A stretch of DNA of 64,000 nucleotides, from the sequence record OQ845958.1; one strand, written 5' to 3'. The position numbers and the translations under genes were made by a program. Below, piece after piece: positions 1 to 64,000 of this stretch (positions within the stretch are counted from its first letter, which is position 1; the number at the start of each line of letters is the position of its first letter). This DNA is from Escherichia phage pEC-M719-6WT.2. The notes under the pieces are model-generated. The model was given only the letters and a program-made list of their open reading frames with translations. It had not been told where the DNA came from and did no database searches.

Positions 1-1
1 T

Positions 2-733
2 AACTCTCTGAATGATTACTGCCGCCGCCCTGCGTTTTTGTTTGGTGCCACAGTTCGTAAGAGCATTAAGGAAATCCTGGCTGCAGGGCTTCGTATTCGC
101 AAGGCTCCGGTTAACATCAAGAACTATAATTTTAACTCCAGTAACTTGATTATCAATATCAAGAATGATGGTATACAGATTAAGTTCAAACCAACCACCA
201 AGGGCGACGTTGCTCTTTGTGATACCTTTAAAGAGGTTATGGGTATCGCACTGTTTTATATGCGCCATGCTGTTGAAGCATACACGTTTGAAGAAGATAC
301 AAATTATATCCACCAAACGGAAAAATTCCTTAAAACTATAGTCATTGATATTAAATTAACTAAAGAATATCTTTTGTCTTATGCACCTTATCAAGAGAAA
401 AAGGAACCAGAAATGGCAGAACATATCCCTACTGCGACATATAACCCAGCAGTTACAGGTCAGTTTAAATCTTACGACCAGGCTAAAATTTCACCACTGG
501 AAGTTAAAAATATGTATCAATGGAAAATCCAGCCAAACAGCTCTCTTGAAATCTTTAACCCACCAATGAAGCCTATTGAGAGCTATCATGCTGATGCTAT
601 CCAGGAATCAGTCAACCGCTTAAACGGTCTGATTGAAGATGAGAAAAAGGGTATCCAGGATGTTCTGAATCGCATCAAGAACATGGAAAAACAACGCAAT
701 AAATTGCAGGCGGCGATTTTAGCATTAAAATAA
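2..733 (+). CDS. hypothetical early protein, 5'-truncated at window edge
   Basis: Frame open from position 2; first in-window start is TTG-38; head of a tightly packed ORF chain upstream of nrdC. Confidence 0.4.
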   Translation, partial: NSLNDYCRRPAFLFGATVRKSIKEILAAGLRIRKAPVNIKNYNFNSSNLIINIKNDGIQIKFKPTTKGDVALCDTFKEVMGIALFYMRHAVEAYTFEEDTNYIHQTEKFLKTIVIDIKLTKEYLLSYAPYQEKKEPEMAEHIPTATYNPAVTGQFKSYDQAKISPLEVKNMYQWKIQPNSSLEIFNPPMKPIESYHADAIQESVNRLNGLIEDEKKGIQDVLNRIKNMEKQRNKLQAAILALK

Positions 734-791
734 TGTTTACTTCCAAGGATGGAGGGGGTATAATGAATTCCTACTTTATGAGGAGAACACT

Positions 792-1781
792 ATGACACGT
801 AATGAATATATCCAGGCCTTTAACACCACTATCGATGCAAAAGTAAAACCATTAATAGGTGAATCGGCTATCCTTTTAATTATCAATTACTGGTTAAATC
901 AGATTGACTCGACGATTGTTGCATCCGGTCGCTTCAAGAAAGACATTGCGACTATTGCGAGTCGTGCCGGTAAAGATGATATCAAGAAAACTTTTAAAGG
1001 TTCCCGAGTCCTGGCATACCTAGTTAATAAAGACCTTCTTAATAAGTTTGGTGTTGAATCCAGACGTGGTAAAGGTACAATTGGATATCATTGGTTTGGT
1101 GATGTTGAAAAATACTACCTTGATAAACAAGGCTATACTGTTTCTGAATTCGCAAATTGTTGGGCTCGTGAATTCAGAGATAACAAAATGTCTATCATAA
1201 AATCAGCGACAAAATTGATGGGCAGCGATTATCGCACTATCTCCCATTTGGCTGAGCACATGATAAATGTTAAAGAGTCTGGTGAAAACCAGGTAATTAT
1301 TACAGTTAAGTATGAATTCTTTACGCCGGTGGCTACTCCAGAAAATGTCAAAAAGTATCTTGATGCCGCGAGCACGCTTACTTCACAGCTGCAGTGTGCC
1401 CTTAATTATATGCGCACTGTTGAAAAAATTAAAGTAGACCCTATCACCAGTACTCATGGTTGGAAAGGTTGGAAAATTGTGGTGACATTACGCGAAGTTA
1501 AATGTGCAAAGCAACCAACTGTTGCAGAAATTTATAAAAAGAAAAGTGAGGAAATTATGAATGCTCCGCAAGAAACCACCCTTGAAGACCTGATTGATAA
1601 TCTGAATAATGAGCCAGTGGAACAAAAAGCGCCTGAAATTGTTGCTCTGGAAATGGCGTATAATAAAGCTCTTGCTGTTAATAAAAAGGCAACTGAAGAC
1701 TATACCAAAGCCAAGCGACTTTGGGAAGAATCAACTAATCGTCTGGATAAACTGGAACAGGCTCTGGAGCTGCTGAAATGA
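792..1781 (+). CDS. hypothetical protein (nrdC-distal early ORF)
   Basis: 329-aa ORF with ATG start; stop overlaps next start; no motif recognised. Confidence 0.55.
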   Translation: MTRNEYIQAFNTTIDAKVKPLIGESAILLIINYWLNQIDSTIVASGRFKKDIATIASRAGKDDIKKTFKGSRVLAYLVNKDLLNKFGVESRRGKGTIGYHWFGDVEKYYLDKQGYTVSEFANCWAREFRDNKMSIIKSATKLMGSDYRTISHLAEHMINVKESGENQVIITVKYEFFTPVATPENVKKYLDAASTLTSQLQCALNYMRTVEKIKVDPITSTHGWKGWKIVVTLREVKCAKQPTVAEIYKKKSEEIMNAPQETTLEDLIDNLNNEPVEQKAPEIVALEMAYNKALAVNKKATEDYTKAKRLWEESTNRLDKLEQALELLK

Positions 1782-2116
1782 AACAACGTTTAGCTGAAGA
1801 TATTGCAGAAACTGCATTTCCAGAATGGACCCCCGCAGCGGGGGTTAATAAAGGTCTTTTAAAATTTATTGAAAACGCTGAGGGTGTTGACCTTGTTCAG
1901 TTAGGAAAGATTCATGGCTGTGATGATTATAGTCAGGTTCCTGATTGGGATATGGTAATGGCTATGGTTCGTCGGCGTGAACGTGCTTCTAAACGTGTTC
2001 CAAACTGTCCAGAATGCGGAACTGAACAGGTCCAGTTAGTCCATTGGCAGACTAGTAATCTTCGTTATAAATGCAGACATTGCAAACACAAATTTGAGCG
2101 AGAAGAAAATGAATAA
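1778..2116 (+). CDS. zinc-ribbon hypothetical protein
   Basis: CPECG...CRHC paired CxxC motifs; start overlaps upstream stop. Confidence 0.5.
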   Translation: MKQRLAEDIAETAFPEWTPAAGVNKGLLKFIENAEGVDLVQLGKIHGCDDYSQVPDWDMVMAMVRRRERASKRVPNCPECGTEQVQLVHWQTSNLRYKCRHCKHKFEREENE

Positions 2117-2420
2117 TTTAAACCCATTTAAAAGTCAAAATATCATTGAGACTGATGAGATGAAAGGCTTGTTTAAAGAACTTCAGGAATTAACGACCCG
2201 AATATGTCTCCAATACGTTGAAGATTGCGGTACAACAGTTAGTATAGATTCCATCCATCGTAATATTCAATCTTCAATTGATTATGCCATTACTGTTTTT
2301 AAAATCCGGGCTAATTCGGCTTTAATAAACCAACCAAATACAAATTTACCGTTAGAAGAGTGTATTGCAATAGCGGCCTATACAGCTTATAATGAGATTG
2401 TAGATAATGACAAAGCGTAA
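2109..2420 (+). CDS. hypothetical protein
   Basis: ORF in gene chain; ATG-2109 chosen over TTG-2094. Confidence 0.4.
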
Positions 2421-2649
2421 AGAATATCTTGAGACTGCTGATAAGGCGGTCCGTGAATTAACTCTGGCCTATTATAAAGAACACGGTAAACTTCCGGATA
2501 GTTATTCAGTATTGAAATCTGCTTTAACTCGTTCATATAATAATATGCGTTCAGAAGTTTATGGTATTATGGTCAAACATAAAGAACAAACCGGTCAATA
2601 CCCCGATTATACTGAGACCTTCAAACAAGTATTAGGAATTAAGGAATAA
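2407..2649 (+). CDS. hypothetical protein
   Basis: 80-aa ORF, ATG start, overlaps neighbours. Confidence 0.45.
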
Positions 2650-2650
2650 T

Positions 2651-2914
2651 ATGTTTAAAGTATATGGTTATGATTCATCTATTCATCGCTGTGTATTCTG
2701 CGATAATGCAAAACGTTTTTTGGATGTTAAAAAACAACCTTACGAGTTCATCAACGTTATGCCAGAAAAAGGTGTGTTTGATGATGAGAAGATTGCCCAA
2801 CTCCTGGCTGCACTTGGTCGCGAATCTCAAATTGGTTTGACCATGCCGCAAGTATTTGCTCCTGACGGAAGTCATATTGGCGGATTCACTGAACTGCGAG
2901 AATATTTTAAATGA
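2651..2914 (+). CDS. nrdC: NrdC thioredoxin (glutaredoxin-like)
   Basis: 87 aa, MFKVYGYDS...CVFCDNAKR...MPQVFAPDGSHIGGF; near-identical to remembered T4 NrdC. Confidence 0.88.
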   Translation: MFKVYGYDSSIHRCVFCDNAKRFLDVKKQPYEFINVMPEKGVFDDEKIAQLLAALGRESQIGLTMPQVFAPDGSHIGGFTELREYFK

Positions 2915-3078
2915 TTGAATTATTGTTGGGTATTTTGTATCTTATCATCGGTATTGGTTATGCTAAGACCCTAGCTAAAATAGATGATTTCGGTGCGGGT
3001 GACTTTTGTTGGTGGCTGACGTCTATGATTTGTTGGCCTTTATTTCTGGTTGGTGCTTCATTCTGGAACTTTAAATGA
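2911..3078 (+). CDS. small hydrophobic membrane protein
   Basis: 55-aa ORF MIELLLGILYLIIGIGY..., ATGA overlap with nrdC stop; below ORF-track size cut-off. Confidence 0.35.
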   Translation: MIELLLGILYLIIGIGYAKTLAKIDDFGAGDFCWWLTSMICWPLFLVGASFWNFK

Positions 3079-3247
3079 CCGAATTTGATATGGCCTATAA
3101 AACCTGCGCAAGAGAGTTTGATACTCCTGCGCCTAGTAAAGAAACCGTATTGGCAAATCTCCCGGATTGGTTAAAAGAAGAAGCCAACGAATGGGGTTGG
3201 ACTGATACTTGTGTACGCGACCAGTTATTTGAATTTATGGTGGAATT

Positions 3248-3556
3248 ATGAGTGAATTAGACGGACAAACAATTTATCTGGGCGATGGCAACGAAGACGA
3301 CCTGGAATATAAACTATACGAATACATGGTCGCCCTGGCAAAGGAAGAAGGTATTGACTTTGCTGTGGCTAACCCGTATGGTGAGAACACTGTTGTAATT
3401 GGTGGCACTGCTTATGAAGTCCAATGGCAATACGTTGGGCTTGAATCTATAGAATATGAAGAAGATAAGCATGGCGATTGGCATCCGGTGGGTCCCTGGT
3501 ACTGGGACGACGGTGAGCCTGATTTTGAAGTATCAAGCTATTGGAGTGACCAATGA
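3248..3556 (+). CDS. hypothetical acidic protein
   Basis: 102-aa ORF, overlapping stop/start with next ORF. Confidence 0.45.
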   Translation: MSELDGQTIYLGDGNEDDLEYKLYEYMVALAKEEGIDFAVANPYGENTVVIGGTAYEVQWQYVGLESIEYEEDKHGDWHPVGPWYWDDGEPDFEVSSYWSDQ

Positions 3557-3873
3557 CTATTGAAAATGAATTAGATGTTGATGCTGTTTTAAGCGAAATC
3601 ATTGAAGACCATGATGCGTTTACTGAATCATACGAGTTTGAATTTTCGGACTACCTGGTTCCGGTTGAATTAGGCGAATGGACACAATCTGGCAAATACC
3701 AATATCGCCAGGCAATTTATTTCAGCAAAAAACATAATGTACATGTGGCTGTAAACGAAACTCGTACCGGCTCTTATCATACCGACTGGGACCATATGGT
3801 CCCGACTGTTGAACTGGTCAAGCTCCAAGAACGTGTCGTAACCCAAACTATCAGAGAATGGATTACGCTATAA
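3553..3873 (+). CDS. hypothetical protein
   Basis: 106-aa ORF in coupled chain. Confidence 0.45.
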   Translation: MTIENELDVDAVLSEIIEDHDAFTESYEFEFSDYLVPVELGEWTQSGKYQYRQAIYFSKKHNVHVAVNETRTGSYHTDWDHMVPTVELVKLQERVVTQTIREWITL

Positions 3874-4163
3874 AACCATGGTACACCGCTCGATGGGAAA
3901 CCGTCGAGCCAGAGGAACCTGTTTACAACGATTCCGAAATAGATTATAATGAACCTTCAAACAATGATTTAATCGATATGGAGTTTGGATATGAGTACCA
4001 AAATTGAAATTGGCCGTCATAAAGGCCGCCTGATTGAAAAATCACTTTATGAACTGTCGGATTCCCGTAAGTTACCCGATGAAGAATCTGCTTTAATTTT
4101 TGCCGCGGCGGATTATATCCATTGGCTTGAAGCTCAACTTCGCTTTGCTGATAAGGCCTTTTA

Positions 4164-4436
4164 ATGTTTTTAGAAATTGTTAATATTCATGCGGCTGCTC
4201 AATCAGGTTTTATGAAAGAGCTTCAAGACGCAGGATTTAAAAATGGTGATGTTATCCATGCGTTAAGACAACGTTTTGACCCTGACGTTGAATGTAATGT
4301 TTGGGACGTTGTTGAAACGGATGAATACCTTTTTGATACCATAGAAATTGAAGGGTCATGGACCTGTATCACTGAGTATATGATAATTGATAATGGTAAC
4401 GTTGAATGCCATTATCCTTGTTTTAGGATTGTTTAA
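4164..4436 (+). CDS. hypothetical protein
   Basis: 90-aa ORF, ATG overlapping upstream stop. Confidence 0.4.
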   Translation: MFLEIVNIHAAAQSGFMKELQDAGFKNGDVIHALRQRFDPDVECNVWDVVETDEYLFDTIEIEGSWTCITEYMIIDNGNVECHYPCFRIV

Positions 4437-4647
4437 TGAAAACTGCATTAGTCTATACCGAAAAGTTAAACGGTGACAAGGTCTGGAAACTTCTTATCAA
4501 AGGAAGCCCTACTGACCAGTTTATGGCCACCTGTGTGGGATTGTATACTCGTCCTACTAAAAAGATGATTCGTCAATTTAAACGGTTACACCGCGCGTTT
4601 TATAAGATTTAATAAATACCCTTATCTAATAATGGTAAGGGTTTATT

Positions 4648-5121
4648 ATGTTGTTGACTGGCAAATTATACAAAGAAGAAAAACAAAAACTTTATGATGC
4701 ACAAGCTGGTAAGTGTCCAATTTGCCACCGTGATTTGGACTCCGATGTTCAGGCCAACCATCTTGACCATGACCACGAATTGAACGGGCCAAAAGCCGGT
4801 AAGGTTCGCGGGTTACTATGCAATCTGTGCAATGGGACAGAAGGACAAATGAAGCATAAGTTCAGCCGTTCGGGTCTGAAAAGTCGCGATGTTGACTACC
4901 TGGAATGGTTAGAGAGTTTGCTTGTCTATCTGAAATCTGATTATACCGAAAACAATATTCACCCCAATTTTGTAACAGACAAAGCCAAAGAGTTCGGTCG
5001 TCTGGGGAAAGAAGAAATGATTCGGGAAATGCTTTTGAATGGTATGACTTATAATGAATCTGACACCAAAACACAATTAATGGCTTCATTTAAGAAGCAG
5101 CTTAGAAAGAGTTTAAAATGA
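4648..5121 (+). CDS. 49: endonuclease VII (Holliday junction resolvase)
   Basis: 157 aa, MLLTGKLYKEEKQK...HLDHDHELNGPKAGKVRGLLCNLCN; near-identical to remembered T4 gp49. Confidence 0.92.
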   Translation: MLLTGKLYKEEKQKLYDAQAGKCPICHRDLDSDVQANHLDHDHELNGPKAGKVRGLLCNLCNGTEGQMKHKFSRSGLKSRDVDYLEWLESLLVYLKSDYTENNIHPNFVTDKAKEFGRLGKEEMIREMLLNGMTYNESDTKTQLMASFKKQLRKSLK

Positions 5122-6935
5122 CAATTGAAAACGAAATTGAAGGATTGATTCATAAAACTAATAAAGACCTTTTAAACGAGAATGCTAATAAAGATTCTCG
5201 TGTTTTTCCAACTCAACGGGACCTTATGGCTGGTATTGTATCTAAACACATTGCCAAAAATATGGTTGCGCCTTTTATTATGAAAGCACATGAAAGTGGA
5301 ATTATTCATTTCCATGATATTGATTATTCCCCTGCTCTTCCATTTACTAATTGCTGTTTAGTAGATTTAAAAGGAATGCTTGAGAACGGATTTAAGCTTG
5401 GTAATGCACAGATTGAAACTCCTAAATCAATCGGTGTTGCTACTGCAATTATGGCACAAATTACTGCACAGGTTGCTTCTCACCAATATGGCGGAACGAC
5501 TTTTGCTAATGTAGACAAAGTATTTTCTCCTTATGTTAAACGTACATACGCAAAACATATTGAAGATGCAGAAAAATGGCAAATCACTGATGCATTGAAT
5601 TATGCCCAATCTAAAACAGAAAAAGACGTATACGATGCATTCCAAGCTTATGAATATGAAGTAAATACTCTCTTTAGTTCAAACGGACAAACGCCTTTTG
5701 TAACCATTACATTTGGTACGGGAACTGACTGGACTGAACGAATGATTCAGAAAGCAATTCTGAAAAATCGTATCAAAGGTCTTGGTCGCGATGGGATAAC
5801 TCCTATTTTCCCTAAACTTGTTATGTTCGTTGAAGAAGGTGTTAATCTTTATAAAGACGACCCGAACTATGATATTAAGCAGCTTGCTCTAGAGTGTGCA
5901 AGCAAAAGGATGTATCCTGATATTATTTCAGCTAAGAATAATAAAGCTATCACTGGTTCATCTATTCCTGTTTCTCCAATGGGTTGCCGTAGTTTCTTGG
6001 GCGTATGGAAAGATTCGACTGGTAATGAAATTCTTGATGGACGTAATAATCTTGGTGTTGTAACACTGAATCTTCCTCGCATTGCGTTAGATTCTTATAT
6101 TGGAACACAGTTCAATGAACAGAAATTTATCGAATTGTTCAATGAGCGAATGGATTTGTGTTTTGAAGCTTTGATGTGTAGAATTAATTCCTTAAAAGGA
6201 GTTAAAGCGACTGTTGCTCCTATTCTTTACCAAGAAGGTGCATTCGGGGTTCGTCTTAAACCTGATGATGATATAATTGAGTTATTTAAAAACGGTAGAA
6301 GTTCAGTGTCTTTGGGATACATTGGTATTCACGAATTGAATATTCTTGCCGGTCGTGATATTGGGCAAGAAATTTTAACTAAAATGAATGCTCGTCTTAA
6401 GCAGTGGACTGAAAGAACCGGTTTTGCTTTTAGTTTGTATTCTACACCTGCTGAAAACCTTTGTTATCGCTTCTGTAAACTTGATACTGAAAAATATGGA
6501 AGTGTAAAGGATGTTACTGATAAAGGCTGGTACACTAATAGTTTCCATGTTTCAGTAGAAGAAAATATCACCCCGTTTGAAAAGATTTCCCGCGAAGCTC
6601 CATATCATTTCATTGCGACAGGTGGTCACATTTCTTATGTTGAACTTCCTGATATGAAAAATAACTTAAAAGGTCTTGAGGCTGTATGGGATTATGCTGC
6701 GCAACATTTAGATTATTTTGGTGTTAACATGCCAGTAGATAAATGTTTTACGTGTGGAAGTACCCATGAAATGACTCCTACTGAAAACGGATTTGTTTGT
6801 TCTATTTGTGGAGAAACTGACCCTAAAAAGATGAACACAATAAGAAGAACTTGTGGTTATTTGGGAAATCCGAACGAACGCGGATTTAATCTCGGCAAAA
6901 ATAAAGAAATCATGCATAGGGTTAAACACCAATGA
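5118..6935 (+). CDS. nrdD: anaerobic ribonucleoside-triphosphate reductase
   Basis: 605 aa, C-terminal glycyl-radical motif RRTCGYLG and Zn-ribbon cysteines; one uninterrupted ORF. Confidence 0.92.
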   Translation: MTIENEIEGLIHKTNKDLLNENANKDSRVFPTQRDLMAGIVSKHIAKNMVAPFIMKAHESGIIHFHDIDYSPALPFTNCCLVDLKGMLENGFKLGNAQIETPKSIGVATAIMAQITAQVASHQYGGTTFANVDKVFSPYVKRTYAKHIEDAEKWQITDALNYAQSKTEKDVYDAFQAYEYEVNTLFSSNGQTPFVTITFGTGTDWTERMIQKAILKNRIKGLGRDGITPIFPKLVMFVEEGVNLYKDDPNYDIKQLALECASKRMYPDIISAKNNKAITGSSIPVSPMGCRSFLGVWKDSTGNEILDGRNNLGVVTLNLPRIALDSYIGTQFNEQKFIELFNERMDLCFEALMCRINSLKGVKATVAPILYQEGAFGVRLKPDDDIIELFKNGRSSVSLGYIGIHELNILAGRDIGQEILTKMNARLKQWTERTGFAFSLYSTPAENLCYRFCKLDTEKYGSVKDVTDKGWYTNSFHVSVEENITPFEKISREAPYHFIATGGHISYVELPDMKNNLKGLEAVWDYAAQHLDYFGVNMPVDKCFTCGSTHEMTPTENGFVCSICGETDPKKMNTIRRTCGYLGNPNERGFNLGKNKEIMHRVKHQ

Positions 6936-7402
6936 ATTATGATAGAATTTATCCTTGTGATTTTATTAATGGCCCTGGATGCAGGGTCGTTCTTTTCGTC
7001 ACAGGTTGTTTGCATAAATGCGAAGGGTGTTATAATAAATCAACATGGAATGCTAGAAATGGTGTTCCATTCACTGGTGAAACACTAGAACAATTAATTG
7101 AATGTTTGGATAATGATTATATAGAAGGATTAACTATAACTGGAGGAGACCCTCTCTATCCTGATAACCGAGATGTTATTCAATCTGTGGTTCAAACTGT
7201 TAAAAATCTTTATCCAAATAAAAGCATTTGGATGTGGACAGGATATAAGTTTGAAGATATTAAACAACTAGAAATGCTTAAATATGTTGATGTTATTATT
7301 GATGGGAAGTATGAGAAAAATCTTCCGACCAAAAAACTGTGGCGAGGGTCAGATAATCAGCGACTTTGGTCAAATACCGATGGGGTGTGGAAACATGATT
7401 AA
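6932..7402 (+). CDS. nrdG: anaerobic RNR activating enzyme (radical SAM)
   Basis: 156 aa, CLHKCEGC radical-SAM cysteine triad; ATGA overlap with nrdD. Confidence 0.9.
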   Translation: MNYDRIYPCDFINGPGCRVVLFVTGCLHKCEGCYNKSTWNARNGVPFTGETLEQLIECLDNDYIEGLTITGGDPLYPDNRDVIQSVVQTVKNLYPNKSIWMWTGYKFEDIKQLEMLKYVDVIIDGKYEKNLPTKKLWRGSDNQRLWSNTDGVWKHD

Positions 7403-7516
7403 ATTTAATTATATTATGGATACTATAAATGATATGATTTTTCATTTTGGTCCAGAATTTTATTCGCAGTATAGTTTAGTGCTTATCAATGCTTGGTTAA
7501 TCAATTAAGGGTAAAT

Positions 7517-7732
7517 ATGAATAAATTTCGTAATGCTGTTTCTGATATCCTGGCCAATATTACATTTGTCCTGTTTATTGTGTGCCTTTTAATCCTGGTT
7601 ATCCCATTTGGATTGCTGTTTGTGATGATTGGTGCCCTGAGTACTGAAAAGGGCCTCGAAGGGTCTGAGTTCGACAAACGAATCCAGGCTGTGCATAGTG
7701 TTATTGCTAAAATGATGAAGGTGAAAGAATGA
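7517..7732 (+). CDS. small membrane protein
   Basis: Hydrophobic core ITFVLFIVCLLILVIPFGLLFVMIGAL; ATG-7517 preceded by AAGGG. Confidence 0.4.
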   Translation: MNKFRNAVSDILANITFVLFIVCLLILVIPFGLLFVMIGALSTEKGLEGSEFDKRIQAVHSVIAKMMKVKE

Positions 7733-8028
7733 AACGTTTTGAAGAATATGTAGCTACTAATTGGACCGCGTGGGACAAGTTCGGTGATGAATGGTACTTC
7801 CACGACTGTGACCTGGACCCGAAATTCTTTGCTGATAAAGAAGAAGACCTTAAAGATATCTATGCTCTATCTGAGATTCATGGAATCAAACCGACGGTTT
7901 ATTTCTCTTTCGATGACACAGGTTTCCTTATTCAGATTTATGTCCCGTATGCAACCGCCAGCGATGAAGAAGTTATTAAAACCTGGAACTACCAAGGAGT
8001 GATTTCCTGTGGGCCAAAACTCGACTAA
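7729..8028 (+). CDS. hypothetical protein
   Basis: 99-aa ORF, coupled. Confidence 0.45.
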   Translation: MKRFEEYVATNWTAWDKFGDEWYFHDCDLDPKFFADKEEDLKDIYALSEIHGIKPTVYFSFDDTGFLIQIYVPYATASDEEVIKTWNYQGVISCGPKLD

Positions 8029-8326
8029 GATTGAAATCTATGGTATCCCCGAAGAAGTCGGTCGATGCCCTGGTTGTATGCACGTCAGGGGCCTTCTGGG
8101 CTCCTTAAACCTTCCTTATACATTCTATTCAGTCCTTAACAAACAAGGCTCTGAAATCGCTTATGACAGGCCTTTAATCGTGTCTTTGGCTAAGCGTGGT
8201 GGATATCCTACTCTTAACATTCGTTACCCGGTGATTTTTGTCAATGATGAAAAAATGACCAATATTCCTGCCTTTAAAACAAAACTGATATCCCTGGGGT
8301 ACGACCAGGACTTAATTGAAGATTAA
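8009..8326 (+). CDS. nrdH: glutaredoxin-like protein (NrdH-like)
   Basis: CPGC redox motif, size and position between nrdG and gp55 as in T4; non-ATG start. Confidence 0.55.
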   Translation: MGQNSTKIEIYGIPEEVGRCPGCMHVRGLLGSLNLPYTFYSVLNKQGSEIAYDRPLIVSLAKRGGYPTLNIRYPVIFVNDEKMTNIPAFKTKLISLGYDQDLIED

Positions 8327-8334
8327 AAAAGGGG

Positions 8335-8363
8335 TGTACAAGCCCCTTTGAACGGTGTATCAT
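8335..8363 (+). promoter_or_regulatory. early sigma70-type promoter (-35 TGTACA in hairpin loop, -10 TATCAT)
   Basis: Hairpin AAGGGG-tgtacaag-CCCCTT after nrdH; 17-nt spacer to TATCAT. Confidence 0.4.
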
Positions 8364-8394
8364 TATCCCATCAACTACTGATGAGGAAAACAAA

Positions 8395-8571
8395 ATGGTT
8401 ATTGAAGATAAAGAAATTAAAGTCAACCAGTATTATTCAATCAACGGCAAAGCTGTTTTAGTAACTGAAATATCTAGCCTGGATGTGTGGTATACCATAA
8501 TTGACCTTGGTATTAAAATGATTTGTGACCGTGGAGTGTTTTGTTCGATAGCTAAGGAAATTAAATTATGA
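8395..8571 (+). CDS. hypothetical small protein
   Basis: 58-aa ORF following promoter and SD-hairpin motif. Confidence 0.35.
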   Translation: MVIEDKEIKVNQYYSINGKAVLVTEISSLDVWYTIIDLGIKMICDRGVFCSIAKEIKL

Positions 8572-8822
8572 GCCTGAAATTACACTCAATGAAAAATATC
8601 ATTACCCTTAATCTGGATGATGAGCGCCTAATTTTTCTCACCGTCACTGATAAGAATATTGAAATTGCAAATGGTCCTAAGACTTATTGCTGCCCAGTGA
8701 AGAATTGGAAGCATGTAACCTTTTTGACCCTGTGCGACCGTCTGAAAGACCTTAAGTTGGATTTGGATGTCAAAGATATCCAGTACATTAAAAATCTTAT
8801 TGGATACAAACTGTTGAGGTAA
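8568..8822 (+). CDS. hypothetical protein
   Basis: 84-aa ORF. Confidence 0.4.
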   Translation: MSLKLHSMKNIITLNLDDERLIFLTVTDKNIEIANGPKTYCCPVKNWKHVTFLTLCDRLKDLKLDLDVKDIQYIKNLIGYKLLR

Positions 8823-8824
8823 CT

Positions 8825-9118
8825 ATGGGTAAAACTATCCGTCGTAAAGAATTGTCTTCTAAAGATTTTAATTGCATAGCTAGACGTAAAGCACCTGACG
8901 GTGTATCAGAAGAAACTTTGAATAAAAATATCTTCCGTTCGGACAAATGGAAACGTTTTTGTGGTGTTGATTCTGAAGTCAAGAATGAGATGAATCGTCA
9001 ACTGCGCAAAGAAGTTCGTCAGTTGAAAAAAGATGTATACGTTGAGGATGATTTGGATTATAATACTTCTCACCGTGTTGCAAAACGTAAATCAAACGAA
9101 TGCTATCGTTACAGCTGA
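8825..9118 (+). CDS. hypothetical basic protein
   Basis: 97-aa Lys/Arg-rich ORF. Confidence 0.4.
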   Translation: MGKTIRRKELSSKDFNCIARRKAPDGVSEETLNKNIFRSDKWKRFCGVDSEVKNEMNRQLRKEVRQLKKDVYVEDDLDYNTSHRVAKRKSNECYRYS

Positions 9119-9257
9119 GGAAAATATGAATATCAAACGTATGCTTTTTAAACAAGGGTTATACACTTTAAATTCTGCTCCAAAAGGCGATACAACCAAG
9201 TGGTCAGTAAATGACTGGATTGAATTTATTGATGAAAACGGTAACTGGAAAATTTAA

Positions 9258-9455
9258 ATGAACCCTGAATCTAAATTATCACAACGAATTGCTGAAGCCC
9301 GTCGCCAGTTCTTTGAAAATATGATAGCTCAAGGCATTGATGACGAAGTTTTTCTGAACTGGTTTTGGAATCACAAATATTCAAGTTGCTCAGGAGCAAT
9401 ATTGATATCAGCCGCAATGATGTATGAAGGCTGGAAAGCGGCTAAAGCGCAATAA
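9258..9455 (+). CDS. hypothetical protein
   Basis: 65-aa ORF. Confidence 0.35.
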   Translation: MNPESKLSQRIAEARRQFFENMIAQGIDDEVFLNWFWNHKYSSCSGAILISAAMMYEGWKAAKAQ

Positions 9456-9527
9456 AAATCAACGGGGTCATGGTATAATGACCCCAGGATAATAAAATTT
9501 TAATTTAATGAGACTGAGGAATATATC

Positions 9528-9854
9528 ATGACTGCATCTATCACTAACATCATCGCTAATTTCGCATTTGCTAAAGTTAACACTCTGATGAAATCTGGTT
9601 TTGTTACCCCTGAGATTCTGGACCAGTGGGAAGGCGATGTACAGAAACTGATTATTGCAGAAGGTCAGACAATGGGTAAAGCGCGTATTCGTGAAAGCCT
9701 TGTCCAGTATATCCTGAATGAATTTGATGTAGCAGCGTTTGGTCTGCCGCTTCTGCGCGAAAACAAAGAAGTTTCTGATAAAGCTATCAAGCGTATGAAG
9801 TCCCAGCGCAAGAAAGGTTTTGTTGACCTGAAAATTGTTAAGGGTGCAAAATGA
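9528..9854 (+). CDS. hypothetical protein
   Basis: 108-aa ORF with SD GAGGA; preceded by hairpin carrying extended -10 TGGTATAAT. Confidence 0.45.
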   Translation: MTASITNIIANFAFAKVNTLMKSGFVTPEILDQWEGDVQKLIIAEGQTMGKARIRESLVQYILNEFDVAAFGLPLLRENKEVSDKAIKRMKSQRKKGFVDLKIVKGAK

Positions 9855-10114
9855 TGTGCCCTGCTATTGAATTACCTGAAGGTGTTGCGGTAATAGTATC
9901 TTACAAACATACGTATGCTAATGGAATTCGCCGAGCTCATAAAATTAGTCACGGTTACTATTTACAAAGGACTTTAAATTATTTCATTTCAATGGGATAT
10001 GAATTCAGAATCTATCCTATGTGTACTAAAACCAAGTACACTAAAATCGATGCTTGGGAAGCTTGGGCGGAAGGCATGACATTAGACGAATTCCTGGACT
10101 ACTTAAATGATTAA
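9851..10114 (+). CDS. hypothetical protein
   Basis: 87-aa ORF, coupled. Confidence 0.4.
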   Translation: MMCPAIELPEGVAVIVSYKHTYANGIRRAHKISHGYYLQRTLNYFISMGYEFRIYPMCTKTKYTKIDAWEAWAEGMTLDEFLDYLND

Positions 10115-10373
10115 AATAAAACTCTCTAATTACGATAAAAACCTGGAAATGATTACTATGAAAGAAGAACTCCTGAATGATGTACGTCTGGCGGGTTATG
10201 CAGTTCAATTTAATGATGTTGGTGTTCTCCAGATTGAAGGTGACCACTTTATTATTGAATATGAATTCCATCAGTATTGGTTGTATGCCAAAGATGAAGT
10301 AGGTGGGATTGATTATGTTGACCAGTTTGATAAGCTTGACGATGTTTTAGAAGCTGCTCAGATGGTGTACTGA
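10107..10373 (+). CDS. hypothetical protein
   Basis: 88-aa ORF, coupled. Confidence 0.4.
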   Translation: MIKIKLSNYDKNLEMITMKEELLNDVRLAGYAVQFNDVGVLQIEGDHFIIEYEFHQYWLYAKDEVGGIDYVDQFDKLDDVLEAAQMVY

Positions 10374-10639
10374 TGCACATCAATCATACAATGATATCCG
10401 TCCAGGACCTGGGAACGTTTTGGGTGGATGAATTTATGAAAATAACATTCTTCCCGCACGCAGAAGGGTATGGCTCTTGGGAGTCCCATATTAGTATGCT
10501 GAATGAAGGGCAATACCGCAACAAACATGACCGCCTGATGGAATTCATTAGCGATGCCGAGGTTATCCCTTATATTGACATTCATGAATTTAAGGCAATT
10601 ATGGAGAAGGTCTTTCAGGCTTACTGTTTACTTCGCTAA
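10373..10639 (+). CDS. hypothetical protein
   Basis: 88-aa ORF, coupled. Confidence 0.4.
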   Translation: MHINHTMISVQDLGTFWVDEFMKITFFPHAEGYGSWESHISMLNEGQYRNKHDRLMEFISDAEVIPYIDIHEFKAIMEKVFQAYCLLR

Positions 10640-10664
10640 TGCTTTGTATTAAGGATGATATAAT
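10638..10664 (+). promoter_or_regulatory. MotA-dependent middle promoter (aaTGCTTTG box, 12 nt, TATAAT)
   Basis: MotA-box-like TGCTTTG about 12 nt upstream of TATAAT, just upstream of gp55. Confidence 0.4.
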
Positions 10665-10687
10665 ATTCATATACTAAGCGAGGCGAT

Positions 10688-11245
10688 ATGAACGAAATTA
10701 AATTAACCAAGAATAACTATGTAAATAATAAAGAGCTTCTGAAAGCTATTTCGGAGTGGAAACAGAAGCTGAATGCGAACACCGACCCGAATAAAATTAT
10801 TCGCCAGAACGATGTTATTGGTCTGGCAATTATGCTTATAGCCGAAGGTCTTAGCAAACGTTTCAACTTCTCCGGATATACCCAATCCTGGAAGCAAGAA
10901 ATGATTGCAGACGGAATTGAGGCCGCAATAAAAGGTCTTCATAACTTCGACGAAACAAAATACGATAATCCACATGCTTACATAACAATGGCTTGCTTCA
11001 ATGCTTTCGTTCAGCGTATCAAAAAAGAACGTAAAGAAATGGCAAAGAAATATAGCTACTTCGTTCATAACGTGTATGATTCACGTGACGACGATATGGT
11101 GGCTCTGGCTGATGAAACATTTATCCAGGACATCTATGACAAAATGACACAGTACGAATCCTCTTTAGTTAAAGCGCCAGGGTCTGATAAGAGCGCCAAA
11201 GATAAAGAAGGTGATTTGGATTTTTTATATGGAACATCAATTTGA
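10688..11245 (+). CDS. 55: late-transcription sigma factor gp55
   Basis: 185 aa; long identical runs to remembered T4 gp55 ([35 protein letters not shown]). Confidence 0.92.
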
Positions 11246-11462
11246 TATTACCGATTTTTTAGATAAAATCGAGGAAGACTTTACTGCGCTCCCATATTTC
11301 ATTAAACTTTATCTGCGAGACATAAAAGGTCTTCCAATTGATATCGACCCTTTAAACGTCCGGAATCTGGAATTTACTTCGCCGGATAATAACGTTGATT
11401 ACCGTTATCATGTGGATAATGCTAATCTATATTTTACAATTGAGTTAACTCCCAAGGATTAA
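11229..11462 (+). CDS. hypothetical protein
   Basis: ORF from internal ATG of track ORF 11211. Confidence 0.4.
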
Positions 11463-11463
11463 T

Positions 11464-11775
11464 ATGCAAGCTCCAGATATTTCTCAACTGACCGATAAGC
11501 AGATTGAAGAAGCACAGGAACGTCTCGAAGAAGCGAACGCGCTCGAAGCACAGAGTCAAGCGGCAAAGATTCTGAAAAAGAATGCTCGTGAAATTGCACG
11601 ACTGAATAAGCATGCTCAAGGGGCAGTGCTGGAAAACAATTTTGAAGCATACAAATATGCTTTAGTTAAACTGCGTGGAATTTACCGCCAACCAGTTACG
11701 GAAGACCTGATTAAGTTGATGTGGGAAACTACTCGCAAACAAATTTGGGAAATCGTAAATGGCATTAGTAAATAA
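11464..11775 (+). CDS. hypothetical protein
   Basis: 103-aa ORF. Confidence 0.45.
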   Translation: MQAPDISQLTDKQIEEAQERLEEANALEAQSQAAKILKKNAREIARLNKHAQGAVLENNFEAYKYALVKLRGIYRQPVTEDLIKLMWETTRKQIWEIVNGISK

Positions 11776-12278
11776 ACCTTTTAAACGGCTTCTTGTTGGA
11801 GCCGCTTTCAGACTTCGCTCATATGGTAATATCTGTATCAAGCAGACTGAAACCGAATATAAAATGGTTGGGCAGTATTCCGATGAAATTTTTCGGATTG
11901 AGCCTGTAGCCAAGGTTTGGGTGGATTCACATCAACTTAAGAAGTGGTGGCAACGATGATAACATGGACTGCTGGTTAATGAATGACGAATACGAAAAAG
12001 TTTAAGAGGTGTATTATGACTATTGATGATGTAGATATTCTTACTTCCGACGAATTAAAACGATTGGGTAATATATTTCAAGACGAACATCCTGATTTTT
12101 AAGAGGTCATATGAATGACGAATTCGACGGATTTTGATAAGATTAAATCTGATAAAAATGAGATGATACTTCAATTTGAAGCCGCTCGTATTAAAGCAGA
12201 AAATGAAGGTACTATTAAATATAAGCCTATCAAGTTCAGGTCTTCTCATGAACCTCTGTATGGTGTATTAATTGGAAA

Positions 12279-12302
12279 GGAAGCCTAGTGCTTCCTTTTT
12301 TG
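12279..12302 (+). terminator. intrinsic terminator hairpin GGAAGC-ctagt-GCTTCC + T-run
   Basis: Perfect 6-bp stem followed by TTTTTTT. Confidence 0.55.
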
Positions 12303-12325
12303 CTTTATATTCGGGATGATAAAAT
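12301..12325 (+). promoter_or_regulatory. MotA-dependent middle promoter (TGCTTTA box, 12 nt, TAAAAT)
   Basis: Canonical MotA box at about -30 with TAAAAT -10, directly after terminator and upstream of gp47. Confidence 0.5.
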
Positions 12326-12345
12326 GAACCAACTGAGGAGAGTAT

Positions 12346-12489
12346 ATGGTATTATTTTTAGGATATGTCGTGTTATTCATGGCATTCTACACATTCACAC
12401 GAGCTTGTTGGATAGGATTCTTTTCTACTCCCGACGGGTTCATTTCAATAATTTTATTTTGCACTGCGATAACGGCGCTTGGCTTATGA
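12346..12489 (+). CDS. small membrane protein overlapping gp47 start
   Basis: 47-aa hydrophobic ORF with SD GAGGAG, ATGA overlap with gp47 start. Confidence 0.3.
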   Translation: MVLFLGYVVLFMAFYTFTRACWIGFFSTPDGFISIILFCTAITALGL

Positions 12490-13505
12490 AAATTTTAAAT
12501 TTAGGCGATTGGCACTTGGGTGTCAAAGCTGACGACCCATGGGCTCAAAACATTCAACGTGATGGTATTTTACAGGCGATTGCATATTCCAAAGCGAATG
12601 GAATTAAAGTCTGGATTCAATATGGTGATATTTTTGACGTCCGTAAGGCCGTAACGCATAAGACAATGGAATTCAGCCGCGAGATTATGGAACTCCTTCG
12701 TGAAGCAGGAATTACTATGCACACGATAGTCGGGAACCATGACATGAATCTGAAGAATAAGATTCATCCTAATGCTATCACTGAACTCCTGAATAAGTAT
12801 GACCATGTTAAAATCTACGACAAGCCAACGACTGTTGATTTTGACGGTTGTCAGATTGATATGATTCCATGGATGTGTGACGAGAACGCGACTGACATTC
12901 ATCAACACATCAAAACTTCTGGTGCCGAATATTGCATCGGTCACTGGGAATTAACCGGGTTTTATTTCTATAAAGGATTGAAATCCCATGGGCTTGAGCC
13001 CGATTTCCTTAAGAAGTACAAGCAAGTTTGGTCTGGGCACTTCCATACCATTTCGGAAGCTGCGAACGTTAAGTACATAGGGACACCATGGACATTAACA
13101 GCAGGTGATGAGAATGACCCGCGCGGATTCTGGGAATTTGATACAGAAACCGAAGAGATGAAATTTATTCCGAATGAAACCACCTGGCATCGGAAGATTT
13201 TTTATCCAAACGAAACTATTAACTACGACGACTTCAAAGACTTATCAGTCCGTGTTATTGTAGAAAAAGTCGATAAAGACCTGACCAAGTTCGAATCTGA
13301 ATTAGAAAAGCGTGTACATGAATTGCGTGTTGTCAATAAGGTTGATAACAGTGTTGATACGACTGACTCCGAAGAAGAGTTAGACATAAAACGCTTAACT
13401 GATATGATGGCAGAATATATTGATGCATTACCTGACACCAATGAGAAAGAATCAAAAGCTCTTAAAGCATTGGCCAACAAATTATATCTTGAGGTGCAAC
13501 CGTGA
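12486..13505 (+). CDS. 47: recombination nuclease subunit gp47 (Mre11-like)
   Basis: 339 aa from MKILNLGDWHLG..., phosphoesterase motifs GDIFD, GNHD; matches remembered T4 gp47 length and N-terminus. Confidence 0.9.
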   Translation: MKILNLGDWHLGVKADDPWAQNIQRDGILQAIAYSKANGIKVWIQYGDIFDVRKAVTHKTMEFSREIMELLREAGITMHTIVGNHDMNLKNKIHPNAITELLNKYDHVKIYDKPTTVDFDGCQIDMIPWMCDENATDIHQHIKTSGAEYCIGHWELTGFYFYKGLKSHGLEPDFLKKYKQVWSGHFHTISEAANVKYIGTPWTLTAGDENDPRGFWEFDTETEEMKFIPNETTWHRKIFYPNETINYDDFKDLSVRVIVEKVDKDLTKFESELEKRVHELRVVNKVDNSVDTTDSEEELDIKRLTDMMAEYIDALPDTNEKESKALKALANKLYLEVQP

Positions 13506-13765
13506 AACTTTATGATTTTAATGAAGCGGGTCTTGAACATATCCGCGAATGTGATGTGGTCGACGACGATAATCAACCGAATACTATTAAGTATTGGTTT
13601 GAAGCTATCACTGACCGGGAAACCGGTCAACTTATCAAAGTCTATGTAGTCACCGATTGGGCCGTGGAATTTAGCTTTAATGTAATGGTAGATGATACTC
13701 CAGAAACATTAATTCATATGGCTGAATCATGCATCAAGGATGCTTATAATGATGAAAATGTATAA
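13502..13765 (+). CDS. hypothetical protein
   Basis: 87-aa ORF between gp47 and gp46. Confidence 0.45.
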   Translation: MKLYDFNEAGLEHIRECDVVDDDNQPNTIKYWFEAITDRETGQLIKVYVVTDWAVEFSFNVMVDDTPETLIHMAESCIKDAYNDENV

Positions 13766-13964
13766 ACATGATTTTCATATTGGCGATGGCTGGTTCGGTA
13801 ATGTAGAATGGGACGTGGATGGTTCTTGGTATACCGGAACTATGTATGTCACTTCTGAATATTCTGAAGGTGTTTCATGGGCCATGGAACTTGACGACGT
13901 GTTTGCTTCTTCCGAAGAAATGCTAGAATATGCTGAACAAACAATTCGTGAGAACAATACATGA
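13740..13964 (+). CDS. hypothetical acidic protein
   Basis: 74-aa ORF. Confidence 0.4.
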   Translation: MLIMMKMYKHDFHIGDGWFGNVEWDVDGSWYTGTMYVTSEYSEGVSWAMELDDVFASSEEMLEYAEQTIRENNT

Positions 13965-15643
13965 AAACGTTTAAGCTAAAGAAAGTCATCTACAAAAATA
14001 TTATGTCGGTTGGTGCTCAACCGATTACTGTTGAACTGGATAAAGTCCAAAAAACTCTGGTCACCGGCAAGAATGGTGCGGGTAAATCTACGTTCCTTGA
14101 AGCGGTTACCTTTGCTATGTTCGGTAAGCCTTTCCGTGATGTAAAGAAAGGCCAGTTGATTAACTCGAGCAACAAAAAAGATATGCTCGTTGAATTGTGG
14201 ATGGAATATGATGGAAAAGAATACTATATCAAACGCGGGCAAAAACCCAATGTTTTTGAAATCTCTTGTGGCGGTAAACGTCTTGATGAATCTGCCAGCA
14301 GTAAAGACTTCCAAGCGGAATTTGAACAGCTTATCGGAATGTCATACGCCAGTTTCAAACAAATTGTCGTACTCGGCACAGCTGGATATACCCCTTTTAT
14401 GGGCCTATCCACTCCTGCCAGAAGAAAGCTTGTCGAAGACCTTTTAGAGGTTTCTGTACTGGCCGATATGGATAAGCTGAACAAATCTCTTATCCGCGAA
14501 GTCAATAGCCAAATCCAGGTAATGGATGTGCAGCATGATGGTATCGTTCAACAGATTAAAATCTATCAGGACAACGAAGACCGTCAAAGAAAATTGTCAG
14601 GTGATAATCTGTTGCGACTGCAAACGATGTATGATGAACTTGCTACAGAAGCACGTGGAATCAAGGCAACTATCGAAGAAGCAACAACAAGACTGACCGA
14701 GATAATTTTGGGAGAAGACCCCGAGCACGAACTCACAAAGTTAAAGCAGGAATCATTCCTGATTAAATCGAAGATTGACGATTACCGAAAGGTTGTTGGT
14801 CTGTACGAGAAGGGCGGTTGTTGTCAGACTTGTGCCAGTCAGTTACATCCAGGAGACCCTATTGTCGCCAGGATTGAGTCAAAGATTGAAGAATGTAATG
14901 CATCAGCTGATAAGCATAAAGCTCGCCAGAATGCTGTTCAAGAGCAATTTGATGCGTATACCAAGGCAAGACAAAACCAGCGTACAATAGCTCAAGACAT
15001 TCAAACTAAGAAACAAACCTTAGTCCAGACTGTCGAAAAAGCTAAAAAGGTTAAAGCATTAATTGAGCAGGCCAAGTCAGAATTCATTGACCACGCAGCA
15101 GACATTAAAATGCTTCAAGACCAGCTTGATAAAATAGTCAAACAGAAATCTGACCTTGTGATGGAAAAATATCAACGTGGTATCCTAACGGATATGTTGA
15201 AAGATTCTGGTATCAAGGGCGCGATTATTAAGAAATATATTCCCATCTTTAATAAGCAGATAAACGCTTATCTTAAAGTTATGGAAGCTGATTATAGCTT
15301 TACGTTAGATGAAGAGTTCAACGAAACGATTAAATCTCGTGGGCGTGAAGACTTTAGCTATGCATCATTTAGCCAGGGTGAAAAAGCTCGTATAGATATT
15401 GCATTGCTGTTTACATGGCGCGATATTGCGGCAAAAGTATCTGGTGTTAATATTAACACATTGATTCTGGATGAAGTTTTTGACTCGGCCACAGATGTAG
15501 AGGGTGTTAAAGCAATTGCTACCATCCTGAACAAATTGGAAGACACCAACATCTTTATCATCAGTCACCGAGACCATGACCCGGAAGCATACGGACAACA
15601 TCTCCAGATGAAAAAAGTTGGTCGATTCACTGTTATGGAATAA
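13961..15643 (+). CDS. 46: recombination ATPase gp46 (Rad50/SbcC-like)
   Basis: 560 aa, Walker A GKNGAGKST, coiled-coil middle, CxxC hook (CCQTC), C-terminal signature. Confidence 0.9.
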   Translation: MKTFKLKKVIYKNIMSVGAQPITVELDKVQKTLVTGKNGAGKSTFLEAVTFAMFGKPFRDVKKGQLINSSNKKDMLVELWMEYDGKEYYIKRGQKPNVFEISCGGKRLDESASSKDFQAEFEQLIGMSYASFKQIVVLGTAGYTPFMGLSTPARRKLVEDLLEVSVLADMDKLNKSLIREVNSQIQVMDVQHDGIVQQIKIYQDNEDRQRKLSGDNLLRLQTMYDELATEARGIKATIEEATTRLTEIILGEDPEHELTKLKQESFLIKSKIDDYRKVVGLYEKGGCCQTCASQLHPGDPIVARIESKIEECNASADKHKARQNAVQEQFDAYTKARQNQRTIAQDIQTKKQTLVQTVEKAKKVKALIEQAKSEFIDHAADIKMLQDQLDKIVKQKSDLVMEKYQRGILTDMLKDSGIKGAIIKKYIPIFNKQINAYLKVMEADYSFTLDEEFNETIKSRGREDFSYASFSQGEKARIDIALLFTWRDIAAKVSGVNINTLILDEVFDSATDVEGVKAIATILNKLEDTNIFIISHRDHDPEAYGQHLQMKKVGRFTVME

Positions 15644-15678
15644 TGTTTTAAAACAAGGATGTTATAATAGAGGCTATT

Positions 15679-15870
15679 ATGGCTGACTTCTTAACCGGGC
15701 AGCATTTATTGGCTGTCCCTGAAATTAAACGGTATGTGTTAGTTAATACCTTTTCGAAAGATGAACACCTTGTCACTGAACGTGACTTGCAAAACGCTTT
15801 CGGTGAAGAATATGTTAAAATAATCGCGAACAGACACAATGCCTGGTTCGCATATGAATACTTTGATTAA
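15679..15870 (+). CDS. hypothetical protein
   Basis: 63-aa ORF. Confidence 0.4.
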   Translation: MADFLTGQHLLAVPEIKRYVLVNTFSKDEHLVTERDLQNAFGEEYVKIIANRHNAWFAYEYFD

Positions 15871-15894
15871 TTGATAATGAATAGAGAGAATATT

Positions 15895-16302
15895 ATGAAC
15901 AACGTAACTGCTAAAGATATCCAAGTTAAAACCATCCGCACCGACGCTAACCCGCATAACCAAAACCGTGTTCGTAAATCCTGGGTTCTGGCCTGTGATG
16001 AAGCATCTGCTACCCGTCTGCAGTCTCTGCCGCAAGAAATTAAATTTATGCTGTATGGTGTGATTGATACTGATGTATCTGATAAGTGGATTGAACTGAT
16101 GCGTAATCACTATAACGATTCACTGGCTGCTGGTGCTAAACTGGTTATCGACCGTGACGGTTCCGAACGTCTTGAAGATGATTATTGCGTTAACTCTGAT
16201 GACCATCTGGTGCAAGCTGGTTCTATTATTGCTGCACAACTTCCAGAGTATATTGAATCTCTTCCGGAAGCTATCCGCAAACAAATGGCAGTTGTTGCTT
16301 AA
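15895..16302 (+). CDS. RpbA-like RNA polymerase-binding protein (by position)
   Basis: 135-aa ORF between gp46 and gp45 where T4 carries rpbA; SD GAGAG before ATG. Confidence 0.4.
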   Translation: MNNVTAKDIQVKTIRTDANPHNQNRVRKSWVLACDEASATRLQSLPQEIKFMLYGVIDTDVSDKWIELMRNHYNDSLAAGAKLVIDRDGSERLEDDYCVNSDDHLVQAGSIIAAQLPEYIESLPEAIRKQMAVVA

Positions 16303-16329
16303 TTTTTGATTTGAATAAAAGGTAATTAA

Positions 16330-17025
16330 ATGAAATTCTCTAAAGACACTATCGCAGTTCTGAAAAACTTCACTTCCATTTACTCTGGCATTATGCTTAA
16401 GCCAGGTAATACCATCCTGACTCGTTCCGTAACTGGAGCGTCATATGGCGAAGCCGAAATCAATGATACAATTGACTTTGAAGCTGCAATTTATGACCTA
16501 AACGGCTTCTTAAGTATCCTGGGCCTGGTAACTGACCAAGCTGAAGTATCTCTGGCTGAAGATGCATCAAACATCATTATCAAAGACCAACGTTCAACGA
16601 TTCACTGGCCTGCTGCAGACCCGAGCACTATCGTGTTCCCTGCTAAGAAGATTCCTTTCCCGGTAGCTAAGGTTATTTTCGACCTGAAAGGTAGTGACCT
16701 GCAACAGCTTCTGCGTGTGGCTGGTGGTTTGTCTCTGGATACTTTTGCAATCACCAACAAAGACGGTAAGATTGTTATCCATGGTTATAATCAGCTCGAA
16801 GATAAAGAGTTAGCGCGTCCATTGTATTCCCTGGTGTGTGGCGATTACGAAGGTGATGCAGCGTTTAAATTTATCATTAACAAACTGAACATGAAAATGA
16901 TTCCGGCTGATTATCGTGTTATGCTTTGGGCAAAAGATGATAAATTTGCTACGAAGTTTGAAGGCACACAAGCAAGCTATGTGATTGCAATGGAACAAGG
17001 CTCTAGCCACGAATTCCAAGATTAA
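16330..17025 (+). CDS. 45: sliding clamp gp45
   Basis: 231 aa; MKFSKDTIAVLKNFTSIYSGIMLK... strongly matches remembered T4 gp45. Confidence 0.95.
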   Translation: MKFSKDTIAVLKNFTSIYSGIMLKPGNTILTRSVTGASYGEAEINDTIDFEAAIYDLNGFLSILGLVTDQAEVSLAEDASNIIIKDQRSTIHWPAADPSTIVFPAKKIPFPVAKVIFDLKGSDLQQLLRVAGGLSLDTFAITNKDGKIVIHGYNQLEDKELARPLYSLVCGDYEGDAAFKFIINKLNMKMIPADYRVMLWAKDDKFATKFEGTQASYVIAMEQGSSHEFQD

Positions 17026-17081
17026 TAAATGGGGCTTCGGCCCCATGGAGTACAAAGTAGAAACTAATATGAGGAAAATAT

Positions 17082-18041
17082 ATGTTAACGGTTAATGACA
17101 AAGAATTCATGTGGGAACAAAAATACCGTCCAGGTACATTATCAGAGTGTATTCTCCCGGCTCATGATAAAGAAACATTAGAGGCGATTGTTAAAAAAGG
17201 TTTAATTCCTAACTTGATTCTGGTCAGTAGTTCCCCTGGTACTGGTAAGACAACAGTTGCAAAAGCTATGTGCGCAGATACGAATTCTGATATGCTGTTT
17301 GTTAACGGCTCCGATTGTCGAATTGACTTTGTGCGTAATGAATTGACTCGCTTTGCATCATCTAAATCAATCGAAGGTCGCCGCAAGGTAATTGTTATCG
17401 ATGAGTTCGACCGCGCGGGTCTGGCTGAATCACAACGACACCTTCGTAGCTTTATGGAAGCTTATTCGAGCAACTGTTCAATCATTATGACCGCGAACAA
17501 TATCGATGGCATCATCACTCCGCTGCAGTCTCGTTGTCGCGTAATTAAGTTTGGTGAAGCAACTCCAGCTGACCAGACCACTATGATGAAAGAAATGATT
17601 CATCGTGCAGTCGCGATATGTAAAAACGAAGGCGTTGAAATCGAAGACCTGAAAGTTGTTGCTGCTCTGGTTAAGCATAACTTCCCGGACCTGCGTAAGA
17701 CAATTAATGAGCTTGACCGTTACTCTGCAAAGGGTGTTATCGATTCCGGTATTCTGAGCATCGTGACAAACAATCGCACGCCAATTGATGATGTGATTGA
17801 TGCCCTTAAGGACCGTAACTTTAAAGTTCTCCGTGGCCTGGCTCCTAAGCATGCAAATGATTATTCAAGCTTCATTGCAAAGCTGGCTGATGAAATGTAT
17901 GGCAAACTGACTGGTGCAAGCATCATCCGTATGTATGAGATTGTGGGTGAGAATAATCAGTACCATGGCATTGCAGCCAATACCGAAGTTCACTTGACTT
18001 ATCTGTTTGCTCAACTGGCTGGGGAAATGAAATGGCTGTAA
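17082..18041 (+). CDS. 44: clamp loader ATPase subunit gp44
   Basis: 319 aa AAA+ with Walker A SSPGTGKTT and DEFD. Confidence 0.93.
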   Translation: MLTVNDKEFMWEQKYRPGTLSECILPAHDKETLEAIVKKGLIPNLILVSSSPGTGKTTVAKAMCADTNSDMLFVNGSDCRIDFVRNELTRFASSKSIEGRRKVIVIDEFDRAGLAESQRHLRSFMEAYSSNCSIIMTANNIDGIITPLQSRCRVIKFGEATPADQTTMMKEMIHRAVAICKNEGVEIEDLKVVAALVKHNFPDLRKTINELDRYSAKGVIDSGILSIVTNNRTPIDDVIDALKDRNFKVLRGLAPKHANDYSSFIAKLADEMYGKLTGASIIRMYEIVGENNQYHGIAANTEVHLTYLFAQLAGEMKWL

Positions 18042-18610
18042 GTCTCTTTGATGATGACGTTCAATTAAACGAACATGAGGTTGCGTGGAAATCACGCGAC
18101 TTTAACAAAATTCAGGAATTGTCCGATTCATACAAAGAGAAAGCAGAAAATGAATTGTTCGCGATTCTTAATGATATAACCGTTAGTAAAAAACCACGAA
18201 ACCTGATTCAATCGGAAAACTACAATAAATTCTGGTTAGAAAACGCATTGAGCCAGCATGTCGATTGCATCATGCAGGTGAACGTGATGAACTTAATCGG
18301 TTCCGGGTTAACAGACCAACAGCATTATAATTATTTGCTGCATGCGGTTCCACAAGGCAAGCGTTATGGCAAATGGGCTAAGGCTGAGCCGGATGTAGTC
18401 AGCGTCCAGCTTGTGTTAAAGCTTTTAATGAAATATTATACAATTAATGCAGATGATGCTTTGATGTATATGGAAACATTGAAAGTCAAAGGTAGTCTTA
18501 AAGATGTTTTGAAAAAGACAAAAGGTCTGGTAACGGATGAATTCTTAAAGACCGTTACCAGTAATGTGAAAGAACAAAAAGAAATTAAAAAACAAATATT
18601 GGAATGGTAA
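18032..18610 (+). CDS. 62: clamp loader subunit gp62
   Basis: 192-aa ORF overlapping gp44 stop, before regA. Confidence 0.8.
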   Translation: MAVSLFDDDVQLNEHEVAWKSRDFNKIQELSDSYKEKAENELFAILNDITVSKKPRNLIQSENYNKFWLENALSQHVDCIMQVNVMNLIGSGLTDQQHYNYLLHAVPQGKRYGKWAKAEPDVVSVQLVLKLLMKYYTINADDALMYMETLKVKGSLKDVLKKTKGLVTDEFLKTVTSNVKEQKEIKKQILEW

Positions 18611-18611
18611 A

Positions 18612-18980
18612 ATGATTGAAATTACATTAAAGCAACCTGAAGACTTCCTGAAAGTTAAAGAAACTCTGACCCGTATGGGCATCGCAAATAATAAAGACCG
18701 TGTACTGTACCAGAGCTGCCACATCCTCCAGAAGCAAGGTCGTTACTATATTGTTCACTTCAAAGAAATGCTGCGCATGGATGGTCGCCAGGTGGATATT
18801 GATGGTGAAGACTATCAGCGCCGTGATTCCATCACTCAACTGCTCGAAGACTGGGGCTTAATCACTATCAAAGAAGAAGAGCGTAATGAATTGTTCGCAG
18901 TAACAAACAACTTCCGTGTTATCTCCTTTAAACAAAAAGACGACTGGAAGCTCGTAGCCAAATATACAATTGGTAATTAA
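18612..18980 (+). CDS. regA: translational repressor RegA
   Basis: 122 aa, MIEITLKQPEDFLKVKETLTRMGIANNKD... near-identical to remembered T4 RegA. Confidence 0.93.
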   Translation: MIEITLKQPEDFLKVKETLTRMGIANNKDRVLYQSCHILQKQGRYYIVHFKEMLRMDGRQVDIDGEDYQRRDSITQLLEDWGLITIKEEERNELFAVTNNFRVISFKQKDDWKLVAKYTIGN

Positions 18981-18990
18981 TTTAAAGCAA

Positions 18991-19009
18991 AGGGACTTCG
19001 GTCCCTTTT
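18991..19009 (+). terminator. hairpin AGGGAC-ttcg-GTCCCT with short T-run
   Basis: UUCG tetraloop hairpin after regA; only 4 T. Confidence 0.4.
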
Positions 19010-19040
19010 GTAGTATAATAGCGTCAAGTCATAAAACAAA

Positions 19041-19064
19041 AGTCAATCACTCGACTATAAAGGA
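19041..19064 (+). promoter_or_regulatory. putative gp43 translational operator (hairpin + SD)
   Basis: AGTC-aatcactc-GACT hairpin then UAUAAAGGA SD region before gp43 ATG; resembles the T4 gene 43 operator. Confidence 0.45.
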
Positions 19065-19070
19065 AACCAA

Positions 19071-21785
19071 ATGCAAGAATTTTATTTAACTATCGAACAA
19101 ATCGGTGACAATCTGCTCGAACGATACATTGACAAGAACGGTCATGAACGTGTTCGTGAAATCCCTTATGCTCCATGCTTGTTTATGCATGCTCGCGAAG
19201 ACCAGGCTGCAAAGTATACAGACATCTATAATAAAGGTTGTGTGAAAAAAGAATTCGATTCCATGCGTGATGCATCCCAGTGGATGAAGCGAATGAATGA
19301 CATGGGTCTCGAAGCTATGGGTATGGATGACTTTAAACTCGCATACTTGTCCGACCGTTACCCGCACGAAATCAAATACGATTCAAGTAAAATCCGTGTG
19401 GCTAACTTCGATATCGAGGTGACATCTCCTGATGGGTTCCCTGAGCCGTCTGAAGCACGTCACCCTATTGATGCCCTGACGCACTATGATTCGGTAGACG
19501 ATAAATTCTATGTCTTTGACCTTTTGAGCTCACCATACGCCACTGTGGAGCAATGGTCTATCGATATTGCTGCTAAGCTGCAAGAAGATGGCGGTGATGA
19601 AGTCCCTGAAGAAATCCTGGAAAAAATTGTTTATATGGCTTTCGATTCAGAAGAAGAAATGCTCCAGCAGTATTTGGTATTCTGGAACGAGAAAACTCCG
19701 GTTATGTTAACTGGTTGGAACATCGAGAAGTTTGATATTCCATATATCTACAACCGCCTTAAAAATGTATTTGGTGAAGCTACAGCAAAACGACTGAGTC
19801 CACATCGTCGTACAAAAGTTAAGGTCATTAACAATGGCTTCGGTGAAGAACAAGAAATCATTCAGATTCTGGGTATCTCTGTTCTGGATTATCTGGACCT
19901 GTACAAAAAGTTCAGCTTCACAAACCAACCGTCTTATTCGTTGGATTATGTTGCGGAATCTGAACTTGGTGTTGGTAAACTCCCGTATGATGGTCCGATT
20001 TCTAAACTGCGTGAATCAAATCACCAACGGTATATTTCTTATAACATCATTGATGTTTATCGTGTTGTGCAGATTGACCGTAAGCGGCAGTTTATTAACC
20101 TGAGTCAGTCAATGGGTTATTACGCAAAAATGCAGATTCAGTCTGTATTCAGCCCAATCAAAACTTGGGATGCGATTATCTTTAACAGCCTGAAGACTCA
20201 AAACAAAGTCATTCCGGAAACCAAATCGCATGTTCGCCAATCGTTCCCTGGTGCATTTGTTAAGGAACCGATTCCGAACGCATACAAATACGTTATGAGC
20301 TGTGACTTAACATCTCTGTATCCGAGCATCATTCGACAGATTAACATCAGTCCAGAAACGATTGCCGGGTCATTTGCACCAGCGCCGATGTACGAATACA
20401 TTGCAGGAACTGCTGACCGTCCATCTGATACATTTAGTTGTGCTCCAAACGGTATGATGTATTTTAAAGATGTTGCGGGTATTATTCCGACAGAAGTCAC
20501 CAAGGTGTTTAATCAGCGTAAAGAGCATAAAGGTTATATGCTTGCGGCTCAACGTAATGGTGAACTGATTAAGGAAGCCCTGCGTAATCCAGGAACTGGT
20601 ACAACCGAGCCTGAAGTTGATTATCGTTATGACTTTGATGACAATATGAAAACAACCTTGCATGGTCTGAATCAAACAGTTCTGAATGGTATGTTGTACA
20701 AAGCGCAAATGGAAGAAGTTGCAGGCATGACCGCACAGATTAACCGTAAACTGCTTATCAACAGTTGTTATGGCGCTCTGGGTAATATCTGGTTCCGTTA
20801 CTTTGACCTGCGAAATGCAACCGCGATTACATCTTTCGGACAACTTGCATTGCAGTGGATTGAGCGTAAAGTTAACGAATATTTTGATAGTGTTTGCGGT
20901 ACAAGTGGTGAAACATATGTATTCTATGGTGATACTGACTCCATTTATATCCAGTGCGATAACCTGATTAAAAAGGTTGGTGGTGAATCTAAATTCCGCG
21001 ATACAAACCACCTGGTTGACTTCATGGACAAGTTTGCGAAAGACCGTCTGGAACCGGCAATCGATAAAGCTTTCCGTGAGCTGGCTGAATACATGAACAA
21101 CAAACAACACCTTATGTTTATGGACCGTGAAGCGATTGCATGTCCTCCGCTGGGTTCTAAAGGTGTTGGTGGATTCTGGACAGCGAAGAAGCGTTATGCT
21201 CTGAACGTGTACGATATGGAAGGCACACGATACGCTGTTCCGAAACTGAAAATCATGGGCCTGGAAACTCAAAAGTCGAGTACACCAAAAGCATGTCAGA
21301 AAGCTCTGAAAGAATGTATCCGCCGTATGCTGCAAGAAGGTGAAGAATCTCTGCAGACATACTTCAAGGAATTCAACAAGGAATTTAATGAGCTTAACTA
21401 CATGACCATCGCAGGTGTATCATCAGTTAACAACATCCAGAAATATAATGAGGGTGGTTTCCCTGGATTTAAGTGCCCAGCTCATATCAAAGGCGTGCTC
21501 GCTTACATGCGTGCAACTAAAGGTATGAAGACTGTTCCACAAATCATGGAAGGGGAAAAGGTGTATGTACTTCCTCTTAAAGTTGGTAACCCGTTTGGCG
21601 AAACCGTGATTGCATGGCCATCAGGGATTGAACTCCCGATTGAAATCCGTGACCAGGTTCTGCAGTGGATGGACTACAACACACTGTTCCAGAAGACTTT
21701 TGTCAAACCGTTAACAGGGTTCTCTGAAGCGGCTAAGGTTGATTACGAGAAAAAAGCATCTCTTTTTGATATGTTTGATTTTTAA
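19071..21785 (+). CDS. 43: DNA polymerase gp43 (family B)
   Basis: 904 aa; exonuclease and polymerase motifs (FDIE, YGDTDS), N-terminus matches remembered T4 gp43. Confidence 0.97.
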   Translation: MQEFYLTIEQIGDNLLERYIDKNGHERVREIPYAPCLFMHAREDQAAKYTDIYNKGCVKKEFDSMRDASQWMKRMNDMGLEAMGMDDFKLAYLSDRYPHEIKYDSSKIRVANFDIEVTSPDGFPEPSEARHPIDALTHYDSVDDKFYVFDLLSSPYATVEQWSIDIAAKLQEDGGDEVPEEILEKIVYMAFDSEEEMLQQYLVFWNEKTPVMLTGWNIEKFDIPYIYNRLKNVFGEATAKRLSPHRRTKVKVINNGFGEEQEIIQILGISVLDYLDLYKKFSFTNQPSYSLDYVAESELGVGKLPYDGPISKLRESNHQRYISYNIIDVYRVVQIDRKRQFINLSQSMGYYAKMQIQSVFSPIKTWDAIIFNSLKTQNKVIPETKSHVRQSFPGAFVKEPIPNAYKYVMSCDLTSLYPSIIRQINISPETIAGSFAPAPMYEYIAGTADRPSDTFSCAPNGMMYFKDVAGIIPTEVTKVFNQRKEHKGYMLAAQRNGELIKEALRNPGTGTTEPEVDYRYDFDDNMKTTLHGLNQTVLNGMLYKAQMEEVAGMTAQINRKLLINSCYGALGNIWFRYFDLRNATAITSFGQLALQWIERKVNEYFDSVCGTSGETYVFYGDTDSIYIQCDNLIKKVGGESKFRDTNHLVDFMDKFAKDRLEPAIDKAFRELAEYMNNKQHLMFMDREAIACPPLGSKGVGGFWTAKKRYALNVYDMEGTRYAVPKLKIMGLETQKSSTPKACQKALKECIRRMLQEGEESLQTYFKEFNKEFNELNYMTIAGVSSVNNIQKYNEGGFPGFKCPAHIKGVLAYMRATKGMKTVPQIMEGEKVYVLPLKVGNPFGETVIAWPSGIELPIEIRDQVLQWMDYNTLFQKTFVKPLTGFSEAAKVDYEKKASLFDMFDF

Positions 21786-21787
21786 GT

Positions 21788-21817
21788 GTTTACAACGGCA
21801 ATGGATTGCCGTATGAT
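21788..21817 (+). promoter_or_regulatory. early promoter (-35 GTTTAC, -10 TATGAT) with embedded hairpin
   Basis: GTTTAC, 18-nt spacer containing CGGCAA-tgga-TTGCCG, then TATGAT. Confidence 0.4.
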
Positions 21818-21857
21818 TACCTCATCAACTACTGATGAATAACTTAAGGATATTAAA

Positions 21858-22100
21858 ATGGAAACATTAATTGCAGGTACTGTTGTTCTTGGTGCTGGTT
21901 CTTTCTTCCTGGCTGCACTGGCATATTTTCTGCCGTGGATTATCGCGCTACTGCGAGGAACCAAAAGTAATTGCGGAATCTTCTTTGTTAACCTCCTGTT
22001 AGGTTGGACAATGGTCGGATGGTTTATTGCATTTATTTGGGCACTCGTTGCTGAGCGTAAATCAAATGCACATGTAATTATCATCAAGGAAACCAAATGA
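21858..22100 (+). CDS. imm: superinfection-immunity-type membrane protein (Imm-like)
   Basis: 80 aa, two TM helices, LLLGWTMVGWFIAFIWAL motif; sits after gp43 as T4 imm does. Confidence 0.5.
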   Translation: METLIAGTVVLGAGSFFLAALAYFLPWIIALLRGTKSNCGIFFVNLLLGWTMVGWFIAFIWALVAERKSNAHVIIIKETK

Positions 22101-22240
22101 AGATAATTACAATTATTGTACTGATTGCATTTTTTAGTATGTCAATCTATTGGGCAATAATGACTCCGCATATGATTCCAACTTTAATTTTGGGTTGGAT
22201 ATTTTTGGGACTCCAAGCTCGCTATGAATGTTTTAATTGA
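22097..22240 (+). CDS. small membrane protein
   Basis: 47-aa hydrophobic ORF, ATGA overlap with imm-like stop. Confidence 0.3.
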   Translation: MKIITIIVLIAFFSMSIYWAIMTPHMIPTLILGWIFLGLQARYECFN

Positions 22241-22250
22241 GGAAAATACA

Positions 22251-22754
22251 ATGAAAAAGTTAGCTATCGCAGCTGTTATGCTGCTATCCGGTTGTGCTTA
22301 CCAGGGTGATGTAGTTAATGCCAGTGAGATTGGTAAAGCAAGAATTGCTGCAGACCGTCAGGTGCATAATGGTTCCTTTGATTTCAAAGGTGGTACTGGA
22401 CTTATCTACAAACGCGACAACAATCAATGTGGAAATAACTGCGCAAAATATGCTCAACAAGAAATTGAGTACAAACGCGAGCAAGCTGCAAAGCATGACG
22501 AAATCATTGCCAAGCTGGAAGCAGAAACTAAGCGACAAAATGACCTGGACACTGTTAACCAGATTTCACAGGTATGCATGTCATATATCAATATGCAGAT
22601 AAACATCATGCGTGCAGAAGCTTATCAGGCAGCGGAGACGGGTTCTCCAAAAGCCAATGAGTATCGCGATATGTATCAGCGTTCTGCTCAAAACCGTCTG
22701 AGCTATATTAATAAATGTATAGCTAAAGAGAAAGCACGCCAAGGTATTAACTGA
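22251..22754 (+). CDS. putative lipoprotein
   Basis: Signal peptide with lipobox LLSGC; SD GAGGA before ATG-22251. Confidence 0.5.
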   Translation: MKKLAIAAVMLLSGCAYQGDVVNASEIGKARIAADRQVHNGSFDFKGGTGLIYKRDNNQCGNNCAKYAQQEIEYKREQAAKHDEIIAKLEAETKRQNDLDTVNQISQVCMSYINMQINIMRAEAYQAAETGSPKANEYRDMYQRSAQNRLSYINKCIAKEKARQGIN

Positions 22755-23096
22755 TGCTATTATTACTTCTGATTGTTGGAACAGTAATTGGTTTGCTGCT
22801 ATTAGAAAAGCGTAATAAGCATTTGGCTGAAGAAAACTGGAAACGTGGAAACGTTTACTAAATTACTCTGAACTGCGAGAAAAATATTATGATTGATATG
22901 CTATTGATTAGTCTGTGGCTGTTGTCTGCATTTGGTATTGGTTTTATGTACTGGTGGGACAAACGTCAGACCCGGAAGATTGTTGAACGTGCAATTAATC
23001 GTGGATTTAATCGTTAATTGCTCTAAAAATACAGTGATATAATTATCCTATCTTAAACCTGTGAGAAAAATATAATGGTGCCTATGGAAAAAATGA

Positions 23097-24275
23097 ATGT
23101 CTATTGCAGATTTGAAATCCCGTTTGATTAAAGCTTCTACATCCAAAATGACTGCGACTCTTACCAAGTCCAAGTTCTTTAATGATAAAGATGTAGTTCG
23201 TACAAAAATCCCAATGCTGAACATTGCAATCAGCGGTGCACTAGATGGTGGTATGCAGTCAGGTTTGACTATTTTTGCTGGTCCGTCAAAACACTTTAAA
23301 TCCAATATGGGTTTAACGATGGTCTCTGCATATATGAACAAATACCCCGATGCAATCTGTTTGTTCTATGATTCAGAATTTGGTATCACAGAAGCATATC
23401 TTCGTGCAATGAAAGTTGACCCGGAACGTGTTATTCACACACCAATCCAGTCGGTTGAACAATTGAAAGTTGATATGGTTAACCAGCTTGAAGCAATTGA
23501 GCGTGGTGAAAAAGTCATTATCTTCATTGACTCAATCGGTAACATGGCGTCTAAAAAAGAAACAGAAGATGCGATGAACGAAAAAGTCGTTGGCGATATG
23601 ACTCGTGCTAAATCCCTGAAATCTCTGTTCCGTATTGTTACCCCATATTTTAGTATCAAGGATATTCCTTGTGTCGCGGTTAACCATACAATCGAGACGA
23701 TTGAGATGTATAGCAAAACCGTTATGACCGGTGGTACAGGTGTTATGTATTCTGCGGACACCGTATTCATTATCGGCAAACGCCAGATTAAAGAAACTGG
23801 TAAAGAACTTGAAGGTTTCCAATTTGTTCTGAACGCCGAAAAATCTCGTATGGTCAAAGAGAAAAGTAAATTCTTCATTGATGTAAAATTCGATGGGGGT
23901 ATTGACCCGTATTCTGGCCTGCTTGATATGGCAATGGAAATCGGATTTGTGGTGAAACCGAAAGTTGGTTGGTATAACCGCGAATATCTTGATGTTGAGA
24001 CCGGTGAAATGGTCCGCGAAGAAAAATCATGGCGTGCAAAAGATACTAACTGCACCGAATTCTGGGGACCGTTGTTCAAGCACGAACCTTTCCGTGATGC
24101 AATCAAACGCCATTACCAACTGGGTGCAATCGATAGCAATGCTGTTGTTGACGCCGAGGTTGATGCGCTTATTGCCTCCAAGGTTGAAAAATACTCTGCT
24201 CCTGAAGGTAAGGTAAAACCATCTGCAGCAGATATCGAAAATGATTTAGATATGATGGAAGACCTTGATGAATGA
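23097..24275 (+). CDS. uvsX: RecA-like recombinase UvsX
   Basis: 392 aa; Walker A GPSKHFKS; long identical runs to remembered T4 UvsX. Confidence 0.95.
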   Translation: MSIADLKSRLIKASTSKMTATLTKSKFFNDKDVVRTKIPMLNIAISGALDGGMQSGLTIFAGPSKHFKSNMGLTMVSAYMNKYPDAICLFYDSEFGITEAYLRAMKVDPERVIHTPIQSVEQLKVDMVNQLEAIERGEKVIIFIDSIGNMASKKETEDAMNEKVVGDMTRAKSLKSLFRIVTPYFSIKDIPCVAVNHTIETIEMYSKTVMTGGTGVMYSADTVFIIGKRQIKETGKELEGFQFVLNAEKSRMVKEKSKFFIDVKFDGGIDPYSGLLDMAMEIGFVVKPKVGWYNREYLDVETGEMVREEKSWRAKDTNCTEFWGPLFKHEPFRDAIKRHYQLGAIDSNAVVDAEVDALIASKVEKYSAPEGKVKPSAADIENDLDMMEDLDE

Positions 24276-24609
24276 TATCGATTTATCTGATTTAGATAAT
24301 TTCGAGAAAGATGCGGAGGGAGCTAAGGCTCCTTCTGTACCTTACTACGAAAAAAGTTTGGAGATTATCCGGCAATCCATGGGAACTGTGCGACAGGAAA
24401 TTCTGTTATCACTCCCCGATGGGTCCAATCACATCGTGTACGTAACCGGAATTAAAATTGAACCATCTGGAAAAGTTTCAGTTGATTTCGGCACCCCTTC
24501 TGAAGACCGCAAAGCGGAGCTTGCAGTGCATGTAGAAAAGTGTGTTACAATGCAAATACAAGATGAAATTGATAAGATTAAAATGAAAAAGAGGTGGTGG
24601 AAGTGGTAG
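24265..24609 (+). CDS. 40: gp40-like protein (by position)
   Basis: 114-aa ORF between uvsX and gp41 as in T4; size-compatible. Confidence 0.55.
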   Translation: MMNDIDLSDLDNFEKDAEGAKAPSVPYYEKSLEIIRQSMGTVRQEILLSLPDGSNHIVYVTGIKIEPSGKVSVDFGTPSEDRKAELAVHVEKCVTMQIQDEIDKIKMKKRWWKW

Positions 24610-26033
24610 AAACTATTTTATCCCAGCTACTCTTTAACAAGGAATATTTTGTTAAAGTCTGGCCATATCTGAATAGCACATATTTTGAAAAGGGTCCAGC
24701 GAAGACCCTTTTTAATACGATTAACGAACACGTAAAAGAATATCAGGCGGTGCCAACTAAGACTGCACTTGATATCGCGCTCGACAGTTCTGACCTTTCT
24801 GAAGTTGAATATGAAGGCACCAAGAAACTCTTAGGAGTCCTTGCTGATACTCCAGAAGACCAGGAATGGTTGGTTAGAGAAACCGAGAAGTATGTACAGA
24901 AGTCTGCGATGTTCAATGCCACATCCCGGATTATCGAAATCCAGAGTAATGCCGAACTTCCGAAAGATAAACGTGATAAACGAATCCCGGATATTGGTGC
25001 TATCCCTGATATCATGCGTGATGCATTATCTATCTGTTTTGACTCTGCACTGGGCCATGACTGGTTAAACGATTACGAAGCTCGATTCCAGACTTATCTG
25101 AACAAATCGAAGAAAGTTCCGTTCCGCATTAATATCCTGAATAAAATCACGAAGGGTGGAGTTGAGTATGGTACAGAAAACGTTTTACTGGCCGGGACCA
25201 ACGTCGGGAAATCTCTAGGACTTTGTTCGTTAGCGGCTGACTATCTTCAGACTGGTCATAACGTTCTTTATATAAGCATGGAAATGGCCGAAGAAGTATG
25301 CGCCAAACGTATTGATGCCAACTTGCTGGATGTGTCTCTGGATGATATTGATGAAGGTCATATATCATGGGCAGAATATAAAGCTAAGATGGAAAAATGG
25401 CGTGCTTCCGGGACTCTTGGGACTCTGAAGATAAAACAATATCCAACTGGTGGTGCTCATGCGGATACCTTCCGCGCGTTGCTGAATGAATACAAACTGA
25501 AGCAAGGGTTTGTGCCGGATGTGATTATTGTCGACTACCTGGCAATCTGTGCAAGCTCAAGACTGAAAACGTTTACCGAAAACAGTTACGGCCTGATTAA
25601 GATGGTTGCAGAAGAACTTCGTGGTCTGGCAGTCGAGAAAAATGTGGTCTTGTGGACTGCAGCGCAGACAACCAGGGGCGCGAACGTTGCAGCCGAGATT
25701 GATATGGCTGACATTGCAGAATCCTTTGGTATTGCTCACACGGCTGACTTTATGTTGGGTGTTGTTGAGACCGAAGAATTCGCTCAAATGGGGCTGCAGT
25801 TAATCAAACAGCTTAAGTCTCGTTATGGTGATAAGAACTACTATAATAAATTCAAGATGGGTGTTAAGAAAGGTAATCAGCGCTGGTATGAGGTTGATGA
25901 TGATTCGGCTCCTAAACAAGGCCCTACGGTTAAAGAAGCCACCGGTGAGATGAATCGCCAGGCTGAAATGAATAGACAAACCAGGGTCAACAGGAGCGAC
26001 CTGGACGACCTTGCTGCTCAAATGAAATTTTAA
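24594..26033 (+). CDS. 41: replicative DNA helicase gp41 (DnaB-like)
   Basis: 479 aa, GTG start, Walker A GTNVGKS, strong match to remembered T4 gp41. Confidence 0.95.
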   Translation: MVEVVETILSQLLFNKEYFVKVWPYLNSTYFEKGPAKTLFNTINEHVKEYQAVPTKTALDIALDSSDLSEVEYEGTKKLLGVLADTPEDQEWLVRETEKYVQKSAMFNATSRIIEIQSNAELPKDKRDKRIPDIGAIPDIMRDALSICFDSALGHDWLNDYEARFQTYLNKSKKVPFRINILNKITKGGVEYGTENVLLAGTNVGKSLGLCSLAADYLQTGHNVLYISMEMAEEVCAKRIDANLLDVSLDDIDEGHISWAEYKAKMEKWRASGTLGTLKIKQYPTGGAHADTFRALLNEYKLKQGFVPDVIIVDYLAICASSRLKTFTENSYGLIKMVAEELRGLAVEKNVVLWTAAQTTRGANVAAEIDMADIAESFGIAHTADFMLGVVETEEFAQMGLQLIKQLKSRYGDKNYYNKFKMGVKKGNQRWYEVDDDSAPKQGPTVKEATGEMNRQAEMNRQTRVNRSDLDDLAAQMKF

Positions 26034-26045
26034 AATATTTAAAAA

Positions 26046-26068
26046 GGGGCTTACAGCCCCTTTTTCTT
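26046..26068 (+). terminator. intrinsic terminator GGGGC-ttaca-GCCCC + TTTTTCTT
   Basis: GC stem plus T-run immediately after gp41 stop. Confidence 0.6.
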
Positions 26069-26078
26069 ATGTTATAAT
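26051..26078 (+). promoter_or_regulatory. early promoter overlapping terminator (-35 TTACAG in loop, extended -10 TGTTATAAT)
   Basis: 17-nt spacing between loop hexamer and TATAAT. Confidence 0.4.
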
Positions 26079-26104
26079 GACTCTATCAACTACTGGAGAA
26101 TAAA

Positions 26105-26422
26105 ATGAAAACCATTGATTGCAAGGCAGAATACAAAGTTTATTATCATGGGTCAAGCTCTAATGCTGGAATCCAAAATATGCTTTGTCCTCCTGATGCA
26201 ACTGGTGTTCTGTCAGAAGTTGGACGTAAGAAAAATTTAGGGCGTGTGTTTTTTACTGAAGATATTGGTTTGGCGCGTATCTATGCAGGAAGAGCAGCTC
26301 GCTCATATGGAGGAGAGCCCCGTCTTTATCGTGTGATTGCACCGGTTGACGTGGTTTGTTTAAATGATACTAAAGGCGCAACAGTTTATCACGCTGCCTG
26401 GGCCTTCTGCGAGGAAATCTAA
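26105..26422 (+). CDS. hypothetical protein with PARP/diphtheria-toxin-like H-G-S motif
   Basis: 105 aa; VYYHGSSSNAGIQNM then GRVFFTED; first ORF of the island after gp41; SD GGAG. Confidence 0.45.
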   Translation: MKTIDCKAEYKVYYHGSSSNAGIQNMLCPPDATGVLSEVGRKKNLGRVFFTEDIGLARIYAGRAARSYGGEPRLYRVIAPVDVVCLNDTKGATVYHAAWAFCEEI

Positions 26423-26626
26423 ATGTATAAATTAGAAAACGTAGTATTTATTGGTTGGTTTGAAAATGGTAATATGTTTACCAAAGAAACCGCGCTGGAT
26501 GTTAGTGACCAAAATATGATTGAATGGGTTACAGTGCAGTATGCAGAAGTGAATAATGCGCTGGTTAAAGCCTTTGTTAATGACAATAAAGTTTTTGAAT
26601 ATGATGCCCGCATTGAGGAAATTTAA
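26423..26626 (+). CDS. Dmd-like small protein (tentative)
   Basis: 67-aa ORF in the gp41-gp61 island where T4 has 61.5/dmd; similarity recalled from memory only. Confidence 0.4.
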   Translation: MYKLENVVFIGWFENGNMFTKETALDVSDQNMIEWVTVQYAEVNNALVKAFVNDNKVFEYDARIEEI

Positions 26627-26866
26627 ATGAATATCACATTAATGAAACCTACCCCTAGTTCTTTTTGGAATAAATCTTTTGGTAAGCATAATATGTTTAT
26701 CCAACGCACCGTAAGCAGCTGGGAACTAGTTCTTTCAGTCGGCCACAATGATTATGAACAAGAATACGTAGAGTTCTTCGAATTTCCTGTGAAACCTACC
26801 AAGCGTCAGATTCGTCAGACAAAACGCAAATTCCGCAAAATTTATCTGGAAGATGCATTAAAATAG
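26627..26866 (+). CDS. hypothetical basic protein
   Basis: 79-aa ORF. Confidence 0.4.
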   Translation: MNITLMKPTPSSFWNKSFGKHNMFIQRTVSSWELVLSVGHNDYEQEYVEFFEFPVKPTKRQIRQTKRKFRKIYLEDALK

Positions 26867-26895
26867 TGTACAACAAAGGGATAATGCTGTATATT
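26867..26895 (+). promoter_or_regulatory. early promoter (-35 TGTACA, -10 TATATT) with hairpin GGGATAAT/ATTATCCC
   Basis: 17-nt spacer; 8-bp stem encloses -10. Confidence 0.4.
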
Positions 26896-26923
26896 ATCCC
26901 TATCAACTACTGAGGAGATTGAA

Positions 26924-27217
26924 ATGAAAAAGTTATTAATCGCGGCAATTCTTACCGTAGCATCATGTGGTACAGCTCCAGTTACTGCTGGACTTGATAA
27001 AGACCTTTGTGAGTGGTCTATGACTGCTGACCAGACTGATGTTGAACATCAGATTTATGCTGATATTATGAACATAACTAAACGTGACCGCCCTGATATG
27101 GTTAAAGAAGTATCTGACAAATTGACTTCTGGTGACGTTATGCAGTATAACTATGTTCTGTATTGCGATGCTTCATTTGACAATAGCAAAATTGTTCAAT
27201 GGGTTACAGGTGAATAA
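26924..27217 (+). CDS. sp: Spackle-like periplasmic protein
   Basis: 97 aa with signal peptide MKKLLIAAILTVASC; size and position (61.3-like) fit T4 spackle. Confidence 0.55.
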   Translation: MKKLLIAAILTVASCGTAPVTAGLDKDLCEWSMTADQTDVEHQIYADIMNITKRDRPDMVKEVSDKLTSGDVMQYNYVLYCDASFDNSKIVQWVTGE

Positions 27218-27218
27218 A

Positions 27219-27656
27219 ATGATTAACAGAAATTTAGTTATCAAAAAACTTCGCTGTAAAAATCCAAATGCACAGGCATACCGGGTGTTTTGGAGCGACG
27301 AAATTCAATACCTGGGTTATTTTCTTGTTGATAGTGATGATAGAATTACGTTTGCTCATAAGCTTCTTAACAAAGAATTAAACCATTGGCAAGAACTTAT
27401 TGCAGTCAAGTCTAAATTATTTTCGCGCAATACAATGCACCAATTGGTTTATTTTTTCGCTGATGGTATTCCTGACAAGGTTGAGTTTGATGGGTTTGAA
27501 TTTAAAGACATCAATCCTAACAATGAATTGAATGACAGTATTGTTAATATGGGTATTCCTGGTAAGTACATCAAAAACAGTCTTTTGAAAATTCTGGAAA
27601 CCCCTGTATATTCAGTTGACGACCAAATTTTTAATGCCTTTATGAAGCGAGATTAA
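27219..27656 (+). CDS. hypothetical protein (paralogous C-terminus)
   Basis: Ends ...DDQIFNAFMKRD, same tail as next ORF. Confidence 0.45.
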   Translation: MINRNLVIKKLRCKNPNAQAYRVFWSDEIQYLGYFLVDSDDRITFAHKLLNKELNHWQELIAVKSKLFSRNTMHQLVYFFADGIPDKVEFDGFEFKDINPNNELNDSIVNMGIPGKYIKNSLLKILETPVYSVDDQIFNAFMKRD

Positions 27657-27657
27657 T

Positions 27658-28026
27658 ATGTATATTCAAAGCGATTTGTCTTATCTGAATTTTGAATTAG
27701 TTAAAAATAATGATGGTAATGCTCATTATGAATTCCGCGAGCCTCGTTATAATCAGGCGATTGGTTATATTATTGTTAAAGATGGCGTTATCATAAAGGC
27801 TCGCTCATTTATGGTAATGAATGGGCCTTATGAAGATACTCGTGGCTATCCATTTGATAAAAAGAATGTACGCGATTGTGCAGCGTGGATAACCGGAAAT
27901 CCTGAAATTGGGGTCATGCTATCTACTGAAGCAAATGACATTCTGGATGCTGGCTGGGTTAAATCTCAAGAACCGCCTACTGATATTGATGACCAGATTT
28001 TTAATGCTTTCATGAAGCGAGGTTAA
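27658..28026 (+). CDS. hypothetical protein (paralogous C-terminus)
   Basis: Ends ...DDQIFNAFMKRG. Confidence 0.45.
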   Translation: MYIQSDLSYLNFELVKNNDGNAHYEFREPRYNQAIGYIIVKDGVIIKARSFMVMNGPYEDTRGYPFDKKNVRDCAAWITGNPEIGVMLSTEANDILDAGWVKSQEPPTDIDDQIFNAFMKRG

Positions 28027-28027
28027 T

Positions 28028-28219
28028 ATGACTGCAATGTGTACGGGCTCTAAGATTTCGGTCTTCCAGATTTTTGAAGAATATGAAATCGTGTCGCAAG
28101 ACCAAGAAGCAATCCATGTTATCGCTGATGATGGTGTTACCTGGATTATTCCGTTGTATCATGAAGACACCTATGAAGTGACTGATGCAAATGGCGATAA
28201 AGCTATCTTCGTTGTATAA
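28028..28219 (+). CDS. hypothetical acidic protein
   Basis: 63-aa ORF. Confidence 0.35.
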   Translation: MTAMCTGSKISVFQIFEEYEIVSQDQEAIHVIADDGVTWIIPLYHEDTYEVTDANGDKAIFVV

Positions 28220-28222
28220 ATA
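28215..28222 (+). promoter_or_regulatory. late promoter TATAAATA
   Basis: Exact T4 late consensus 18 nt upstream of ATG-28240. Confidence 0.45.
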
Positions 28223-28239
28223 GCGGAAAGGGGGGTGTT

Positions 28240-28407
28240 ATGAAAACATTCAAAGATTTTATCAATGAAGATATGGTTGCCGGTGATGCAGGTGGAAACC
28301 CAACTAATATCGCAACAGGTACCACTTCCGGGGCAGTTGTCAATAAAGGTCCTGAACAAATCCCATCAAAAAAGCGTAAGAATAAAGACGATAAACCTAC
28401 AGTATAA
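28240..28407 (+). CDS. small Gly/Thr-rich protein with basic tail, late-promoter driven
   Basis: 55-aa ORF with SD AAGGGGGG; followed by hairpin ATGGTCC-tccg-GGACCAT. Confidence 0.35.
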   Translation: MKTFKDFINEDMVAGDAGGNPTNIATGTTSGAVVNKGPEQIPSKKRKNKDDKPTV

Positions 28408-28439
28408 TGGTCCTCCGGGACCATTGAAATGAGGAAACT

Positions 28440-29468
28440 ATGTCATATATTGATAGAGAATTTGCAGTCAAAGCTTTATCGTATCAACCACGTTACAGAG
28501 AAGTCACCGGGAGCACATTTAAGGCAAACTGTCGTTGTAAGGTTTGTGGTGACTCCCAGAAAGATTCGCACAAGGCTCGATTCTGGGCGTATACCAATCC
28601 ATCTGATGGTGCGGTTTACGTGAAATGTTTTAACTGTGACTACTCCACGCATATAAGCAAATACATAAAAGAGTTTGAGCCGGATTTGCACCGGGAATAT
28701 ATGGTTGAGAAGTACAAGGAAAACGCCTTCGGTCGACAACGTAATGAAGTTGCAGAAGCTCCGAAAGAACCAGAAAAAACTCCGGTTATTGAAGAGCTTG
28801 CTTTTTGTGAAAGAATTGATACTTTACCAGAAGAGCATCCGATAGTTAAGTATGTAAAAAGTCGGTGTATTCCGAGCAATGTTTGGAACCGGTTATGGTT
28901 TACAAACAAATGGCCTGCATTAGTTAACTCCGTTAATCCTGGGACGTATAAGAATGAAACGAATGAACCACGCTTGGTTATTCCTATCTTCAACGGCAAA
29001 AAAGAAATCGAATCTTTCCAAGGACGAGCTCTTCGCAAAGATGCACCACAAAAATATATCACAATCAAAGCTCACCCAGAAGCTTCCAAAGTCTATGGCG
29101 TAGACAAGATTGATGAGCGCAAGCGCGTGTGGGTAATGGAAGGTCCGATTGATAGTTTGTTTATCCCTAACAGCATTGCGATAACTGGTGGAACATTAGC
29201 ATTGGAAGCCGTTCCTTATGCTGAAACCCGAGTATGGGTAATGGACAACGAGCCAAGACATCCGGATACGATTAAACGTATGAAGAAGCTCGTTGAAGCG
29301 GGTGAAGCCGTTATGTTCTGGGACAATGCACCATGGCATACGAAAGACATAAATGAGATGGTTAAATCGGAGGGCGCAACCCCTGAACAAATCGAATCAT
29401 ATATGGCCGATAACATTGCTCAAGGGTTGATGGCGAGAATGCGACTTTCGAAGTACGCAAAAGTTTAG
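28440..29468 (+). CDS. 61: DNA primase gp61
   Basis: 342 aa; N-terminal zinc ribbon (CRCKVCGDS...CFNCDY); same length as T4 gp61. Confidence 0.92.
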   Translation: MSYIDREFAVKALSYQPRYREVTGSTFKANCRCKVCGDSQKDSHKARFWAYTNPSDGAVYVKCFNCDYSTHISKYIKEFEPDLHREYMVEKYKENAFGRQRNEVAEAPKEPEKTPVIEELAFCERIDTLPEEHPIVKYVKSRCIPSNVWNRLWFTNKWPALVNSVNPGTYKNETNEPRLVIPIFNGKKEIESFQGRALRKDAPQKYITIKAHPEASKVYGVDKIDERKRVWVMEGPIDSLFIPNSIAITGGTLALEAVPYAETRVWVMDNEPRHPDTIKRMKKLVEAGEAVMFWDNAPWHTKDINEMVKSEGATPEQIESYMADNIAQGLMARMRLSKYAKV

Positions 29469-29586
29469 GAAGGAATTCCGGTAAGTTCCGCAGAAAAACA
29501 TCAAGAGCTAAAAAGCCCATGATGTTTCTTGTCTTTCTTACTGGTTAATTTCCAAATCCGATGGAATAATATTCACATTATTCCAT

Positions 29587-29784
29587 CTATATAAGGCCGA
29601 TTAATGCCAGTAAAATATCTACAACTGATTCGAGTGCAATGACTGGTAATATAACACCATGTGTCAATGCAACAGGGGCAACAACGAAGTTCCATAGTAG
29701 AACTAAACAGAGTATCGAAAGGACCAGAATCGTTCGCTTACGACTGCCTTTGATGGCTTGAATTAGACTAGATAGTTTGAGCAT
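29587..29784 (-). CDS. small two-TM membrane protein (reverse strand)
   Basis: 65 aa from internal Met with strong SD GGAGGA 5 nt upstream; hairpin downstream of stop. Confidence 0.45.
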   Translation of the reverse strand: MLKLSSLIQAIKGSRKRTILVLSILCLVLLWNFVVAPVALTHGVILPVIALESVVDILLALIGLI

Positions 29785-29869
29785 ATATCCTCCTTCCGTG
29801 TATTTATGCTTCAAACCAATATGATATAATTAACATACAAAATAACATGAATTGATAAGGAAAAATATA

Positions 29870-30388
29870 ATGGCTCATTTTAATGAATGTTCACAACTGA
29901 TTGCCGGTGTTGATAAAGCTGCTCTGGCTTATGACAATGCAATTACAAAAGGTACTGACCCGCTGCAGATTATGCTTGATATGCAGAAATCATTGCAAGT
30001 TCGTCTGGCTACTGAAAAACCAGAATATAACTCACATCCAGATGAATTGGCTACTGCAGGTGATGTTGTTGCATGGCTTCGTAACCAGAAAGATTATATC
30101 GACGACGAATTCCGTGAACTTCTGACTTCTCTCGGTGGTATGTCTAATGGCGAGAAAGCTGCATCTAGTGTATGGAAACCATGGAAAGTCCAACATGCTG
30201 AATTCCGTAATCGTCGTATTGATGAGTTGTCTCCCGAAGACCAGCTCGAAATTAAATTTGAGATGATTGATATCCTGCACTTTGTTCTGAACATGTTCCA
30301 TGGCCTTGGACTGACTGCAGAAGAAATCTTTAAATTGTATTACCTGAAAAACGCTGAGAACTTTGCTCGTCAGGACCGGGGTTATTAA
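29870..30388 (+). CDS. 56: dCTP pyrophosphatase gp56 (MazG-like dCTPase/dUTPase)
   Basis: 172 aa, MAHFNECSQLIAGVDKA...IDDEFRELLTSLG...FARQDRGY; strong match to remembered T4 gp56. Confidence 0.88.
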   Translation: MAHFNECSQLIAGVDKAALAYDNAITKGTDPLQIMLDMQKSLQVRLATEKPEYNSHPDELATAGDVVAWLRNQKDYIDDEFRELLTSLGGMSNGEKAASSVWKPWKVQHAEFRNRRIDELSPEDQLEIKFEMIDILHFVLNMFHGLGLTAEEIFKLYYLKNAENFARQDRGY

Positions 30389-30390
30389 GT

Positions 30391-30398
30391 TATAAATA
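30391..30398 (+). promoter_or_regulatory. late promoter TATAAATA for soc
   Basis: Exact consensus 32 nt upstream of soc ATG. Confidence 0.6.
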
Positions 30399-30429
30399 CA
30401 CCCGTAATTAAACAACAAAGGAGTTAATT

Positions 30430-30663
30430 ATGGGTGGTTTCGTTAATATCAAAACCTTTACGCATCCAGCTGGTGAAGGTAAAGAAGTTAAAGGTGTTGA
30501 AGTATCTGTTCCGTTTGAAATCTATTCAAATGAGCATCGTATTGCGAATGCACACTATCAGACTTTTCCTTCCGAAAAGGCCGCTTATGTCACCGTAGCG
30601 TCTAGTGCAGCTGATTGGCGAACTAAGAACGCGGCGATGTTTACGCCTACCCCAGTAGTTTAA
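30430..30663 (+). CDS. soc: small outer capsid protein Soc
   Basis: 77 aa, FVNIKTF...AHYQTFPSEKAAY matches remembered T4 Soc; late promoter upstream, terminator downstream. Confidence 0.85.
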   Translation: MGGFVNIKTFTHPAGEGKEVKGVEVSVPFEIYSNEHRIANAHYQTFPSEKAAYVTVASSAADWRTKNAAMFTPTPVV

Positions 30664-30668
30664 TTATA

Positions 30669-30691
30669 GGGAACCTTCGGGTTCCCTTTTT
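30669..30691 (+). terminator. intrinsic terminator GGGAACC-ttcg-GGTTCCC + TTTTT
   Basis: 7-bp GC-rich stem, UUCG loop, T-run. Confidence 0.65.
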
Positions 30692-30714
30692 GCTTTTAAT
30701 AGAAGCGGTATAAT
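30691..30714 (+). promoter_or_regulatory. putative middle promoter (TGCTTTT box, TATAAT)
   Basis: MotA-box-like motif 11 nt upstream of TATAAT after soc terminator. Confidence 0.35.
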
Positions 30715-30739
30715 TATTTCAATTACAGAGGAGAATACT

Positions 30740-30937
30740 ATGTTAAACCGTTGGATTAAACCAAACAAAGCTTTAGATGAAATTATTGCTCATGATGTCC
30801 ATTTTAAGTATGGCCTGGGTGTGTTTGATGAAGTCATCGTACATTCATTCATGATGCATGACGATGACTCTTTAGAATTCAATATTGAAATCCGTTATGA
30901 TGATGGTCAAGTTGAATTTAAACGAGGTTTCCTATGA
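30740..30937 (+). CDS. hypothetical protein
   Basis: 65-aa ORF with SD GAGGAG. Confidence 0.4.
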   Translation: MLNRWIKPNKALDEIIAHDVHFKYGLGVFDEVIVHSFMMHDDDSLEFNIEIRYDDGQVEFKRGFL

Positions 30938-31287
30938 TTAGTTGGCTCAAGAATTTGTTCAAGACCAAACCAAACGAGGGTGTGGTTCCGGTTAGCCTGC
31001 CGGATGTTAAGCTAAGAGAATATGTTTACATGGGTGACGGCATGATGGAAGAAGTGGTCAAATCGAAATCAAAAGACCTATATTCTACAATGTCAGAAGA
31101 AGACTTACAAAAACGTTTAACTCGACTGCAAGAACAAAGAGCTCAAGCTCAAGCCCAAGCGCAAAGTAGTATCGATACTACTTCGATTGTGGTCACCGCC
31201 GCCGCAGTTAGTTCGTGGACCGGTGATTCGTCTTATTCCTCCTATGATTCGGGAAGCTGTGATTCGTCTTCCAGCTCGTGTGATTAA
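30934..31287 (+). CDS. hypothetical protein with Ser-rich low-complexity tail
   Basis: 117 aa; QAQAQAQ then Ser/Asp/Cys-rich C-terminus. Confidence 0.4.
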   Translation: MISWLKNLFKTKPNEGVVPVSLPDVKLREYVYMGDGMMEEVVKSKSKDLYSTMSEEDLQKRLTRLQEQRAQAQAQAQSSIDTTSIVVTAAAVSSWTGDSSYSSYDSGSCDSSSSSCD

Positions 31288-31482
31288 ATGAGAATTACAA
31301 GTTGGCTTAAAGATTGGTTGGTTACTCCAGGGATTGATGATTCCTGGGTAGCCAGGGCCGAGGAAGAAATGCAACGTGAAGCCGAAGAATGGGCCGTTAA
31401 CGGGCTTAAAGCCATGCAGGAAAAGAAGACTGAACGAGCAGCGCTTAAACTGATGCGTGATATCTACGGAGATAAATCATGA
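31288..31482 (+). CDS. hypothetical protein
   Basis: 64-aa ORF. Confidence 0.35.
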
Positions 31483-31624
31483 CACAAGAAGATGCTGAAC
31501 GCCGAGCAAAAGAAGCACTGGATTTGCTTTTGAAAATTGGCAGTAAAATGATGGAAGAAAACGAAAAGTACATCAAGGAAAATAAAGTTCCTGATGGTCC
31601 ATTAGTCGGTAAGAGGAAATCATT

Positions 31625-32107
31625 ATGAAAGTATATGAATTAGAATTCTATGTCCGTGATTCCGCTGGACAGACACGTCCTTACGATGCAACAGCCTGTC
31701 TTATCTTGCCATATAATGGCATGGATTCAGTTACTGAGTTGGAAACAAAATTAATGAACCTGACGATGCCAGAAAACGTTATGCTGAAGGTATTTCATAG
31801 AAAAAACGTTGATGTTGCCGAAGGGTGTCCGTTTACTGTTTCTGAAGCTCTGCACATCAAAGGCTATCGCCACCCGGACCTTTATGGCGAAGATACCATT
31901 TTCTATAAAGATAGAGATAAAATGGCCACTGAACGACTTAAAGGTCGCACATATCTGATTTCTGCACCTGAAGACCTTGCTGAAGTTGAACGTCAGATTT
32001 GGAAGCACTTTGATATTGGCCTACGCTTTACTTTAACAGAAGAAGCTATGCACGATACTAAAGTCCGAGCTCGTATGTATGGTTACGGCCCTATCGGTGG
32101 TTACTAA
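31625..32107 (+). CDS. hypothetical protein (Mrh-like by position and size)
   Basis: 160-aa ORF between soc and the mod genes; T4 mrh sits here. Confidence 0.35.
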
Positions 32108-32261
32108 TGGATTTATTTGAACTTTTTGAAGAGCCTAAAGCTCCTACGGAAGCCCGTGTGGACCTAGTTGACGAACTTGATGCGATTATACAGAAGCACG
32201 GTTTTAGCCTCCCAATGGAAGTTCTACGCGACCTGGCCTCATATTACGACGACCCACCTCC

Positions 32262-32531
32262 ATGGGCACCATGGGTGAAACAATGAACTGGTTAACAAAT
32301 ATTCCCACATCGGCGCTGGATATCGACCGTAAACATGCTCATAAGGAAATCGAGCAACAAAAAATTAATCGTTTACAAAGGCTTAAGACTGAATCCGAGA
32401 CAATTAAAGTCGAAACCCCGATAAAATCGAAAAGTTCTTACTCATCATATCAATCTCCATCATATCAATCTCCGATTGGTATGGCCGTAGACATTGCAGT
32501 CTTTGGCGTTCCACTTGGAGTGTTTAAGTAG
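32262..32531 (+). CDS. hypothetical protein
   Basis: 89-aa ORF with SSYSSYQSPSYQSP repeat. Confidence 0.35.
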   Translation: MGTMGETMNWLTNIPTSALDIDRKHAHKEIEQQKINRLQRLKTESETIKVETPIKSKSSYSSYQSPSYQSPIGMAVDIAVFGVPLGVFK

Positions 32532-32587
32532 TTTACTTACTCCCCTCCTAATGACATAATGGTCTTTCTTACAACAGAGAGACCATT

Positions 32588-33148
32588 ATGAACATCATCA
32601 AATCTGATACCGAACCCAACCAGTTAAAATTTAGTGAAATGGAGATAGCTTCATTATTTGAATGCCGTACATCAAAGGTTGATAAGACCTTGCATTCAAA
32701 TGTCAACTCAATCATCAAGTCAAGGTTGTCTATACCCGATACAGTCTTGTGGCGCGGGGTAACCCAGCAAGAGATTGATTTATTAGATGAAGCAAAAGAA
32801 TCAATGCAACCTTTTGAATTTGGACGGGTAACCTCCTTTACAGAAGACTATGGTATTGCCAGGGATTTTGCTGCAATGGAATATGTGACAAGGACTATCG
32901 TCAGATTGAATCAGACCAAAGCTTTTTGTTACCATGATGCGATGCGCAAAATCGCACTTGATGTTCCACTTGAATTCTTCAATACAGCTTCTGGTTCCGC
33001 CCAGGCAGCTACATTAAGGCGTGAAGAATACATGGACATGATTGATTCTGAGCTTGAATGGTTTGTTCCAGTTGACCAGAAATTCGTGGTAGTTGATGCT
33101 GGATTTATTGATGATTATTATGTTCTTGACTGTGTACAAGAGCAATAA
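32588..33148 (+). CDS. mono-ADP-ribosyltransferase, ModA/ModB family
   Basis: R-S-E ART signature: LWRG, VTSFTED, ELEW; tandem with next ORF. Confidence 0.6.
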   Translation: MNIIKSDTEPNQLKFSEMEIASLFECRTSKVDKTLHSNVNSIIKSRLSIPDTVLWRGVTQQEIDLLDEAKESMQPFEFGRVTSFTEDYGIARDFAAMEYVTRTIVRLNQTKAFCYHDAMRKIALDVPLEFFNTASGSAQAATLRREEYMDMIDSELEWFVPVDQKFVVVDAGFIDDYYVLDCVQEQ

Positions 33149-33192
33149 GACACGTTAAGATGTTCCTATCAACTACTGATGAGGATAATAAA

Positions 33193-33807
33193 ATGCTGTA
33201 CACTGATGACGTTTTGAATGGAATTATTAACACTGCCGCTTCTAGTGAGTCTTTTCGTAACCAATGTCAAGCGGAGATTGATGCTCTTTATACAGATAAT
33301 GAGCAATCAGTACTCTGGCAGTGTATGGAAAATAAACCTGACCTGATTCAAGAAGACTTGTCCAGGATTATCCGCAACAATCTGAATACTGCACCGCCGG
33401 CAGCATTGTTCCGTGGTATATCAAAGAAAACCATGGAATACCTGGAAGATTTAAGATATGTTGGTGCAACAATTGAATTCAATCGTGTAATGAGTTTTTC
33501 CAGGGACTGGCAGGTTGCAAGAAATTTCGCATCATACAGTTTCTATGGAACAAGGAACATTTTCTGTATAAACAATGCACCATATGCGTATAACTATCAG
33601 GAAGCAATCTTCAAAATGATTTGTGGTGCTCCTCCTGAAGAGTTCAATGGTGCATATCCAGAAGCAACCAGGAAGTCAAACTTGCACCTGGTTAATGATG
33701 AAGATGAGTTTATGTTTCCCGCTGGGACTACGCTCCGCGTAGACTTGATTGAAACACACCCATTGAATAACCTGTATACTGTTTGGCATTTAACTGTTTT
33801 GAACTAA
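33193..33807 (+). CDS. mono-ADP-ribosyltransferase, ModA/ModB family
   Basis: ALFRG, MSFSRD, EDEFMFP motifs; paralogue of preceding ORF. Confidence 0.6.
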   Translation: MLYTDDVLNGIINTAASSESFRNQCQAEIDALYTDNEQSVLWQCMENKPDLIQEDLSRIIRNNLNTAPPAALFRGISKKTMEYLEDLRYVGATIEFNRVMSFSRDWQVARNFASYSFYGTRNIFCINNAPYAYNYQEAIFKMICGAPPEEFNGAYPEATRKSNLHLVNDEDEFMFPAGTTLRVDLIETHPLNNLYTVWHLTVLN

Positions 33808-33859
33808 CCAAAGACCTTAGAACCATTATACACAATAAAAATAAAAGCGTTAAAGGTGA

Positions 33860-33912
33860 AAAAGTAGTGTACATAAAAGATGAATAGTATATAATGATTC
33901 CGTACTGAGTTA
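33860..33912 (+). promoter_or_regulatory. early promoter cassette (A-tract, -35 TGTACA, -10 TATAAT, conserved downstream GATTCCGTACTGAGTTA)
   Basis: One of three copies of the AAAAAGTAGTGTACA...ATAATGATTCC(A/G)TACTGAGTTA cassette. Confidence 0.5.
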
Positions 33913-33940
33913 TTCACGTCCGTAAGATGAGAAAAATATC

Positions 33941-34684
33941 ATGAATATGTCAAAAGAAGAGTTTGAATTAAAAGTTTACAAACGTCGCGAGCATACCAAA
34001 ACGTCTGCAAAACGTCGTAACAAGGATTTCAATCTGTCTAGTAAGTATATTGCCAATCTTTTGAAACAAGAATTCTGTGCGTATTCTGGTGAACGTTTTG
34101 ATGAAAATTCAACTCAAGATAAAGTTTCCTTTGAACGCTTTAACAATGATATAGGTTATATTGAAGGCAATGTTATCCCTGTCAAAACTAAGTACAACGG
34201 TTTACGTGCTGATTTATCTCTTGATGAACTTAAACGTGCACAGACTCGTTTGGCGGTGCGTATTAATGGCGGTTCTAAGATGCCCAATAGTTTTAAAGTA
34301 ACTCCCGCTGACTATTATAAAATTCGCAAAATTGTTAAAAATATTAAAGATACCGAACGTGGAATCAAGAAGCGTCAAAAACATTTAAAAGAGCTTTATA
34401 AAAGTGGCGCTAAAGATACCACCCCTTCTGTGATTGCAGTCAAGGCTCGTATCCATGGACAAATGGCTTCCATCGGAACTAGTCAACGTGGGCTGAAAAT
34501 GGTTATGGGTGGTCCTGACTGGCGTCTGAAAATGAAATCATCTGACGCTGAAACGCGTTACGATATGTATGATAAAATTATTCAAGGTCTGGAGCGTTTA
34601 GATAAGTTGTCATTCATTGACCGCCTTAAACTGAAACGTGGTCTGCCTTTGAACGCGTCAATTTTTAAACTGATTAGAGGTTAA
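33941..34684 (+). CDS. Srd-like protein (by position); carries HNH-like SFERFNNDIGYIEGNV motif
   Basis: 247-aa basic ORF between mod genes and dda where T4 has srd. Confidence 0.4.
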   Translation: MNMSKEEFELKVYKRREHTKTSAKRRNKDFNLSSKYIANLLKQEFCAYSGERFDENSTQDKVSFERFNNDIGYIEGNVIPVKTKYNGLRADLSLDELKRAQTRLAVRINGGSKMPNSFKVTPADYYKIRKIVKNIKDTERGIKKRQKHLKELYKSGAKDTTPSVIAVKARIHGQMASIGTSQRGLKMVMGGPDWRLKMKSSDAETRYDMYDKIIQGLERLDKLSFIDRLKLKRGLPLNASIFKLIRG

Positions 34685-34685
34685 T

Positions 34686-34985
34686 GTGATGTACTACGCA
34701 TATGTGCTGGTCCACAAAGATAAAGATGGTTTTGAACACCCATTGGAGTATGATGGAAAGGTTACCTTATACACCACAAAAGTGGGCGCAGAATATGAAC
34801 TTGCCAACTATTCATATACTACAAGCCGCTATTTACGCATGGGACGTATTGAAACAGTATGCACACCTAGAAAATGGTGGTTTGATAAGTGGGAAACAAA
34901 AACTGTTTTTCCTACTGAAGAACACGCACGAGAATTGAAATTAATTTTAGATACTTTATATGTTAAGCGAGTAAAATTGGCATGA
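34686..34985 (+). CDS. hypothetical protein (dda.1 position)
   Basis: 99-aa ORF overlapping dda start. Confidence 0.45.
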   Translation: MMYYAYVLVHKDKDGFEHPLEYDGKVTLYTTKVGAEYELANYSYTTSRYLRMGRIETVCTPRKWWFDKWETKTVFPTEEHARELKLILDTLYVKRVKLA

Positions 34986-36310
34986 TTAAATTTGAAGACT
35001 TGAACACAGGACAAAAAGAAGCTTTTGATTATATTACTGAAGCTATTCAGCGACGTTCAGGGGAATGTATCACTCTGAATGGTCCAGCTGGCACAGGTAA
35101 GACCACTCTGACAAAATTTGTCATTGACCACTTAGTGCGTAATGGAGTTATGGGAATTGTGCTTGCTGCACCAACTCACCAGGCGAAAAAAGTTTTATCT
35201 AAATTGTCTGGTCAAACAGCGAATACAATCCATAGTATCTTGAAGATTAACCCAACGACATATGAAGACCAAAACGTTTTTGAACAGCGCGAAATGCCTG
35301 ACATGTCAAAATGCAATGTTCTGGTTTGTGATGAAGCAAGTATGTATGACGGGTCTCTGTTTAAGATTATTCTTAACTCTGTTCCTGAATGGTGCACTAT
35401 TCTTGGAATTGGTGATATGCACCAGCTGCAGCCGGTTGACCCAGGAAGCACACAGCAAAAGATAAGCCCGTTCTTTACGCATCCTAAGTTCAAACAGATT
35501 CATCTGACTGAGGTCATGCGAAGCAATGCTCCTATCATTGAAGTGGCGACAGAAATTCGCAATGGCGGCTGGTTTCGCGACTGTATGTATGAAGGCCATG
35601 GTGTGCAAGGTTTCACCTCACAAACCGCTTTAAAGGATTTCATGGTAAACTATTTCAGTATTGTAAAAGATGCTGATATGTTGATGGAAAACAGGATGTA
35701 TGCATACACGAATAAATCAGTTGAAAAACTGAACAATATTATTCGTCGCAAGCTCTATGAAACGGATAAAGCATTTTTACCGTATGAAGTCCTGGTTATG
35801 CAAGAGCCGCACATGAAAGAGTTGGAATTTGAAGGTAAGAAATTCAGCGAAACCATTTTTAATAATGGTCAGTTGGTTCGCATCAAGGATTGCAAATACA
35901 CTTCCACCATTCTCCGTTGTAAAGGCGAATCGCACCAGTTAGTGATTAATTACTGGGACCTGGAAGTTGAGTCAATTGATGAAGATGAAGAATATCAGGT
36001 TGACCGCATCAAAGTTTTACCAGAAGACCAGCAACCAAAATTCCAGGCATATCTGGCGAAAGTTGCTGACACATACAAACAGATGAAAGCCGCTGGTAAA
36101 CGTCCAGAGTGGAAAGACTTCTGGAAAGCGCGCAGGACCTTCTTGAAAGTCCGTGCTCTTCCGGTCAGTACAATCCACAAGGCCCAAGGCGTTTCAGTGG
36201 ACAAAGCATTCATCTATACTCCATGCATCCATATGGCCGAAGCTTCATTAGCGAGCCAGTTGGCTTATGTAGGAATCACACGAGCGAGGTACGACGCATA
36301 TTATGTATAA
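34982..36310 (+). CDS. dda: DNA helicase Dda (SF1B)
   Basis: 442 aa; Walker A GPAGTGKTT, DEASM; strong match to remembered T4 Dda. Confidence 0.95.
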   Translation: MIKFEDLNTGQKEAFDYITEAIQRRSGECITLNGPAGTGKTTLTKFVIDHLVRNGVMGIVLAAPTHQAKKVLSKLSGQTANTIHSILKINPTTYEDQNVFEQREMPDMSKCNVLVCDEASMYDGSLFKIILNSVPEWCTILGIGDMHQLQPVDPGSTQQKISPFFTHPKFKQIHLTEVMRSNAPIIEVATEIRNGGWFRDCMYEGHGVQGFTSQTALKDFMVNYFSIVKDADMLMENRMYAYTNKSVEKLNNIIRRKLYETDKAFLPYEVLVMQEPHMKELEFEGKKFSETIFNNGQLVRIKDCKYTSTILRCKGESHQLVINYWDLEVESIDEDEEYQVDRIKVLPEDQQPKFQAYLAKVADTYKQMKAAGKRPEWKDFWKARRTFLKVRALPVSTIHKAQGVSVDKAFIYTPCIHMAEASLASQLAYVGITRARYDAYYV

Positions 36311-36542
36311 AGTACATAAAGAAGATTTAGATAATCTTATCTATGGTATTCAGGACGCGGTTGAATTTTTCGAAGATAATCCGACTATCGTCGTGCAGGG
36401 TAATTACGTTTTGCTGGAACTGAATCTTATTCGGAAACGTATGGCCGCGATTGAATATTTTAACAATGAAGAGCCAGGGATTTTTATCTCCGACTATGTT
36501 GCTGGTGAAATTCAAAAATTAAAAGAGATGTGCGATGATTGA
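36303..36542 (+). CDS. hypothetical protein
   Basis: 79-aa ORF coupled to dexA. Confidence 0.45.
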   Translation: MYKVHKEDLDNLIYGIQDAVEFFEDNPTIVVQGNYVLLELNLIRKRMAAIEYFNNEEPGIFISDYVAGEIQKLKEMCDD

Positions 36543-37218
36543 TGCTATTATTGACTTTGAAACTCTGGGAAACGGCTCGAAGGGAGCCGTTATTGACCTG
36601 GCTCTGATTACATTCGAATCTGACCCTGCTATTGTGGAATCATTCGAAACCCTGGTTAATCGCGGCAAACGTATCAAGTTTAGCCTTGAATACCAAAAAG
36701 GTAAGCGTCTGTTCGATACAACAACCATGGGTTGGTGGAAAAAGCAATCAGCAGAAGCCCGTGTTAACTTGGCTCCTTCTGCGCAAGATGTTGATACTCT
36801 GACCGGTATCCAACAGGCAATTGATTATCTGAATGGTAATGGAATTAACAAATACGAAAGCCTTATGTGGTGTCGTGGAATGTCTTTTGACTTCCCGTTG
36901 TTTGTTGACCTTATCCGTGACCTACAGCGCAATGAGGGTATTCCCGAGCGTGAATTGAATACCTATGGCCTGGAGCCAGTTGTATTCTGGAACCAGCGAG
37001 ATATCAGGACAGCAATCGAAGCCCTATCACTCGTCCGTAAGATGTGTGAAACTCCATTACCAAAGGGGACTTTAGATGGATTTGTGGCGCATGATTCGGT
37101 GCATGACTGCGCGAAAGATATTTTGATGCTTAAGTATGCCCAGCGCTATGCTCTTGGTTTGGATGAAGTTCCTTCCGAAGAAGATGCAGACCCGTTATCT
37201 TTACCGAAAAAACGATAA
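36535..37218 (+). CDS. dexA: exonuclease A (DnaQ-like 3'-5' exonuclease)
   Basis: 227 aa, N-terminal DFET exonuclease motif, same length as T4 DexA. Confidence 0.8.
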   Translation: MIDAIIDFETLGNGSKGAVIDLALITFESDPAIVESFETLVNRGKRIKFSLEYQKGKRLFDTTTMGWWKKQSAEARVNLAPSAQDVDTLTGIQQAIDYLNGNGINKYESLMWCRGMSFDFPLFVDLIRDLQRNEGIPERELNTYGLEPVVFWNQRDIRTAIEALSLVRKMCETPLPKGTLDGFVAHDSVHDCAKDILMLKYAQRYALGLDEVPSEEDADPLSLPKKR

Positions 37219-37225
37219 AAAGTAG

Positions 37226-37254
37226 TGTACAAGGCCAATGGAAAGAGACATAAT
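37226..37254 (+). promoter_or_regulatory. early promoter (-35 TGTACA, -10 CATAAT)
   Basis: AAAAGTAGTGTACA, 17-nt spacer, CATAAT, then SD-hairpin motif. Confidence 0.45.
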
Positions 37255-37285
37255 CATCTCATCAACTACTGATGAGGATAACAAA

Positions 37286-37543
37286 ATGATTACTTCTTTT
37301 GAAATTGGCCAACAATATGAAATGTCTGCTCTTCAAGCTGCTGAAGCAGGTCTGACTGAAGCGTTTGAATGTGCATTTACAAATATTCGTGGTAAAATCT
37401 TTACTGTCAATAAAATTGCGGTATATGATAAAGAAACAGACATGAACAAAGGCATCTACTTGAACGTGTCAAACGCAAAAGGCCGTCGTGAAATTATGGT
37501 TGTACAACCTAACCAACTGGCGATGTTCAATAAGGTTACATAA
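37286..37543 (+). CDS. hypothetical protein
   Basis: 85-aa ORF from ATG after SD GAGGA. Confidence 0.45.
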   Translation: MITSFEIGQQYEMSALQAAEAGLTEAFECAFTNIRGKIFTVNKIAVYDKETDMNKGIYLNVSNAKGRREIMVVQPNQLAMFNKVT

Positions 37544-38295
37544 TGAAACCAGAATTTATTGACTTTGATGTTGTAAGCATGTATGTTCGCCCAATTAAAC
37601 CATTAAAACTTGAGAAACAAAATATGACTATTGAAATTAACAAAACTTATCAACTGATTGAACCTATTATTCAAAACGCAGCTATGGTTTCTGGGTATAA
37701 TACTCTGACTGATGCTTTAGGCGAAGGTGAATTTATTGTTGAAACTTTTGTAAAAAGTAACTGGTTTGATAAAGCATATATTTTGCATGCACGTCGCCTT
37801 GATACAAATGAAGTAGAAAAAATTATGGTTTATGAAGCTGAGATTGAACTCTTCAAAGAAGTTGAAGAAACTCCTATCAAAGTTGACAAAACCTATCAAC
37901 TTGTTGGATATGGTGATTTTGATAATACTAATGCATTGAATGCCGGTTGGCGCGTACTGAAAGGTATTTTTGGATTTGCTCCATTTACCGTTAAAACAGT
38001 TAAGTACCACAATCACCAAAGCATCTTTGAATTTACTGCGGTCAATGAATCAGGTGACAATCTTGAAGCCATCCTTTATCCGCGTGAATCTGTACTGCTG
38101 GAAGAAGTTAGCGAACTGGGTGACCCTATTGACTTGTTATGCAAACCAGTTCAAATCAAACGCCCATTTAACAGTTCCATTTGTGGTTGGGTAACAGACC
38201 AGTGGATTGAAGATGGTGTTGAACTCCTGAACGTTGTCCATGCTGGTGAATTTACTGTTGTACCACGTTCTATGGTTGTTGAAATTTTTAATTAA
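37543..38295 (+). CDS. hypothetical protein with internal repeat; C-terminal domain shared with next ORF
   Basis: 250 aa; (N/D)KTYQL repeated twice; C-terminus GWVTDQWIEDGVELLNVVHAGEFTVVP. Confidence 0.5.
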   Translation: MKPEFIDFDVVSMYVRPIKPLKLEKQNMTIEINKTYQLIEPIIQNAAMVSGYNTLTDALGEGEFIVETFVKSNWFDKAYILHARRLDTNEVEKIMVYEAEIELFKEVEETPIKVDKTYQLVGYGDFDNTNALNAGWRVLKGIFGFAPFTVKTVKYHNHQSIFEFTAVNESGDNLEAILYPRESVLLEEVSELGDPIDLLCKPVQIKRPFNSSICGWVTDQWIEDGVELLNVVHAGEFTVVPRSMVVEIFN

Positions 38296-38300
38296 ATTTA

Positions 38301-38345
38301 AAGTGTACAAACTCTTGGGGTCAGAGTATAATGACCCCACTGGAG
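38301..38345 (+). repeat. promoter/stem-loop cassette copy A
   Basis: AGTGTACAAACTCTTGGGGTCAGAGTATAATGACCCCACTGGAG; 44/45 identical to copy at 49511. Confidence 0.7.
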
Positions 38346-38374
38346 AATAAACTTATTAACCAAGAGAGAAAATT

Positions 38375-38929
38375 ATGAAAGTTGAAGCTGGTGATATTGT
38401 ACGTGTTTCTAAAGAATCTCGTTCTAAAGCTGCTGGTCGTTTTGTTGAGGTTGCGGGTCTTCGCACTAATTTAGTAGGTGGAATTAAAGAAGTTAAAGTG
38501 CGTATCATTCCTAAAAATGGTCAGACTGAAACTCAATTGGCTTATGTGCATCCTAAATTCCTGGAATCAACCGAATTTACTGGATATATCGCTCCTGTGT
38601 CTGAGGAAGTTGAATCCCATGATGGATATGTGTGCGAAAGCAATGATATCCGTGGTGTAATTGCTCAAGACGTTGAAACCATTGACCAGTCTCATGTTGG
38701 GGTTGATTTTAAATGGAAATTGGGCAAAGGTGTCTTTTTTGTTTCACCTAAACCGTTTGAATACAATTGCATGTACGGTCCGACTTATGAAACCACTAGC
38801 ATGTCTGGTTACATCACAGACCAGTGGGTTGAAGAAGGTGTCAAACTGTATAATATCGTATTCCTTGGAACCTTTAAGGTTGTTCCTGAGAGCTTTATCG
38901 TTGAGTATGCCGATATTCATTTTGCCTAA
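38375..38929 (+). CDS. hypothetical protein; C-terminal domain paralogous to 37543 ORF
   Basis: 184 aa; C-terminus GYITDQWVEEGVKLYNIVFLGTFKVVP. Confidence 0.5.
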   Translation: MKVEAGDIVRVSKESRSKAAGRFVEVAGLRTNLVGGIKEVKVRIIPKNGQTETQLAYVHPKFLESTEFTGYIAPVSEEVESHDGYVCESNDIRGVIAQDVETIDQSHVGVDFKWKLGKGVFFVSPKPFEYNCMYGPTYETTSMSGYITDQWVEEGVKLYNIVFLGTFKVVPESFIVEYADIHFA

Positions 38930-38977
38930 ATTATAAAAATGATAGGGTAATTTTGCCCTATCAATGAGGAGAATATT

Positions 38978-39202
38978 ATGTTTAATGAAGATTGTGTGAC
39001 CACTTCCCTGACTGCTGAAGAGTTTTGGGACACTGCCGAAAGTGATAAAGTGATTGTGAAGAAAAACATCAATGAATTTCTTTGCACCACTGATATCATT
39101 TATGTGTATGCAGACAAAGACGCAGAACTACCTAGCTATGCGCTGTTCCGCGAAGAATCAGAAGATGGTACAGATTTTTGGAAGGAGATTTATAATGTCT
39201 AA
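38978..39202 (+). CDS. hypothetical acidic protein
   Basis: 74-aa ORF with SD GAGGAG. Confidence 0.4.
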   Translation: MFNEDCVTTSLTAEEFWDTAESDKVIVKKNINEFLCTTDIIYVYADKDAELPSYALFREESEDGTDFWKEIYNV

Positions 39203-39566
39203 ATTTGAAACTGATAAGTGGTATTATTTTAAAGATAATGTTGCTGAAAGCAGATTCCGTTTGTTATGCACAGATAATGATAATATAGCCAATGCTATAA
39301 TCAATGGCGAGGGATTTAGACCAGTCAGAATTGAAGATGGTGATGTGTATAAAATGGAATTATCAACTGGTGAATTTGTGAGCCTATTCATAAAGGAAGA
39401 CGAATTCCGTTTCTTTGAAGAAGAAAAAGATGACGATACTGAAGATGAATGCGAAGACGCAGCTCCATCTGAGCCAAGCGAATTCCCTTTGACTAAAATC
39501 ACCATCTCTAATAACTCCGAAGCCTGGACCGTTTACCAGATGTTGAAAGCACACTTTAAGGAATAA
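39195..39566 (+). CDS. hypothetical acidic protein
   Basis: 123-aa ORF from internal ATG. Confidence 0.4.
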   Translation: MSKFETDKWYYFKDNVAESRFRLLCTDNDNIANAIINGEGFRPVRIEDGDVYKMELSTGEFVSLFIKEDEFRFFEEEKDDDTEDECEDAAPSEPSEFPLTKITISNNSEAWTVYQMLKAHFKE

Positions 39567-39567
39567 C

Positions 39568-39744
39568 ATGCCACTTTATGATTACAAATGTCAATCCAAT
39601 GACTGCGCGAAAGAATACGAAAAAATCAAGAAAATCTCTGAAAGAGATAATGATGTTTGTCCTGATTGCCATCGGCTGGCTGTTCGGTTAGTCTCGGCCC
39701 CTAAACATGTTAATGGCGGTTTTTACGACCTGCTGACTAAGTGA
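39568..39744 (+). CDS. zinc-ribbon protein (FmdB-like)
   Basis: 58 aa, YDYKCQSNDC...CPDCH paired CxxC motifs. Confidence 0.45.
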   Translation: MPLYDYKCQSNDCAKEYEKIKKISERDNDVCPDCHRLAVRLVSAPKHVNGGFYDLLTK

Positions 39745-39750
39745 GAAATT

Positions 39751-40011
39751 ATGAAATACATTAATCGTTCTATTGCAGCGCTGGTGCTGGCGGTTTCATT
39801 AGCTGGTTGTACTGATGCAGATAACGCCATTCGTGTATTAGATGCAAACGGCTATGAGCAAATCCAAATCACCGGATATAATTGGTTCTCTTGTGGTAAA
39901 GATGATTTCCAACACACAGGCTTTACGGCCGTGGGTCCAACTGGTAAGAAAGTTGAAGGAACTGTTTGTTCTGGTTTGTTGTTCAAGAATTCAACCATCC
40001 GATTTGAATGA
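39751..40011 (+). CDS. putative lipoprotein
   Basis: Signal peptide with lipobox LAGC. Confidence 0.45.
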   Translation: MKYINRSIAALVLAVSLAGCTDADNAIRVLDANGYEQIQITGYNWFSCGKDDFQHTGFTAVGPTGKKVEGTVCSGLLFKNSTIRFE

Positions 40012-40018
40012 GGATATT

Positions 40019-40420
40019 ATGTTTAAAATTGGAAAGAGTTATTGCATTAAAGATTTAGATGGCTTCCTTAAACATGTCGGTATGCCCGGTTGCATTTTGA
40101 ACCAGCAAGGAACCTCTATCATTGATTTGATTACTACCAAAGAGTTTTCAGTCACCAAGATGGAAGCAAATGTTGTGACGGAATTTAGTACTATCGATGG
40201 AACTGGATTTTCTTTCCATAGTCGTAATGGAACCGGTCTTATTTTTGGTGATGAATTTAAATATTTTGAAGAAACCCCAAAGGAATGTGATTCTGAAATA
40301 ACCGAACAGGAATCAAAAGAGGATATTGTTGTTACCGGTGGCGATGTTATTATTACGGTTAAAACTGAAGCCGGGCGCCTACAAGCTATTAAAATGTTAG
40401 AGCAGCTTCGATTCAAATAA
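40019..40420 (+). CDS. hypothetical protein
   Basis: 133-aa ORF with SD GAGGA. Confidence 0.45.
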   Translation: MFKIGKSYCIKDLDGFLKHVGMPGCILNQQGTSIIDLITTKEFSVTKMEANVVTEFSTIDGTGFSFHSRNGTGLIFGDEFKYFEETPKECDSEITEQESKEDIVVTGGDVIITVKTEAGRLQAIKMLEQLRFK

Positions 40421-40439
40421 AAGGCCTTCGGGCCTTTTT
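40421..40439 (+). terminator. intrinsic terminator AAGGCC-ttcg-GGCCTT + TTTTT
   Basis: UUCG hairpin plus T-run. Confidence 0.6.
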
Positions 40440-40463
40440 GCTTTAAAATATGTGACTTATAAT
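40439..40463 (+). promoter_or_regulatory. MotA-dependent middle promoter (TGCTTTA box, 12 nt, TATAAT)
   Basis: Canonical MotA box upstream of gp39. Confidence 0.5.
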
Positions 40464-40485
40464 ACCTCCATACACAAGAGGAAAG

Positions 40486-42318
40486 ATGATGATTAATAAT
40501 GAAATTAAAGTACTCTCGGACGTCGAGCATATCAAAAAACGTTCCGGGATGTATATTGGTTCCAGTTCAAATGAAGCGCATGAGCGATTCTTGTTTGGTG
40601 AATATAAGTCCGTAAGCTATGTTCCTGGTATTGTAAAACTGATTGATGAAATTATCGATAACTCTGTTGATGAAGCAATTCGCACCAGTTTTAAATTTGC
40701 CAATAAAATTGATGTCCAAATTAAAGATAATCAGATTTCGGTTTCCGATAATGGCCGTGGTATTCCACAAGCAATGGTTACAGACCAAAACGGTGAACAA
40801 ATCCCTGGCCCGGTTGCAGCATGGACTATTCCAAAAGCAGGTGGTAACTTCGGTGATGATGCTGAACGTAAAACTGGTGGGATGAATGGCGTCGGGTCTT
40901 CTCTGACCAATATTTTCTCTGTATTGTTCACCGGGATTACTGCCGACGGCACAAATGAAATCACCGTTAACTGCTCCAATGGTATGGAAAACAAAGGTTG
41001 GTCTACCAAGAAATCTAAGGGTAAAGGTACAACTGTTATTTTTGTTCCGGACTTCAGTCACTTTGAAGAAAATAGCCTGTCCCAGATTTATCTGGATATT
41101 ACATTGGACCGTCTGCAGACTCTTGCGGTTGTTTATCCGGATATTCAGTTTACCTTTAATGGTAAAAAGGTTGATGGCAATTTCAAGAAGTTCGCCAAGC
41201 AATTCGGAACCGAAGTTGTTATCCAGGAAACTGATACAGTATCGATGGCCTTTACGACTAGCCCGGATGGTTTCCGCCAGTTGACTTATGTCAACAACAT
41301 TCATACAAAGAATGGTGGGCACCACGTTGAATGTGTTATGGATGATATCTGTGAACATCTTCAGCCAGCCATTAAACGCAAATATAAAGGCATTGAGGTG
41401 ACAAAGGCACGAGTTAAAGAATGCCTCACCATGCTTATGTTCATTCGCGATATGAGCAACATGCGATTTGATTCCCAGACTAAGGAGCGATTGACTTCTC
41501 CGGCTGGTGAAATTCGAAATCACATTAAGATTGATGCCAAGAAAATCGCACAAGCTATTCTGAAAAATGAACCACTGATTATGCCGATTGTTGAAGCTGC
41601 ATTAGCCCGTAAATTGGCTGCAGAGAAAGCAGCAGAGACCAAGGCGAATAAGAAAGCTTCAAAGGCCAAGGTGCAAAAGCATATCAAGGCCAACGAATGG
41701 GGCAATGATAAGCTGGAAACGACTCTATTCCTGACCGAAGGTGATTCTGCAACCGGTCCATTTATCAAGGTCCGCGACCGTGAATTACAAGGTGCTTATC
41801 CGTTACGTGGTAAGTTCAAAAACACATGGGGTCTGAAAGCTGTTGACGTTATGAAGAACGCCGAAGCCTTTGATGTGTGTGCGATTACTGGTTTAACGAT
41901 TGGACAACCGGCCGAGAATATGAATTACCGAAACATTGCTATCATGACAGATGCGGATGTGGATGGTGTCGGTAGTATCTATCCATCGTTATTGGCGTTT
42001 TTCAGTAACTGGCCAGAGCTGTTCCATGAAGGACGAATTCGCTTTGTGAAAACTCCTGTTATTATTGCGCAGCTCAAAGATAAACAAGAATGGTTCTATT
42101 CTCTTCCTGACTATGAAGAAGCTAAGGATAAACTTCCGAAGCACACCATCCGATATATCAAGGGGCTTGGTTCTCTGGAAGATGCCGAGTACAAACGCGT
42201 ATTGCTCGAACCAGTATTCGAAGTTGTTCAATTGCCCGACAACTGGAAAGAACTGTTCGAAATGCTCTTCGGTAAAGATTCCCAGCAGCGTAAAGATTGG
42301 ATGAATGCGACACTATAA
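40486..42318 (+). CDS. 39: DNA topoisomerase II large subunit gp39 (GyrB-like), fused 39+60 form
   Basis: 610 aa single ORF with GHKL ATPase and TOPRIM regions; no separate gene 60. Confidence 0.93.
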   Translation: MMINNEIKVLSDVEHIKKRSGMYIGSSSNEAHERFLFGEYKSVSYVPGIVKLIDEIIDNSVDEAIRTSFKFANKIDVQIKDNQISVSDNGRGIPQAMVTDQNGEQIPGPVAAWTIPKAGGNFGDDAERKTGGMNGVGSSLTNIFSVLFTGITADGTNEITVNCSNGMENKGWSTKKSKGKGTTVIFVPDFSHFEENSLSQIYLDITLDRLQTLAVVYPDIQFTFNGKKVDGNFKKFAKQFGTEVVIQETDTVSMAFTTSPDGFRQLTYVNNIHTKNGGHHVECVMDDICEHLQPAIKRKYKGIEVTKARVKECLTMLMFIRDMSNMRFDSQTKERLTSPAGEIRNHIKIDAKKIAQAILKNEPLIMPIVEAALARKLAAEKAAETKANKKASKAKVQKHIKANEWGNDKLETTLFLTEGDSATGPFIKVRDRELQGAYPLRGKFKNTWGLKAVDVMKNAEAFDVCAITGLTIGQPAENMNYRNIAIMTDADVDGVGSIYPSLLAFFSNWPELFHEGRIRFVKTPVIIAQLKDKQEWFYSLPDYEEAKDKLPKHTIRYIKGLGSLEDAEYKRVLLEPVFEVVQLPDNWKELFEMLFGKDSQQRKDWMNATL

Positions 42319-42321
42319 ATA
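42314..42321 (+). promoter_or_regulatory. late promoter TATAAATA overlapping gp39 stop
   Basis: Exact consensus, then palindrome ACGGGAGAAT/ATTCTCCCGT and SD AGGAGAAG. Confidence 0.45.
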
Positions 42322-42360
42322 GATACGGGAGAATATTCTCCCGTCTTATAGGAGAAGTCC

Positions 42361-42513
42361 ATGAAAAAGTGGTGGGTTACGTTGTCAAATGGCGAATACG
42401 GTTATCTGTGGGCCGATACTAAACCTCTGTTTGCATCCTTTGTCACCATTATGTGCGAGACTTGGGATGGCGAATACTATACCGCATATGGGCAAGTCTA
42501 TAAAGTTGAGTAG
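42361..42513 (+). CDS. small Trp/Tyr-rich protein, late-promoter driven
   Basis: 50-aa ORF flanked by TATAAATA and intrinsic terminator. Confidence 0.35.
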   Translation: MKKWWVTLSNGEYGYLWADTKPLFASFVTIMCETWDGEYYTAYGQVYKVE

Positions 42514-42516
42514 CCA

Positions 42517-42539
42517 AAAGGACCTTCGGGTCCTTTTTT
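42517..42539 (+). terminator. intrinsic terminator AAAGGACC-ttcg-GGTCCTTT + T-run
   Basis: 8-bp stem, UUCG loop, TTTTTT. Confidence 0.65.
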
Positions 42540-42589
42540 ATTATGTACAAGCCACAAAAATTGCGTTAAGATATCCTTGAGGTGAACAT

Positions 42590-42874
42590 ATGATTATGTC
42601 TGACGGAAGTTTAGTTAATCTGCAGAATGTTGCACGTTGTATTATGGAAGCAGGTCTGAGGAAGGTACAGGAGCTCCCAGATAGCGACAGGAAGCGAAGT
42701 TACTTGTTGGCTGTAAGAGCATCAGCCATGAGCATTAAGGCTGGCCAGAAGGTTCCTGAGGAGCGAATTGAAGCACTCCTTGCATTGATATACCATGGCC
42801 AAGAACATAAAGCTACCATGCGTAGTATGAGAAAAATATTGCAGGAGATTGGAAATGACAAACTTCAAAGTTAA
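42590..42874 (+). CDS. hypothetical protein
   Basis: 94-aa ORF with SD GAGG. Confidence 0.4.
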   Translation: MIMSDGSLVNLQNVARCIMEAGLRKVQELPDSDRKRSYLLAVRASAMSIKAGQKVPEERIEALLALIYHGQEHKATMRSMRKILQEIGNDKLQS

Positions 42875-43058
42875 TATGGAACTGTTTGATAAAGCTGTCC
42901 ATAAAGAATACCGTGTTATCCAACGATTTTTTGATATAAGAGAAGCTGAAGAGTTTAAAGAACGCTTCAAAGAAATCCGTATTAAAATAGCTTCAGACAC
43001 CGCAACAAAGGATGAACTTCTTGAAGTTGCAGAATTAATCAAACGTAACATAAAGTGA
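42855..43058 (+). CDS. hypothetical protein (rIIA.1 position)
   Basis: 67-aa ORF. Confidence 0.4.
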   Translation: MTNFKVNMELFDKAVHKEYRVIQRFFDIREAEEFKERFKEIRIKIASDTATKDELLEVAELIKRNIK

Positions 43059-43065
43059 GAAAAAC

Positions 43066-45300
43066 ATGATTTTAGAAACTGAAAAGGAAACAATCCTTGG
43101 TAATGGTGCCAAGGCATCAGCATTCACAATCCAGGCATCTCCAAAGGTGTTTAAGATTCTGACCAGCGACCTTTACACAAATAAGGTGCGTGCAGTTGTT
43201 CGTGAGCTGATTACCAATATGATTGATGCTCATATGCTCAATGGTTGTCAGGATAAATTCATTGTTCAAGCTCCTGGTGAACTGGACCCACGCTTTGTGT
43301 GTCGTGACTTTGGTCCAGGTATGAGTGATTTCCAGATTCGTGGTGATGAAAATACCCCAGGTCTGTATAACAGTTTCTTTGCATCATCCAAGGCTGAATC
43401 CAATGATTTTATTGGTGGCTTTGGTCTGGGTTCTAAATCTCCGTTCAGTTATACAGAGACGTTTAGCCTGATTTCGTATCATGATGGTCAAGTTAATGGT
43501 TATGTCGCTTATATGGATGGTGATGGTCCACAGATTAAGCCAACCTTTAGCGAACCAATGAAACCTGGCGACCGCACAGGGATTGAAGTTGTTGTCCCGG
43601 TTGATAGTAATGATTTTGGTAAGTTCCGCCACGAGATTGCATATATCATGCGTCCATTTGCTGGACTGGCTGAAGTACAAGGCGTAGGCGAAATTAATTA
43701 TTTCCCGGAATTTGATGATTATTATGCTCCAGAGCGTATTAATTATAGCAGCCCAGAACGTTATGGTCTTTATGCAATTTACGGTGGAATTGTTTATCCA
43801 ATTGCCGACGGTTATACAAAGAAAACCTGGATGACTGCCAAAAATGATGTTGTCTTTATTAAGTTCCCGATGGGTTCGTTGGATATTGCACCTTCTCGCG
43901 AAGCATTATCACTGGACAAACGTACGGTCGCAAATATCGTTGAACGTATCGAATCCCTTGATAAGAAAGTCATGGAAGATGATTGTAAGAAATGGCAGGA
44001 ATCAGAATGTATCCGCCACACGTATCGCGAATTACAGAGTCTGAGTTATGAAGCTCGTAATTTTCTGAAAGCTCGTAATGCTGAAACGAAATTTACGAAA
44101 TCGCAATTGACCTTTAACCAGATGTATGAAATGTTCGAGCTGGACAAAGACCTTATTAATGCCGGGGTTGTCTATGATATCTATAGCACTACCCGTCTGA
44201 AACGTCTGCGTAACTCAAGCTCGAACACGAATACTGCAAGCCTGACGAGCATGTTTGGTATTCAGAATAATACCTTGAACATTGTTATTGACGATGCTAA
44301 AGGGCGAATTGCGATGATTCGGGGCATCAGTTCAATGCTGTATGACACCAGCGCGAAAGCCAAAAAGCTCAAAGCATCTGGTAAAGTCCCGACTGTACAA
44401 GGTAGTAGTCTATTGTTCGTTGACCCAACCAGCGAAATTCAAACACGTCTGATGGTTCAACTTCAAGAACGATTTAAAGGCGATACAGTTAATATCTATC
44501 GTACGTCTGAACTGACCGCCCTTGTAAAAGACTGGATTCCGGTTGCTGACCCGAAAGCGCGCGTTAAGTCAAAGACTCCATCATTGATTCGTTGGACTAA
44601 AACCAATGGCAAATGGCAGTCTGTTGAAGAATTTACATGTGCAGCTGATGCAGAGGAAATCGATGGTTATGCTGTATTCATTAACCGCAGTAGCATTTCC
44701 CCGTTGAATCAGGATTATGGCGTCACGAACTTCGGGACCCAGACATTGTGTAAACTGGCAAACCTGTTGGAAATCAATGAATTCTGTGTTATTCGTCCAC
44801 AGCTTCAGAAAAAGATTACCAAGCTGGCGCAGTGTGATTGTCTGATTGAAGCTGCAGTCAATCGTTATGTGGAATTGATTGATGCGGTTGATGCGGACCA
44901 GTACATTGCCGCTTCAAGCCGTTCGCGTTATTATATTCCTATCCTGTCTGAATATGCAGAACTGAATTTTATGTTCAAGTATTTTTATGCAAAAGATGTT
45001 CAGAAAGATGTGAATACTGACTATGCCGAATTAATGCAGTTCAATAAGTTCTTTGCTTATAACGCATATAACAGTGGAACAGTTGATAAGACCATGCAGG
45101 AAACTCTGGTCCTTTGTAATAAGATTTATGACGACCTGACCAAAAACGCTTCGGTAACAAGCGATAAAATGGTTTTTGAATTTGAAAAGAATCACCCGAT
45201 TGTTTCACACTTTTTATATAACCGTAACGCCATGTCAACTGAACAAGTACAGAACGTTGCTCAAATCATGAAGGCCGTGGAAGCGGCCAATAAGGAATAA
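43066..45300 (+). CDS. rIIA: rIIA membrane-associated protein
   Basis: 744 aa, N-terminal GHKL-like motifs, adjacent to rIIB as in T-even phages. Confidence 0.88.
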   Translation: MILETEKETILGNGAKASAFTIQASPKVFKILTSDLYTNKVRAVVRELITNMIDAHMLNGCQDKFIVQAPGELDPRFVCRDFGPGMSDFQIRGDENTPGLYNSFFASSKAESNDFIGGFGLGSKSPFSYTETFSLISYHDGQVNGYVAYMDGDGPQIKPTFSEPMKPGDRTGIEVVVPVDSNDFGKFRHEIAYIMRPFAGLAEVQGVGEINYFPEFDDYYAPERINYSSPERYGLYAIYGGIVYPIADGYTKKTWMTAKNDVVFIKFPMGSLDIAPSREALSLDKRTVANIVERIESLDKKVMEDDCKKWQESECIRHTYRELQSLSYEARNFLKARNAETKFTKSQLTFNQMYEMFELDKDLINAGVVYDIYSTTRLKRLRNSSSNTNTASLTSMFGIQNNTLNIVIDDAKGRIAMIRGISSMLYDTSAKAKKLKASGKVPTVQGSSLLFVDPTSEIQTRLMVQLQERFKGDTVNIYRTSELTALVKDWIPVADPKARVKSKTPSLIRWTKTNGKWQSVEEFTCAADAEEIDGYAVFINRSSISPLNQDYGVTNFGTQTLCKLANLLEINEFCVIRPQLQKKITKLAQCDCLIEAAVNRYVELIDAVDADQYIAASSRSRYYIPILSEYAELNFMFKYFYAKDVQKDVNTDYAELMQFNKFFAYNAYNSGTVDKTMQETLVLCNKIYDDLTKNASVTSDKMVFEFEKNHPIVSHFLYNRNAMSTEQVQNVAQIMKAVEAANKE

Positions 45301-45301
45301 T

Positions 45302-46273
45302 ATGTTTAATATCAAATGTATGTCTAAAGCCGAACAAGCTGATGTGGTCCAGATGTATTCAACGGGCAATTATACCCAGCCTGAATTGGCAGAATATTTT
45401 GCTGTGTCCGTTGACACCATTCGCCGCGTTTTGAAAAATGATAAAGAATCAAAATTAGCTAAAACCATTTCTGCATCACTGAAAGCAGCTGTTGGTGTGG
45501 CGATTAATGCTCCGGTGACAGTAACGGTTGAAGTCCCGGTTGCTGATACAATCGGCGGTAGCCGCCCGGAAATCGTATGGAACGCATCAAGCAAATTCGT
45601 TTCCATCACCGAAGGTCGCACGGTCTGGAACGCAACAAAAGACCATAAACACTTTAATGATATTATTCAGGCACTCAAAGAATCTCGTTTTGACGATGCT
45701 ATCGAGTTTATCTCAATCAAAGCTGCGGTGCAAAAATATGTGAAAGGTGATGTGCGTATTGAAGGTGGTAGTCTGTTCTATCAGGGAATTGAACTGCGCT
45801 CTGGTTTGGTTACTCGTATCATTGATTCAATGCAAAATGGTGAAGATTTTGAATTCTATCTGCCGTTCCTTGAGAATCTCCTTGAGAACCCGAGTGAAAA
45901 AGCAGTACAGCGTTTGTTTGACTTCCTGGTTGCTAACGATATCGAAATCACCGAAGATGGTCATTTCATCGCCTGGAAAATGGTTCGTTCAACCTACAAA
46001 GATTGTCACTCAAACACATTCGACAACAGCCCTGGCCAATATGTTAAAATGCCACGCTCTCGTGTGAATGACAATGACGAACAAACCTGTTCAACTGGGC
46101 TGCACGTTTGTTCTAAAGGTTATATCGGAAGTGGCTTTGGTCATGGTGATGGGCGCATCGTATCCTGTAAAGTTCACCCGCGCGATGTTGTAAGTATCCC
46201 GGTGGATTATAATGATTCAAAAATGAGGGTTTGTGGTTACCTGGTTCTTGATGATGTAACTGAACAATTCTAA
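45302..46273 (+). CDS. rIIB: rIIB protein
   Basis: 323-aa ORF immediately after rIIA. Confidence 0.82.
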   Translation: MFNIKCMSKAEQADVVQMYSTGNYTQPELAEYFAVSVDTIRRVLKNDKESKLAKTISASLKAAVGVAINAPVTVTVEVPVADTIGGSRPEIVWNASSKFVSITEGRTVWNATKDHKHFNDIIQALKESRFDDAIEFISIKAAVQKYVKGDVRIEGGSLFYQGIELRSGLVTRIIDSMQNGEDFEFYLPFLENLLENPSEKAVQRLFDFLVANDIEITEDGHFIAWKMVRSTYKDCHSNTFDNSPGQYVKMPRSRVNDNDEQTCSTGLHVCSKGYIGSGFGHGDGRIVSCKVHPRDVVSIPVDYNDSKMRVCGYLVLDDVTEQF

Positions 46274-46306
46274 ATTAATCGGGGCTTCGGCCCCTAATGA
46301 GGCTTT

Positions 46307-46504
46307 ATGTTAGGTTTCCAAGCACGTGTAGTTGAAGAATATGACCAGCTGGTTTTGAAAATCAATGCTCTTGAAGAGTTTATTAAGGGTGGTGTTTTTG
46401 AAACTCTTGATATCCGTCAACAAGGTCTTTTGATTGCCCAACTGGATGCGATGGGCGCATATGCTCATGTACTGGCAATCCGTATCTCTTATTTTGGTGA
46501 ATAA
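46307..46504 (+). CDS. hypothetical protein
   Basis: 65-aa ORF after GGGGC-ttcg-GCCCC hairpin. Confidence 0.4.
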   Translation: MLGFQARVVEEYDQLVLKINALEEFIKGGVFETLDIRQQGLLIAQLDAMGAYAHVLAIRISYFGE

Positions 46505-46507
46505 ATT

Positions 46508-46828
46508 ATGATTAACTATATGAACGTTGGCGATGAATCTATTAACGAAATCCGGTTGCATGGTAATCATGTTGCGGATATTGTTTATTGTGTGGATTGT
46601 CATTATGCTTCTACAAAGTCAACTGGGCGGTTATATGCGAGGGACATCATTCTTGCAACGAAAGAAGAACTTCGTAGTCTGGACCATTCTACACTAGCCG
46701 AAAGTGCCAGAATTTATTATGGCGTCGTTCATGTGGACAAAGTTTATATTGGCAGCGATTATCAAGAGCAAGCTGAGCAAAATTCTTTAGATATTGTCGA
46801 AAAATCCGATATGTATTTTAAAGGATGA
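46508..46828 (+). CDS. hypothetical protein
   Basis: 106-aa ORF. Confidence 0.4.
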   Translation: MINYMNVGDESINEIRLHGNHVADIVYCVDCHYASTKSTGRLYARDIILATKEELRSLDHSTLAESARIYYGVVHVDKVYIGSDYQEQAEQNSLDIVEKSDMYFKG

Positions 46829-46832
46829 CATT

Positions 46833-47426
46833 ATGATTCAGAAGAGTAAAACATGGGAGCATCTGAAAAAGATGCCCTCCTTTCTTTATACAAAAGAAGA
46901 CTTAACCCCCGAATCCCTGCAAAAGATTGTAGACACTGCCAGGTATTCATTGCGTAAAGACCCTGGTCAGGACCGTGAGCAAGTCATGCAAAGATGTATG
47001 GTGGCTACAATGGCTGAACAAGCTATTGCTAAATGGACCTCCGGTTTTTTATGTGGTGGCGATGAAGATTACGATAATCCTTATTCCTTTGCATTTGATG
47101 TAGTTTCGAAGGAAGGGGTAAGAATCGAAGTCAAGACCCATCAGTCTGGTTCCAAATGGATATCCGTGCACACTGGCAGCCATGGCGATTACCCACACGG
47201 TTACGGAGTTAATCTTGGCCCTTTTATGCAGCACAAGCTTGCTGACCTTATGATTATGTTTAATGTAAAAGAGACTATCAAAGGTTATAGATTTAAACCA
47301 AAATTCCTTGCTGGGCCGGGTGCTTTCGTTCCTGAGTCTGGTCTTGTGCAGAAGTCACAAGGGGATGGCTGGTACCTCCGTTCTTGTTCAGAAGAAAAAT
47401 TTCCCTATCACCGGTTTACAAGCTGA
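46833..47426 (+). CDS. putative PD-(D/E)xK-like nuclease (DenB position)
   Basis: 198 aa; AFDVV...RIEVKT resembles D...ExK motif; lies between rIIB and ndd where T4 has denB. Confidence 0.35.
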   Translation: MIQKSKTWEHLKKMPSFLYTKEDLTPESLQKIVDTARYSLRKDPGQDREQVMQRCMVATMAEQAIAKWTSGFLCGGDEDYDNPYSFAFDVVSKEGVRIEVKTHQSGSKWISVHTGSHGDYPHGYGVNLGPFMQHKLADLMIMFNVKETIKGYRFKPKFLAGPGAFVPESGLVQKSQGDGWYLRSCSEEKFPYHRFTS

Positions 47427-47473
47427 ACCAACCATGTAATAATGTCCTCACACCAACAAATGAGGACATTATC

Positions 47474-47749
47474 ATGGAACACGTTACTACTAATAACATC
47501 AAACAAATTCTTATTCAAGCACTCAAAAACAACAACATCAATTTTCCAACCCATGAAATTTTTGATGTAGTATTCAACGAAGTCCAGGGACAAGTTGCCT
47601 ATTATGACGTTATCATTTATCTTTCAGAATTTGAAGTCTACCACCTGACTGAAATCGCTTTCTATCTCTATCGTGGAACAGCAGATTTTACTGGGGTCGT
47701 GAATGCAGTTGGTGCATATAAAGAAGTTAAAGAACAAATGCACAATTAA
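47474..47749 (+). CDS. hypothetical protein
   Basis: 91-aa ORF preceded by 9-bp hairpin ATGTCCTCA/TGAGGACAT. Confidence 0.4.
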   Translation: MEHVTTNNIKQILIQALKNNNINFPTHEIFDVVFNEVQGQVAYYDVIIYLSEFEVYHLTEIAFYLYRGTADFTGVVNAVGAYKEVKEQMHN

Positions 47750-47752
47750 TCA

Positions 47753-47806
47753 AAAAGTAGTGTACATCAGTATGGAGTCTATGTATAATGATTCCATACT
47801 GAGTTA
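47753..47806 (+). promoter_or_regulatory. early promoter cassette (-35 TGTACA, -10 TATAAT, hairpin CAGTATGGA/TCCATACTG)
   Basis: Copy of the AAAAAGTAGTGTACA...ATAATGATTCCATACTGAGTTA cassette; 17-nt spacer. Confidence 0.5.
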
Positions 47807-47991
47807 CCAAATACTGGAGAATAAAATGAAACCTGCTCAATATGCAATGACTTTATACCTTGAAGTTAATGGCGATATTACTGAATTTTTTAAATTAATG
47901 CAACAGCGTGGAAAAAGTTTTGCAGTTACTGAGCGTCAATTTTACGCATGTCGCAAAAATACATACAATCGTTATGCATGAGGAAAATAAA

Positions 47992-48258
47992 ATGGATATT
48001 AAATTATACTACGCCAAACACAAAGTTACAGGTATGGTTGTTGCTGCTATGTATGATGCATCAGGTGATGGTGATGATGTTACCACAGAATTGTCTCTTT
48101 CTGATTGTAAATTTCTTCGTCCATTGATTGCATCAAAGGAAGATTTAAAAAAGCTTATTGATGGAAAACTGGATAATGTTGATGGCATAGATATTCTTTA
48201 TGACCTTCGCACTGCATTGTACAGAGGATTGATTGAAATCAAAGAGGTGATATTTTGA
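47992..48258 (+). CDS. hypothetical acidic protein
   Basis: 89-aa ORF. Confidence 0.4.
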   Translation: MDIKLYYAKHKVTGMVVAAMYDASGDGDDVTTELSLSDCKFLRPLIASKEDLKKLIDGKLDNVDGIDILYDLRTALYRGLIEIKEVIF

Positions 48259-48349
48259 GCAGCAAAACCTGGTGCCTTATCTGGATGCTGTGTATCCCAG
48301 TAATTTGCGTTTGTTTTAGTTTATTATTAATGAAACTTGCATAAAAGAG

Positions 48350-48377
48350 TGTACATCTCCAGTGGTTGTAGTATAAT
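48350..48377 (+). promoter_or_regulatory. early promoter (-35 TGTACA, -10 TATAAT) within hairpin ATCTCCAGT/ACTGGAGAT
   Basis: 9-bp stem pairs the post -35 sequence with the SD region. Confidence 0.45.
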
Positions 48378-48530
48378 GAACCTATCAACTACTGGAGATG
48401 ATTATGAAAAAGTTACTTAAAGCCATTTGGAACATGTTTGTACTGTTTGTTGTCCTGAGCATTTTCCCAATTGTTTTTATGATTGACCATGTGCGTGTTT
48501 ACTTTAACTATTTCTTTTGAGGATAATATT

Positions 48531-48737
48531 ATGAATTACAATTCACAATTTCAGAAATCCAATCGTCGCTTTGACTTTATGTTCAAGTTTATTGTGGCGA
48601 TGATTATCCTGATTTTCATTGGTGCCATTGCAATGATTGGTTTCCAGCTCTGGATTGCTGCTGAAGTGTTCACACAAATCCAGGATAATGGTTTGAAGTC
48701 TGTTGTTGATGTAATTTGGAATGGAGCTAAGCAATGA
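48531..48737 (+). CDS. small membrane protein
   Basis: 68 aa with one TM helix; SD GAGGA. Confidence 0.4.
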   Translation: MNYNSQFQKSNRRFDFMFKFIVAMIILIFIGAIAMIGFQLWIAAEVFTQIQDNGLKSVVDVIWNGAKQ

Positions 48738-48979
48738 AACTTTTTAAAGACATTGCAGTTGGTGAAAAATTTGTCCTTGGTAATGGTCAACAACTGATTC
48801 GCATTTCGCCTTTAATGGATAACAGCGAGCGCCCTGTGCGCACTGAAAACTGTTTGGATTATCCTTTTTATCAGAAGCGTTTTGCAATTGAAAATAATAC
48901 TGAGTGCTTCACGGTTGATGAACTGATGGAATCATCAGAAGAAGTTGACTTGTGGGATGGCGCGGTAGACCCTGAATAA
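48734..48979 (+). CDS. hypothetical protein
   Basis: 81-aa ORF, coupled. Confidence 0.4.
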   Translation: MKLFKDIAVGEKFVLGNGQQLIRISPLMDNSERPVRTENCLDYPFYQKRFAIENNTECFTVDELMESSEEVDLWDGAVDPE

Positions 48980-49168
48980 ACTGAGGAAAATATTATGGAC
49001 AATAGAATTTATAAAGTAAAGCTTCATGGTAAAGTGATTAAAACTCTTAGTTTTAATGCGTATATTAGCGCAAATTGTGCGCGGGATATCCTCATTGAGG
49101 AAGGTTACAGCAAGTACATTCAGATTGAAGAAGTTCTTTAAAAAGGTTTACTTACTGGGGAAAATATT

Positions 49169-49513
49169 ATGTCTAAAGTATTTTTTGGTAATGCTAAAGT
49201 TATGTTCTTTAAACAGATTAGCCTTCAGGAGGCGTCGGAGGCATTCAATCAAAGTATGATTCCTGACGTACATCCAAAAGTTATGACGAGTGCTGATTTC
49301 GTTTTCGTCCAAGACCCGGAAACAGGCTTTTATCGGTTCATTAAATTTCGTATGAGTATGGAGCCAGGTTATCATAGTGCTTACTACGTGAGTTATGAAA
49401 ATGTTATCAAAGAATTGCGTAATACCTATAAGCGCGCTTTGACCCCGCTGAATAAGGTGTATAATGCTTCCTTTTATACGAGCGGATTTATTTTAGAACA
49501 GCTTCAAAAATAG
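49169..49513 (+). CDS. hypothetical protein
   Basis: 114-aa ORF. Confidence 0.4.
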   Translation: MSKVFFGNAKVMFFKQISLQEASEAFNQSMIPDVHPKVMTSADFVFVQDPETGFYRFIKFRMSMEPGYHSAYYVSYENVIKELRNTYKRALTPLNKVYNASFYTSGFILEQLQK

Positions 49514-49555
49514 TGTACAAACTCTTGGGGTCAGAGTATAATGACCCCACTGGAG
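49511..49555 (+). repeat. promoter/stem-loop cassette copy B
   Basis: TAGTGTACAAACTCTTGGGGTCAGAGTATAATGACCCCACTGGAG; drives ndd. Confidence 0.7.
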
Positions 49556-49586
49556 CAAAAAACTTTAACTTACTGAGGAAATTAAT

Positions 49587-50036
49587 ATGACTACTTACAT
49601 GACCCGTCGTGACGTACTGAATGCTGGTGCTACCACTGTTGCTTATATCCATAATGGTAATTATGTTGCCGGTCGCCCAACTAAAGAAGCTATCACTCAA
49701 CCAGGTTTTTATTTCGTGGTTAAAGGTGAAGGTGAATCGCGTATTGTTGCCGCACGTTTTTATGTTGGTAACCAACGTTCACAACAAGGGTTTGACACTG
49801 TATTAAGTCACATCCGCAAACAGCGTTCTCAACTGTCTCGCACAATGGCGAACAATGGGGTTATCTATGAAGTCCTGTTTGTCCCAGTTTCTAAAATGAA
49901 ACCTCTGACAACTGGTTATGGTAAAGGTCAAATTGCAATGGCGTTCACTCGCTCGCATAGTTCTGATTGCCAGACCCTTTCAGAAATGAATCGCATGCTT
50001 GCTGATAACTTTAAATTCATTCTGCAGAGCTATTAA
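49587..50036 (+). CDS. ndd: nucleoid disruption protein Ndd
   Basis: 149 aa; [23 protein letters not shown]...MKPLTTG.GKGQ...[12 protein letters not shown] matches remembered T4 Ndd. Confidence 0.85.
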
Positions 50037-50037
50037 T

Positions 50038-50118
50038 ATGAGTAATTTCCATAATGAACACGTGATGCAATGGCATCGTCATAATCTGAAATTAACTGGC
50101 GTCTTTGGACGCCCTTGA
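50038..50118 (+). CDS. stp: Stp peptide (26 aa)
   Basis: [26 protein letters not shown] closely resembles remembered T4 Stp; between ndd and ac-like ORF as in T4. Confidence 0.65.
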
Positions 50119-50125
50119 GGAAAAT

Positions 50126-50278
50126 ATGAAATTTGTTCATGGCGTAGCTTTTTTCTGTTGGTCATTTTTATTTGTTGGAACATTAATAACTGGAGAAACT
50201 TCAGTATTTCTGCAGTCAACAGCTCAAGGTGTATTAGCGACTTTAACACTATTTAAATTATTGGATAAAAATGATTAA
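50126..50278 (+). CDS. small membrane protein (Ac-like by position)
   Basis: 50-aa hydrophobic ORF with SD GAGGA, between stp and gp52. Confidence 0.4.
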   Translation: MKFVHGVAFFCWSFLFVGTLITGETSVFLQSTAQGVLATLTLFKLLDKND

Positions 50279-50419
50279 GAAAATCTTGGGCTACTCGTTA
50301 GCCCTTGCTACTTTGTTGGTGGCGCTGTATTACGGAGTTGTGTTTGCATTAGTGCAGGTTGTGCTTTTTATTTCTGATGCTATAATGGCAGTACATTCGT
50401 TAATTTGGTAAGGTGATAT

Positions 50420-51799
50420 ATGTCTGACGTTTTAAGTATGATGTCCAAACAGTTCAGTGATTCCATGGGGACCCTTAACCCACGCAGTCTAAAAGACATT
50501 ATTGATGTGGAAGCATTGTCATATGCTATCTACACTGTGGAAGGTCGTGCCATCCCAAACATGATTGATGGTTTTAAACCAGTTCACAGATTTGTTATGG
50601 CGAGAGCATTAGACCTGGCACGTGGTGATAAGAATAAATTCCATAAGGTTGCATCCATTGCAGGTGGCGTAGCTGATTATGGTTATCACCATGGTGAAGC
50701 ATCAGCTGAAGAAGCAACTTCTGGGTTGGTCGCAACATATAAAAATGAATATCCCATGTTTGATGGGCAAGGTAACTTTGGTTCCAGAATGGTGCCAGAA
50801 GCATCATCGGCTCGTTATGTATTCGCAAGGGTTTCAAAGAACTTTTACAACTTGTTTAAGGATACAGAATATGCTCCGGTCCATCCTGATGAAGAACATA
50901 AGCCTCCTGCTTTTTATCTTCCTGTTATTCCTACTGTATTACTTAACGCCACTTCTGGGATTGCTGTTGGCTTTGCTACTGATATCCTTCCTCATTCGTT
51001 CCAGGACGTCAAGGAAGCTGTTAAAGCTATCGTGGAAGGTCGTGAGCCGGTTGCTCCGAAAGTAAAATATCCAGAATTCCGTGGTAAAGTTGTTGAGCTG
51101 GAAGAGCCTGGTAAGTATGAGCTTCACGGCACATACAAAATGACCTCAAGGACTCAAATGGAAATTACTGAAATCCCGGTCCAATGGAACCTGGAAAAAT
51201 ATACAAGTAAAATCCTGGACCCACTGGAAGAGAAAGGTTTTATCACCTGGAAAGATAACTGCGGCGAGCATGGTTTTGGGTTTAAGATTAAATTCCGCAA
51301 AGAATACAAGTTGGATGGCACTGAAGAAGAGAATCATGAGAAAATCATGAAAGACTTTGGTCTGATTGAGAAACTCTCCCAGAACTTAACTGTGCTTAAT
51401 CACAAAGGCAAATTAGCTGAATACACCAACACGCTTGACCTGATTCGCGATTTCGTTGATGTCCGTAAGACTTATGTTCAAGTGCGAATTGACAGTAAGA
51501 TTAAAGAAACTGAAGCGGCATTTAAACTGGCCCGGGCAAAAGTCTTCTTTATTAAAGAAGTGATTGATGGTAAGGTTGTTATCCAGGGGAAACCTCGTAA
51601 GAAGTTGATTGAGGAGCTCCAGGCGAGTGAAATATATGGCGATTATGCAGAGAAGTTAGTGGCGATGAACATCTACCATATGACCTCTGATGAAGCTAAG
51701 AAGCTTGCGGACGAAGCTAAGGCTAAGAAAGCTGAGCATGAGTACTGGAAGACAACTGACGTTAAAACTGAGTACCTTAATGATTTGGAGGCTCTATGA
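50420..51799 (+). CDS. 52: DNA topoisomerase II medium subunit gp52 (GyrA-like)
   Basis: 459 aa with GyrA-type N-terminal region; position after ndd/stp. Confidence 0.92.
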   Translation: MSDVLSMMSKQFSDSMGTLNPRSLKDIIDVEALSYAIYTVEGRAIPNMIDGFKPVHRFVMARALDLARGDKNKFHKVASIAGGVADYGYHHGEASAEEATSGLVATYKNEYPMFDGQGNFGSRMVPEASSARYVFARVSKNFYNLFKDTEYAPVHPDEEHKPPAFYLPVIPTVLLNATSGIAVGFATDILPHSFQDVKEAVKAIVEGREPVAPKVKYPEFRGKVVELEEPGKYELHGTYKMTSRTQMEITEIPVQWNLEKYTSKILDPLEEKGFITWKDNCGEHGFGFKIKFRKEYKLDGTEEENHEKIMKDFGLIEKLSQNLTVLNHKGKLAEYTNTLDLIRDFVDVRKTYVQVRIDSKIKETEAAFKLARAKVFFIKEVIDGKVVIQGKPRKKLIEELQASEIYGDYAEKLVAMNIYHMTSDEAKKLADEAKAKKAEHEYWKTTDVKTEYLNDLEAL

Positions 51800-51893
51800 G
51801 TTTTGGAGTTGAGTTTGCATTGCTTTGTATTTTCGCGGCAATCGCAGGTGTGATTGTTGGTATGTTTATTGGTAATAAGATAGATAAAGACTA

Positions 51894-51916
51894 GGACCCT
51901 TCGGGGTCCTTTTTTA
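51894..51916 (+). terminator. intrinsic terminator GGACCC-ttcg-GGGTCC + TTTTTTT
   Basis: UUCG hairpin plus 7 T after gp52 and a 32-aa overlapping membrane peptide ORF. Confidence 0.65.
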
Positions 51917-51932
51917 TTTTAAAATATTTTAA

Positions 51933-51986
51933 AAAAGTAGTGTACATGACCCTTGACCTGATGCATAATGATTCCATACTGAGTTA
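51933..51986 (+). promoter_or_regulatory. early promoter cassette (-35 TGTACA, -10 CATAAT, conserved GATTCCATACTGAGTTA)
   Basis: Third copy of the AAAAAGTAGTGTACA cassette; 17-nt spacer. Confidence 0.5.
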
Positions 51987-52018
51987 CAAACTGAATCACA
52001 AAAACTTTGGAGAATAAA

Positions 52019-52234
52019 ATGTTTACTGCACAACAGAATGAAGGTCAAGAATACATTAACGCTAAATTCAAATCTAATAAAGAAGCTTGCTATTATTACT
52101 TTGACATGTTCAAACTGGCGAATTCTAAAGAAGAACGTAAACAAGCGATTGATGTTATTGTTTCTACTTCCCATATGAAACGTACTGTGGTACAATCATA
52201 TGCATCAAATTACATGAAATCTATTAAGGGATAA
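52019..52234 (+). CDS. hypothetical protein
   Basis: 71-aa ORF after SD GGAG. Confidence 0.4.
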   Translation: MFTAQQNEGQEYINAKFKSNKEACYYYFDMFKLANSKEERKQAIDVIVSTSHMKRTVVQSYASNYMKSIKG

Positions 52235-52236
52235 TT

Positions 52237-52845
52237 ATGAACAAGCTAAATTATATCGTTAAATGCTCCCAGAACGCTCTACATGAGACTGATGTTAATG
52301 CTCTGGTGTTTGTATACAAAAACAACTTCGTGCGTCCTGAGGTTGTTTTAGGCCAGCAGAACACGTCAATTGATAGCGTGCAGACATTGTTGAATAACAA
52401 CTATGTTGAAGCTTCTGGTGATGGTTTGATGGTTACAGAAAAAGGTGTTGACCTTATTCTGGATGCAGCTGAACTGTGGGCGAATGAAAATAATCCTGAC
52501 CTTCTGGAAGTGAAGAAGACAAGAACAAAACGCGGTGTGACTGATGAAATGGAAGCGACTGCAGAATATATCAAAGAGCAATTATTGTCTATTGGTATTG
52601 ACTTTAAGAGCATTTCAGAAGACCGCAGCAATCTGATTGTGAAGTTCAAGCGTATCAAGACATTAAAACAGATTGATGTACGTCGTGATGGTCAGATTCG
52701 TGTGCATGCGTATAATACTGAACAAAAGATAGTAAAACAGTTTACAGACGTGGGATTTAGCGTTAAAGTAGGTGGATTGAATACCTACATTGACAATCAT
52801 ATGTCAACTGAAAACATTCAACATGTTATTAACATCTTAAAGTGA
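52237..52845 (+). CDS. motA: middle-transcription activator MotA
   Basis: 202 aa; segments (ASGDGLMVTEKG, VKQFTDVGFSVKV) match remembered T4 MotA; position after gp52. Confidence 0.78.
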   Translation: MNKLNYIVKCSQNALHETDVNALVFVYKNNFVRPEVVLGQQNTSIDSVQTLLNNNYVEASGDGLMVTEKGVDLILDAAELWANENNPDLLEVKKTRTKRGVTDEMEATAEYIKEQLLSIGIDFKSISEDRSNLIVKFKRIKTLKQIDVRRDGQIRVHAYNTEQKIVKQFTDVGFSVKVGGLNTYIDNHMSTENIQHVINILK

Positions 52846-52852
52846 GGAAATT

Positions 52853-53182
52853 ATGAATAAGCTGAATATTGTTAATGAATTGCGTGCTTGTGTAGAACCC
52901 ACTCAAGAGGGTTGGGATGTTTGGTATCATGGCGCTTACCTTGGAACTATTGTCAAGGTCAAAGCTGGTCAGTATCTTATCCATCGCCAAGATGATACAG
53001 CACCATTTGGTGCTCGCAAGAACTTCATGGCAGCGATTGGCGCCTTTGTTCCAGCAGCATATGAAGTCTATAAAGCTGACTATAAAGAATACCTGGAATC
53101 ACAACCAGTTATTCGCTCAATTGGTGTTAATAAAGCTCAACAGAAAAGTCTGTGGCAACGTGTTAAAGGTTGGTTCAAATGA
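52853..53182 (+). CDS. hypothetical protein
   Basis: 109-aa ORF. Confidence 0.4.
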   Translation: MNKLNIVNELRACVEPTQEGWDVWYHGAYLGTIVKVKAGQYLIHRQDDTAPFGARKNFMAAIGAFVPAAYEVYKADYKEYLESQPVIRSIGVNKAQQKSLWQRVKGWFK

Positions 53183-53517
53183 TTCCTATGGAACTAAACT
53201 GGGATGGCGAAGGTCATTCCCTTAAATTGATTGAAGAACAACGTAACGCTTGGGATGAGCGCTGTGCCCTGGTGAATGGTATTAAGAAAACTTATCAACT
53301 TAACCTCCAGATTGATAATGTTACTCTTGAATTTGGTATGCAGCTATTGCGATTTCTTGAGCTTATTTTTACGGAAAAAGTGAATATAACTTCGTATGGC
53401 GAAGGCAAAACAGTTGATATTAAATTATCATCCTATTATAAAGGTGATTTAATTGAAACCGCCGCTAAAATTCAAGAATTCGCTAAAGATAACGGTTATA
53501 AGGTGATTTTCAAATGA
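53170..53517 (+). CDS. hypothetical protein
   Basis: 115-aa ORF. Confidence 0.4.
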
Positions 53518-54125
53518 ATCCATTAAAAGGTAAAGCGTTATCCTTTAAAGACCGTATGGCCTTGTTAGATAAAGCTCTTTCTCGGGAGACTCCTGAAAGT
53601 CTCGCTGCTAAATTACATGCATACGGTGATTACACCGAATATAATGAAGAAGGTAATTGTGAAATGAATCCGTTTATCACTCGTTTAGAAATGTTACCAG
53701 CACCAGAATCGCGTGAAACCCCCAAAAGCCTCGCTGAAAAATTTAAAGCACATGGATACACATGCGATGAAAAAGATATTCTGGAAGAAGTCCCGGAAAT
53801 CTGTTGGCAGATTGCGCATTGGAATAACAATGAAAAATATCAGCGACGGATTGTATGTGCCGCCAACCGATTTAAGTTAAAAGATGGTGGGACTCTGGTT
53901 ATTCCTGGTGCCAGACATTATTCCAAGGATATGGCAGAAGTGCTTGACCAAGTAAGTGATAAACTTGTGTCAGACCATGTTTGTGGTGATAATCAAGGAT
54001 TCATTGACCAGTACAGCAATTACTGGACCCGCGAAGAAGCAATGATTATTGCGACTTATGCAAATCAAGTGCGTATTGAACGTGGCGGTAGTGAAAAAGA
54101 ACTTTATTCAGAGGACCTTTATTAA
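53514..54125 (+). CDS. hypothetical protein with internal tandem repeat
   Basis: 203 aa; [16 protein letters not shown] and [16 protein letters not shown] repeats; C-terminal CAAN...GARH motif. Confidence 0.45.
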
Positions 54126-54403
54126 TGAACCTTAAACAACTCCAGATTGATGCAATCGAAACCCATATCAATCATATCAAACGTCTGAACACTATGATGG
54201 AAGACAACTGGGGAACTTATGTTAACCAGCCGGCTTGGGATGCTTTAGACCATGAATATATAAAGGATATTAGTGATAACACGTATAGAGTTAGAGAAGG
54301 TCTGAAACCCTTCCTACGTGATATGTATATTGCAACTAATAAAGAAATTATCAGTTCTCTTGAATATCAATTAAGGAAATTGCATGAACAATCTGGTAGC
54401 TAA
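54125..54403 (+). CDS. hypothetical protein (T4 arn position)
   Basis: 92-aa ORF upstream of asiA; size equals T4 Arn but no sequence recognised. Confidence 0.4.
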   Translation: MNLKQLQIDAIETHINHIKRLNTMMEDNWGTYVNQPAWDALDHEYIKDISDNTYRVREGLKPFLRDMYIATNKEIISSLEYQLRKLHEQSGS

Positions 54404-54715
54404 GCACGATTTCAATAAGGCGTCTGTCCATAAGGACAAGAAGAAAACCAAAATGCAGTCCAAACGTAAGCAGAAGCACAAAGGGAATCATTATGAGTCA
54501 TAACTTAGAGAACACCATCACCGGTCAACGTACGCACGAGCAGGCTTGCTTTGAGGAATTCCTTGGAGCTGATTTTAAGTTCCAGGAACCAGTTGAACAG
54601 ATGTATCAGGAATATGTTGTACAGATGGAAAATCATGTGTACAACCCAGAGGAATAATAGTATAATACCCTTACTGAATAATTGAATGTCTTATTGAATA
54701 CTTGAGTAAATTAAA

Positions 54716-54991
54716 ATGACTAAATTTGAAATCGTTTCTGAAATTGTTACTATAACTTCAATTTTGATTAAAACCGACCGGGAAGATATTACGATGAAGC
54801 GCGATGTGTTTATCGCGTTTTTGAATGAGTTGGGATTGAGAAATGAGAATGGGAATGAGTTAAACAATGTATCGTTTAACAAATTGTTTAAAAGTTTATC
54901 TGAAGATGAAATTGAACAAATCATTGAACAATTTAACGAAGGATTCGAAGATATACACCGTTATCTTATGATGTATACCTCCGGATTCTAA
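54716..54991 (+). CDS. asiA: anti-sigma70 factor AsiA
   Basis: 91 aa; EIVTITSILIK...FIAFLNE...EQFNEGFE..HRYL.MYT matches remembered T4 AsiA. Confidence 0.85.
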   Translation: MTKFEIVSEIVTITSILIKTDREDITMKRDVFIAFLNELGLRNENGNELNNVSFNKLFKSLSEDEIEQIIEQFNEGFEDIHRYLMMYTSGF

Positions 54992-55641
54992 CGTGTACGC
55001 CCGAGCGTACGACCTGCTTGTCCACACATAGAAGAAAGCCTATCAAAACCAAGGTCGGGTTTTTGCTTATACCAGTACAGTGAGACTGTGCCTGCATAAA
55101 CGTTTTCCAAATTAAAGAATGGGCAGCTGAACATATATGTGAAGCTGCTTTTTTTCTTTGTTGGTAAGAATACAGATTCCACACTGGATTCAAAATAATT
55201 ACCATTAACCCCCGCCAAATATTCCGCTGAAGTCTTATCTATTGGAAACCCACCTAAATTTTTTTCGTCGACTGTATCAGGCAATATCCCCTCGTAACCC
55301 ACCATATCCACAAAGTAGTTAAGGTTAGTTGGTCTAAAAGAATATATTGCTGTAAAGTCTGCCCCACTTGACGAGTGGACTATCTGGATTTGCTCGATAG
55401 CTGCAATTTTAAATCTGTTATCCTGGTCTTGCCTTATCATTTCAGTGTATGAGGCATATGAAGCATCCCTGTACGCATCTAAAAGTGCATCACCTTTATA
55501 CCAGATTACCGCCATTAAAAATAATAGAACAATAACTAGTACCCGGGAAAAAACAACTTTCCCGGTCGCATTATCTTTAAAAATTCTATCAAGAAGTCCA
55601 AAAAGTAGGTCAGGTATTGATATTCCTACTTTTGGTTCCAT
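54988..55641 (-). CDS. t: holin T
   Basis: 217 aa; LDR.FKDNATGKV..SRV, HSSSGADFTAIYSFRP.NLNYFVD matches remembered T4 holin; late promoter and SD upstream. Confidence 0.92.
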   Translation of the reverse strand: MEPKVGISIPDLLFGLLDRIFKDNATGKVVFSRVLVIVLLFLMAVIWYKGDALLDAYRDASYASYTEMIRQDQDNRFKIAAIEQIQIVHSSSGADFTAIYSFRPTNLNYFVDMVGYEGILPDTVDEKNLGGFPIDKTSAEYLAGVNGNYFESSVESVFLPTKKKSSFTYMFSCPFFNLENVYAGTVSLYWYKQKPDLGFDRLSSMCGQAGRTLGRTR

Positions 55642-55659
55642 ACTTTTCTCCTTTAAAGA

Positions 55660-55667
55660 TATTTATA
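55660..55667 (-). promoter_or_regulatory. late promoter TATAAATA for t
   Basis: Reverse complement of TATTTATA on + strand; SD AAGGAG follows. Confidence 0.6.
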
Positions 55668-55678
55668 GCGCTTATGTA

Positions 55679-56458
55679 CTATAACCATGAGCCGTAAATT
55701 GTGCCTGTAGCACCCCATGATGGAGAGGAACCGAATACTGCTCTACCAGGAGCACCACCACCCGACCTGGATAAGTTATTACCCCATCCAGCGCCACCAG
55801 CGCCACCAGCATCACCGCCATTGCCACCGCCAAATTGGTTTGCATTACCACCGCCACCTGGACCATCATAACTAGCATTGCCGCCTGGCCAATTAACACC
55901 ACCGCCGCCGAGACCAAATGGTCTGCCGCCGCCGCCACCTGCTGTAGCATTTGCAGGCCAACTATTCTGTAATGATGCGGCACCGCCGCCACCACCACCG
56001 GAGGCTATCACACCATAATTCCAAATGCGAAGTCGTCCACCAATATCATTTTGGATTACGTCACCACCATTAGTGCCTGGGCTTCCATTTACTGTACCGT
56101 TGCCACCTCGGCCCCACATATGAACACCACCATGAATATTCAAAGTAACATATTCGTTAGGGGTATCACCGTACATAAAGAACAACGGAACATCTTTAGT
56201 ATATGATACTAAGTTGCCTGTGATATTAAACACTATAGGAGCACCGCCGGCTTCAAAGCAACGGTCTCTAAACCATTGTCCGTTAAAGTTGTGGTCTGCT
56301 CCAAGTGTGTGAATAATTTCTCTTGAGCGGCCCGCGAATTGGGACATCCAAGATGGGTTCCCTAGACGTAATTCTCTAGAGGCCGCTGTCATCCAACGTT
56401 GACCTGTTTCAGCCACCGCTGATGTTCCAATCCAACCAGGAATTCCTACTACTGCCAT
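55679..56458 (-). CDS. 38: long tail fibre adhesin gp38 (T2-type, glycine-rich motifs)
   Basis: 259 aa; N-terminus [11 protein letters not shown]...[31 protein letters not shown] matches remembered T2 gp38; poly-Gly motifs. Confidence 0.9.
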
Positions 56459-56487
56459 AAAAACCTCCAGGGCCCGAAGGCCCTTTC

Positions 56488-59400
56488 TTATAATAATGAT
56501 TTAATTAATGCCTTCAACTCAGCAATTTCAGATTTCAATTCCTTGATTTCGTCAGTATGCTCGTTGATAGTAGCAGTATTTAAACCGATAATACCGTTAT
56601 AGTTCAAACGAAGTAAGCCAGTCTCTTTATCTTCAGTCACAAGTTCAGGCAATACCTCTTGAACTTCCTGGGCAATTAAACCGGCAGACGGTTTAACTTC
56701 ATCTGTGACAGAGTTTTTAAGCAGATAAGTATAACCACCTAAGAGTTTAGATTTCTCTTGGGCATTCTCGATAAGCTTAATTTCCGACTTACAACGAATA
56801 TCGGAACGAATATAAACGTCGTTAACATCAATGTTATCACGAACATACATACCTGCATTACAGTGTAAGTTAACACCACCGAATGTCTGAGCAAGTCCGG
56901 CTCGAATACTGAATACACCTTGCCCGTTAGCATACATGTTGTATATGCCATCGCTTTCCCAGACCAATCCGGTGTCATTGTCACCAATAGCAATACACGG
57001 CGTAGTCCAGGCGGGTTCAACACCTACACCCATACCTGCCCATCCTGAAACAATTCTTCCCGGGGAAGTAAACTGCCCGTTGGCCAAAAATTGATAAACC
57101 GCTGCAGGATGTCCTTGTTCTGGTGTATTTTCAGCTGAACGAACAATTATACAACCGGTGGCCCAGGCTGCGGTACCTGAACGTAAAGTACCTAGCTCTA
57201 CGGAGGACGTGTATCCAAACCCTGTAGAAGAACTTCGGCCTTTAACAATCGGGTAATAAACGTTACCATTCAGGTCGCCGTGTTCTACAAATAAAGGAGC
57301 CTCAAGTGCGAATTGTCCGCTAATAGCGCCTGGATTTGTAGCAACCCATCTTGTTCCATTAATCCACAGGCGGTTTTCACTCATTTGAGCTAAATTAAAT
57401 GATTTAGGACTAAATGAAATTACTCCATTATCACTCAAATCTAGACCGGTTGTTGTTTTGTAGTTATAAAAAGATACCGTATCACTTTCACCGCCTTTAC
57501 CAACAAACCAGCTATTAGCACCAGCGACTTCTGAACGGATATGAGAACTATTATTGGCATTTGGGGCTTTAATCAATAAAGCATCATCCGCAGCGGCAAT
57601 AGTCAATTTTCCAGTCATCGTGTCGCCTTCTTTAGCCACACGGGAGGCAATAGCATCATGGATGTTGGTTATATCACCGGCAGAGGTAAATACTTTCCAA
57701 ATATCAGAGAAGATGTTACCATTGCGGGCAATAGTAGCTTCACCGCCACCAACCTGCACGTTATCCGGGAAGTTAACTGTACCGTCAGCATTAAATCTTG
57801 AGGTATGGCCCTGGGTCCCGTCTTCTTTTAAATGGTGTAAAACAAAAGTACCTGAATTAATTTCAGTACCTAAAGACCAAACAGCTTTTCCTTGTAAGAA
57901 TTTCTGCTTAACAATAGGATAATATTTGCTTACAGCGTCATCATCAATTTCCTGAAAAATAGGAGCGGCTTGTGAATATTGAATATCATAACCGCCTGCA
58001 CCAGCACCATGACCACCAAATTTAATAAAACCATTTGCTGCAAAAGTGGTATGGGATAAATCTAAGTCAGGAATAACCACCTTACCTGTATCTAAAGCTA
58101 AACTAAATGGACGAAGGGGTCCGATATCACCGTTCTGTCCTTCGCCAAAAGCAGTAGGAATAATATGAAGACTTCCTTCTGAACGGCGGAAAATAGCACC
58201 GTAATCGTTATTCCAGATGCGGAGCCCATTAACGGCATTTGTAGTAATTTCACCTAATGTATGGACCGCTCTATCAACCCGAATATCTTTTTTAACAATA
58301 AGATTTTCATTAATAGTTTGCTGGCCATTTAATACGGCCTCAATGGTATTATCTGAATTACGCTGAATATATTGCATCCAGCTAATGGCATCAGAAATTT
58401 CCATAATGTTTTTACGGATACCTCCGCTTGGATCAACAAACGTATTACCCCAAACTTTAATATCCATATTATCAACCGAGCTGTATCCTGTTGTGTTGCC
58501 TCTAAACAAAAGAGTCGAAGCGTTGTTGCGGCCATCAATATTAACTGAACCACCAACAACATCAATATTACCAGGAGTAACTAACAAACCGCCAGCGGTG
58601 TTAACGTTTGTAGTGCCCTTACCACGGAAATAGTGGTGATAATTACCGCCTTGATAATACCCTAAAAGAGTTTGACCGTCACCGTACGCGTTATTATCAT
58701 GGTAAGTAACAACAGTGGCTAATGCGTAGTTTTCTGCCGGTGGCGTTGTCATAAGAACTCCGTCCGGAGAATAGCCCATAACCATTTTTCTAAGGCTTTG
58801 CGTTTCTTCTGGTCCGTAGATGAAAGTTCTCGTGCCGTTGTTTACTGTATGGAAATATCCATCCTGATGCCATTTTAACCCGGTGTCATTATCTCCAAGA
58901 GCAATTGAAGCTGTTCCTAATTCAGAATATCCTTTAGAGCCACCTGGAAGACCTACAGAAATAGAATGACCGGCTTTCAATCCACCTGACCATGTAAATG
59001 ACCAAAGATAAGCGTCCAATCCATCTCCAGCATACCAGGTTAACCCGTCATTATCTTTAACTTCATGGAATACACCAGCACCTACGGCATTTCGCATAAC
59101 ACGAAGGTGGTTAATAGCTGTTTCGCTTTCAGACAATGGGCTATTATCAGCCATTGAATAGATATCATAATCGCCGGCCTTCTTCCCGTTTGTAATAACT
59201 TTATCGGTCAAAATTTGTGGGGACGAAATAGATTTCCATGCTGATACTTCAGGTGAAGTGAACAAACCATTGCCTGAAAATGCATAAGTGCTTTCGCTTG
59301 CAGTAGAATAATCTTGTACGCGAATATTAACTACTTGGTTGGTTGCTCCTGCGTTATTAGGAGAAAAGATAATACCACGTTCACGGTCATTGCCATCAAA

Positions 59401-59769
59401 GAAACGAAGGTGAGAAGTTGAGGCACTCTTAGAAATAAGTTCGCCACCGTGGGTCATTATCTGCCCGGCTGCAATGATGTCACGAGTTACACGAGCAATG
59501 CCATTGAGATTGAAATCACCAATTTGAGTAAATACACCGTTAAGAGTATAATCACCAGTTTGATTGTAATTACCGTTATGAATAACATTACCATCAATAT
59601 TACCGCCTTTGGCAAAACCAAGGTCGATAATGGCGCCGGTGTCATCTTTAGTAAAAAGTAAGCGGTCTTTCAGGTTGATAGCCAGTTCACCTTCAGCAAG
59701 AACTGTTGGCGCCGGACGAACGCCGGCAACCTTACTTCTTTTAAATTGTATTTGTTTTAAAGTAGCCAT
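56488..59769 (-). CDS. 37: long tail fibre distal subunit gp37
   Basis: 1093 aa, Gly/Thr/Asn-rich fibre repeats; C-terminal SDIRCK...GGYTY...[15 protein letters not shown] chaperone-like domain. Confidence 0.88.
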
Positions 59770-59777
59770 AATGCCTC

Positions 59778-60425
59778 TTAATAATATCCAAAATCTTGTA
59801 CGGAGTCTTTAAGAACGATTTGGTCAAAACGAGGCACATGGGCCGGGTCTGATGCTGGGTTCCTAGAGAAGAAATTAGGTGCTGACAAGTTACCTGTCAT
59901 TGTTTGCAATGTACTATTATTTAGTTCTACCTGTTGCTGGTTAGTTACATTACCAAGACCAACTTGAGCTTTTGACGGAGTATTCCCTGGAGAAAATACA
60001 CGACCTGTTTCATCATAAATTTGTCGAGCTAACGTATCACCCATAACAGTAAGACGTTTTGCTCCCGTCGTAGTGTCAGGGTCAAAAATAACGAATGGTG
60101 TTCCTGTTTCAGTCTCAAATCCGAATGGTCCTTTAATACGGAAAGATGCGGTAAATGGTGCACCGCCTGTTCTCGCTCCTAACTTAATCCCGTAACCATT
60201 TGAATCGTTAAATGTCAGGCCTTGTTCGAAATATACATTTGCTTTATAATTACCACCAAGAGCTTTAGAAACAAAATCGTTATCGACTGCTTGTGGCTTG
60301 TTATATTCGGAATAAATTTTATAAGTTTTGAAATATAAGTCATTACTGACTGGTGTTAATGGGAAATTACCCTGGTGCCAGAGGACCGAACCTCCGGCTG
60401 TTGAGCCTAGTTTTAAATCTGCCAT
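59778..60425 (-). CDS. 36: long tail fibre subunit gp36
   Basis: 215-aa ORF between gp35 and gp37 with own late promoter. Confidence 0.8.
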   Translation of the reverse strand: MADLKLGSTAGGSVLWHQGNFPLTPVSNDLYFKTYKIYSEYNKPQAVDNDFVSKALGGNYKANVYFEQGLTFNDSNGYGIKLGARTGGAPFTASFRIKGPFGFETETGTPFVIFDPDTTTGAKRLTVMGDTLARQIYDETGRVFSPGNTPSKAQVGLGNVTNQQQVELNNSTLQTMTGNLSAPNFFSRNPASDPAHVPRFDQIVLKDSVQDFGYY

Positions 60426-60462
60426 TTCTTCAAGTCCTCTTCAACCGGCATATGATATTTTG

Positions 60463-60470
60463 TATTTATA
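60463..60470 (-). promoter_or_regulatory. late promoter TATAAATA for gene 36
   Basis: TATTTATA on + strand 38 nt upstream (minus sense) of gp36 ATG; SD AGAGGA. Confidence 0.55.
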
Positions 60471-60473
60471 ACG

Positions 60474-60495
60474 AAAAAAGGACTCCGAAGAGTCC
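60474..60495 (-). terminator. intrinsic terminator (minus sense AGGACTC-ttcg-GAGTCCT + TTTTTT)
   Basis: Hairpin abuts gp35 stop, followed on minus strand by T-run and the gene 36 late promoter. Confidence 0.55.
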
Positions 60496-61625
60496 TATTG
60501 TTTTTCTCGTAGTTCGGCTGCATATATCTTGCCGGCTCTCGGAGCTTGCGCATCCGGGAATGTTACAATTGTATTGCCTGTATTTGTTGTATCGTTTGCA
60601 TATGACATCCTTATGCCGTTGACACCAAATTCAGCTGGTTTGAATGCCGAGTCACCTCTGGTTATCTCACCAATAACAATATTACGTATTGACCCAGTTC
60701 CCACAGCTACAGTCCTTGATGTTACTACTGTAAAGCCATCGGCTCCCGCCGGAATCTCAACATATCTTTCGAAACTCGCCCATGCACCAGCTGGAACGTT
60801 TGCTGCAATATCGATGTTCGTATTTGATATTGGAGCAGTGCTAGGACTTTTAAAGAATCGAATCGAAGTCCTTACGGTCCCCGCGGCTTTCAGTGCAGCG
60901 TCAAATGACATCTGAAACTTCAAGTAAAGCACATCCAAAGGTAAAAGGTTATAGGTGTCCATAGGAGTCACCAGGTCCTCTGTGGGGAACCTTTTAATTG
61001 TGGTTGGTGTTCCATCACCTGTTGATGAATACGTGCTCTCGTCTTCCGTTATGCGCACAGGATAGCCTGTTGCTCCTATATCACTAAAGGTATCATAAAC
61101 GACTTCAAGCGGAGTCGAAACATCCTCAACTAACTTCCCGTCATTATACTTAACATGCTCCGAAACAATTACATTCCGGCCGGTTATGTAAAAAGCCGAG
61201 TACGATGTATCAACTTTATCAATCAGCCATTTCTCTGGGAATGCTCTTGAACCACATTTACGGAACCAATCAATTAATGTCTGTGATGCGTTTAGTTTCC
61301 CTGAAGAAATAAAAGCAATCAATCTTCCGGCTGGAACAGATTCCACAAAGGTGATTAATGCCTGACTGATTGCATCATGTGTGCTAGTTAATGAATAGTT
61401 TTTCGTGTTAACAATTTTATTCGTAGTTGTATCAATTTCCAATAGAGTCAGACCATTACCAAAAGTAGTTGGTCCAATTCGTTCATCCTGAAATTTGATA
61501 TACGATTTCACCGTGGAAAGAGTACAGCTCCCTGCTATACTCATTTTAAATTTAACGGCATTATTTTCTGATATAACTGGCGTTTGGACGTATCCTTGTC
61601 CAAACTCTGCCATAAATTTTTCCAT
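60495..61625 (-). CDS. 35: long tail fibre hinge subunit gp35
   Basis: 376-aa ORF in 34-35-36-37-38 order. Confidence 0.8.
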   Translation of the reverse strand: MEKFMAEFGQGYVQTPVISENNAVKFKMSIAGSCTLSTVKSYIKFQDERIGPTTFGNGLTLLEIDTTTNKIVNTKNYSLTSTHDAISQALITFVESVPAGRLIAFISSGKLNASQTLIDWFRKCGSRAFPEKWLIDKVDTSYSAFYITGRNVIVSEHVKYNDGKLVEDVSTPLEVVYDTFSDIGATGYPVRITEDESTYSSTGDGTPTTIKRFPTEDLVTPMDTYNLLPLDVLYLKFQMSFDAALKAAGTVRTSIRFFKSPSTAPISNTNIDIAANVPAGAWASFERYVEIPAGADGFTVVTSRTVAVGTGSIRNIVIGEITRGDSAFKPAEFGVNGIRMSYANDTTNTGNTIVTFPDAQAPRAGKIYAAELREKQ

Positions 61626-61633
61626 ATTACCTC

Positions 61634-64000
61634 TTATTCAATCCATTCAAACTTAACGGATTTAGTGGTCGGGTCTGGGATGATACGTACGTTACCGATA
61701 CGTAACCAATCAAGAATGGTTAAGTTCCCCATCGTTGTGTTGTCAGCCGGTAATGCGCCAACATCCTCTGCAGACGGAGGGTTATCCGCGGTGTAAACCA
61801 TTGCGAAAGTCGTCCATGCAGATTTATTTTTCTGCCACGTACGAGTATAACGAATAGTACCACCGTTCAATCCAGTTGGATAGCAAACCCAATCTTGATA
61901 GCACGAATCCAGCGTATTACCAAACTGAGTCAATGTACCAGGATATTTAATTTGTTTATCACGAACTGAATAGTCAAACCAGGTTCCACGCAGTTTCTGC
62001 CCAGAGCTACCTAATACTTCATCACCAAGTGTACCATCATCATTACGATAACGAATAGCGGGCGAGGCAAAAGTTCCGTTTTCAGTTAACCAACCAGAAG
62101 CATTCCAAACTTCATCAGTTACACCAGCAGGTTTAGTTTGAACCGTATCAATGTTTACTTGACGTTTTAACTTCATTGTCCAATAACCAGGGAACTGGCT
62201 ATAAGTCGGTTCATCATTGATATCGACAGACCAGAAGCCAACAGTATCTGCAGTCGGAGCTTGCGCGATAAGACTTGGTTTCGTACCAAATACACGGACC
62301 GGAGCATTCACACGGAGCACACCAGACATTGTATCACCGGCTTGGTTAACAAAGTTTCTATCAACAATTTCTATTGCGTTTTTCTCGGTCAGAACTTTAA
62401 ATGCACCGCCACCATTTGCTATGATATTGCCAGCATCAAGAGTTTTGAGCACTAAATTCTGTGAGTTATCACCCAGAGACAAAGTTGCACCAGAAACTTC
62501 ACCCGTCGTGGTTGCGATAGTACGACCATTTAGAACATAATTATTTTTGGCTTGAACATCGTTTCCGGCGCTGAGGTTGTTCAATACAGCAGCATTACCC
62601 GAGGCGGTGTTTAATGTCAATACGTTAGTCGTATCACCAATAGTCATTGTCGTTCCGGTGGAAGGAGCAGTGATTTTCCACTTGTTAGTTCCGTTAACAA
62701 CATTCACAGTTCCGAACGTCGAAGTACCAGCCGTTACATCAGTAAACACCGCAGTGCTCGTCGATACAACCGGAGCAGAGATATTTGTCTGCTTAGTAAG
62801 GGATAATACACCTTCAACAGTCTGAGCAATATCACGACGAATAAACTGGGTCGAATCGAGGTTATCCAGTTTTTCAGCATTAACAGCCATCGCATTTATC
62901 GGTAAGAAGTTTTGCAATACGCGGTTTAATTCGTAAGGCGAAACTGCATATCCAGATTTCGCATAGCTAACCAGTTTACTTGGGTCCGGGGTATACACAC
63001 CATTTTCATATGTAAATCCCGCGCCCGTCGTTGTAGTTGCGGCCGAAGTAGCTGCACCGGAAGATAAACGAACAAATCCACGCAGTGTTTCAGATGCTTC
63101 CCAAGTTGTTTCCGTTTGGGCAATATATTTCAGCGCAGACGGACTAATGGCCAAGACTTTTGATGTGCCTGCTGTTGCTTCTGTGTTTGTCGCGATGCGA
63201 ACAATACCTTCGGCGTTTTCAGTGGCTTTTTTCGACATCAATTTAAGCGGGGTAACGATTGTTTTATCGTCAGTGCCGGTATTGACTTCACCCTGAGTCG
63301 CTAATCTTGCTGTACCACGTTGAGTCTCATTTGCTTCAAGAATATTCAGGCTATAATGGTCCCAGAGCGTCCCTGTTTCTACTAAACCACTTAATGCATT
63401 AACAGAAGTACGAGCAGTATTATTAAATCTATTTTTAATTTTTAATGGAGTTGAGATACGAGTATCATCAGTTCCAGTATCAAATTCTGATTGCGTAGCA
63501 ATCTCGGCTATGCCGGTCAACGTTTCTGATGCTTTACGGTCATTTAACGTTTTAGGAGTCACAGCTCTGGTATAATCGGTTCCTGCATCTGTTTCAACCT
63601 GAGTCGCAATCTCGATTAAACCGATACGAGAATCAAGAGCAGTTTTGCGATGCAACATTTCTGGGGTAACGACTGCGTTTGCCCAGCCAGATTGAGAAGT
63701 ACCAGCGATTACTTCACTTTCAACCGCAAGAATAACCGCGCCTTGCTGGGTGTAAGTAGCTTTGTACTGGTCAAGAGCTTTCGGAGAAACAACCAGATTA
63801 ACCGTATTTTTATTATAAACGTTTGTACCATTTAATTCACGCGAAGCAGCAGGAGTTGCACCAGTCGTTGAAACGTAAGTTACAATACCGGATAGCGATT
63901 CTGAGCCCTGGCGAGCTTGCAGTTTCTTTGGAGTTATAATTGTGGTATCATCTACACCCGCATTGGTTTCTTGCTGTGTGGCGAGTTCTGCGAGCCCACG
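61634..64000 (-). CDS. 34: long tail fibre proximal subunit gp34, C-terminal part (N-terminus beyond window)
   Basis: Frame hand-checked open from 61634 to the window edge; repeated ATQ/GTDD fibre motifs. Confidence 0.85.
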   Translation of the reverse strand, partial: RGLAELATQQETNAGVDDTTIITPKKLQARQGSESLSGIVTYVSTTGATPAASRELNGTNVYNKNTVNLVVSPKALDQYKATYTQQGAVILAVESEVIAGTSQSGWANAVVTPEMLHRKTALDSRIGLIEIATQVETDAGTDYTRAVTPKTLNDRKASETLTGIAEIATQSEFDTGTDDTRISTPLKIKNRFNNTARTSVNALSGLVETGTLWDHYSLNILEANETQRGTARLATQGEVNTGTDDKTIVTPLKLMSKKATENAEGIVRIATNTEATAGTSKVLAISPSALKYIAQTETTWEASETLRGFVRLSSGAATSAATTTTGAGFTYENGVYTPDPSKLVSYAKSGYAVSPYELNRVLQNFLPINAMAVNAEKLDNLDSTQFIRRDIAQTVEGVLSLTKQTNISAPVVSTSTAVFTDVTAGTSTFGTVNVVNGTNKWKITAPSTGTTMTIGDTTNVLTLNTASGNAAVLNNLSAGNDVQAKNNYVLNGRTIATTTGEVSGATLSLGDNSQNLVLKTLDAGNIIANGGGAFKVLTEKNAIEIVDRNFVNQAGDTMSGVLRVNAPVRVFGTKPSLIAQAPTADTVGFWSVDINDEPTYSQFPGYWTMKLKRQVNIDTVQTKPAGVTDEVWNASGWLTENGTFASPAIRYRNDDGTLGDEVLGSSGQKLRGTWFDYSVRDKQIKYPGTLTQFGNTLDSCYQDWVCYPTGLNGGTIRYTRTWQKNKSAWTTFAMVYTADNPPSAEDVGALPADNTTMGNLTILDWLRIGNVRIIPDPTTKSVKFEWIE

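Follow-up and report, generated by a model that had tools for sequence, protein, structure and literature searches.

The window analysed here is the whole 64,000-nt stretch of Escherichia phage pEC-M719-6WT.2 (OQ845958.1). At the junction between an a-gt.2-like gene and the genes 47.1 and 47, it carries a terminator-like hairpin whose T-run leads into a promoter-like element (site 1). Junctions of the same build lie upstream of gp39 (site 2) and between soc and mrh.2 (site 3). The features of the three sites and the two regulator genes of the window are the following.

12115-12288, + strand: a-gt.2-like ORF (DUF5486), whose final codons make up the 5' arm of the site 1 hairpin
12274-12301, + strand: site 1 terminator-like hairpin with a 6-T run (core 12279-12295, T-run 12296-12301)
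12298-12307, + strand: site 1 MotA box TTT-TGCTTTA (TGCTTTA at 12301-12307), its first bases being the end of the T-run
12317-12325, + strand: site 1 extended -10 element TGaTAAAAT (TG at 12317-12318)
12346-12489, + strand: 47.1-like small membrane ORF, first gene of the predicted middle transcript, with gp47 next (12486-13505)
30430-30663, + strand: soc, lying upstream and closed off by the site 3 hairpin
30668-30691, + strand: site 3 terminator-like hairpin GGGAACC-UUCG-GGUUCCC with a 5-T run (stem-loop 30669-30686, T-run 30687-30691)
30688-30714, + strand: site 3 Mot-type promoter TTT-TGCTTTT-N11-TATAAT (TGCTTTT at 30691-30697, -10 at 30709-30714)
40022-40420, + strand: ORF that the SP18 annotation gives as similar to RB69ORF005c, with the site 2 hairpin closing it
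40419-40439, + strand: site 2 terminator-like hairpin AAAAGGCC-UUCG-GGCCUUUU with a 5-T run (core 40423-40434)
40436-40463, + strand: site 2 Mot-type promoter TTT-TGCTTTA-N12-TATAAT (TGCTTTA at 40439-40445, -10 at 40458-40463), orthologue of T4 P39
52237-52845, + strand: motA (activator), Pfam MotA_activ and MotCF, 33% identity to T4 MotA
54716-54991, + strand: asiA (co-activator and anti-sigma factor), Pfam AsiA, 52% identity to T4 AsiA

Over 2 kb around site 1, the identity is 99% to Escherichia phage EAWsc9 and 95% to Shigella phage SP18. When the SP18 annotation was mapped on the window, the window proved to be the reverse complement of the early/middle arm. Its genes run in the order nrdC ... 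49, nrdD, 55, a-gt.2, 47, 46, 45, 44, 62, regA, 43, then uvsX, 41, 61, 56, soc, mrh, modA/B, dda, dexA, motB, and finally 39, rIIA, rIIB, 52, motA, asiA. These early and middle genes occupy the + strand to ~54990, beyond which the late genes t, 38, 37, 36, 35 and 34 follow on the - strand. The window thus corresponds to the early/middle arm of a T-even phage of the SP18 type (Gaprivervirus, Tevenvirinae). Rfam gave no match anywhere in the 64 kb.

In site 1, the stem GGAAGC/GCTTCC (12279-12284 and 12290-12295, + strand) encloses the loop CUAGU (12285-12289), in which the TAG stop of the a-gt.2-like ORF (12286-12288) sits. With A:U and G:U pairs the stem reaches from 12274 to 12300, and the fold has a free energy of -12.9 kcal/mol (z = -2.7 versus shuffles). 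A 12-nt spacer separates TGCTTTA from the -10 hexamer TAAAAT at 12320-12325. The 47.1-like ORF (47 residues) is clearly homologous to the predicted T4 membrane protein gp47.1, with the shared core TRACWIGFFSTPDGFISIILFC, and it is absent from the SP18 reference annotation. In site 2, the hairpin core GGCC-UUCG-GGCC is lengthened by AAAA/UUUU (-11.1 kcal/mol, z = -2.6), followed by the T-run at 40435-40439. The site 3 hairpin is the most stable of the three (-13.8 kcal/mol, z = -3.8 versus shuffles). Transcription starts were predicted by a rule taken from T4 P39, whose start (5349) lies exactly 7 nt past the last T of TATAAT. Counting +7 from the last T of each -10 places the starts at ~12332, ~30721 and ~40470, each an A, while mrh.2 begins at 30740 and gp39 at 40486.

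All three hairpins are on the coding strand, with a stop codon 0-5 nt upstream or, in site 1, in the loop. Their stems of -11.1 to -13.8 kcal/mol are followed directly by 5-6 U, the anatomy of an intrinsic terminator. We regard the hairpins as terminator-like and predict RNA 3' ends in the U-run. Reading the junctions directly bore out the first-pass annotation in its central claim, that a terminator hairpin with a T-run is closely followed by a TGCTT box and a -10 at all three. Several of its details need correction. It had called every hairpin UUCG-type, which is true of sites 2 and 3, but site 1 has the CUAGU loop with the upstream stop codon. The TGCTT(T/C)A box assigned to all sites is present at sites 1 and 2 as TGCTTTA, whereas site 3 reads TGCTTTT, with T as the last base. 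Site 1 had been placed before gp47; gp47 does lie downstream, but the small 47.1-like ORF intervenes.

A T4 middle promoter consists of a MotA box 12 ± 1 bp from a sigma70 -10 element, without a -35 element (Hinton 2010, PMC2988021). Sites 1 and 2 read TTTTGCTTTA, a perfect match to the MotA box (a/t)(a/t)(a/t)TGCTT(t/c)A centred near -30, and site 3 reads TTTTGCTTTT. The spacers of 12, 12 and 11 nt (sites 1, 2 and 3) fall within 12 ± 1 bp, and the -10 hexamers are TAAAAT, TATAAT and TATAAT. We searched for a sigma70 -35 element at 16-18 bp at the three sites and found none. The hexamers 17 bp upstream are TTTTTG at two sites and CTTTTT at one, each with at most 2 of 6 matches to TTGACA.

The pattern TGCTTNN-N11-13-TANNNT occurs 23 times in the window against 10.6 ± 3.3 in dinucleotide shuffles, none of which reached 23. 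Most occurrences (19 of 23) are on the + strand, home of the early and middle genes to ~54990. For three of the 17 + strand matches within positions 1-55000, the 28 nt just before the match fold at -9 kcal/mol or lower, compared with a background of 1.4% of positions (binomial P = 0.0015). A scan of both strands of the window for the full composite returned the three sites and two weak matches within ORFs, whose boxes are CGCTT/AGCTT and whose -10 hexamers are poor.

For comparison with T4, we took the whole T4 genome and inspected the upstream region of every middle promoter in Table 1 of a published compilation, which lists 58 with mapped starts, P39, P47 and PmobB among them (Hinton 2010, PMC2988021). 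These three were exactly the clean cases returned by a composite scan of the whole T4 genome, and every T4 composite is therefore a validated middle promoter. They read as follows.

T4 P39: AAAGGCC-TTCG-GGCCTTT-A-GCTTTA-N12-TATAAT
T4 P47: AAAGGGC-TTCG-GCCCTTT-A-GCTTTA-N12-TATAAT
T4 PmobB: ATAGGAGC-TTCG-GCTCCTAT-ATT-GCTTTA-N12-TAAAAT

Like sites 1 and 2, the T4 composites lie upstream of gene 39, downstream of a-gt.2 and upstream of 47.1-47. They show the same elements in the same order, namely a C(UUCG)G-type hairpin, a short T-run, GCTTTA, a 12-nt spacer and TATAAT or TAAAAT, and the T4 genome likewise has the activator genes motA and asiA. The left side of site 1 (the a-gt.2 3' end, hairpin, box and TAAAAT) is homologous to the T4 a-gt.2/PmobB junction, and its right side (47.1 and 47) to the T4 P47 junction. 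Sites 1 and 2 are positional orthologues of T4 PmobB/P47 and P39, respectively. Differences are also found. T4 P39 and P47 have an A in place of the T before GCTT and a shorter U-run, the site 1 loop is CUAGU and contains a stop codon, and site 3 has no T4 middle-promoter counterpart. In T4, a ~2-kb module of mobB and the alpha-glucosyltransferase gene (T4 genome, ~36600-38740) lies between the PmobB and P47 composites. In the window (12230-12400), by contrast, a single composite joins a-gt.2 directly to 47.1, and JS98-like phages likewise have one composite and no module.

At least nine further TGCTT matches in the window agree in position and sequence with mapped T4 middle promoters.

5030: T4 PnrdD
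7275: T4 P55.8(2), 25 of 25 bases identical
10640: T4 P55
13904: T4 P46
15111: T4 P46i(2)
28005: T4 P61
29807: T4 P56/69
50362: T4 P52
63332: T4 P34i

Because of these agreements, the Mot regulon appears to be conserved, although the window MotA is only 33% identical and AsiA 52% identical to the T4 proteins. The Pfam scores of the window MotA are modest. Given this MotA identity, the box specificity in the window phage is predicted from the conservation of the motif. The first-pass annotation had proposed a T4-like MotA/AsiA middle-promoter switch with both regulators encoded in the window. Both genes are indeed present by their Pfam matches, and the proposal gains support from the motif fit and the orthology of sites 1 and 2 to mapped T4 promoters; MotA dependence in the window phage would follow by analogy. 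The last of the matches listed (63332-63357, + strand) is antisense to gene 34 and is a strong match, TGCTTCAagaatattcaggcTATAAT, to T4 P34i. The T4 promoter drives one of two T4 replication origins that need MotA-dependent transcription (Hinton 2010, PMC2988021). Our literature search found no T4 Term-seq study and no usable start-site map.

We collected loci of relatives encoding gp39 and gp47 from IMG/VR and anchored the upstream regions on GCTT. A MAFFT alignment of the gp39 junctions put the stems out of register, and the hairpins were tallied in the GCTT-anchored sequences instead. The composite is present upstream of gp39 in loci whose gp39 identity ranges from 99% down to ~67%, and also upstream of gp47. 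The phages bearing it infect Escherichia, Enterobacter, Pectobacterium and Erwinia, and the loci include relatives of Enterobacter phage IME523, Pectobacterium phage PM2 and Erwinia phage Cronus. Seven variants occur at the gp39 junction: GGCC-TTCG-GGCC, GGGC-TTCG-GCCC, GGGC-TTAG-GCCC, GGAGC-CTAGT-GCTCC, GGAGCC-TACG-GGCTCC, GAGCC-TAAC-GGCTC and GGCC-GCAA-GGCC. The 47.1/gp47 junction has six stem/loop variants, with GGAAGC/GCTTCC and GGAGC/GCTCC among the relatives. Over the relatives, the stems are GGCC/GGCC, GGGC/GCCC, GGAGC/GCTCC, GGAGCC/GGCTCC, GAGCC/GGCTC, GGACC/GGTCC and GGAAGC/GCTTCC. All stem variants of both junctions are perfectly paired except for a single mismatch in one locus (L066), and the loops differ too. 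From the GC core to GCTT the distance is always 3-6 nt, nearly all T. Stems that vary and yet stay paired indicate selection on structure, which compensatory changes have preserved.

Different phages have different ORFs upstream of the gp39 composite. In three IME523-like loci (L012, L013 and L017), the hairpin upstream of gp39 is GGAGC-CTAGT-GCTCC, with TAG in the loop. The occurrence of the GGA(A)GC-CUAGU-GCU(U)CC type at both the gp47 junction of the window and the IME523-like gp39 junction suggests cassette exchange or convergence. The box is found without any hairpin in several lineages (L026-L029, L031-L033, L058 and L080). Loci like that of Enterobacter phage myPSH1140 have the box and the -10 but no hairpin, with TGCTTTA coming immediately after the stop codon. 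Another arrangement, a hairpin ~17 nt away from a box variant, is found in one locus. Since some lineages have the box without the hairpin, the hairpin is dispensable for the promoter and the composite consists of two separable signals. Their contact is explained by very short intergenic gaps and by a U-run that happens to suit the A/T-rich upstream part of the box.

Site 3, at the soc/mrh.2 junction, is confined to the lineage of this phage. A Mot-type promoter is found there in Gaprivervirus loci only, with the box and the -10 invariant and the spacer variable (L115-L117). T4 (L005) and the JS98-like loci (L118-L123) keep the terminator, which is followed by an early-type promoter, GTTTAC-17-TATAAT or TAAGAT. 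The junction appears to have changed promoter class between lineages. The Mot assignment of site 3 is drawn from the fit to the motif, with no T4 counterpart of the same promoter class, and the T-ending box variant of site 3 is common at the P39 junction of relatives. The soc/mrh.2 intergenic gap is ~20 bp shorter in the window phage, and JS98-like phages carry TGGTTTTAA at the place of TGCTTTTAA in the window.

Terminators next to promoters are found beyond the three sites. Most of the site 2 T-run pairs with the upstream A-run, and our terminator scan used stems trimmed to the GC core. All seven intergenic + strand terminators found between 12 and 52 kb have a promoter-like element within 50 nt downstream; three are the canonical Mot-type sites 1-3, two are early-type, and two have a GCTT- or ACTT-like motif in the hairpin loop and a -10 behind it. 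Sites 1-3 are the Mot-type subset of a general terminator-promoter punctuation. The other four junctions, and one further hairpin of the window, are these.

18989-19019, + strand: hairpin AAAGGGAC-UUCG-GUCCCUUU after regA (terminator 18992), with TATAAT 8 nt later, orthologue of T4 P43
26041-26078, + strand: terminator AAAAAGGGGCU-UAC-AGCCCCUUUUU after gp41 (terminator 26046), -15.2 kcal/mol
42516-42572, + strand: early-type junction with a UUCG terminator (42520) and TGTACA-17-TAAGAT
51893-51969, + strand: early-type junction with a UUCG terminator (51894), an AT-rich stretch and GTGTACA-17-CATAAT, upstream of the motA.1/motA unit
4619-4641, + strand: 23-nt hairpin CCCUUAUC...GGUAAGGG, -9.9 kcal/mol, ending 6 nt before the gp49 start codon (4648)

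At the 18992 junction, the sole Mot-like motif is GACTTCG in the hairpin loop, with a 13-nt spacer. The T4 P43 counterpart (NC_000866, ~29938-29975, - strand) has GGCTTCG in the loop and a 15-nt spacer. A C(UUCG)G loop with a preceding G automatically holds the box core GCTTC. The loop of the 26046 terminator contains CTTACA, which resembles a -35 and is separated by 17 bp from TATAAT. By its layout, this junction fits the PeSL class (described below) with the stem-loop overlapping the -35, and it can also be read as Mot-type (GGCTTAC, 13-nt spacer, TATGTT). With regard to the hairpin before gp49, a hairpin in T4 gene 49 masks the ribosome-binding site in long transcripts.

We consider it probable that each site holds two signals, an intrinsic terminator or attenuator and then a MotA/AsiA-dependent middle promoter. 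The GC-rich hairpin with its U-run would end or thin the transcripts from upstream promoters and so close the upstream units (a-gt.2, the RB69ORF005c-like ORF and soc). It probably also guards the 3' ends of the upstream messages and keeps read-through transcription away from the next promoter. The T-run would double as the A/T-rich beginning of a MotA box (TTT-TGCTTT-A/T) whose centre lies close to -30. Remodelling of the sigma70 holoenzyme by the early proteins AsiA and MotA would be followed by binding of MotA to the box. Sigma region 2 would bind the -10 located 11-12 bp downstream, and transcription would start ~7 nt later (12332, 30721 and 40470), ~35 nt past the hairpin. The expected outcome is middle-mode expression of 47.1-47-46, of mrh.2 and the following genes, and of the topoisomerase gene 39. 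We infer the termination efficiency and the exact start sites from these sequence patterns. T4 uses two routes to middle-gene expression, prolonged early transcripts and middle promoters (Hinton 2010, PMC2988021), and this duality agrees with a partial terminator immediately ahead of a middle promoter.

Two other roles for these elements were considered and rejected. The T-run as an UP element is at odds with the blocking of alpha-CTD contacts by ADP-ribosylation at middle promoters (Hinton 2010, PMC2988021). A hairpin acting as part of the middle mRNA, such as a translational operator, conflicts with a predicted start ~35 nt downstream of the hairpin.

The hairpins may instead be mainly RNA-stability or processing elements, or linkers for recombination at the DNA level, that most polymerases read through. 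They would then serve as 3'-end caps against exonucleases, or as short conserved repeats for module exchange. The T4 P39 and P47 hairpins have merely UUUA before GCUUUA and may be weak terminators with such short U-runs. T4 middle genes are also reached by extension of early transcripts, and read-through must therefore be substantial (Hinton 2010, PMC2988021). The mobB-a-gt module between two T4 composites, against the one composite of the window, is the pattern described for PeSL-mediated shuffling. Against this, the U-runs of the window are 5-6 long and continue into GCUUU, as is typical of efficient intrinsic terminators, and a reporter assay showed the stem-loop of a related PeSL cassette to equal rrnB T1 in termination (Arbiol 2010, PMC2839356). 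We consider a mainly non-terminating hairpin unlikely, and stability or linker roles are not mutually exclusive with termination. Tentatively, and as less likely than not, we also put forward that the composites are recombination linkers of the PmSL type, shifting modules and able to convert a junction from one promoter class to another. This proposal draws on the two T4 composites at mobB-a-gt against one here, the hairpin type shared between junctions and the class swap at soc/mrh.2. With the predicted RNA release point inside the MotA box, a polymerase that terminates might in addition pass straight to the neighbouring promoter.

The promoters themselves could be read otherwise. At least one of them, especially that of site 3, could be independent of MotA, driven by the -10 or of the early sigma70 type, with TGCTT as a by-product of the terminator tail. 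The orthologous soc/mrh.2 junction is early-type in T4 and JS98-like phages, the difference between TGGTTTTAA and TGCTTTTAA means that the site 3 box could be a one-base accident, and the extended -10 of site 1 can work without a -35. We nevertheless judge this improbable, since no -35-like hexamer lies at 16-18 bp at any of the three sites, the box spacing is 11-12 bp at all of them, the box and -10 of site 3 are invariant among Gaprivervirus relatives while the spacer changes, and sites 1 and 2 are orthologous to MotA-dependent T4 promoters. An adjacency of hairpin and box by mere chance in an AT-rich genome is most improbable of all. TTTTGCTTT alone is not significantly enriched (4 in the window versus 2.1 expected), but 3 of the 4 occurrences come directly after the three hairpins, and the hairpin-box association within the window is itself significant by the binomial test given above. 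Many diverged phages have the composite at these junctions, and their stems covary, which already refutes chance. A terminator followed by a MotA/AsiA-dependent promoter is the reading we retain.

Composites of this class are already known. In T4-type phages, composite terminator/promoter cassettes are called PeSL, and both the stem-loop and the promoter work in reporter assays; isolation of transcription units and recombinational shuffling of modules are the proposed roles (Arbiol 2010, PMC2839356). In Vibrio phage nt-1, cassettes that combine a stem-loop with TGCTT and a -10, the Mot-box version, received the name PmSL (Comeau 2014, PMC4122927). As in these cassettes, the window sites have a stem-loop fused to a promoter in the gap just before the ribosome-binding site and start codon, at all three sites. 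PeSL and PmSL cassettes flank insertions and deletions between related phages. Changes of this kind are seen here in the T4 mobB-a-gt module, the soc/mrh.2 promoter swap and the variable ORF upstream of the gp39 composite. PeSLs are mainly found in hyperplastic regions next to orphan ORFs, and PmSLs in Vibrio phage nt-1. In contrast, two of the three window sites precede core replication and recombination genes at a conserved position, and their stem-loop is always upstream of the box, with overlap only through the T-run. C(UUCG)G intrinsic terminators have, like sites 2 and 3, a C-G-closed GC stem around UUCG and then a U-run right after the stop codon, whereas site 1 has a pentaloop. Such tetraloop hairpins were reportedly first noticed as frequent in T4 intercistronic regions by Tuerk et al. 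in 1988.

The three composites are ordinary T4-type gene punctuation and leave the current understanding of T4-type transcription unchanged. Their value is in annotation, as three predicted middle promoters and three predicted terminators are placed in a Gaprivervirus genome whose public relatives are without regulatory annotation. They predict that the replication and recombination genes 47.1-47-46 and 39 would be MotA-dependent in this phage, with the MotA box retained even with a MotA merely 33% identical to the T4 protein. Finally, the single composite where T4 has two, together with the early-to-middle promoter swap, gives a clean example in favour of the published model of cassette shuffling.

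Follow-up and report, generated by a model that had tools for sequence, protein, structure and literature searches.

The gene 43 operator of phage T4, a textbook example of a protein controlling its own translation, served as the target in the first SELEX experiment. It was reportedly described by Andrake et al. in 1988 and Tuerk et al. in 1990, and the operator of RB69 (Mosigvirus) is said to have been studied by the Karam laboratory. In both T4 and RB69, gp43 is an autogenous translational repressor that binds a hairpin and the Shine-Dalgarno (SD) region (PMC3014915, PMC535899, PMC4661202). The loop of the hairpin, which is orthologous in the two phages, is the gp43 binding determinant (PMC3014915, PMC4661202), and its A5 and C6 bases are especially relevant (PMC3014915). 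The hairpin is 16 nt long in RB69 and 18 nt long in T4 (Uzan & Miller review, PMC3014915). Some T4-related gp43 proteins do not autoregulate (PMC3014915). There is no structure of a gp43-RNA complex (PMC3014915).

We analyzed a stretch of 64,000 nucleotides of phage DNA (the window) that contains a gene 43. An open reading frame at 19071-21785 on the + strand encodes a family B DNA polymerase of 904 amino acids with the Pfam domains of the family B exonuclease and polymerase (PF03104, PF00136). The protein is 75% identical to RB69 gp43 over its full length (904 amino acids) and approximately 60% identical to T4 gp43. Directly upstream, at 18612-18980 on the + strand, is the gene for the translational repressor RegA (PF01818, E = 2e-60), which ends with TAA at 18978-18980. 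The gene order is that of the T4 replication cluster, 45-44-62-regA-43, with all genes on the + strand; the four upstream genes encode the sliding clamp (gp45), the clamp loader (gp44 and gp62) and RegA. Approximately 2,670 phage records contain a match to gp43, and the gp43 of ECML-359 is 100% identical to that of the window. The region is 97-99% identical to Escherichia phages MN01 and ECML-359, Shigella phage SP18, and VR20, and 91-93% identical to VR7, VR25 and VR26. All seven phages belong to Gaprivervirus (Tevenvirinae), and the source phage is a Gaprivervirus-like T4-type phage.

An AGUC-loop-GACU hairpin had been predicted upstream of gp43, and the letters at 19041-19056 are as claimed. 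On the + strand, the stem AGUC/GACU (19041-19044 with 19053-19056) closes an 8-nt loop, AAUCACUC (19045-19052); read directly from the DNA, the letters are AGTC (19041-19044), AATCACTC (19045-19052) and GACT (19053-19056). The DNA following the 3' arm is ATAAAGGAAACCAA (19057-19070), and the gp43 ATG is at 19071. In the RNA this tail, AUAAAGGAAACCAA, is the single-stranded 3' part of the operator and contains the SD sequence AAGGAA at 19060-19065. The original prediction was right that a tail with an SD sequence lies 3' of the hairpin, but it wrote the tail as UAUAAAGG, which counts U19056 twice. The SD sequence begins 3 nt past the hairpin, and its GGA core (19062-19064) finishes 6 nt ahead of the AUG. 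The 3' end of the hairpin is 14 nt upstream of the ATG, a 5' leader position that adjoins the ribosome binding site. The stem has a folding energy of -2.2 kcal/mol and a pair probability of approximately 0.9 in a 65-nt leader context. The sequence AUAAA 3' of the stem is common to the leaders of the window, T4, JS98, Moon-like phages, Jiaodavirus and Kanagawavirus.

The hairpin lies in an intergenic region with several other recognizable elements. Directly 3' of regA, at 18989-19008, the + strand can be read by eye as a hairpin, AAAGGGAC-UUCG-GUCCCUUU, with a cUUCGg tetraloop; a scan called a terminator-like site at these positions on the - strand only. This CUUCGG hairpin is conserved in T4, RB69, SP18, VR7 and VR26. 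It looks like a terminator or stabilizer of the upstream 45-44-62-regA transcript, and it delimits the gene 43 leader region on the 5' side. A -10-like box, TATAAT, follows at 19014-19019 on the + strand; its alignment columns are invariant, and (G)TATAAT is present in nearly all relatives. The box is probably part of the promoter of gene 43, in which case the operator hairpin would lie approximately 15 nt into the leader. A sigma-70 scan gave no -35 partner for this box, and a TATAAT without a -35 is compatible with a T4 middle-type (MotA-dependent) promoter. T4, RB69 and JS98-type phages have GGAGTATAAT, with GGAG, right before the -10 box; the window has GTAGTATAAT, without GGAG. GGAG is the cleavage motif of RegB.

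The order of these elements is the same in T4, RB69 and the window. T4 reads regA-TAA, AAGGGGCUUCGGCCCCUU, GUAUAAU and then AGCCU-AAUAACUC-GGGCU-AUAAACUAAGGAAUAUCUAUG. RB69 has the T4 flanks, followed by AGAC-AAUAACUC-GUCU-AAAGGAAAUUAAAUG. The window reads regA-TAA, AAAGGGACUUCGGUCCCUUU (18989-19008), GUAUAAU and AGUC-AAUCACUC-GACU-AUAAAGGAAACCAAAUG. The entire intergenic architecture is therefore shared. Neither a promoter nor an operator is annotated in the regA-43 spacer in the GenBank and RefSeq records of T4, and the GenBank records of the inspected relatives have no regulatory feature at the operator site.

We compared the element across relatives collected by a regA-anchored search of IMG/VR, which gave 80 loci, in each of which the gp43 start was located. 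The element was present in 46 of 85 loci, comprising the records of T4, SP18, VR7, VR26 and RB69 and 41 IMG/VR loci, among the positive loci one that is putatively JS98 (L009). Twenty-three distinct leader sequences were obtained from these 46 loci, and 22 of them have the loop AAU[A/C/U]ACUC, the exception reading AAUAACUG. The stems are diverse and include AGCCU/GGGCU, AGUC/GACU, AGAC/GUCU, AGGC/GUCU, GGUCU/GGACC, AGUCC/GGACU and AGACC/GGUCU. Among 15 distinct hairpins, standard pairs were found in 86.7% of cells, compared to 60.9% in column shuffles, and none of 500 shuffles reached the observed value. Four of the five stem pairs had changes on both sides (21 cells). When the partners were slid by 1-3 columns as a control, pairing was only 15-45%. 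Across many genera, compensatory changes maintain the stem, and selection acts on the element to keep both the RNA stem and a loop that hardly varies.

A covariance model was built from 21 operators of other genera, leaving out the window and all Gaprivervirus. With filters off and both strands of the 64-kb window searched, the model gave a single significant match, at 19036-19073 on the + strand (34.2 bits, E = 1.8e-5). The runner-up scored 13.3 bits, approximately 21 bits lower. Over 281 kb of related loci there was one match in each of the 46 positive loci, always ending on the gp43 ATG, and there were no matches outside gp43-start sites. The model also matched separately fetched phages: Dhakavirus ABTNLsp5, Kanagawavirus ZX14, Jiaodavirus JEC and Providencia phage PSTCR6. 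What had been claimed for this site as a resemblance to the operator of T4 gene 43 goes beyond analogy and is one of orthology, as judged by position, flanks, loop, geometry and covariation.

The canonical element was not found in Krischvirus, Pseudotevenvirus, Slopekvirus, Aeromonas phage Aes151, Vibrio phage QD01 or Acinetobacter phage LemonAid. It is also absent from locus L019 (IMG/VR UViG_2706796257, a 158-kb T4-like phage) and present in the sister lineage L018. Since all of these phages do without the element, the regulation is dispensable. Between regA and gene 43, at 1903-2619, L019 has an open reading frame of 238 amino acids that carries an HNH-like motif (HHIIPK...NLV...H). The operator seems to have been lost naturally here, in association with the insertion of a homing endonuclease. 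In Aes151 (L213) there is a strong hairpin, AUGGCCUC-AACA-GAGGCCAU, approximately 15-45 nt upstream of the gp43A ATG at 223. It lies directly before the SD sequence of the split gp43A gene, where there is no T4-type operator, and it may be a mere regA terminator or an unrelated leader structure.

We think it very likely that 19041-19070, as the ortholog of the operator of gene 43 in T4 and RB69, is read by the phage's own gp43 to repress translation. This reading is based on the orthology with the T4 and RB69 operators, from which we infer both gp43 binding and the block of initiation, and on the 75% identity of the polymerase to RB69 gp43, a documented RNA-binding autogenous repressor (PMC3014915, PMC535899). 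Gene 43 would be at once the regulated gene and the source of the putative repressor. On the gene 43 mRNA, the weak 4-bp hairpin would present the loop AAUCACUC, with the SD sequence 3 nt downstream. When free gp43, not engaged on DNA, accumulates, it would bind the loop and the adjacent single-stranded tail (19057-19070). The bound polymerase would then occlude the SD sequence at 19060-19065 and repress its own translation. In T4 and RB69, binding to RNA and to DNA are mutually exclusive, and repression therefore occurs when the polymerase is not engaged in replication (PMC3014915, PMC535899, PMC4661202).

The loop of the window, AAUCACUC, is identical to the T4/RB69 loop, AAUAACUC, in seven of eight bases. 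The only change is at position 4, from A to C, and A5-C6 are kept. Both winners of the T4 SELEX experiment (Tuerk and Gold, 1990) reportedly have A at position 4, so the affinity for a loop with C could differ. On a rough tree made from the first 90 residues of gp43, loops with A, C or U at position 4 were interspersed. Sister lineages differ at this position (U in L015 and A in L016; A in L027 and U in L028; A in L014, U in L026 and C in L033), and G was never found there among the sampled operators. C is present in all sampled Gaprivervirus and Dhakavirus sequences and separately in L039 (putatively CC31-like), in Kanagawavirus and in L018. The loops can be sorted by their core: UAAC in T4 and RB69; UCAC in the window, JS98, CC31-like phages and Kanagawavirus; UUAC in others; and AGCAACCU, with the core CAAC, in Muldoonvirus. 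The switching between sister lineages suggests that position 4 is tolerated, and the simplest reading of these sequences is that it would not act as a specificity switch.

The Muldoonvirus leaders depart from the canonical loop. Serratia phage PS2 (NC_024121, L339) has GUCC-AGCAACCU-GGAC approximately 30-50 nt upstream of the gp43 ATG, at position 278 of the locus. Cronobacter phage VP8 (L208) and Serratia phages Muldoon (L337) and SP1 (L338) have the same site with one extra G; the PS2 loop is exactly 8 nt. The tail, GUUAAACUA...GAGGAAA, is homologous to the tails of canonical operators. The covariance model built on canonical operators did not detect this leader. Compared to AAUAACUC, AGCAACCU has four changes, at positions 2, 3, 7 and 8, giving a CAAC core. 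Loop positions 2 and 7 covary, A-U becoming G-C, and in the fold the stem is lengthened so that a CAAC tetraloop remains. The "major variant" recovered by SELEX has four changes from wild type (Gold 2015, PMC4661202) and a -CAAC- core, and it has been asked whether any phage natively carries it (Uzan & Miller 2010, PMC3014915). We found no report of a native "major variant" in Muldoonvirus in the searchable literature, and text matches to the octamers AAUAACUC and AGCAACCU were only unrelated siRNA or primer sequences. The Muldoonvirus octamer fits the "major variant" because it agrees with these two documented constraints and with the exact octamer that Tuerk and Gold (1990) reportedly recovered.

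The loop variants could also represent distinct specificity classes that co-evolved with their polymerases, such that the gp43 of the window would prefer C at position 4 and T4 gp43 would discriminate against it. It seems unlikely that such co-evolution accounts for the variants. If it did, the phages would contain natural, partly orthogonal polymerase-RNA pairs, and both SELEX solutions would have been found by evolution.

There are other ways in which a conserved hairpin at this position could function. It could be a leader element for another factor, or it could protect the mRNA 5' end against RNase E or act as a processing signal, with gp43 not binding at all; we consider this improbable. 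Such a role would fit the location of the hairpin, which a transcript beginning just past the TATAAT at 19014-19019 would carry approximately 15 nt from its 5' end, and the report that some T4-related polymerases lack autoregulation (PMC3014915). However, a stabilizer needs a stable stem and not an invariant loop. The stem here is weak (-2.2 kcal/mol) and varies, whereas seven of the eight loop bases are fixed across many genera. A fixed loop on a weak and freely varying stem is the signature of sequence-specific protein recognition, and the orthologous loop in T4 and RB69 is documented to be what gp43 binds (PMC3014915, PMC4661202).

RegA is another candidate protein, and the site could be an A/U-rich RegA target around the SD sequence and AUG of gene 43. 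The regA gene is adjacent, the tail AUAAAGGAAACCAAAUG is A-rich, and known RegA sites are A/U-rich and near start codons (PMC3014915). These targets, however, are without RNA structure and variable in sequence (PMC3014915), and a RegA site would leave the covarying stem and the invariant loop unexplained. In addition, the element accompanies gene 43 even where regA is not its neighbor. In Serratia phage 4S (MW082584, L340 1-390), the place of regA immediately before gene 43 is taken by a homing endonuclease gene whose annotation notes similarity to one in VR26, and the canonical operator AGAC-AAUAACUC-GUCU is kept. The genes upstream of the operator vary in closer relatives as well. SP18, VR7, VR20 and JS98-like phages have an extra hypothetical open reading frame of 216 nt (JS98 gp047-like) right after regA, located at 583-798 in the loci of both SP18 (L002) and VR7 (L003). 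This open reading frame is missing from the window (between 18980 and 18989), MN01 and VR26, and the CUUCGG hairpin, the TATAAT and the operator are unaffected by its insertion or deletion. Because the operator is kept in 4S, SP18 and VR7 despite the altered upstream genes, it travels with gene 43 and not with regA. We regard it as very unlikely that the site is a RegA target; RegA may at most have a weak additional effect on the tail.

A signal at the level of DNA is scarcely credible. In this explanation the hairpin would be an inverted repeat in a protein-binding site on double-stranded DNA, or the site would be a promoter-like TATAAA (the late-promoter-like CTATAAAG, 19055-19062), and the window, T4, JS98 and others do have TATAAA right after the stem. 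However, RB69 and several lineages without TATAAA keep the hairpin, and an inverted-repeat site would conserve the sequence of its arms and not complementarity alone. In addition, seven of the 15 distinct hairpins keep their pairing with G-U wobbles, and on the complementary strand these are mismatches. These wobbles are valid only in the + sense RNA, and the constraint is therefore on RNA and not on duplex DNA.

The hairpin considered by itself is unremarkable. Hairpins that combine a 4-bp stem with an 8-nt loop number 326 per strand in the window, and the fold of 19020-19085 has a z-score of -0.18 relative to dinucleotide shuffles; energy alone therefore cannot support the element. The motif AATNACTC occurs at 13 sites in the window, counting both strands, and only one of the 13, at 19045, has the flanking stem. 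We also scanned IMG/VR with gapped IUPAC patterns (loop, SD and ATG, and a variant with AGCAACCT). These patterns are loose, and the matches listed were almost all in unrelated contigs. The listed loop-SD-ATG matches in unrelated viral contigs, without those of the AGCAACCT variant, served as an empirical null. Among the matches listed, one of 120 such chance sites had a stem of at least 4 bp, and none of the 120 was located before gp43. A scan of 18500-19600 against Rfam 15 at a permissive E-value gave only sub-threshold chance matches, the best being preQ1-II with 20.5 bits against a gathering score of 47, and no Rfam family matched the gene 43 operator. The bare hairpin is not beyond chance; the combination of loop, stem and position is. 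That a 4-bp hairpin simply happens to lie upstream of this start codon, as the abundance of such hairpins and the fold energy would allow, has almost no probability and was rejected, given the covariation of the stem, its rarity at chance motif sites, the match in the window to a model that excluded its lineage and the single match at the gp43 ATG in each positive relative.

The element is of an already known kind, and the conceptual gain is small. The practical consequences are that annotation of the regA-43 intergenic region can be corrected in Gaprivervirus and Dhakavirus genomes, and that the comparative set defines the natural operator space, with a loop of AAU[A/C/U]ACUC, a stem of 4-5 bp that covaries freely and a spacing to the SD sequence that varies. 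The set also pinpoints lineages that lost the operator, and it is a panel for determining which positions of the loop and tail gp43 reads.

Among the known systems, the site can be compared directly to the RB69 operator. The two have the same intergenic position, a 4-bp stem with an 8-nt loop (16 nt), a folding energy of -2.2 kcal/mol and an SD sequence within 1-3 nt. They differ in the loop core, UAAC in RB69 and UCAC in the window; in the third stem pair, A-U in RB69 and U-A in the window, a compensatory flip; and in the two additional bases (AU) between the stem and AAAGG in the window. The T4 operator likewise follows the CUUCGG hairpin of regA and the TATAAT, shares seven of eight loop bases and the AUAAA 3' of the stem, and contains the SD sequence. 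In contrast to the 4-bp stem of the window, its stem has 5 bp, the closing pair being U-G (18 nt, -5.2 kcal/mol), and the spacing between hairpin and SD sequence is 8 nt in T4 and 3 nt in the window. The Muldoonvirus leader (PS2, Muldoon, SP1, VP8) has the position before gp43, a 4-bp stem and a homologous 3' tail in common with the window, but its loop is AGCAACCU and its stem can be extended to a CAAC tetraloop. At the T4 gene 32 operator, a replication protein also represses its own mRNA at a leader around the ribosome binding site (PMC3014915, PMC535899). That operator uses a 5' pseudoknot and cooperative binding on unstructured A/U-rich RNA, and there is nothing of this type in the window. 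RegA sites are similar in that repression occurs at the translation initiation region of T4 early and middle mRNAs and in that the regulator gene is adjacent. They are unstructured and variable, whereas the element in the window is a covarying hairpin with an invariant loop. In its position, geometry, orthology and cognate polymerase, the element has the characteristics expected of a T4-type gene 43 operator.

Follow-up and report, generated by a model that had tools for sequence, protein, structure and literature searches.

The emptied cytosine-modification locus of a Gaprivervirus coliphage and a predicted 5-methylcytosine genome

In T4-type phages, the interval between the DNA polymerase gene gp43 and the recombinase gene uvsX is the place for cytosine-modification genes: T4 carries 42 and beta-gt there, and RB69 and JS98 carry a five-gene arabinosyl-5-hydroxycytosine module. 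A sequence-only reading of this interval in Escherichia phage pEC-M719-6WT.2 (accession number OQ845958.1, positions 21786-23096) reported an Imm-like protein, a putative lipoprotein, three tiny hydrophobic open reading frames (ORFs), and nothing else; alpha-gt and dam were likewise missing from their T4 positions, and yet the dCTPase gp56 was conserved. That reading proposed either that genes for the hydroxymethylase and the sugar transferases are carried in another part of the genome or that the cytosine modification differs from that of T4. Which base, then, does this phage place in its DNA? We addressed this question in the window (the whole stretch of 64,000 nucleotides analyzed here, or 64 kb of a genome of ~170 kb) and in related genomes.

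Gene content at the T4 modification sites

The window derives from a Gaprivervirus, a T4-like coliphage of the SP18/VR7/MN01 group, and is collinear with T4 from nrdC.5 via rIIA to gene 34, apart from the absent genes. Because the rest of the window is collinear, the gaps at the alpha-gt, 42/beta-gt, and dam sites are real deletions at syntenic positions. Homology searches (tblastn) and ORF content bear out the gene inventory of the sequence-only reading at all three sites (Table 1). The tiny ORFs between gp43 and uvsX encode membrane proteins of 47, 35, and 42 amino acids; the short ORFs between gp55 and gp47 are homologues of small T4 genes, with no alpha-gt or mobB among them; and the spacer between gp61 and gp56 lacks dam. 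JS98 likewise has no dam annotated between gp56 and gp61.

Table 1. Features of the window at the modification sites and among the genes for cytosine exclusion
Feature	Coordinates	Strand	Evidence and remarks
gp55 late sigma factor, flank of T4 alpha-gt site	10688..11245	+	80% identical to T4 gp55
Homologues of T4 a-gt.5, a-gt.4, a-gt.3, a-gt.2, 47.1	11211..12486	+	tblastn E 1e-12 to 1e-22 each
gp47 nuclease subunit, other flank of alpha-gt site	12486..13505	+	72% identical to T4 gp47
gp43 DNA polymerase, left flank of the locus	19071..21785	+	904 aa; 60% identical to T4 gp43
Sigma-70-like promoter match ahead of imm, TTTACA-17-TATGAT	21789..21817	+	Consensus match only
imm, superinfection immunity membrane protein, 80 aa	21858..22100	+	PF14373 E 9.5e-18; phrog_1039
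47-aa membrane ORF (T4 '42.1', JS98 orf44, RB69 ORF054c)	22097..22240	+	phrog_3610 E 1e-26
Lipoprotein, 167 aa; lipobox LSGC, signal MKKLAIAAVMLLSGC	22251..22754	+	phrog_1754 E 3e-47
35-aa membrane ORF, exact site of the JS98 4.2-kb cytosine-modification genes	22754..22861	+	Breakpoints mapped
42-aa membrane ORF	22889..23017	+	93-98% identical in MN01, RZ, VR7
uvsX recombinase, right flank of the locus	23097..24275	+	79% identical to T4 UvsX
gp61 primase, flank of T4 dam site	28440..29468	+	60% identical to T4 gp61
75-aa ORF, alone in the 401 bp between gp61 and gp56; no methyltransferase	29587..29814	-	phrog_2024 (uncharacterized family); matches T4 17735-17935
gp56 dCTPase/dUTPase	29870..30388	+	68.6% identical to T4 gp56 over 172 aa; phrog_173
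denB, endonuclease IV, cuts cytosine-containing DNA	46794..47426	+	phrog_1360 E 9e-80
ndd nucleoid disruption protein	49587..50036	+	61% identical to T4 Ndd

The small envelope proteins had been described as a replacement cluster, which is misleading: imm, the 47-aa ORF, and the lipoprotein gene are conserved neighbors, found next to the modification genes in JS98 and partly in T4 as well. Imm is 51% identical to its T4 counterpart and 67% to that of JS98, scores 64.3 bits against a PF14373 gathering cutoff of 27.9, contains hydrophobic segments, and is encoded next to gp43; for this one protein of the cluster, homology supports the suggested role in superinfection exclusion. The 47-aa ORF aligns with JS98 26949-26815 and T4 26319-26230 and is 96-98% identical in VR7 and RZ. 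The lipoprotein is 98% identical in these two phages and 52% identical to JS98 orf43, and its N-terminal 28 residues share 54% identity with T4 Imm.1 (E 6e-4). Part of the 42-aa ORF has a counterpart in JS98, where its C-terminal half aligns with the unannotated segment 22015-21947 (E 2e-5).

The deletion site itself is taken up by the 35-aa ORF alone. Window positions 21732-22551 align with JS98 27298-26501 and positions 23033-23300 with JS98 21929-21669, which places JS98 orf38-42 (4.2 kb) precisely at the position of this ORF in the window. The ORF is present in MN01 and RZ, is cleanly missing from VR7, and matches no family in Pfam or PHROGs. The Gaprivervirus locus is one from which the modification genes are gone, leaving the resident imm, 42.1-like ORF, lipoprotein gene, and 42-aa ORF, plus a single 35-aa ORF at the site of the deletion. 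The 35-aa and 42-aa ORFs were also considered as leftovers of the deleted genes, an idea that we rejected: the 35-aa ORF matches nothing, and the sole match of the 42-aa ORF is to the spacer that precedes uvsX in JS98. Scans of the locus for promoters and terminators returned no more sites than in shuffled sequence, and promoter sites were fewer than the shuffles predict.

Genome-wide absences and the retained cytosine-exclusion genes

A 64-kb view of a ~170-kb genome leaves room for gene 42 and the sugar transferases to lie elsewhere and to support standard glucosyl-hydroxymethylcytosine (hmC) chemistry. Whole-genome absence was tested directly in one complete relative, MN01 (172.6 kb). T4 gp42, beta-gt, alpha-gt, and Dam have no tblastn match in the window or anywhere in MN01 (all E > 0.4, with E > 1.6 throughout for the two glucosyltransferases and E > 2.6 for Dam), and JS98 orf38-42 have none at E < 0.01. 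On six-frame translations, a gp42-type hidden Markov model (HMM) returned nothing below E 0.2, and the gene annotated as td was the only one recovered with the thymidylate synthase (TS)-type and gp42-type models; arn and ipI are not present either. Since nothing in complete MN01 resembles gp42, the glucosyltransferases, Dam, or JS98 orf38-42, the missing genes are not located elsewhere in the genome, and the first proposal of the sequence-only reading is refuted for MN01. Beyond MN01, genus-wide absence rests on two comparative-genomics papers (2021 and 2025), which report the genus to be without these modification genes and leave its base as an "unknown non-canonical base." Restriction tests further class the DNA of VR7 as having "modified cytosines" that are unglycosylated (PMC6326788). 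Relocated T4 genes are thus scarcely credible for the genus, and a modification differing from that of T4, the other proposal, gains support.

Nor did we find a replacement enzyme among the larger genes. The MN01 ORFs that neither T4 nor JS98 shares are at most 168 aa long, if an HNH homing endonuclease and small paralogous proteins are set aside, and none of them looks enzyme-like. Two larger MN01 ORFs without a T4 homologue were evaluated as replacement enzymes and rejected: one of 228 aa (66543-67229), a possible His-x-Asp oxygenase, and one of 319 aa (65524-66483). Both also occur in JS98 and RB69 and so cannot explain a chemistry specific to Gaprivervirus, and their Pfam and PHROGs matches are to uncharacterized families only (DUF7275/DUF7277, phrog_1843, and phrog_2141).

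The same inventory bears on methylation of cytosine after replication by a phage or host DNA cytosine methyltransferase. Neither the window nor MN01 yields a Dam match, every MN01 ORF longer than 168 aa has a homologue in T4 or JS98, and the annotated regions of these two phages show no cytosine methyltransferase; moreover, a phage that incorporated dCTP would have no reason to keep a dCTPase. Strain BL21 is dcm-negative. VR7 was propagated on BL21, which counts against postreplicative methylation; in its favor, the restriction test that classed VR7 DNA as cytosine-modified included enzymes that Dcm or CpG methylation is said to block (both PMC6326788). On balance, we regard that route as very improbable.

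What the genus has kept is the T4 apparatus directed against cytosine. MN01 carries conserved gp56, gp1, cd, frd, alc, denA, denB, and ndd genes, collinear with those of T4 (cd, of the dCMP deaminase family, is 86.5% identical), and gp56, denB, and ndd fall within the window. Retention of gp56 alone is not decisive, because the cytosine-containing genera Krischvirus and Pseudotevenvirus also keep it. Gaprivervirus could accordingly contain ordinary cytosine, as do RB49 and the Krischviruses, with gp56 acting solely as a dUTPase and with alc and denB homologues whose selectivity for cytosine DNA is changed or lost; that no dedicated modification gene is recognizable would fit. However, Krischvirus and Pseudotevenvirus, which keep denA together with gp56, are without denB and alc according to the comparative work, whereas Gaprivervirus retains denB, alc, and ndd. 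The restriction tests on VR7 (PMC6326788) also count against ordinary cytosine, as does the 87% identity of MN01 gp56 to that of JS98, a cytosine-modifying phage. We judge ordinary cytosine to be improbable.

Several of the retained genes have diverged markedly. The denB product in the window is 45.5% identical to that of T4, versus 71% for JS98 denB. Among 33 genes common to JS98 and MN01, for which the median identity is 73%, gp1 (47%), alc (48.5%), and denB (48.7%) are within the four most diverged. These three encode the proteins required to recognize the modified base, and we count their divergence as evidence of coevolution in favor of the 5-methylcytosine (5mC) reading developed below.

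An Asp177 thymidylate synthase and the predicted base

The sole TS-family gene of MN01 (by HMM, six-frame) is the "td" that adjoins frd; because it is located outside the window, this gene, the probable explanation for the missing functions, could not be seen in the first reading. At the residue corresponding to E. coli position 177, every Gaprivervirus td examined has Asp within the motif GLPFDIGSY (MN01, SP18, VR7, TH40, CJ20, and cluster P0004, from Gaprivervirus vB_YenM_P8); the motif is also found in clusters P0002 and P0003, which are metagenomic sequences. The Asp177 variant occurs in 32 phage records, including the 30 Gaprivervirus records listed by a gp43-gp41 query, and is also fixed in a second, uncultivated lineage (samples SRR24146912 and SRR22560167), while all 170 of the other T4-type td sequences have Asn. 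The remaining 18 catalytic and pocket residues are canonical, including Leu143, Asp169, Cys146, and His147, and the protein is full length (286 aa) with an intact C terminus, PMAV. Beside the pocket are three clade-specific changes, F149L, A179G, and A182G, which may improve the new activity. Judging from relatives that are 93-97% identical, the phage analyzed here would encode the same td.

Replacement of Asn177 by Asp turns a TS from dUMP to dCMP, with 5-methyl-dCMP as the product (PMC8670742). Among enzymes of this kind, a hydrophobic residue 143 is associated with a methyl product and an acidic one with a hydroxymethyl product, and D169N marks 5-hydroxy-dCMP synthases (PMC13326640). Five of seven TS homologues predicted from their equivalent of residue 177 to be dCMP methylases, along with the Xp12 enzyme, yielded 5-methyl-dC when coexpressed with T4 gp1; two of the seven predictions were not confirmed, so these residue rules are correlative (bioRxiv 10.1101/2024.12.05.627091). 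Based on the N177D substitution in an otherwise canonical site and on VR7 DNA that is cytosine-modified (in the test that included the methylation-blocked enzymes mentioned above), unglycosylated, and, in the supplement to PMC6326788, set apart from the hydroxymethylated T4147, we consider it probable that td(Asp177) acts as a dCMP methyltransferase and that virion DNA contains 5mC in place of cytosine, much as in Xp12 but on T4 machinery. The substitution would be hard to explain in the only TS of a phage with ordinary cytosine. Our literature search found no work linking Gaprivervirus, Tevenvirinae, or N177D to 5mC.

Under this model, the DNA of the phage would contain no plain cytosine. The gp56 protein would convert dCTP and dCDP to dCMP, which td(Asp177) would methylate to 5-methyl-dCMP with methylene-tetrahydrofolate; the resulting dihydrofolate would be recycled by frd, and the 4-bp overlap of frd with td fits a reductive reaction that yields dihydrofolate. 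Phosphorylation by gp1 and host Ndk would then supply 5-methyl-dCTP, which gp43 would build into DNA, leaving Alc, DenA, and DenB to attack only the cytosine-containing DNA of the host. Host ThyA, the breakdown of host DNA, or the deamination of 5-methyl-dC nucleotides could supply the dTMP; 5mC phages obtain dTTP by deamination of 5-methyl-dCTP, and a second TS is not needed (bioRxiv 10.1101/2024.12.05.627091).

One counterpoint to this model is that McrBC, McrA, and Mrr would be expected to attack a fully 5mC-substituted genome. However, MG1655 served as the isolation host of phage RZ, and arn and ipI are both missing; some further antirestriction function would be needed.

The modified cytosine might also be something other than 5mC, if td(Asp177) made hydroxymethyl-dCMP or another product, or if an unrecognized enzyme made an undescribed base; the latter corresponds to the position of the 2021 and 2025 papers, both of which leave the base open. 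VR7 DNA is described only as having modified cytosines, BREX restricts VR7 about as much as it does T4 with nonglucosylated hmC (both PMC6326788), and the residue rules are imperfect predictors (bioRxiv 10.1101/2024.12.05.627091). Against these points, Leu143, Asp169, and the full-length TS C terminus together form a methyl signature, as opposed to the L143D/E of hydroxymethyl and the D169N of hydroxy enzymes, and the supplementary listing of VR7 apart from T4147 argues in the same direction, as do the lack of any glycosyltransferase and of any MN01-specific ORF above 168 aa. A non-5mC modification is thus rather unlikely. That the substitute is neither hmC nor simple 5mC and represents a base undescribed in T4-type phages, formed when the td(Asp177) product is processed further or made by an unrecognized enzyme from one of the many small ORFs, carries a low probability; if true, the gp1, Alc, and DenB of the genus would be retuned to a new chemistry.

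Relation to known systems and implications

The predicted 5mC genome has its closest precedents in Xp12 and Pseudomonas phage PaMx74, in which cytosine is wholly replaced by 5mC through a TS-family dCMP methyltransferase. As in Xp12, a TS-family enzyme is predicted to take dCMP and give a methyl product, nucleotides would be modified ahead of replication, a second TS is lacking, no sugar is added, and dT could derive from deaminated 5-methyl-dC nucleotides (bioRxiv 10.1101/2024.12.05.627091). Unlike Xp12, Gaprivervirus phages are T4-type myoviruses of E. coli, Shigella, and Yersinia with the full set of functions for excluding host cytosine (gp56, alc, denA, denB, and ndd), and their 5mC is a prediction from sequence. 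Their td, moreover, is closely orthologous to T4 td (64-70% identity) and keeps its conserved place beside frd; rather than being a distant homologue, it seems to have acquired its new role through point substitution.

The scheme would resemble that of T4 in that dCTP is destroyed and modified dCTP is built from dCMP by a TS-fold enzyme with Asp at position 177, but gp42, alpha-gt, beta-gt, dam, and arn are missing, residue 143 of the enzyme is Leu and not acidic, and, at least in VR7, the DNA is unglycosylated (PMC6326788). With the sister genus of RB69 and JS98, Gaprivervirus shares the neighbors (imm, small membrane ORF, lipoprotein gene, and uvsX) and the insertion point, but it lacks all five genes, JS98 orf38-42, including the nucleotidyltransferase-kinase orf42 (PMC13326640). 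Among these, JS98 orf39 is a TS homologue with D169N that has no homologue in MN01 or the window; Gaprivervirus td keeps Asp169. [quoted passage not shown] Unlike in these mutants, Asp177 in Gaprivervirus is natural, fixed in every td examined, and accompanied by the neighboring F149L, A179G, and A182G.

Confirmation would make Gapriverviruses the first T4-type coliphages in which complete replacement of cytosine by 5mC has been shown. It would also provide, in an otherwise conserved phage, a natural case of the textbook change, N177D, that makes a dCMP methylase of a thymidylate synthase. This would answer the question about the base left by the two comparative-genomics papers, would account for the BREX sensitivity of VR7, and would predict sensitivity to methylation-dependent nucleases, both of which matter when choosing phages for therapy and when judging the risk of transduction. 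Easy to grow on E. coli, phages of the genus would also serve as a source of DNA fully substituted with 5mC and of a dCMP methyltransferase. Finally, T4 with hmC, JS98 with 5-hydroxycytosine, and Gaprivervirus with 5mC would constitute a three-way natural comparison of how gp1, Alc, and DenB discriminate modified from plain cytosine.

Absence of the T4 modification genes

Megablast of window positions 19000-26100 returned 32 phage records at 94-98% identity over at least 80% of the query, including SP18, VR7, VR20, VR26, RZ, TH40, and MN01, the last at 97.4% identity. ORF-by-ORF tblastn placed the entire window collinear with T4, from nrdC.5 backwards through 55, 47, 46, 45, 44, 62, regA, 43, uvsX, 41, 61, 56, dda, 39, rIIA, rIIB, denB, ndd, 52, and motA to the tail-fiber genes, so that genes missing from syntenic positions are real deletions and not rearrangements. 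The sequence-only reading had described gp42, alpha-gt, beta-gt, and dam as absent from their syntenic sites with gp56 present, an accurate description of losses that are already in the literature: tblastn of the four T4 proteins against the window gives no match below E 0.4, the gp55-gp47 interval holds solely homologues of T4 a-gt.5, a-gt.4, a-gt.3, a-gt.2, and 47.1, the gp61-gp56 spacer is 401 bp with a single 75-aa ORF, and gp56 is 68.6% identical to T4 gp56. The 75-aa ORF has a match in T4, in unannotated sequence at 17735-17935 that lies between dam and gene 61.

The sole complete genome searched directly was that of the close relative MN01 (172,584 bp, joined from four pieces), in which neither T4 gp42, alpha-gt, beta-gt, and Dam nor orf38-42 of JS98 (sister genus Dhakavirus) have a match, a gp42-type HMM finds nothing, and a TS-family HMM matches only the annotated thymidylate synthase gene td. 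Two comparative papers report the absence of modification genes across the genus; according to one of them (PMC8056088), known base-modifying enzymes are wholly missing from Gapriverviruses, which retain denA, denB, alc, and gp56 and “possibly have an unknown protein.” Given the MN01 negatives and these papers, the loss is real and extends to the whole genome, and the literature already treats it as an open puzzle. The suggestion that a hydroxymethylase and sugar transferases lie elsewhere in the genome is thereby refuted, as the whole-genome search for gene 42 and glycosyltransferases, run on MN01, found none.

NrdD in the window has 98% protein identity to T4 NrdD over 425 aa (50-85% for its neighbors). 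Both nrdD and nrdG are missing from the corresponding position in MN01, and the pair seems to have been acquired recently from a Tequatrovirus. MN01 carries a mobB-like HNH homing endonuclease gene (14977-15693, minus strand) between genes 46 and rpbA, whose product shares 44% identity with T4 MobB across 126 aa (E 7e-26), and T4 MobB has no match in the window (tblastn). One window ORF belongs to a family of small paralogous proteins ending in a ...VVQSYASNF/Y... motif, with at least three copies in MN01 (60055-60480, 60933-61376, and 133598-133825) and, at E < 1e-3, no counterpart in T4 or JS98.

Genes and deletion anatomy of the gp43-uvsX interval

Coding ORFs were catalogued over window positions 21786-23096 and are listed with other window features in the table.

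Window features, with positions in nucleotides
Feature	Position	Strand	Annotation
nrdD	5118-6935		
nrdG	6932-7402		
imm	21858-22100		PF14373, E 9.5e-18; 51% identity to T4 Imm
47-aa membrane ORF	22097-22240		phrog_3610; equals JS98 orf44 and unannotated T4 “42.1”
Lipoprotein	22251-22754		Lipobox LSGC; phrog_1754; 52% identity to JS98 orf43; N-terminus T4 Imm.1-like
35-aa membrane ORF	22754-22861		One of two tiny ORFs in 21786-23096
42-aa membrane ORF	within 21786-23096		Second of the two tiny ORFs
75-aa ORF	29587-29814	-	phrog_2024; conserved; strand opposite early genes
denB	46794-47426		
VVQSYASNF/Y paralogue	52007-52234		

The order in JS98 is 43, imm, orf44, lipoprotein orf43, the five genes orf42 to orf38 (homologues of RB69 ORF052c, 051c, 045c, 048c, and 047c), and uvsX. 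DNA alignment shows that the site of this 4.2-kb five-gene block is occupied in the window exactly by the 35-aa ORF, itself cleanly present or absent from one member of the genus to another: the window, MN01, and RZ carry it, and VR7 has nothing at the site (3752-3790 of the VR7 piece), the difference being a clean indel of roughly 100 bp. Because 42 and beta-gt of T4 occupy the same interval as JS98 orf42-38, the interval is a hot spot for whichever cytosine-modification genes a lineage uses, and in Gapriverviruses it is empty of them. The small envelope proteins proposed as a “replacement cluster” do not qualify as one: imm, the lipoprotein, and the 47-aa and 42-aa ORFs are resident neighbors, and imm, orf44, and orf43 stand in JS98 too.

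JS98 orf39 (22959-23657 of the JS98 piece) encodes a diverged TS-fold protein (E 3e-8 against T4 gp42) with Asn at E. coli ThyA position 169. The signature by which 5-hydroxy-dCMP synthases are recognized is D169N, and RB69 DNA contains arabinosylated 5-hydroxycytosine (PMC13326640, 2026), so that Dhakaviruses probably carry this base and not hmC, at odds with their “hmC +” score in PMC12115623.

Asp177 in the Gaprivervirus thymidylate synthase

The td gene lies beyond the window, and its residue 177 was read from relatives. In an alignment of the single MN01 TS-family protein with E. coli ThyA, JS98 td, T4 gp42, and JS98 orf39, MN01 has GLPFDIGSY at the site of GLPFNIASY in ThyA and JS98 td, placing Asp at Asn177, as also in T4 gp42 and orf39. 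Asp177 occurs in every Gaprivervirus-type td (the Gaprivervirus records MN01, SP18, VR7, TH40, and CJ20, together with clusters P0002-P0004; P0004 comes from Gaprivervirus vB_YenM_P8 and the other two are metagenomic), whereas Asn is found in 170 other T4-type td sequences and in the best PDB match, T4 thymidylate synthase (1TIS). Megablast with the Gaprivervirus td returned 32 phage records, including the 30 Gaprivervirus records from a gp43-gp41 query. Among 19 catalytic and pocket residues compared, 177 is the sole departure from canonical TS; Leu143, Cys146, His147, and Asp169 are kept, and the clade-specific changes F149L, A179G, and A182G cluster beside the pocket. JS98 td shares 82% identity with T4-type td, and MN01 td only 64%.

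According to PMC8670742 (summarizing Graves 1992, Hardy & Nalivaika 1992, and Liu & Santi 1992), Asn177-to-Asp moves canonical TS from dUMP to dCMP, with 5-methyl-dCMP as the product. A bulky hydrophobic residue 143 keeps water out and yields the methyl product, an acidic one goes with hydroxymethylation, and D169N marks hydroxylases (PMC13326640). By these rules, which are good but not infallible, Gaprivervirus td is a predicted dCMP methyltransferase. The residue-177 rule has been used to predict 5-methyl-dCMP synthases, five of seven predictions being confirmed, plus the enzyme of phage Xp12, by co-expression with T4 gp1 (bioRxiv 10.1101/2024.12.05.627091, 2024); the same study argues that 5-methylcytosine (5mC) phages obtain dTTP by deaminating 5-methyl-dCTP and thus can dispense with a separate thymidylate synthase.

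Asp177 also occurs in a second T4-type lineage, uncultivated and represented by metagenomic TS proteins P0074 and P0121 (292 aa, GLPFDIASY, usual frd-td-nrdA context; Logan contigs L017, 3953-4831, and L018, 2142-3020, from SRR24146912 and SRR22560167), so the switch is not confined to one genus. These contigs are T4-type, with frd, nrdA, nrdB, denA, rnlA, alc, and pseT, and one has two ALC-domain ORFs.

Cytosine chemistry of Gapriverviruses

In Gordeeva et al. 2018 (PMC6326788), VR7 DNA was digested with modification-sensitive enzymes with and without T4 beta-glucosyltransferase; the authors' conclusions give VR5 and T4 DNA as glycosylated, T4147 DNA as hydroxymethylated, and VR7, completely restricted by BREX, “has modified cytosines” in unglycosylated DNA. 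The earlier proposal that the modification differs from that of T4 is supported, with the known genes absent throughout MN01. Plain cytosine, which sits poorly with this report, seems quite improbable. VR7 itself has a td with Asp177.

Another modified cytosine base, which would also agree with the VR7 digests, appears unlikely, if less so than plain cytosine; MN01 ORFs without a homologue in T4 or JS98 include none longer than 168 aa. Two mid-sized MN01 ORFs without a T4 homologue were set aside as substitute enzymes, being members of unknown-function families present in JS98 and RB69 too. Minor options share the remaining probability.

The reading we favor, with some reserve, is that 5mC would replace cytosine, with td(Asp177) acting as dCMP methyltransferase. 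The rest of the genome is compatible: gp56, gp1, cd, frd, alc, denA, denB, and ndd are all present, and frd and td overlap, as expected for a dihydrofolate-producing reaction. Identity across 33 genes common to JS98 and MN01 has a median of 73%, and the four most diverged include gp1, alc, and denB (47-49%), which fits a change of the base to be recognized by their products; gp56 stands at 87%. MN01 denB is 45.5% identical to T4 denB (71% for JS98 denB), and MN01 gp1 and alc lie beyond the window.

McrBC, McrA, and Mrr would be expected to target DNA containing 5mC. T4 arn (the McrBC inhibitor) and ipI have no homologue in complete MN01 or the JS98 parts examined (compare window 54403-54716). 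Gapriverviruses grow on K-12 and B strains, including McrBC-positive hosts, despite unglycosylated modified DNA, which implies some anti-restriction function if their DNA is 5mC.

Replacement by 5mC through a TS-family enzyme is a strategy known in kind from Xp12; the setting here would be new, and point conversion of td appears to be how it was reached. For base modification in Gapriverviruses, a specific mechanism can thus be put forward for testing.

Follow-up and report, generated by a model that had tools for sequence, protein, structure and literature searches.

The interval between genes 41 and 61 of Escherichia phage pEC-M719-6WT.2: a mosaic counterpart of the T4 anti-TA island with an ART-fold gene and probable, divergent AdfA-family members

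Between the replicative helicase gene (gp41, 24594-26033) and the primase gene (gp61, 28440-29468) of Escherichia phage pEC-M719-6WT.2, exactly eight tightly packed open reading frames, O1 to O8, occupy positions 26105-28407 of the window, by which we mean the whole 64,000-nucleotide stretch of record OQ845958.1 that was analysed. All eight lie on the plus strand, as do both core genes and every other feature described here, and five of their junctions measure only 0-1 nt. A Shine-Dalgarno (SD)-like motif, read from the sequence, serves as ribosome-binding site before every start, and since each frame matches a PHROG family (E 1e-32 to 2e-93) they are real genes, not open frames that arose by chance. 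The left boundary was identified by tblastn (99.8% to the ECML-359 helicase, 65% to T4 gp41) and the right one by its likeness to the primases of T4 (60%) and VR7 (95%); the MN01 counterpart of gp61 carries a DNA primase annotation. The coordinates, the PHROG matches and a stem-loop with its -10 element bear out a sequence-only reading that had placed eight ORFs and a terminator/promoter cassette here. The island DNA is 99.3% identical to that of the deposited phage ECML-359 and the annotations of MN01 and EAWsc9 show an identical gene order; judged by its sequence it is not new, but a known kind of island in a phage lineage that has already been sequenced.

Three of the genes are orthologues of characterised T4 genes. 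O2 (26423-26626) is Dmd, which inhibits the RNase toxins RnlA and LsoA, as indicated by its match to Pfam PF17587 (73.6 bits, gathering score 27), 56% identity to T4 Dmd and hits to PDB 5i8j (E 1.1e-21) and 5hy3. O3 (26627-26866) is a homologue of TifA (gp61.4), of the ToxN inhibitor family, with 70.9 bits to DUF7279 (PF23945, gathering score 24.5), 45% identity to T4 TifA (E 1.6e-15) and a visible central cluster of basic residues, PTKRQIRQTKRKFRK, as in TifA. O4 (26924-27217) is Spackle (gp61.3), a periplasmic protein that inhibits the gp5 tail lysozyme and acts in superinfection exclusion; it matches PF25676 over its full length (146.4 bits, 1-96/96), is 65% identical to T4 Sp, hits PDB 6x6o (E 1.3e-37) and, by eye, has a hydrophobic N-terminus, MKKLLIAAILTVASC, that is a candidate signal sequence. 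By homology, Dmd would neutralise RnlA/LsoA, TifA would neutralise ToxN (PMC9391042, PMC10853763) and Spackle would block the lysozyme of a superinfecting phage. At the right end, O7 (28028-28219) encodes a 63-aa homologue of RB69 ORF033c, assigned by its PHROG match (phrog_3249) and the RB69 context, and O8 (28240-28407) a gp61.1 homologue, assigned by PHROG match (phrog_1823) and T4 identity (75% over 52 aa with word size 2, and 86% over 42 aa in a second comparison). The Dmd-like and Spackle-like genes had been called from the letters with exact coordinates. The same reading left the other ORFs unrecognised, which no longer holds for TifA, 61.1, O7 or the AdfA-family genes O5 and O6; the outcome that would have refuted that reading, all eight being close homologues of characterised T4 61.x proteins, is not what we find.

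Srikant, Guegler and Laub (2022, PMC9391042) have put forward the 41-61 region of T4 as an anti-TA island, with the order dmd (61.5)-tifA (61.4)-sp (61.3)-adfA (61.2)-61.1 and genes 41 and 61 outside it (PMC9391042; LeRoux et al., 2022). On sequence grounds the pEC-M719-6WT.2 locus is this published island in a mosaic Dhakavirus/Gaprivervirus form. The flanking core genes, the strand and the order of the common genes are the same, with orthologues of Dmd, TifA, Spackle and 61.1 and a gene of the AdfA family all present in T4 order, although the AdfA-family members are divergent, and an early promoter is predicted here upstream of dmd and another upstream of sp, as in T4. Unlike the five-gene T4 island, the island has eight genes, with an ART-fold gene upstream of dmd and, in place of full-length AdfA, two shorter paralogues and O7, so that the T4 adfA slot holds three genes. 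Its halves also differ in affinity. The left part is JS98-like, or Dhakavirus-like (dmd 98.5%, tifA 97.5%, O5 86%), whereas the right part is VR7-like, or Gaprivervirus-like (O6 83%, O7 97%, 61.1 100%, gp61 95%), and the switch in parentage falls at the O5/O6 junction. That the locus varies between phages, as the initial reading supposed, is plain from the differing architectures of T4, T2, phiD1, RB69, VR7, JS98, MN01 and EAWsc9 at this site.

Two cassettes of the promoter-early stem-loop (PeSL) type known from T4-type hyperplastic regions (Arbiol et al., 2010, PMC2839356; Comeau et al., 2014, PMC4122927) punctuate the island, its promoters and terminators being called by consensus match only. 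Cassette 1 (26041-26104), laid out as described in PMC2839356, combines a GGGG..CCCC stem-loop at 26041-26065 (11-bp stem, -35 CTTACA in the loop) with an extended -10, TG-TATAAT, at 26073-26078 and a following SD, GGAG; its promoter matches 10/12 with the TG. Cassette 2 (26867-26923), which precedes the Spackle gene, has a -35 TGTACA, a stem-loop at 26877-26901 overlapping a -10 TATATT (26890-26895) and an SD, GAGGAG. The two share the 5' leader CTATCAACTACTG, and a direct repeat (26073-26095 and 26890-26912) is 83% identical between them. Across the region, 6 terminator-like sites were found where 1.5 +/- 1.3 would be expected, and 17 promoter-like sites against 9.5 +/- 3.1. As in PeSLs, a predicted sigma-70-type promoter with an overlapping GGGG..CCCC stem-loop is followed by an SD and a start codon, and the cassettes border variable gene blocks; unlike a PeSL, the apparent recombination site inside the AdfA slot is a coding repeat, that of a common protein tail. 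Two early transcription units are probable, O1-dmd-tifA and sp-O5-O6-O7-61.1 (perhaps extending into 61), each behind its own PeSL-type promoter/stem-loop cassette.

The first gene, O1 (26105-26422), encodes a 105-aa stand-alone protein (phrog_2110) homologous to RB69 ORF040c. An ADP-ribosyltransferase (ART)-like motif had been noticed in it, and both the AF2 model (pLDDT 87, pTM 0.77), which has an ART fold with Tpt1, Arr and AcrIF11 as its nearest neighbours, and the invariant His of the HG(S/T) motif agree with this. The protein very likely corresponds to the "p0068-family ART" described by Iyer et al. (2022). A direct search with O1 gives no Pfam match at E <= 1, and its profile finds PDB Arr weakly (E 0.42); relatives found with the O1 profile (E 1e-25 to 1e-29) match Arr-ms (PF12120) over the same segment with 26.9-29.4 bits (gathering score 25). 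These relatives are multi-domain proteins that also carry ART-PolyVal, NUDIX, GNAT, Toprim, portal and 2H/Acb1-like domains, in the manner of the polyvalent proteins that Iyer et al. (2017, PMC5512222) describe in phages and conjugative elements, but O1 is a free-standing early gene product and not part of an injected fusion. Residues H15, G16, R41, N44, F49, T51, D53, Y60 and R63 are invariant in the family. Measured against the H-H-h and H-Y-[EDQ] triads, the second position is the invariant Phe (F49) and not His or Tyr, and a third conserved catalytic acid could not be placed in the family, E103 being lost in distant relatives; catalytic activity is uncertain for these two reasons. O1 is shorter than Arr, the rifampin ADP-ribosyltransferase (105 against 143 aa), with Phe where Arr has Tyr, and shorter than Tpt1/KptA (~180 aa), whose C-terminal lobe it resembles, without the RNA-binding lobe of Tpt1. 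An invariant SE-GRKKNL loop distinguishes it from Arr, Tpt1/KptA and AcrIF11 alike. By sequence identity, O1 is more strongly conserved than the flanking helicase and primase: against RB69 it is 84.8% identical, where gp41 and gp61 reach 67.2 and 61.7% in the same pairing. It occurs in 609 records of Escherichia, Klebsiella, Acinetobacter, Aeromonas and Vibrio phages, among them 116 Klebsiella, 68 Acinetobacter and 62 Aeromonas phages.

What O1 does can be read in more than one way. A published prediction makes the ART protein the toxin and Dmd the antitoxin of a type II system encoded by the phage (Iyer, Burroughs, Anantharaman and Aravind, Viruses 2022, PMC9503650), and besides this prediction the arrangement is suggestive: the TAA stop of O1 directly abuts the ATG of dmd with no spacer, the adjacency recurs in RB69, JS98, VR7 and MN01, and O1-like domains sit C-terminally in large proteins, as toxin modules typically do. 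The distribution of the two genes does not support the prediction, being largely independent: several hundred genomes have O1 and no Dmd, and several hundred the reverse. Dmd is found in 797 records, and Klebsiella, Acinetobacter and Aeromonas, so well represented for O1, are absent from the organism groups listed for it; T4, T2 and phiD1 have Dmd without O1; and the gene downstream of O1 is something other than Dmd, differing from phage to phage, in Matisse, Konradin, phage 65, Cronus and Vibrio 501E54-1. As Dmd also has an independent demonstrated target in RnlA/LsoA, we consider such a pair distinctly unlikely. Another view is that the uncharacterised island genes, above all O1, serve host takeover or nucleic-acid metabolism and not counter-defence, the island being simply a bin of early accessory genes, with O1 modifying conserved host machinery (cf. 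T4 Alt/ModA/ModB) or RNA ends (cf. Tpt1). Conservation above that of gp41 and gp61, and a spread over phages of many host genera, would fit a conserved target, and Tpt1, the nearest structural relative, is an RNA 2'-phosphotransferase; moreover, the polyvalent relative P0162 pairs an O1-type domain with a 2H phosphoesterase, and in Matisse and Cronus an RNA ligase gene lies ~1.4-1.8 kb downstream of the O1 gene. The conservation of O1 is atypical for anti-defence proteins, and for this gene a takeover or nucleic-acid role fits equally well; for the uncharacterised genes generally we regard it as possible and far from negligible, though not likely. In the reading we favour, O1 would be a minimal enzyme that binds NAD+, has the ART fold, belongs to the Arr/Tpt1-like branch and is produced as infection begins, and its substrate would be highly conserved (for example the end of a nucleic acid, some small molecule or a conserved part of the host machinery); a fast-evolving defence protein is not envisaged.

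The two genes that follow sp are related to adfA, the gene for anti-DarT factor A (AdfA). O5 (27219-27656; 145 aa, phrog_8539), confined to Dhaka- and Gaprivervirus-type phages, carries the AdfA tail; its start is taken as the ATG at 27219 and not the GTG at 27132 of the ORF list because of the 1-145/145 match to phrog_8539 and the annotated homologues. O6 (27658-28026; 122 aa, phrog_4122) corresponds to the C-terminal half of AdfA, and its model consists of a folded core (residues 9-100, core pLDDT about 90), a disordered linker and the conserved tail. Searched directly, O6 reaches 20.7 bits against PF23813 (AdfA), over the tail only and under the gathering score of 27, and O5 has no Pfam match. 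The link runs through the 118-aa protein in the 61.2 slot of T2, which is 45-47% identical to O6 and matches PF23813 above threshold (32.5 bits, profile positions 113-211), and through hhalign, which aligns the O6 family with AdfA residues 123-208 at 96% probability over 87 columns but O5 over the tail alone. Foldseek with the O6 model finds a VR25 homologue of O5 (E 1.8e-5) and a 212-aa protein likened to RB69-type AdfA by its length alone (E 4.7e-4), and MAFFT aligns the AdfA, O5 and O6 groups on a G-x-x-x-V-x-D-x-x-I core and the tail; the tail apart, they are only 20-27% identical. The profile and model evidence makes O6 a divergent AdfA-family paralogue, and O5 less firmly so. Both occupy the AdfA position, carry the identical DDQIFNAFM in their C-terminal tail and have related predicted folds; they differ from AdfA in length (O6 about half, O5 about two-thirds) and in falling under the Pfam gathering score. 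The position-164 DarT1-binding determinant is not kept in O6: in hhalign, D73 of O6 (NVRDCA) stands opposite H165 of T4 AdfA (NIINHIA), and O6 has no His there. The part played by AdfA is itself weak in T4, where deletion of adfA gives no phenotype on DarTG1 (PMC11257639), for which reason inhibition of DarT-like toxins may not be the general role of the family. In each protein a variable linker would join a small alpha/beta domain to the invariant tail, and by analogy with AdfA, which binds DarT1, O5 and O6 most likely bind toxins or defence proteins of the host stoichiometrically, each being adapted to a different one.

One might object that O5 and O6 are the decaying, non-functional pieces of a split adfA, given that together they fill its slot, that O6 aligns with the C-terminal half of AdfA and that the PNAQ(A/C)Y motif at the N-terminus of O5 resembles the AdfA N-terminus. 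Full-length homologues of conserved length (85 phage records for O5, 332 for the O6 type), a start and SD for each gene, the O6 type standing alone in T2 and about 300 Tequatrovirus genomes, the confident compact fold of O6 and the complete tail in both make this highly improbable, and no frameshifts or stop codons were seen in O5 or O6 in the genomes of related phages that were examined. The tail itself raises a further question. It follows a low-confidence linker of variable length, and its coding sequence is a 45-nt direct repeat whose O5 and O6 copies are 89% identical (27616-27660, with VDDQIFNAFMKRD, and 27986-28030, with IDDQIFNAFMKRG, each running through the stop into the next start). 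The last tail codons include the SD of the next gene (GAGG/GAGA) and a TAATATG stop-start overlap. The final tail residue is D in 5/5 cases with an O6-type gene next and G in 9/9 others; together with the tandem duplication of the O6-type gene beside AdfA in phiD1 and the change of parentage between O5 and O6, this rule points to recombination. The tail could be conserved for its DNA, as a recombination linker and/or a carrier of translation signals, the peptide being functionless. Against this, DDQIFNAFM is invariant in 14 copies although five of its nine codons vary, all synonymously, in proteins otherwise so divergent, which indicates selection on the amino-acid sequence; the translation signals, moreover, account for the last three codons only. 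We therefore think a purely DNA-level explanation rather unlikely; the tail looks like a docking peptide that also marks a recombination junction. A MotA-box (TGCTT) reading of the tail DNA was discarded, as the box is broken in the GCC and GCA alleles. A more specific proposal, which we offer as speculative and on balance improbable, is that DDQIFNAFM docks on the sliding clamp gp45, tethering the AdfA, O5 and O6 inhibitor domains to replicating DNA, and doubles as a recombination joint. This proposal likens the tail to the acidic-hydrophobic clamp-binding ends at the extreme C-termini of gp43 (here ...SLFDMFDF), gp55 and gp33. If true, interchangeable inhibitors would be placed at the exposed single strands that DarT and similar toxins attack, and the tail sequence would be the joint by which phages swap or stack inhibitor cassettes.

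Overall, we favour the reading that the interval is this phage's copy of the T4-type hyperplastic accessory island between core genes 41 and 61, with a probability of about 0.8. The island would diversify by homologous recombination at short conserved sequences, namely the PeSLs and the tail-coding repeat in the AdfA slot, which would add, swap or duplicate whole cassettes. The neutralisation of host toxin-antitoxin or defence systems by its products is taken from T4 and RB69 orthologues, with Dmd, TifA and AdfA as the characterised cases (PMC9391042, PMC11257639); for O1, O5, O6, O7 and O8 we infer possible counter-defence roles from neighbourhood and remote homology.

The new leads from the island are modest. 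The 41-61 island is among the few phage loci with several adjacent genes for which activity against bacterial toxins has been demonstrated, a different toxin in each case, and for this reason O1, O5, O6, O7 and 61.1 are sensible counter-defence candidates that are also cheap to test. T2-like phages, which have been said to lack adfA, do have a short AdfA-family gene in that slot, and some phages stack two or three family members. The selected C-terminal peptide of the family offers a concrete handle on mechanism. Few accessory genes of T4-like phages are as conserved as the mini-ART O1, whose distribution argues against its having Dmd as antitoxin.

Between the gp41 helicase gene, which ends at 26033, and the gp61 primase gene, which starts at 28440, this T4-type coliphage of the Gaprivervirus/Dhakavirus group carries eight ORFs (O1 to O8), all on the + strand. 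The eight-ORF observation is therefore confirmed as something other than a chance pattern: every ORF matches a PHROG family (E 1e-32 to 2e-93), all eight starts are preceded by a Shine-Dalgarno-like motif and at five ORF junctions the stop-to-start spacing is 0-1 nt. The sequence-only reading had also taken this variable island to be a plausible home of host-takeover or counter-defence genes, and its general sense holds: the island is variable and likely to include counter-defence genes. The locus was known before, and the lineage had already been sequenced; over the 2.4-kb interval, identity is 99.3% with Escherichia phage ECML-359 and 98% with MN01. Matches occur in 114 phage records, and in 35 of these they span at least 80% of the interval. 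With a GC content of 0.33-0.40 vs. 0.40-0.49 in the flanks, the island is slightly AT-rich. No tRNAs were found in it, an Rfam scan gave no RNA family and only sub-threshold matches at the terminator hairpin, and an NCBIfam scan of all eight ORFs returned no matches. Two ORFs lie in the surroundings. Just 3' of gp61 on the - strand, a hydrophobic 75-aa ORF (29587-29814, phrog_2024) has an EAWsc9 counterpart annotated "holin family protein." Between gp43 and uvsX lies a 176-aa ORF (22224-22754, phrog_1754) with a lipoprotein-like N-terminus, MKKLAIAAVMLLSGC; the matching stretch of T4 contains imm, 42 and beta-gt.

Two promoter/stem-loop cassettes punctuate the island. Directly 3' of gp41, an 11-bp GGGG..CCCC stem-loop with a T-run (26041-26065, + strand) holds a -35-like CTTACA in its loop, followed by TG-TATAAT, a Shine-Dalgarno motif and the O1 start. 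The second stem-loop (26877-26901, + strand) lies 5' of the Spackle gene and overlaps the -10 element TATATT, with TGTACA as the -35 element. Both cassettes have the leader CTATCAACTACTG in common, and their layout is that of the promoter-early stem-loop (PeSL) elements of T4-type hyperplastic regions (PMC2839356). In T4, one early promoter lies 5' of dmd and another 3' of tifA (PMC9391042), in agreement with the two-cassette arrangement of the window. Because the PeSL-like layout occurs twice and agrees with the T4 promoter data, we infer that the island comprises two early operons.

Four of the genes have clear T4 counterparts. O2 (26423-26626, 67 aa) is Dmd (PF17587, 73.6 bits; 56% identity to T4; PDB 5i8j and 5hy3), and O3 (26627-26866, 79 aa) is TifA/gp61.4 (DUF7279, 70.9 bits; 45% to T4 TifA), with a basic central cluster; a TifA sequence search of the PDB gave no usable match. 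O4 (26924-27217, 97 aa) is Spackle (PF25676, 146 bits; 65% to T4; PDB 6x6o) and O8 (28240-28407, 55 aa) is gp61.1 (75% to T4 over 52 aa and 86% over 42 aa). The gene order is the same in T4, namely 41, dmd, 61.4, sp, 61.2, 61.1, 61. Dmd inhibits RnlA/LsoA, TifA inhibits ToxN and AdfA (61.2) counters DarT1, and on these grounds the name "anti-TA island" has been suggested for the T4 region (PMC9391042, PMC11257639).

The slot held in T4 by the 208-aa AdfA is filled in the window by O5 (27219-27656, 145 aa), O6 (27658-28026, 122 aa) and O7 (28028-28219, 63 aa). O7 is a homologue of RB69 ORF033c, which in RB69 likewise lies 3' of adfA. O5 and O6 end in (V/I)DDQIFNAFMKR(D/G), the same tail as AdfA. 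Proteins of the O6 type occur in 332 phage records and occupy the 61.2 position in T2 and most Tequatroviruses. The 118-aa protein of T2 is a half-length AdfA, because it passes the gathering score of the Pfam AdfA profile (32.5 bits) over profile positions 113-211, and O6 is 45-47% identical to it. O6 itself scores below threshold against the same profile (20.7 bits), with the match confined to the tail, and hhalign aligned the O6 family to AdfA residues 123-208 with 96% probability. A word-indexed protein search with O6 as sole query missed the T2-type relatives, which a family alignment recovered. In the AF2 model of O6, residues 9-100 form a confident core (pLDDT about 90), whose linker is of low confidence and whose terminal helix is predicted only weakly. 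Compared with BFVD, the model matched two proteins: the VR25 homologue of O5 (E 1.8e-5) and one of 212 aa (E 4.7e-4), a length like that of RB69 AdfA. A common G-x-x-x-V-x-D-x-x-I core and the tail emerge from a joint alignment of the AdfA, O5 and O6 groups. O5 (phrog_8539) is found in only 85 records, all Dhaka-/Gaprivervirus-like, with a few remoter metagenomic relatives that have an extended tail motif, KYIKNSLLKILE.PVYS(I/V)DDQIF. Sequence and model together identify O6 with good confidence, and O5 with moderate confidence, as putative AdfA-family paralogues. Searches of the PDB with the AdfA, O6 and O5 sequences gave no usable matches and no solved structure resembled the fold. The EAWsc9 record labels O5 a "serine/threonine protein kinase" and O6 a "DUF2528 domain-containing protein"; searches of Pfam and NCBIfam bore out neither label.

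The tail was compared across 14 copies from eight genomes. The DDQIFNAFM nonapeptide is unchanged in all 14, its codons differ at five of the nine positions with synonymous changes only, and outside the tail the proteins share only 20-27% identity, with a preceding linker that is variable in both length and sequence. This combination of an invariant peptide, synonymous codon changes and otherwise diverged proteins argues for selection on the tail peptide itself. In the O6 and T4 tail DNA, TGCTT is followed 11 nt on by TAATAT. A MotA-box or middle-promoter explanation of the tail DNA was rejected, as the GCC (O5, VR7, JS98) and GCA (RB69) alleles disrupt the box. Reading the tail as a PIP-box or as a beta-clamp QL(S/D)LF motif was also discarded because the spacing is wrong, and the only likeness remaining is to the LFDMF of the gp43 type. 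The gp43 of the window (19071-21785) ends in KKASLFDMFDF, which matches the 11-residue peptide of the RB69 polymerase that was co-crystallised with gp45; SLFDMFDF compares with QIFNAFMK in the tail, and the C-terminal end of the gp55-like protein (10688-11245) was considered beside it. The tail is acidic and hydrophobic and lies at the extreme C-terminus behind a flexible linker, the same arrangement as in the ends of gp43, gp55 and gp33 that bind the gp45 clamp (PMC2988020). The pattern [STQDE][LIVM]F[DN][AMLIV]F has only three matches in the 229 six-frame ORFs of the window, namely the end of gp43 and the tails of O5 and O6; it was made after viewing the sequences, which makes this a lead rather than a test. 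The tail is put forward as a lead only, a candidate gp45-clamp-binding end.

The same DNA also seems to mark where cassettes are joined. The last tail residue is D when an O6-type gene follows (5/5) and G otherwise (9/9), at junctions in the window (27654-27660 and 28024-28030) and in loci L003, L004, L005 (phiD1), L026 (RB69), L027 (VR7) and L028 (JS98). Because this residue tracks the downstream gene, a cassette boundary seems to fall inside the tail-coding DNA. The closest relative of the window changes at the O5/O6 junction, from JS98 on the left (dmd 98.5%, tifA 97.5%, sp 88.7%, O5 86.1%) to VR7 on the right (O6 83.5%, O7 96.8%, 61.1 100%, gp61 95.3%), with dmd and tifA only 49-73% identical to VR7 and gp61 only 69% identical to JS98. 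The tail-coding DNA thus behaves as a putative recombination joint as well. In Yersinia phage phiD1 (1873-3409), AdfA is followed by two O6-type copies, each with the tail at its end. The two copies are equal in length and are separated by a 33-aa tail fragment. Ambiguous residues (X) occur in this part of the record, so that the arrangement may be either a real tandem duplication or, at least in part, an error of assembly.

The comparative map is limited to eight annotated genomes because IMG/VR scans gave too few loci for a population survey (five with gp61 relatives, 16 with the tail-coding pattern). Between 41 and 61, T4 has dmd, tifA, sp, adfA and 61.1; T2 is the same with a short AdfA, and phiD1 is the same with adfA and two short copies. 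RB69 has ORF041c, O1, dmd, 61.4, imm.1, imm, sp, adfA, O7, ORF032c and 61.1; VR7 has ORF045c, O1, dmd, ORF042c, 61.4, sp, O5, O6, a second DUF7279 gene, O7 and 61.1; and JS98 has O1, dmd, 61.4, sp, O5, a second DUF7279 gene, O7 and 61.1. In T4, imm and imm.1 lie near gene 43. In RB69 these superinfection-immunity genes are inside the island, between 61.4 and sp (4012-4690), so the island gathers superinfection-exclusion as well as anti-toxin genes. The second DUF7279 (TifA-like) gene encodes 73 aa and lies between the AdfA-family genes and O7 in VR7 (3839-4060) and JS98 (3217-3438; orf29, Pfam 71.4 bits); the window is without it. Nor does the window have the extra gene found between gp41 and O1 in MN01 (L001, 1192-1494) and VR7 (1193-1495), both 100 aa and phrog_17014, and in RB69 (5525-5899, 124 aa, phrog_10668), which makes the variability of the left edge greater. 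Clusters of two T4-like phage proteins, P0124 and P0039, carry NCBI names from bacterial metagenome bins (Limosilactobacillus reuteri, Selenomonadaceae), probably because phage contigs were binned with bacteria.

O1 (26105-26422, 105 aa) had been noted for an ART-like motif, and this was borne out by its relatives. Searches of Pfam and NCBIfam with O1 itself gave no matches. The O1 family has 121 clusters; nearly all are about 105 aa long, with identities of 52% or more, and their alignment has invariant H15, G16, P30, R41, N44, L45, F49, T51, D53, L56, A57, Y60, A61, R63, G70, G91 and A92. A profile search of 1.84 billion representative proteins found 253 relatives, many with the domain inside large proteins, in which the matching segment passes the Pfam Arr-ms gathering score. 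Partner domains include ART-PolyVal, NUDIX, GNAT, Toprim, a lambda-type portal and a 2H/Acb1-like phosphoesterase, a set that corresponds to the "polyvalent protein" architecture (PMC5512222). One such protein, P0162 (954 aa), combines a lambda-family portal, an O1-like ART (692-785) and a 2H/Acb1-like phosphoesterase (833-921), a pairing that recalls the KptA/2H RNA-repair link. Against the PDB, the single O1 profile gave no usable match; with a widened profile the match to Arr was no better than E 0.42 and ranked below chance matches to glucose-6-phosphate isomerase. Because its relatives match Arr-ms in the corresponding segment, O1 is predicted to be a minimal, free-standing ART-fold protein, Arr/Tpt1-like. 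O1 has the His of HG(S/T) and a Phe at the second motif position, and no conserved third acidic residue could be placed, which leaves catalytic competence uncertain. O1 is 84.8% identical to RB69 ORF040c, compared with 67.2% for gp41 and 61.7% for gp61, and 64-74% identical in Acinetobacter and Aeromonas phages, compared with 58-60% for gp41 in the Acinetobacter phages sampled. This excess of identity over gp41 and gp61 marks O1 as unusually conserved and points to a conserved substrate.

A "p0068-family" ART, which judged by position is very probably O1, has been described by Iyer et al. as adjoining Dmd in enterophages, and the two were proposed to form a toxin-antitoxin pair (PMC9503650). 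Such a pairing is unlikely, and an obligate pair is unsupported because the two genes are distributed differently. Among the 609 records with O1 are 116 Klebsiella, 68 Acinetobacter and 62 Aeromonas phages, whereas Dmd occurs in 797 records from Escherichia, Shigella, Yersinia and Salmonella-type phages, and Klebsiella, Acinetobacter and Aeromonas are absent from the organism groups listed for it. In five O1-bearing phages of other genera the gene 3' of O1 is never Dmd and is different each time, while T4, T2 and phiD1 have Dmd without O1. In Klebsiella phage Matisse (L029) and Erwinia phage Cronus (L033), O1 is not beside the 41-61 genes in the ~4 kb fetched, and an Rnl2-type RNA ligase gene follows a few genes downstream; in Matisse O1 adjoins a "decoy of host sigma70" gene.

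Overall, named families account for six of the eight ORFs. We found no experimental work in the literature on O1, O5, O6-type proteins, O7 or 61.1, and the mechanisms proposed for O1, O5, O6, O7 and O8 are those that we infer. The locus is a hot spot for the gain, loss and exchange of small early genes, and in the window known cassettes are combined into one particular mosaic. It offers three leads: the substrate of the mini-ART O1, along with the independence of O1 from Dmd; O5 and O6 as possible further AdfA-family inhibitors; and a C-terminal peptide that appears to be selected and may double as a marker of recombination joints.
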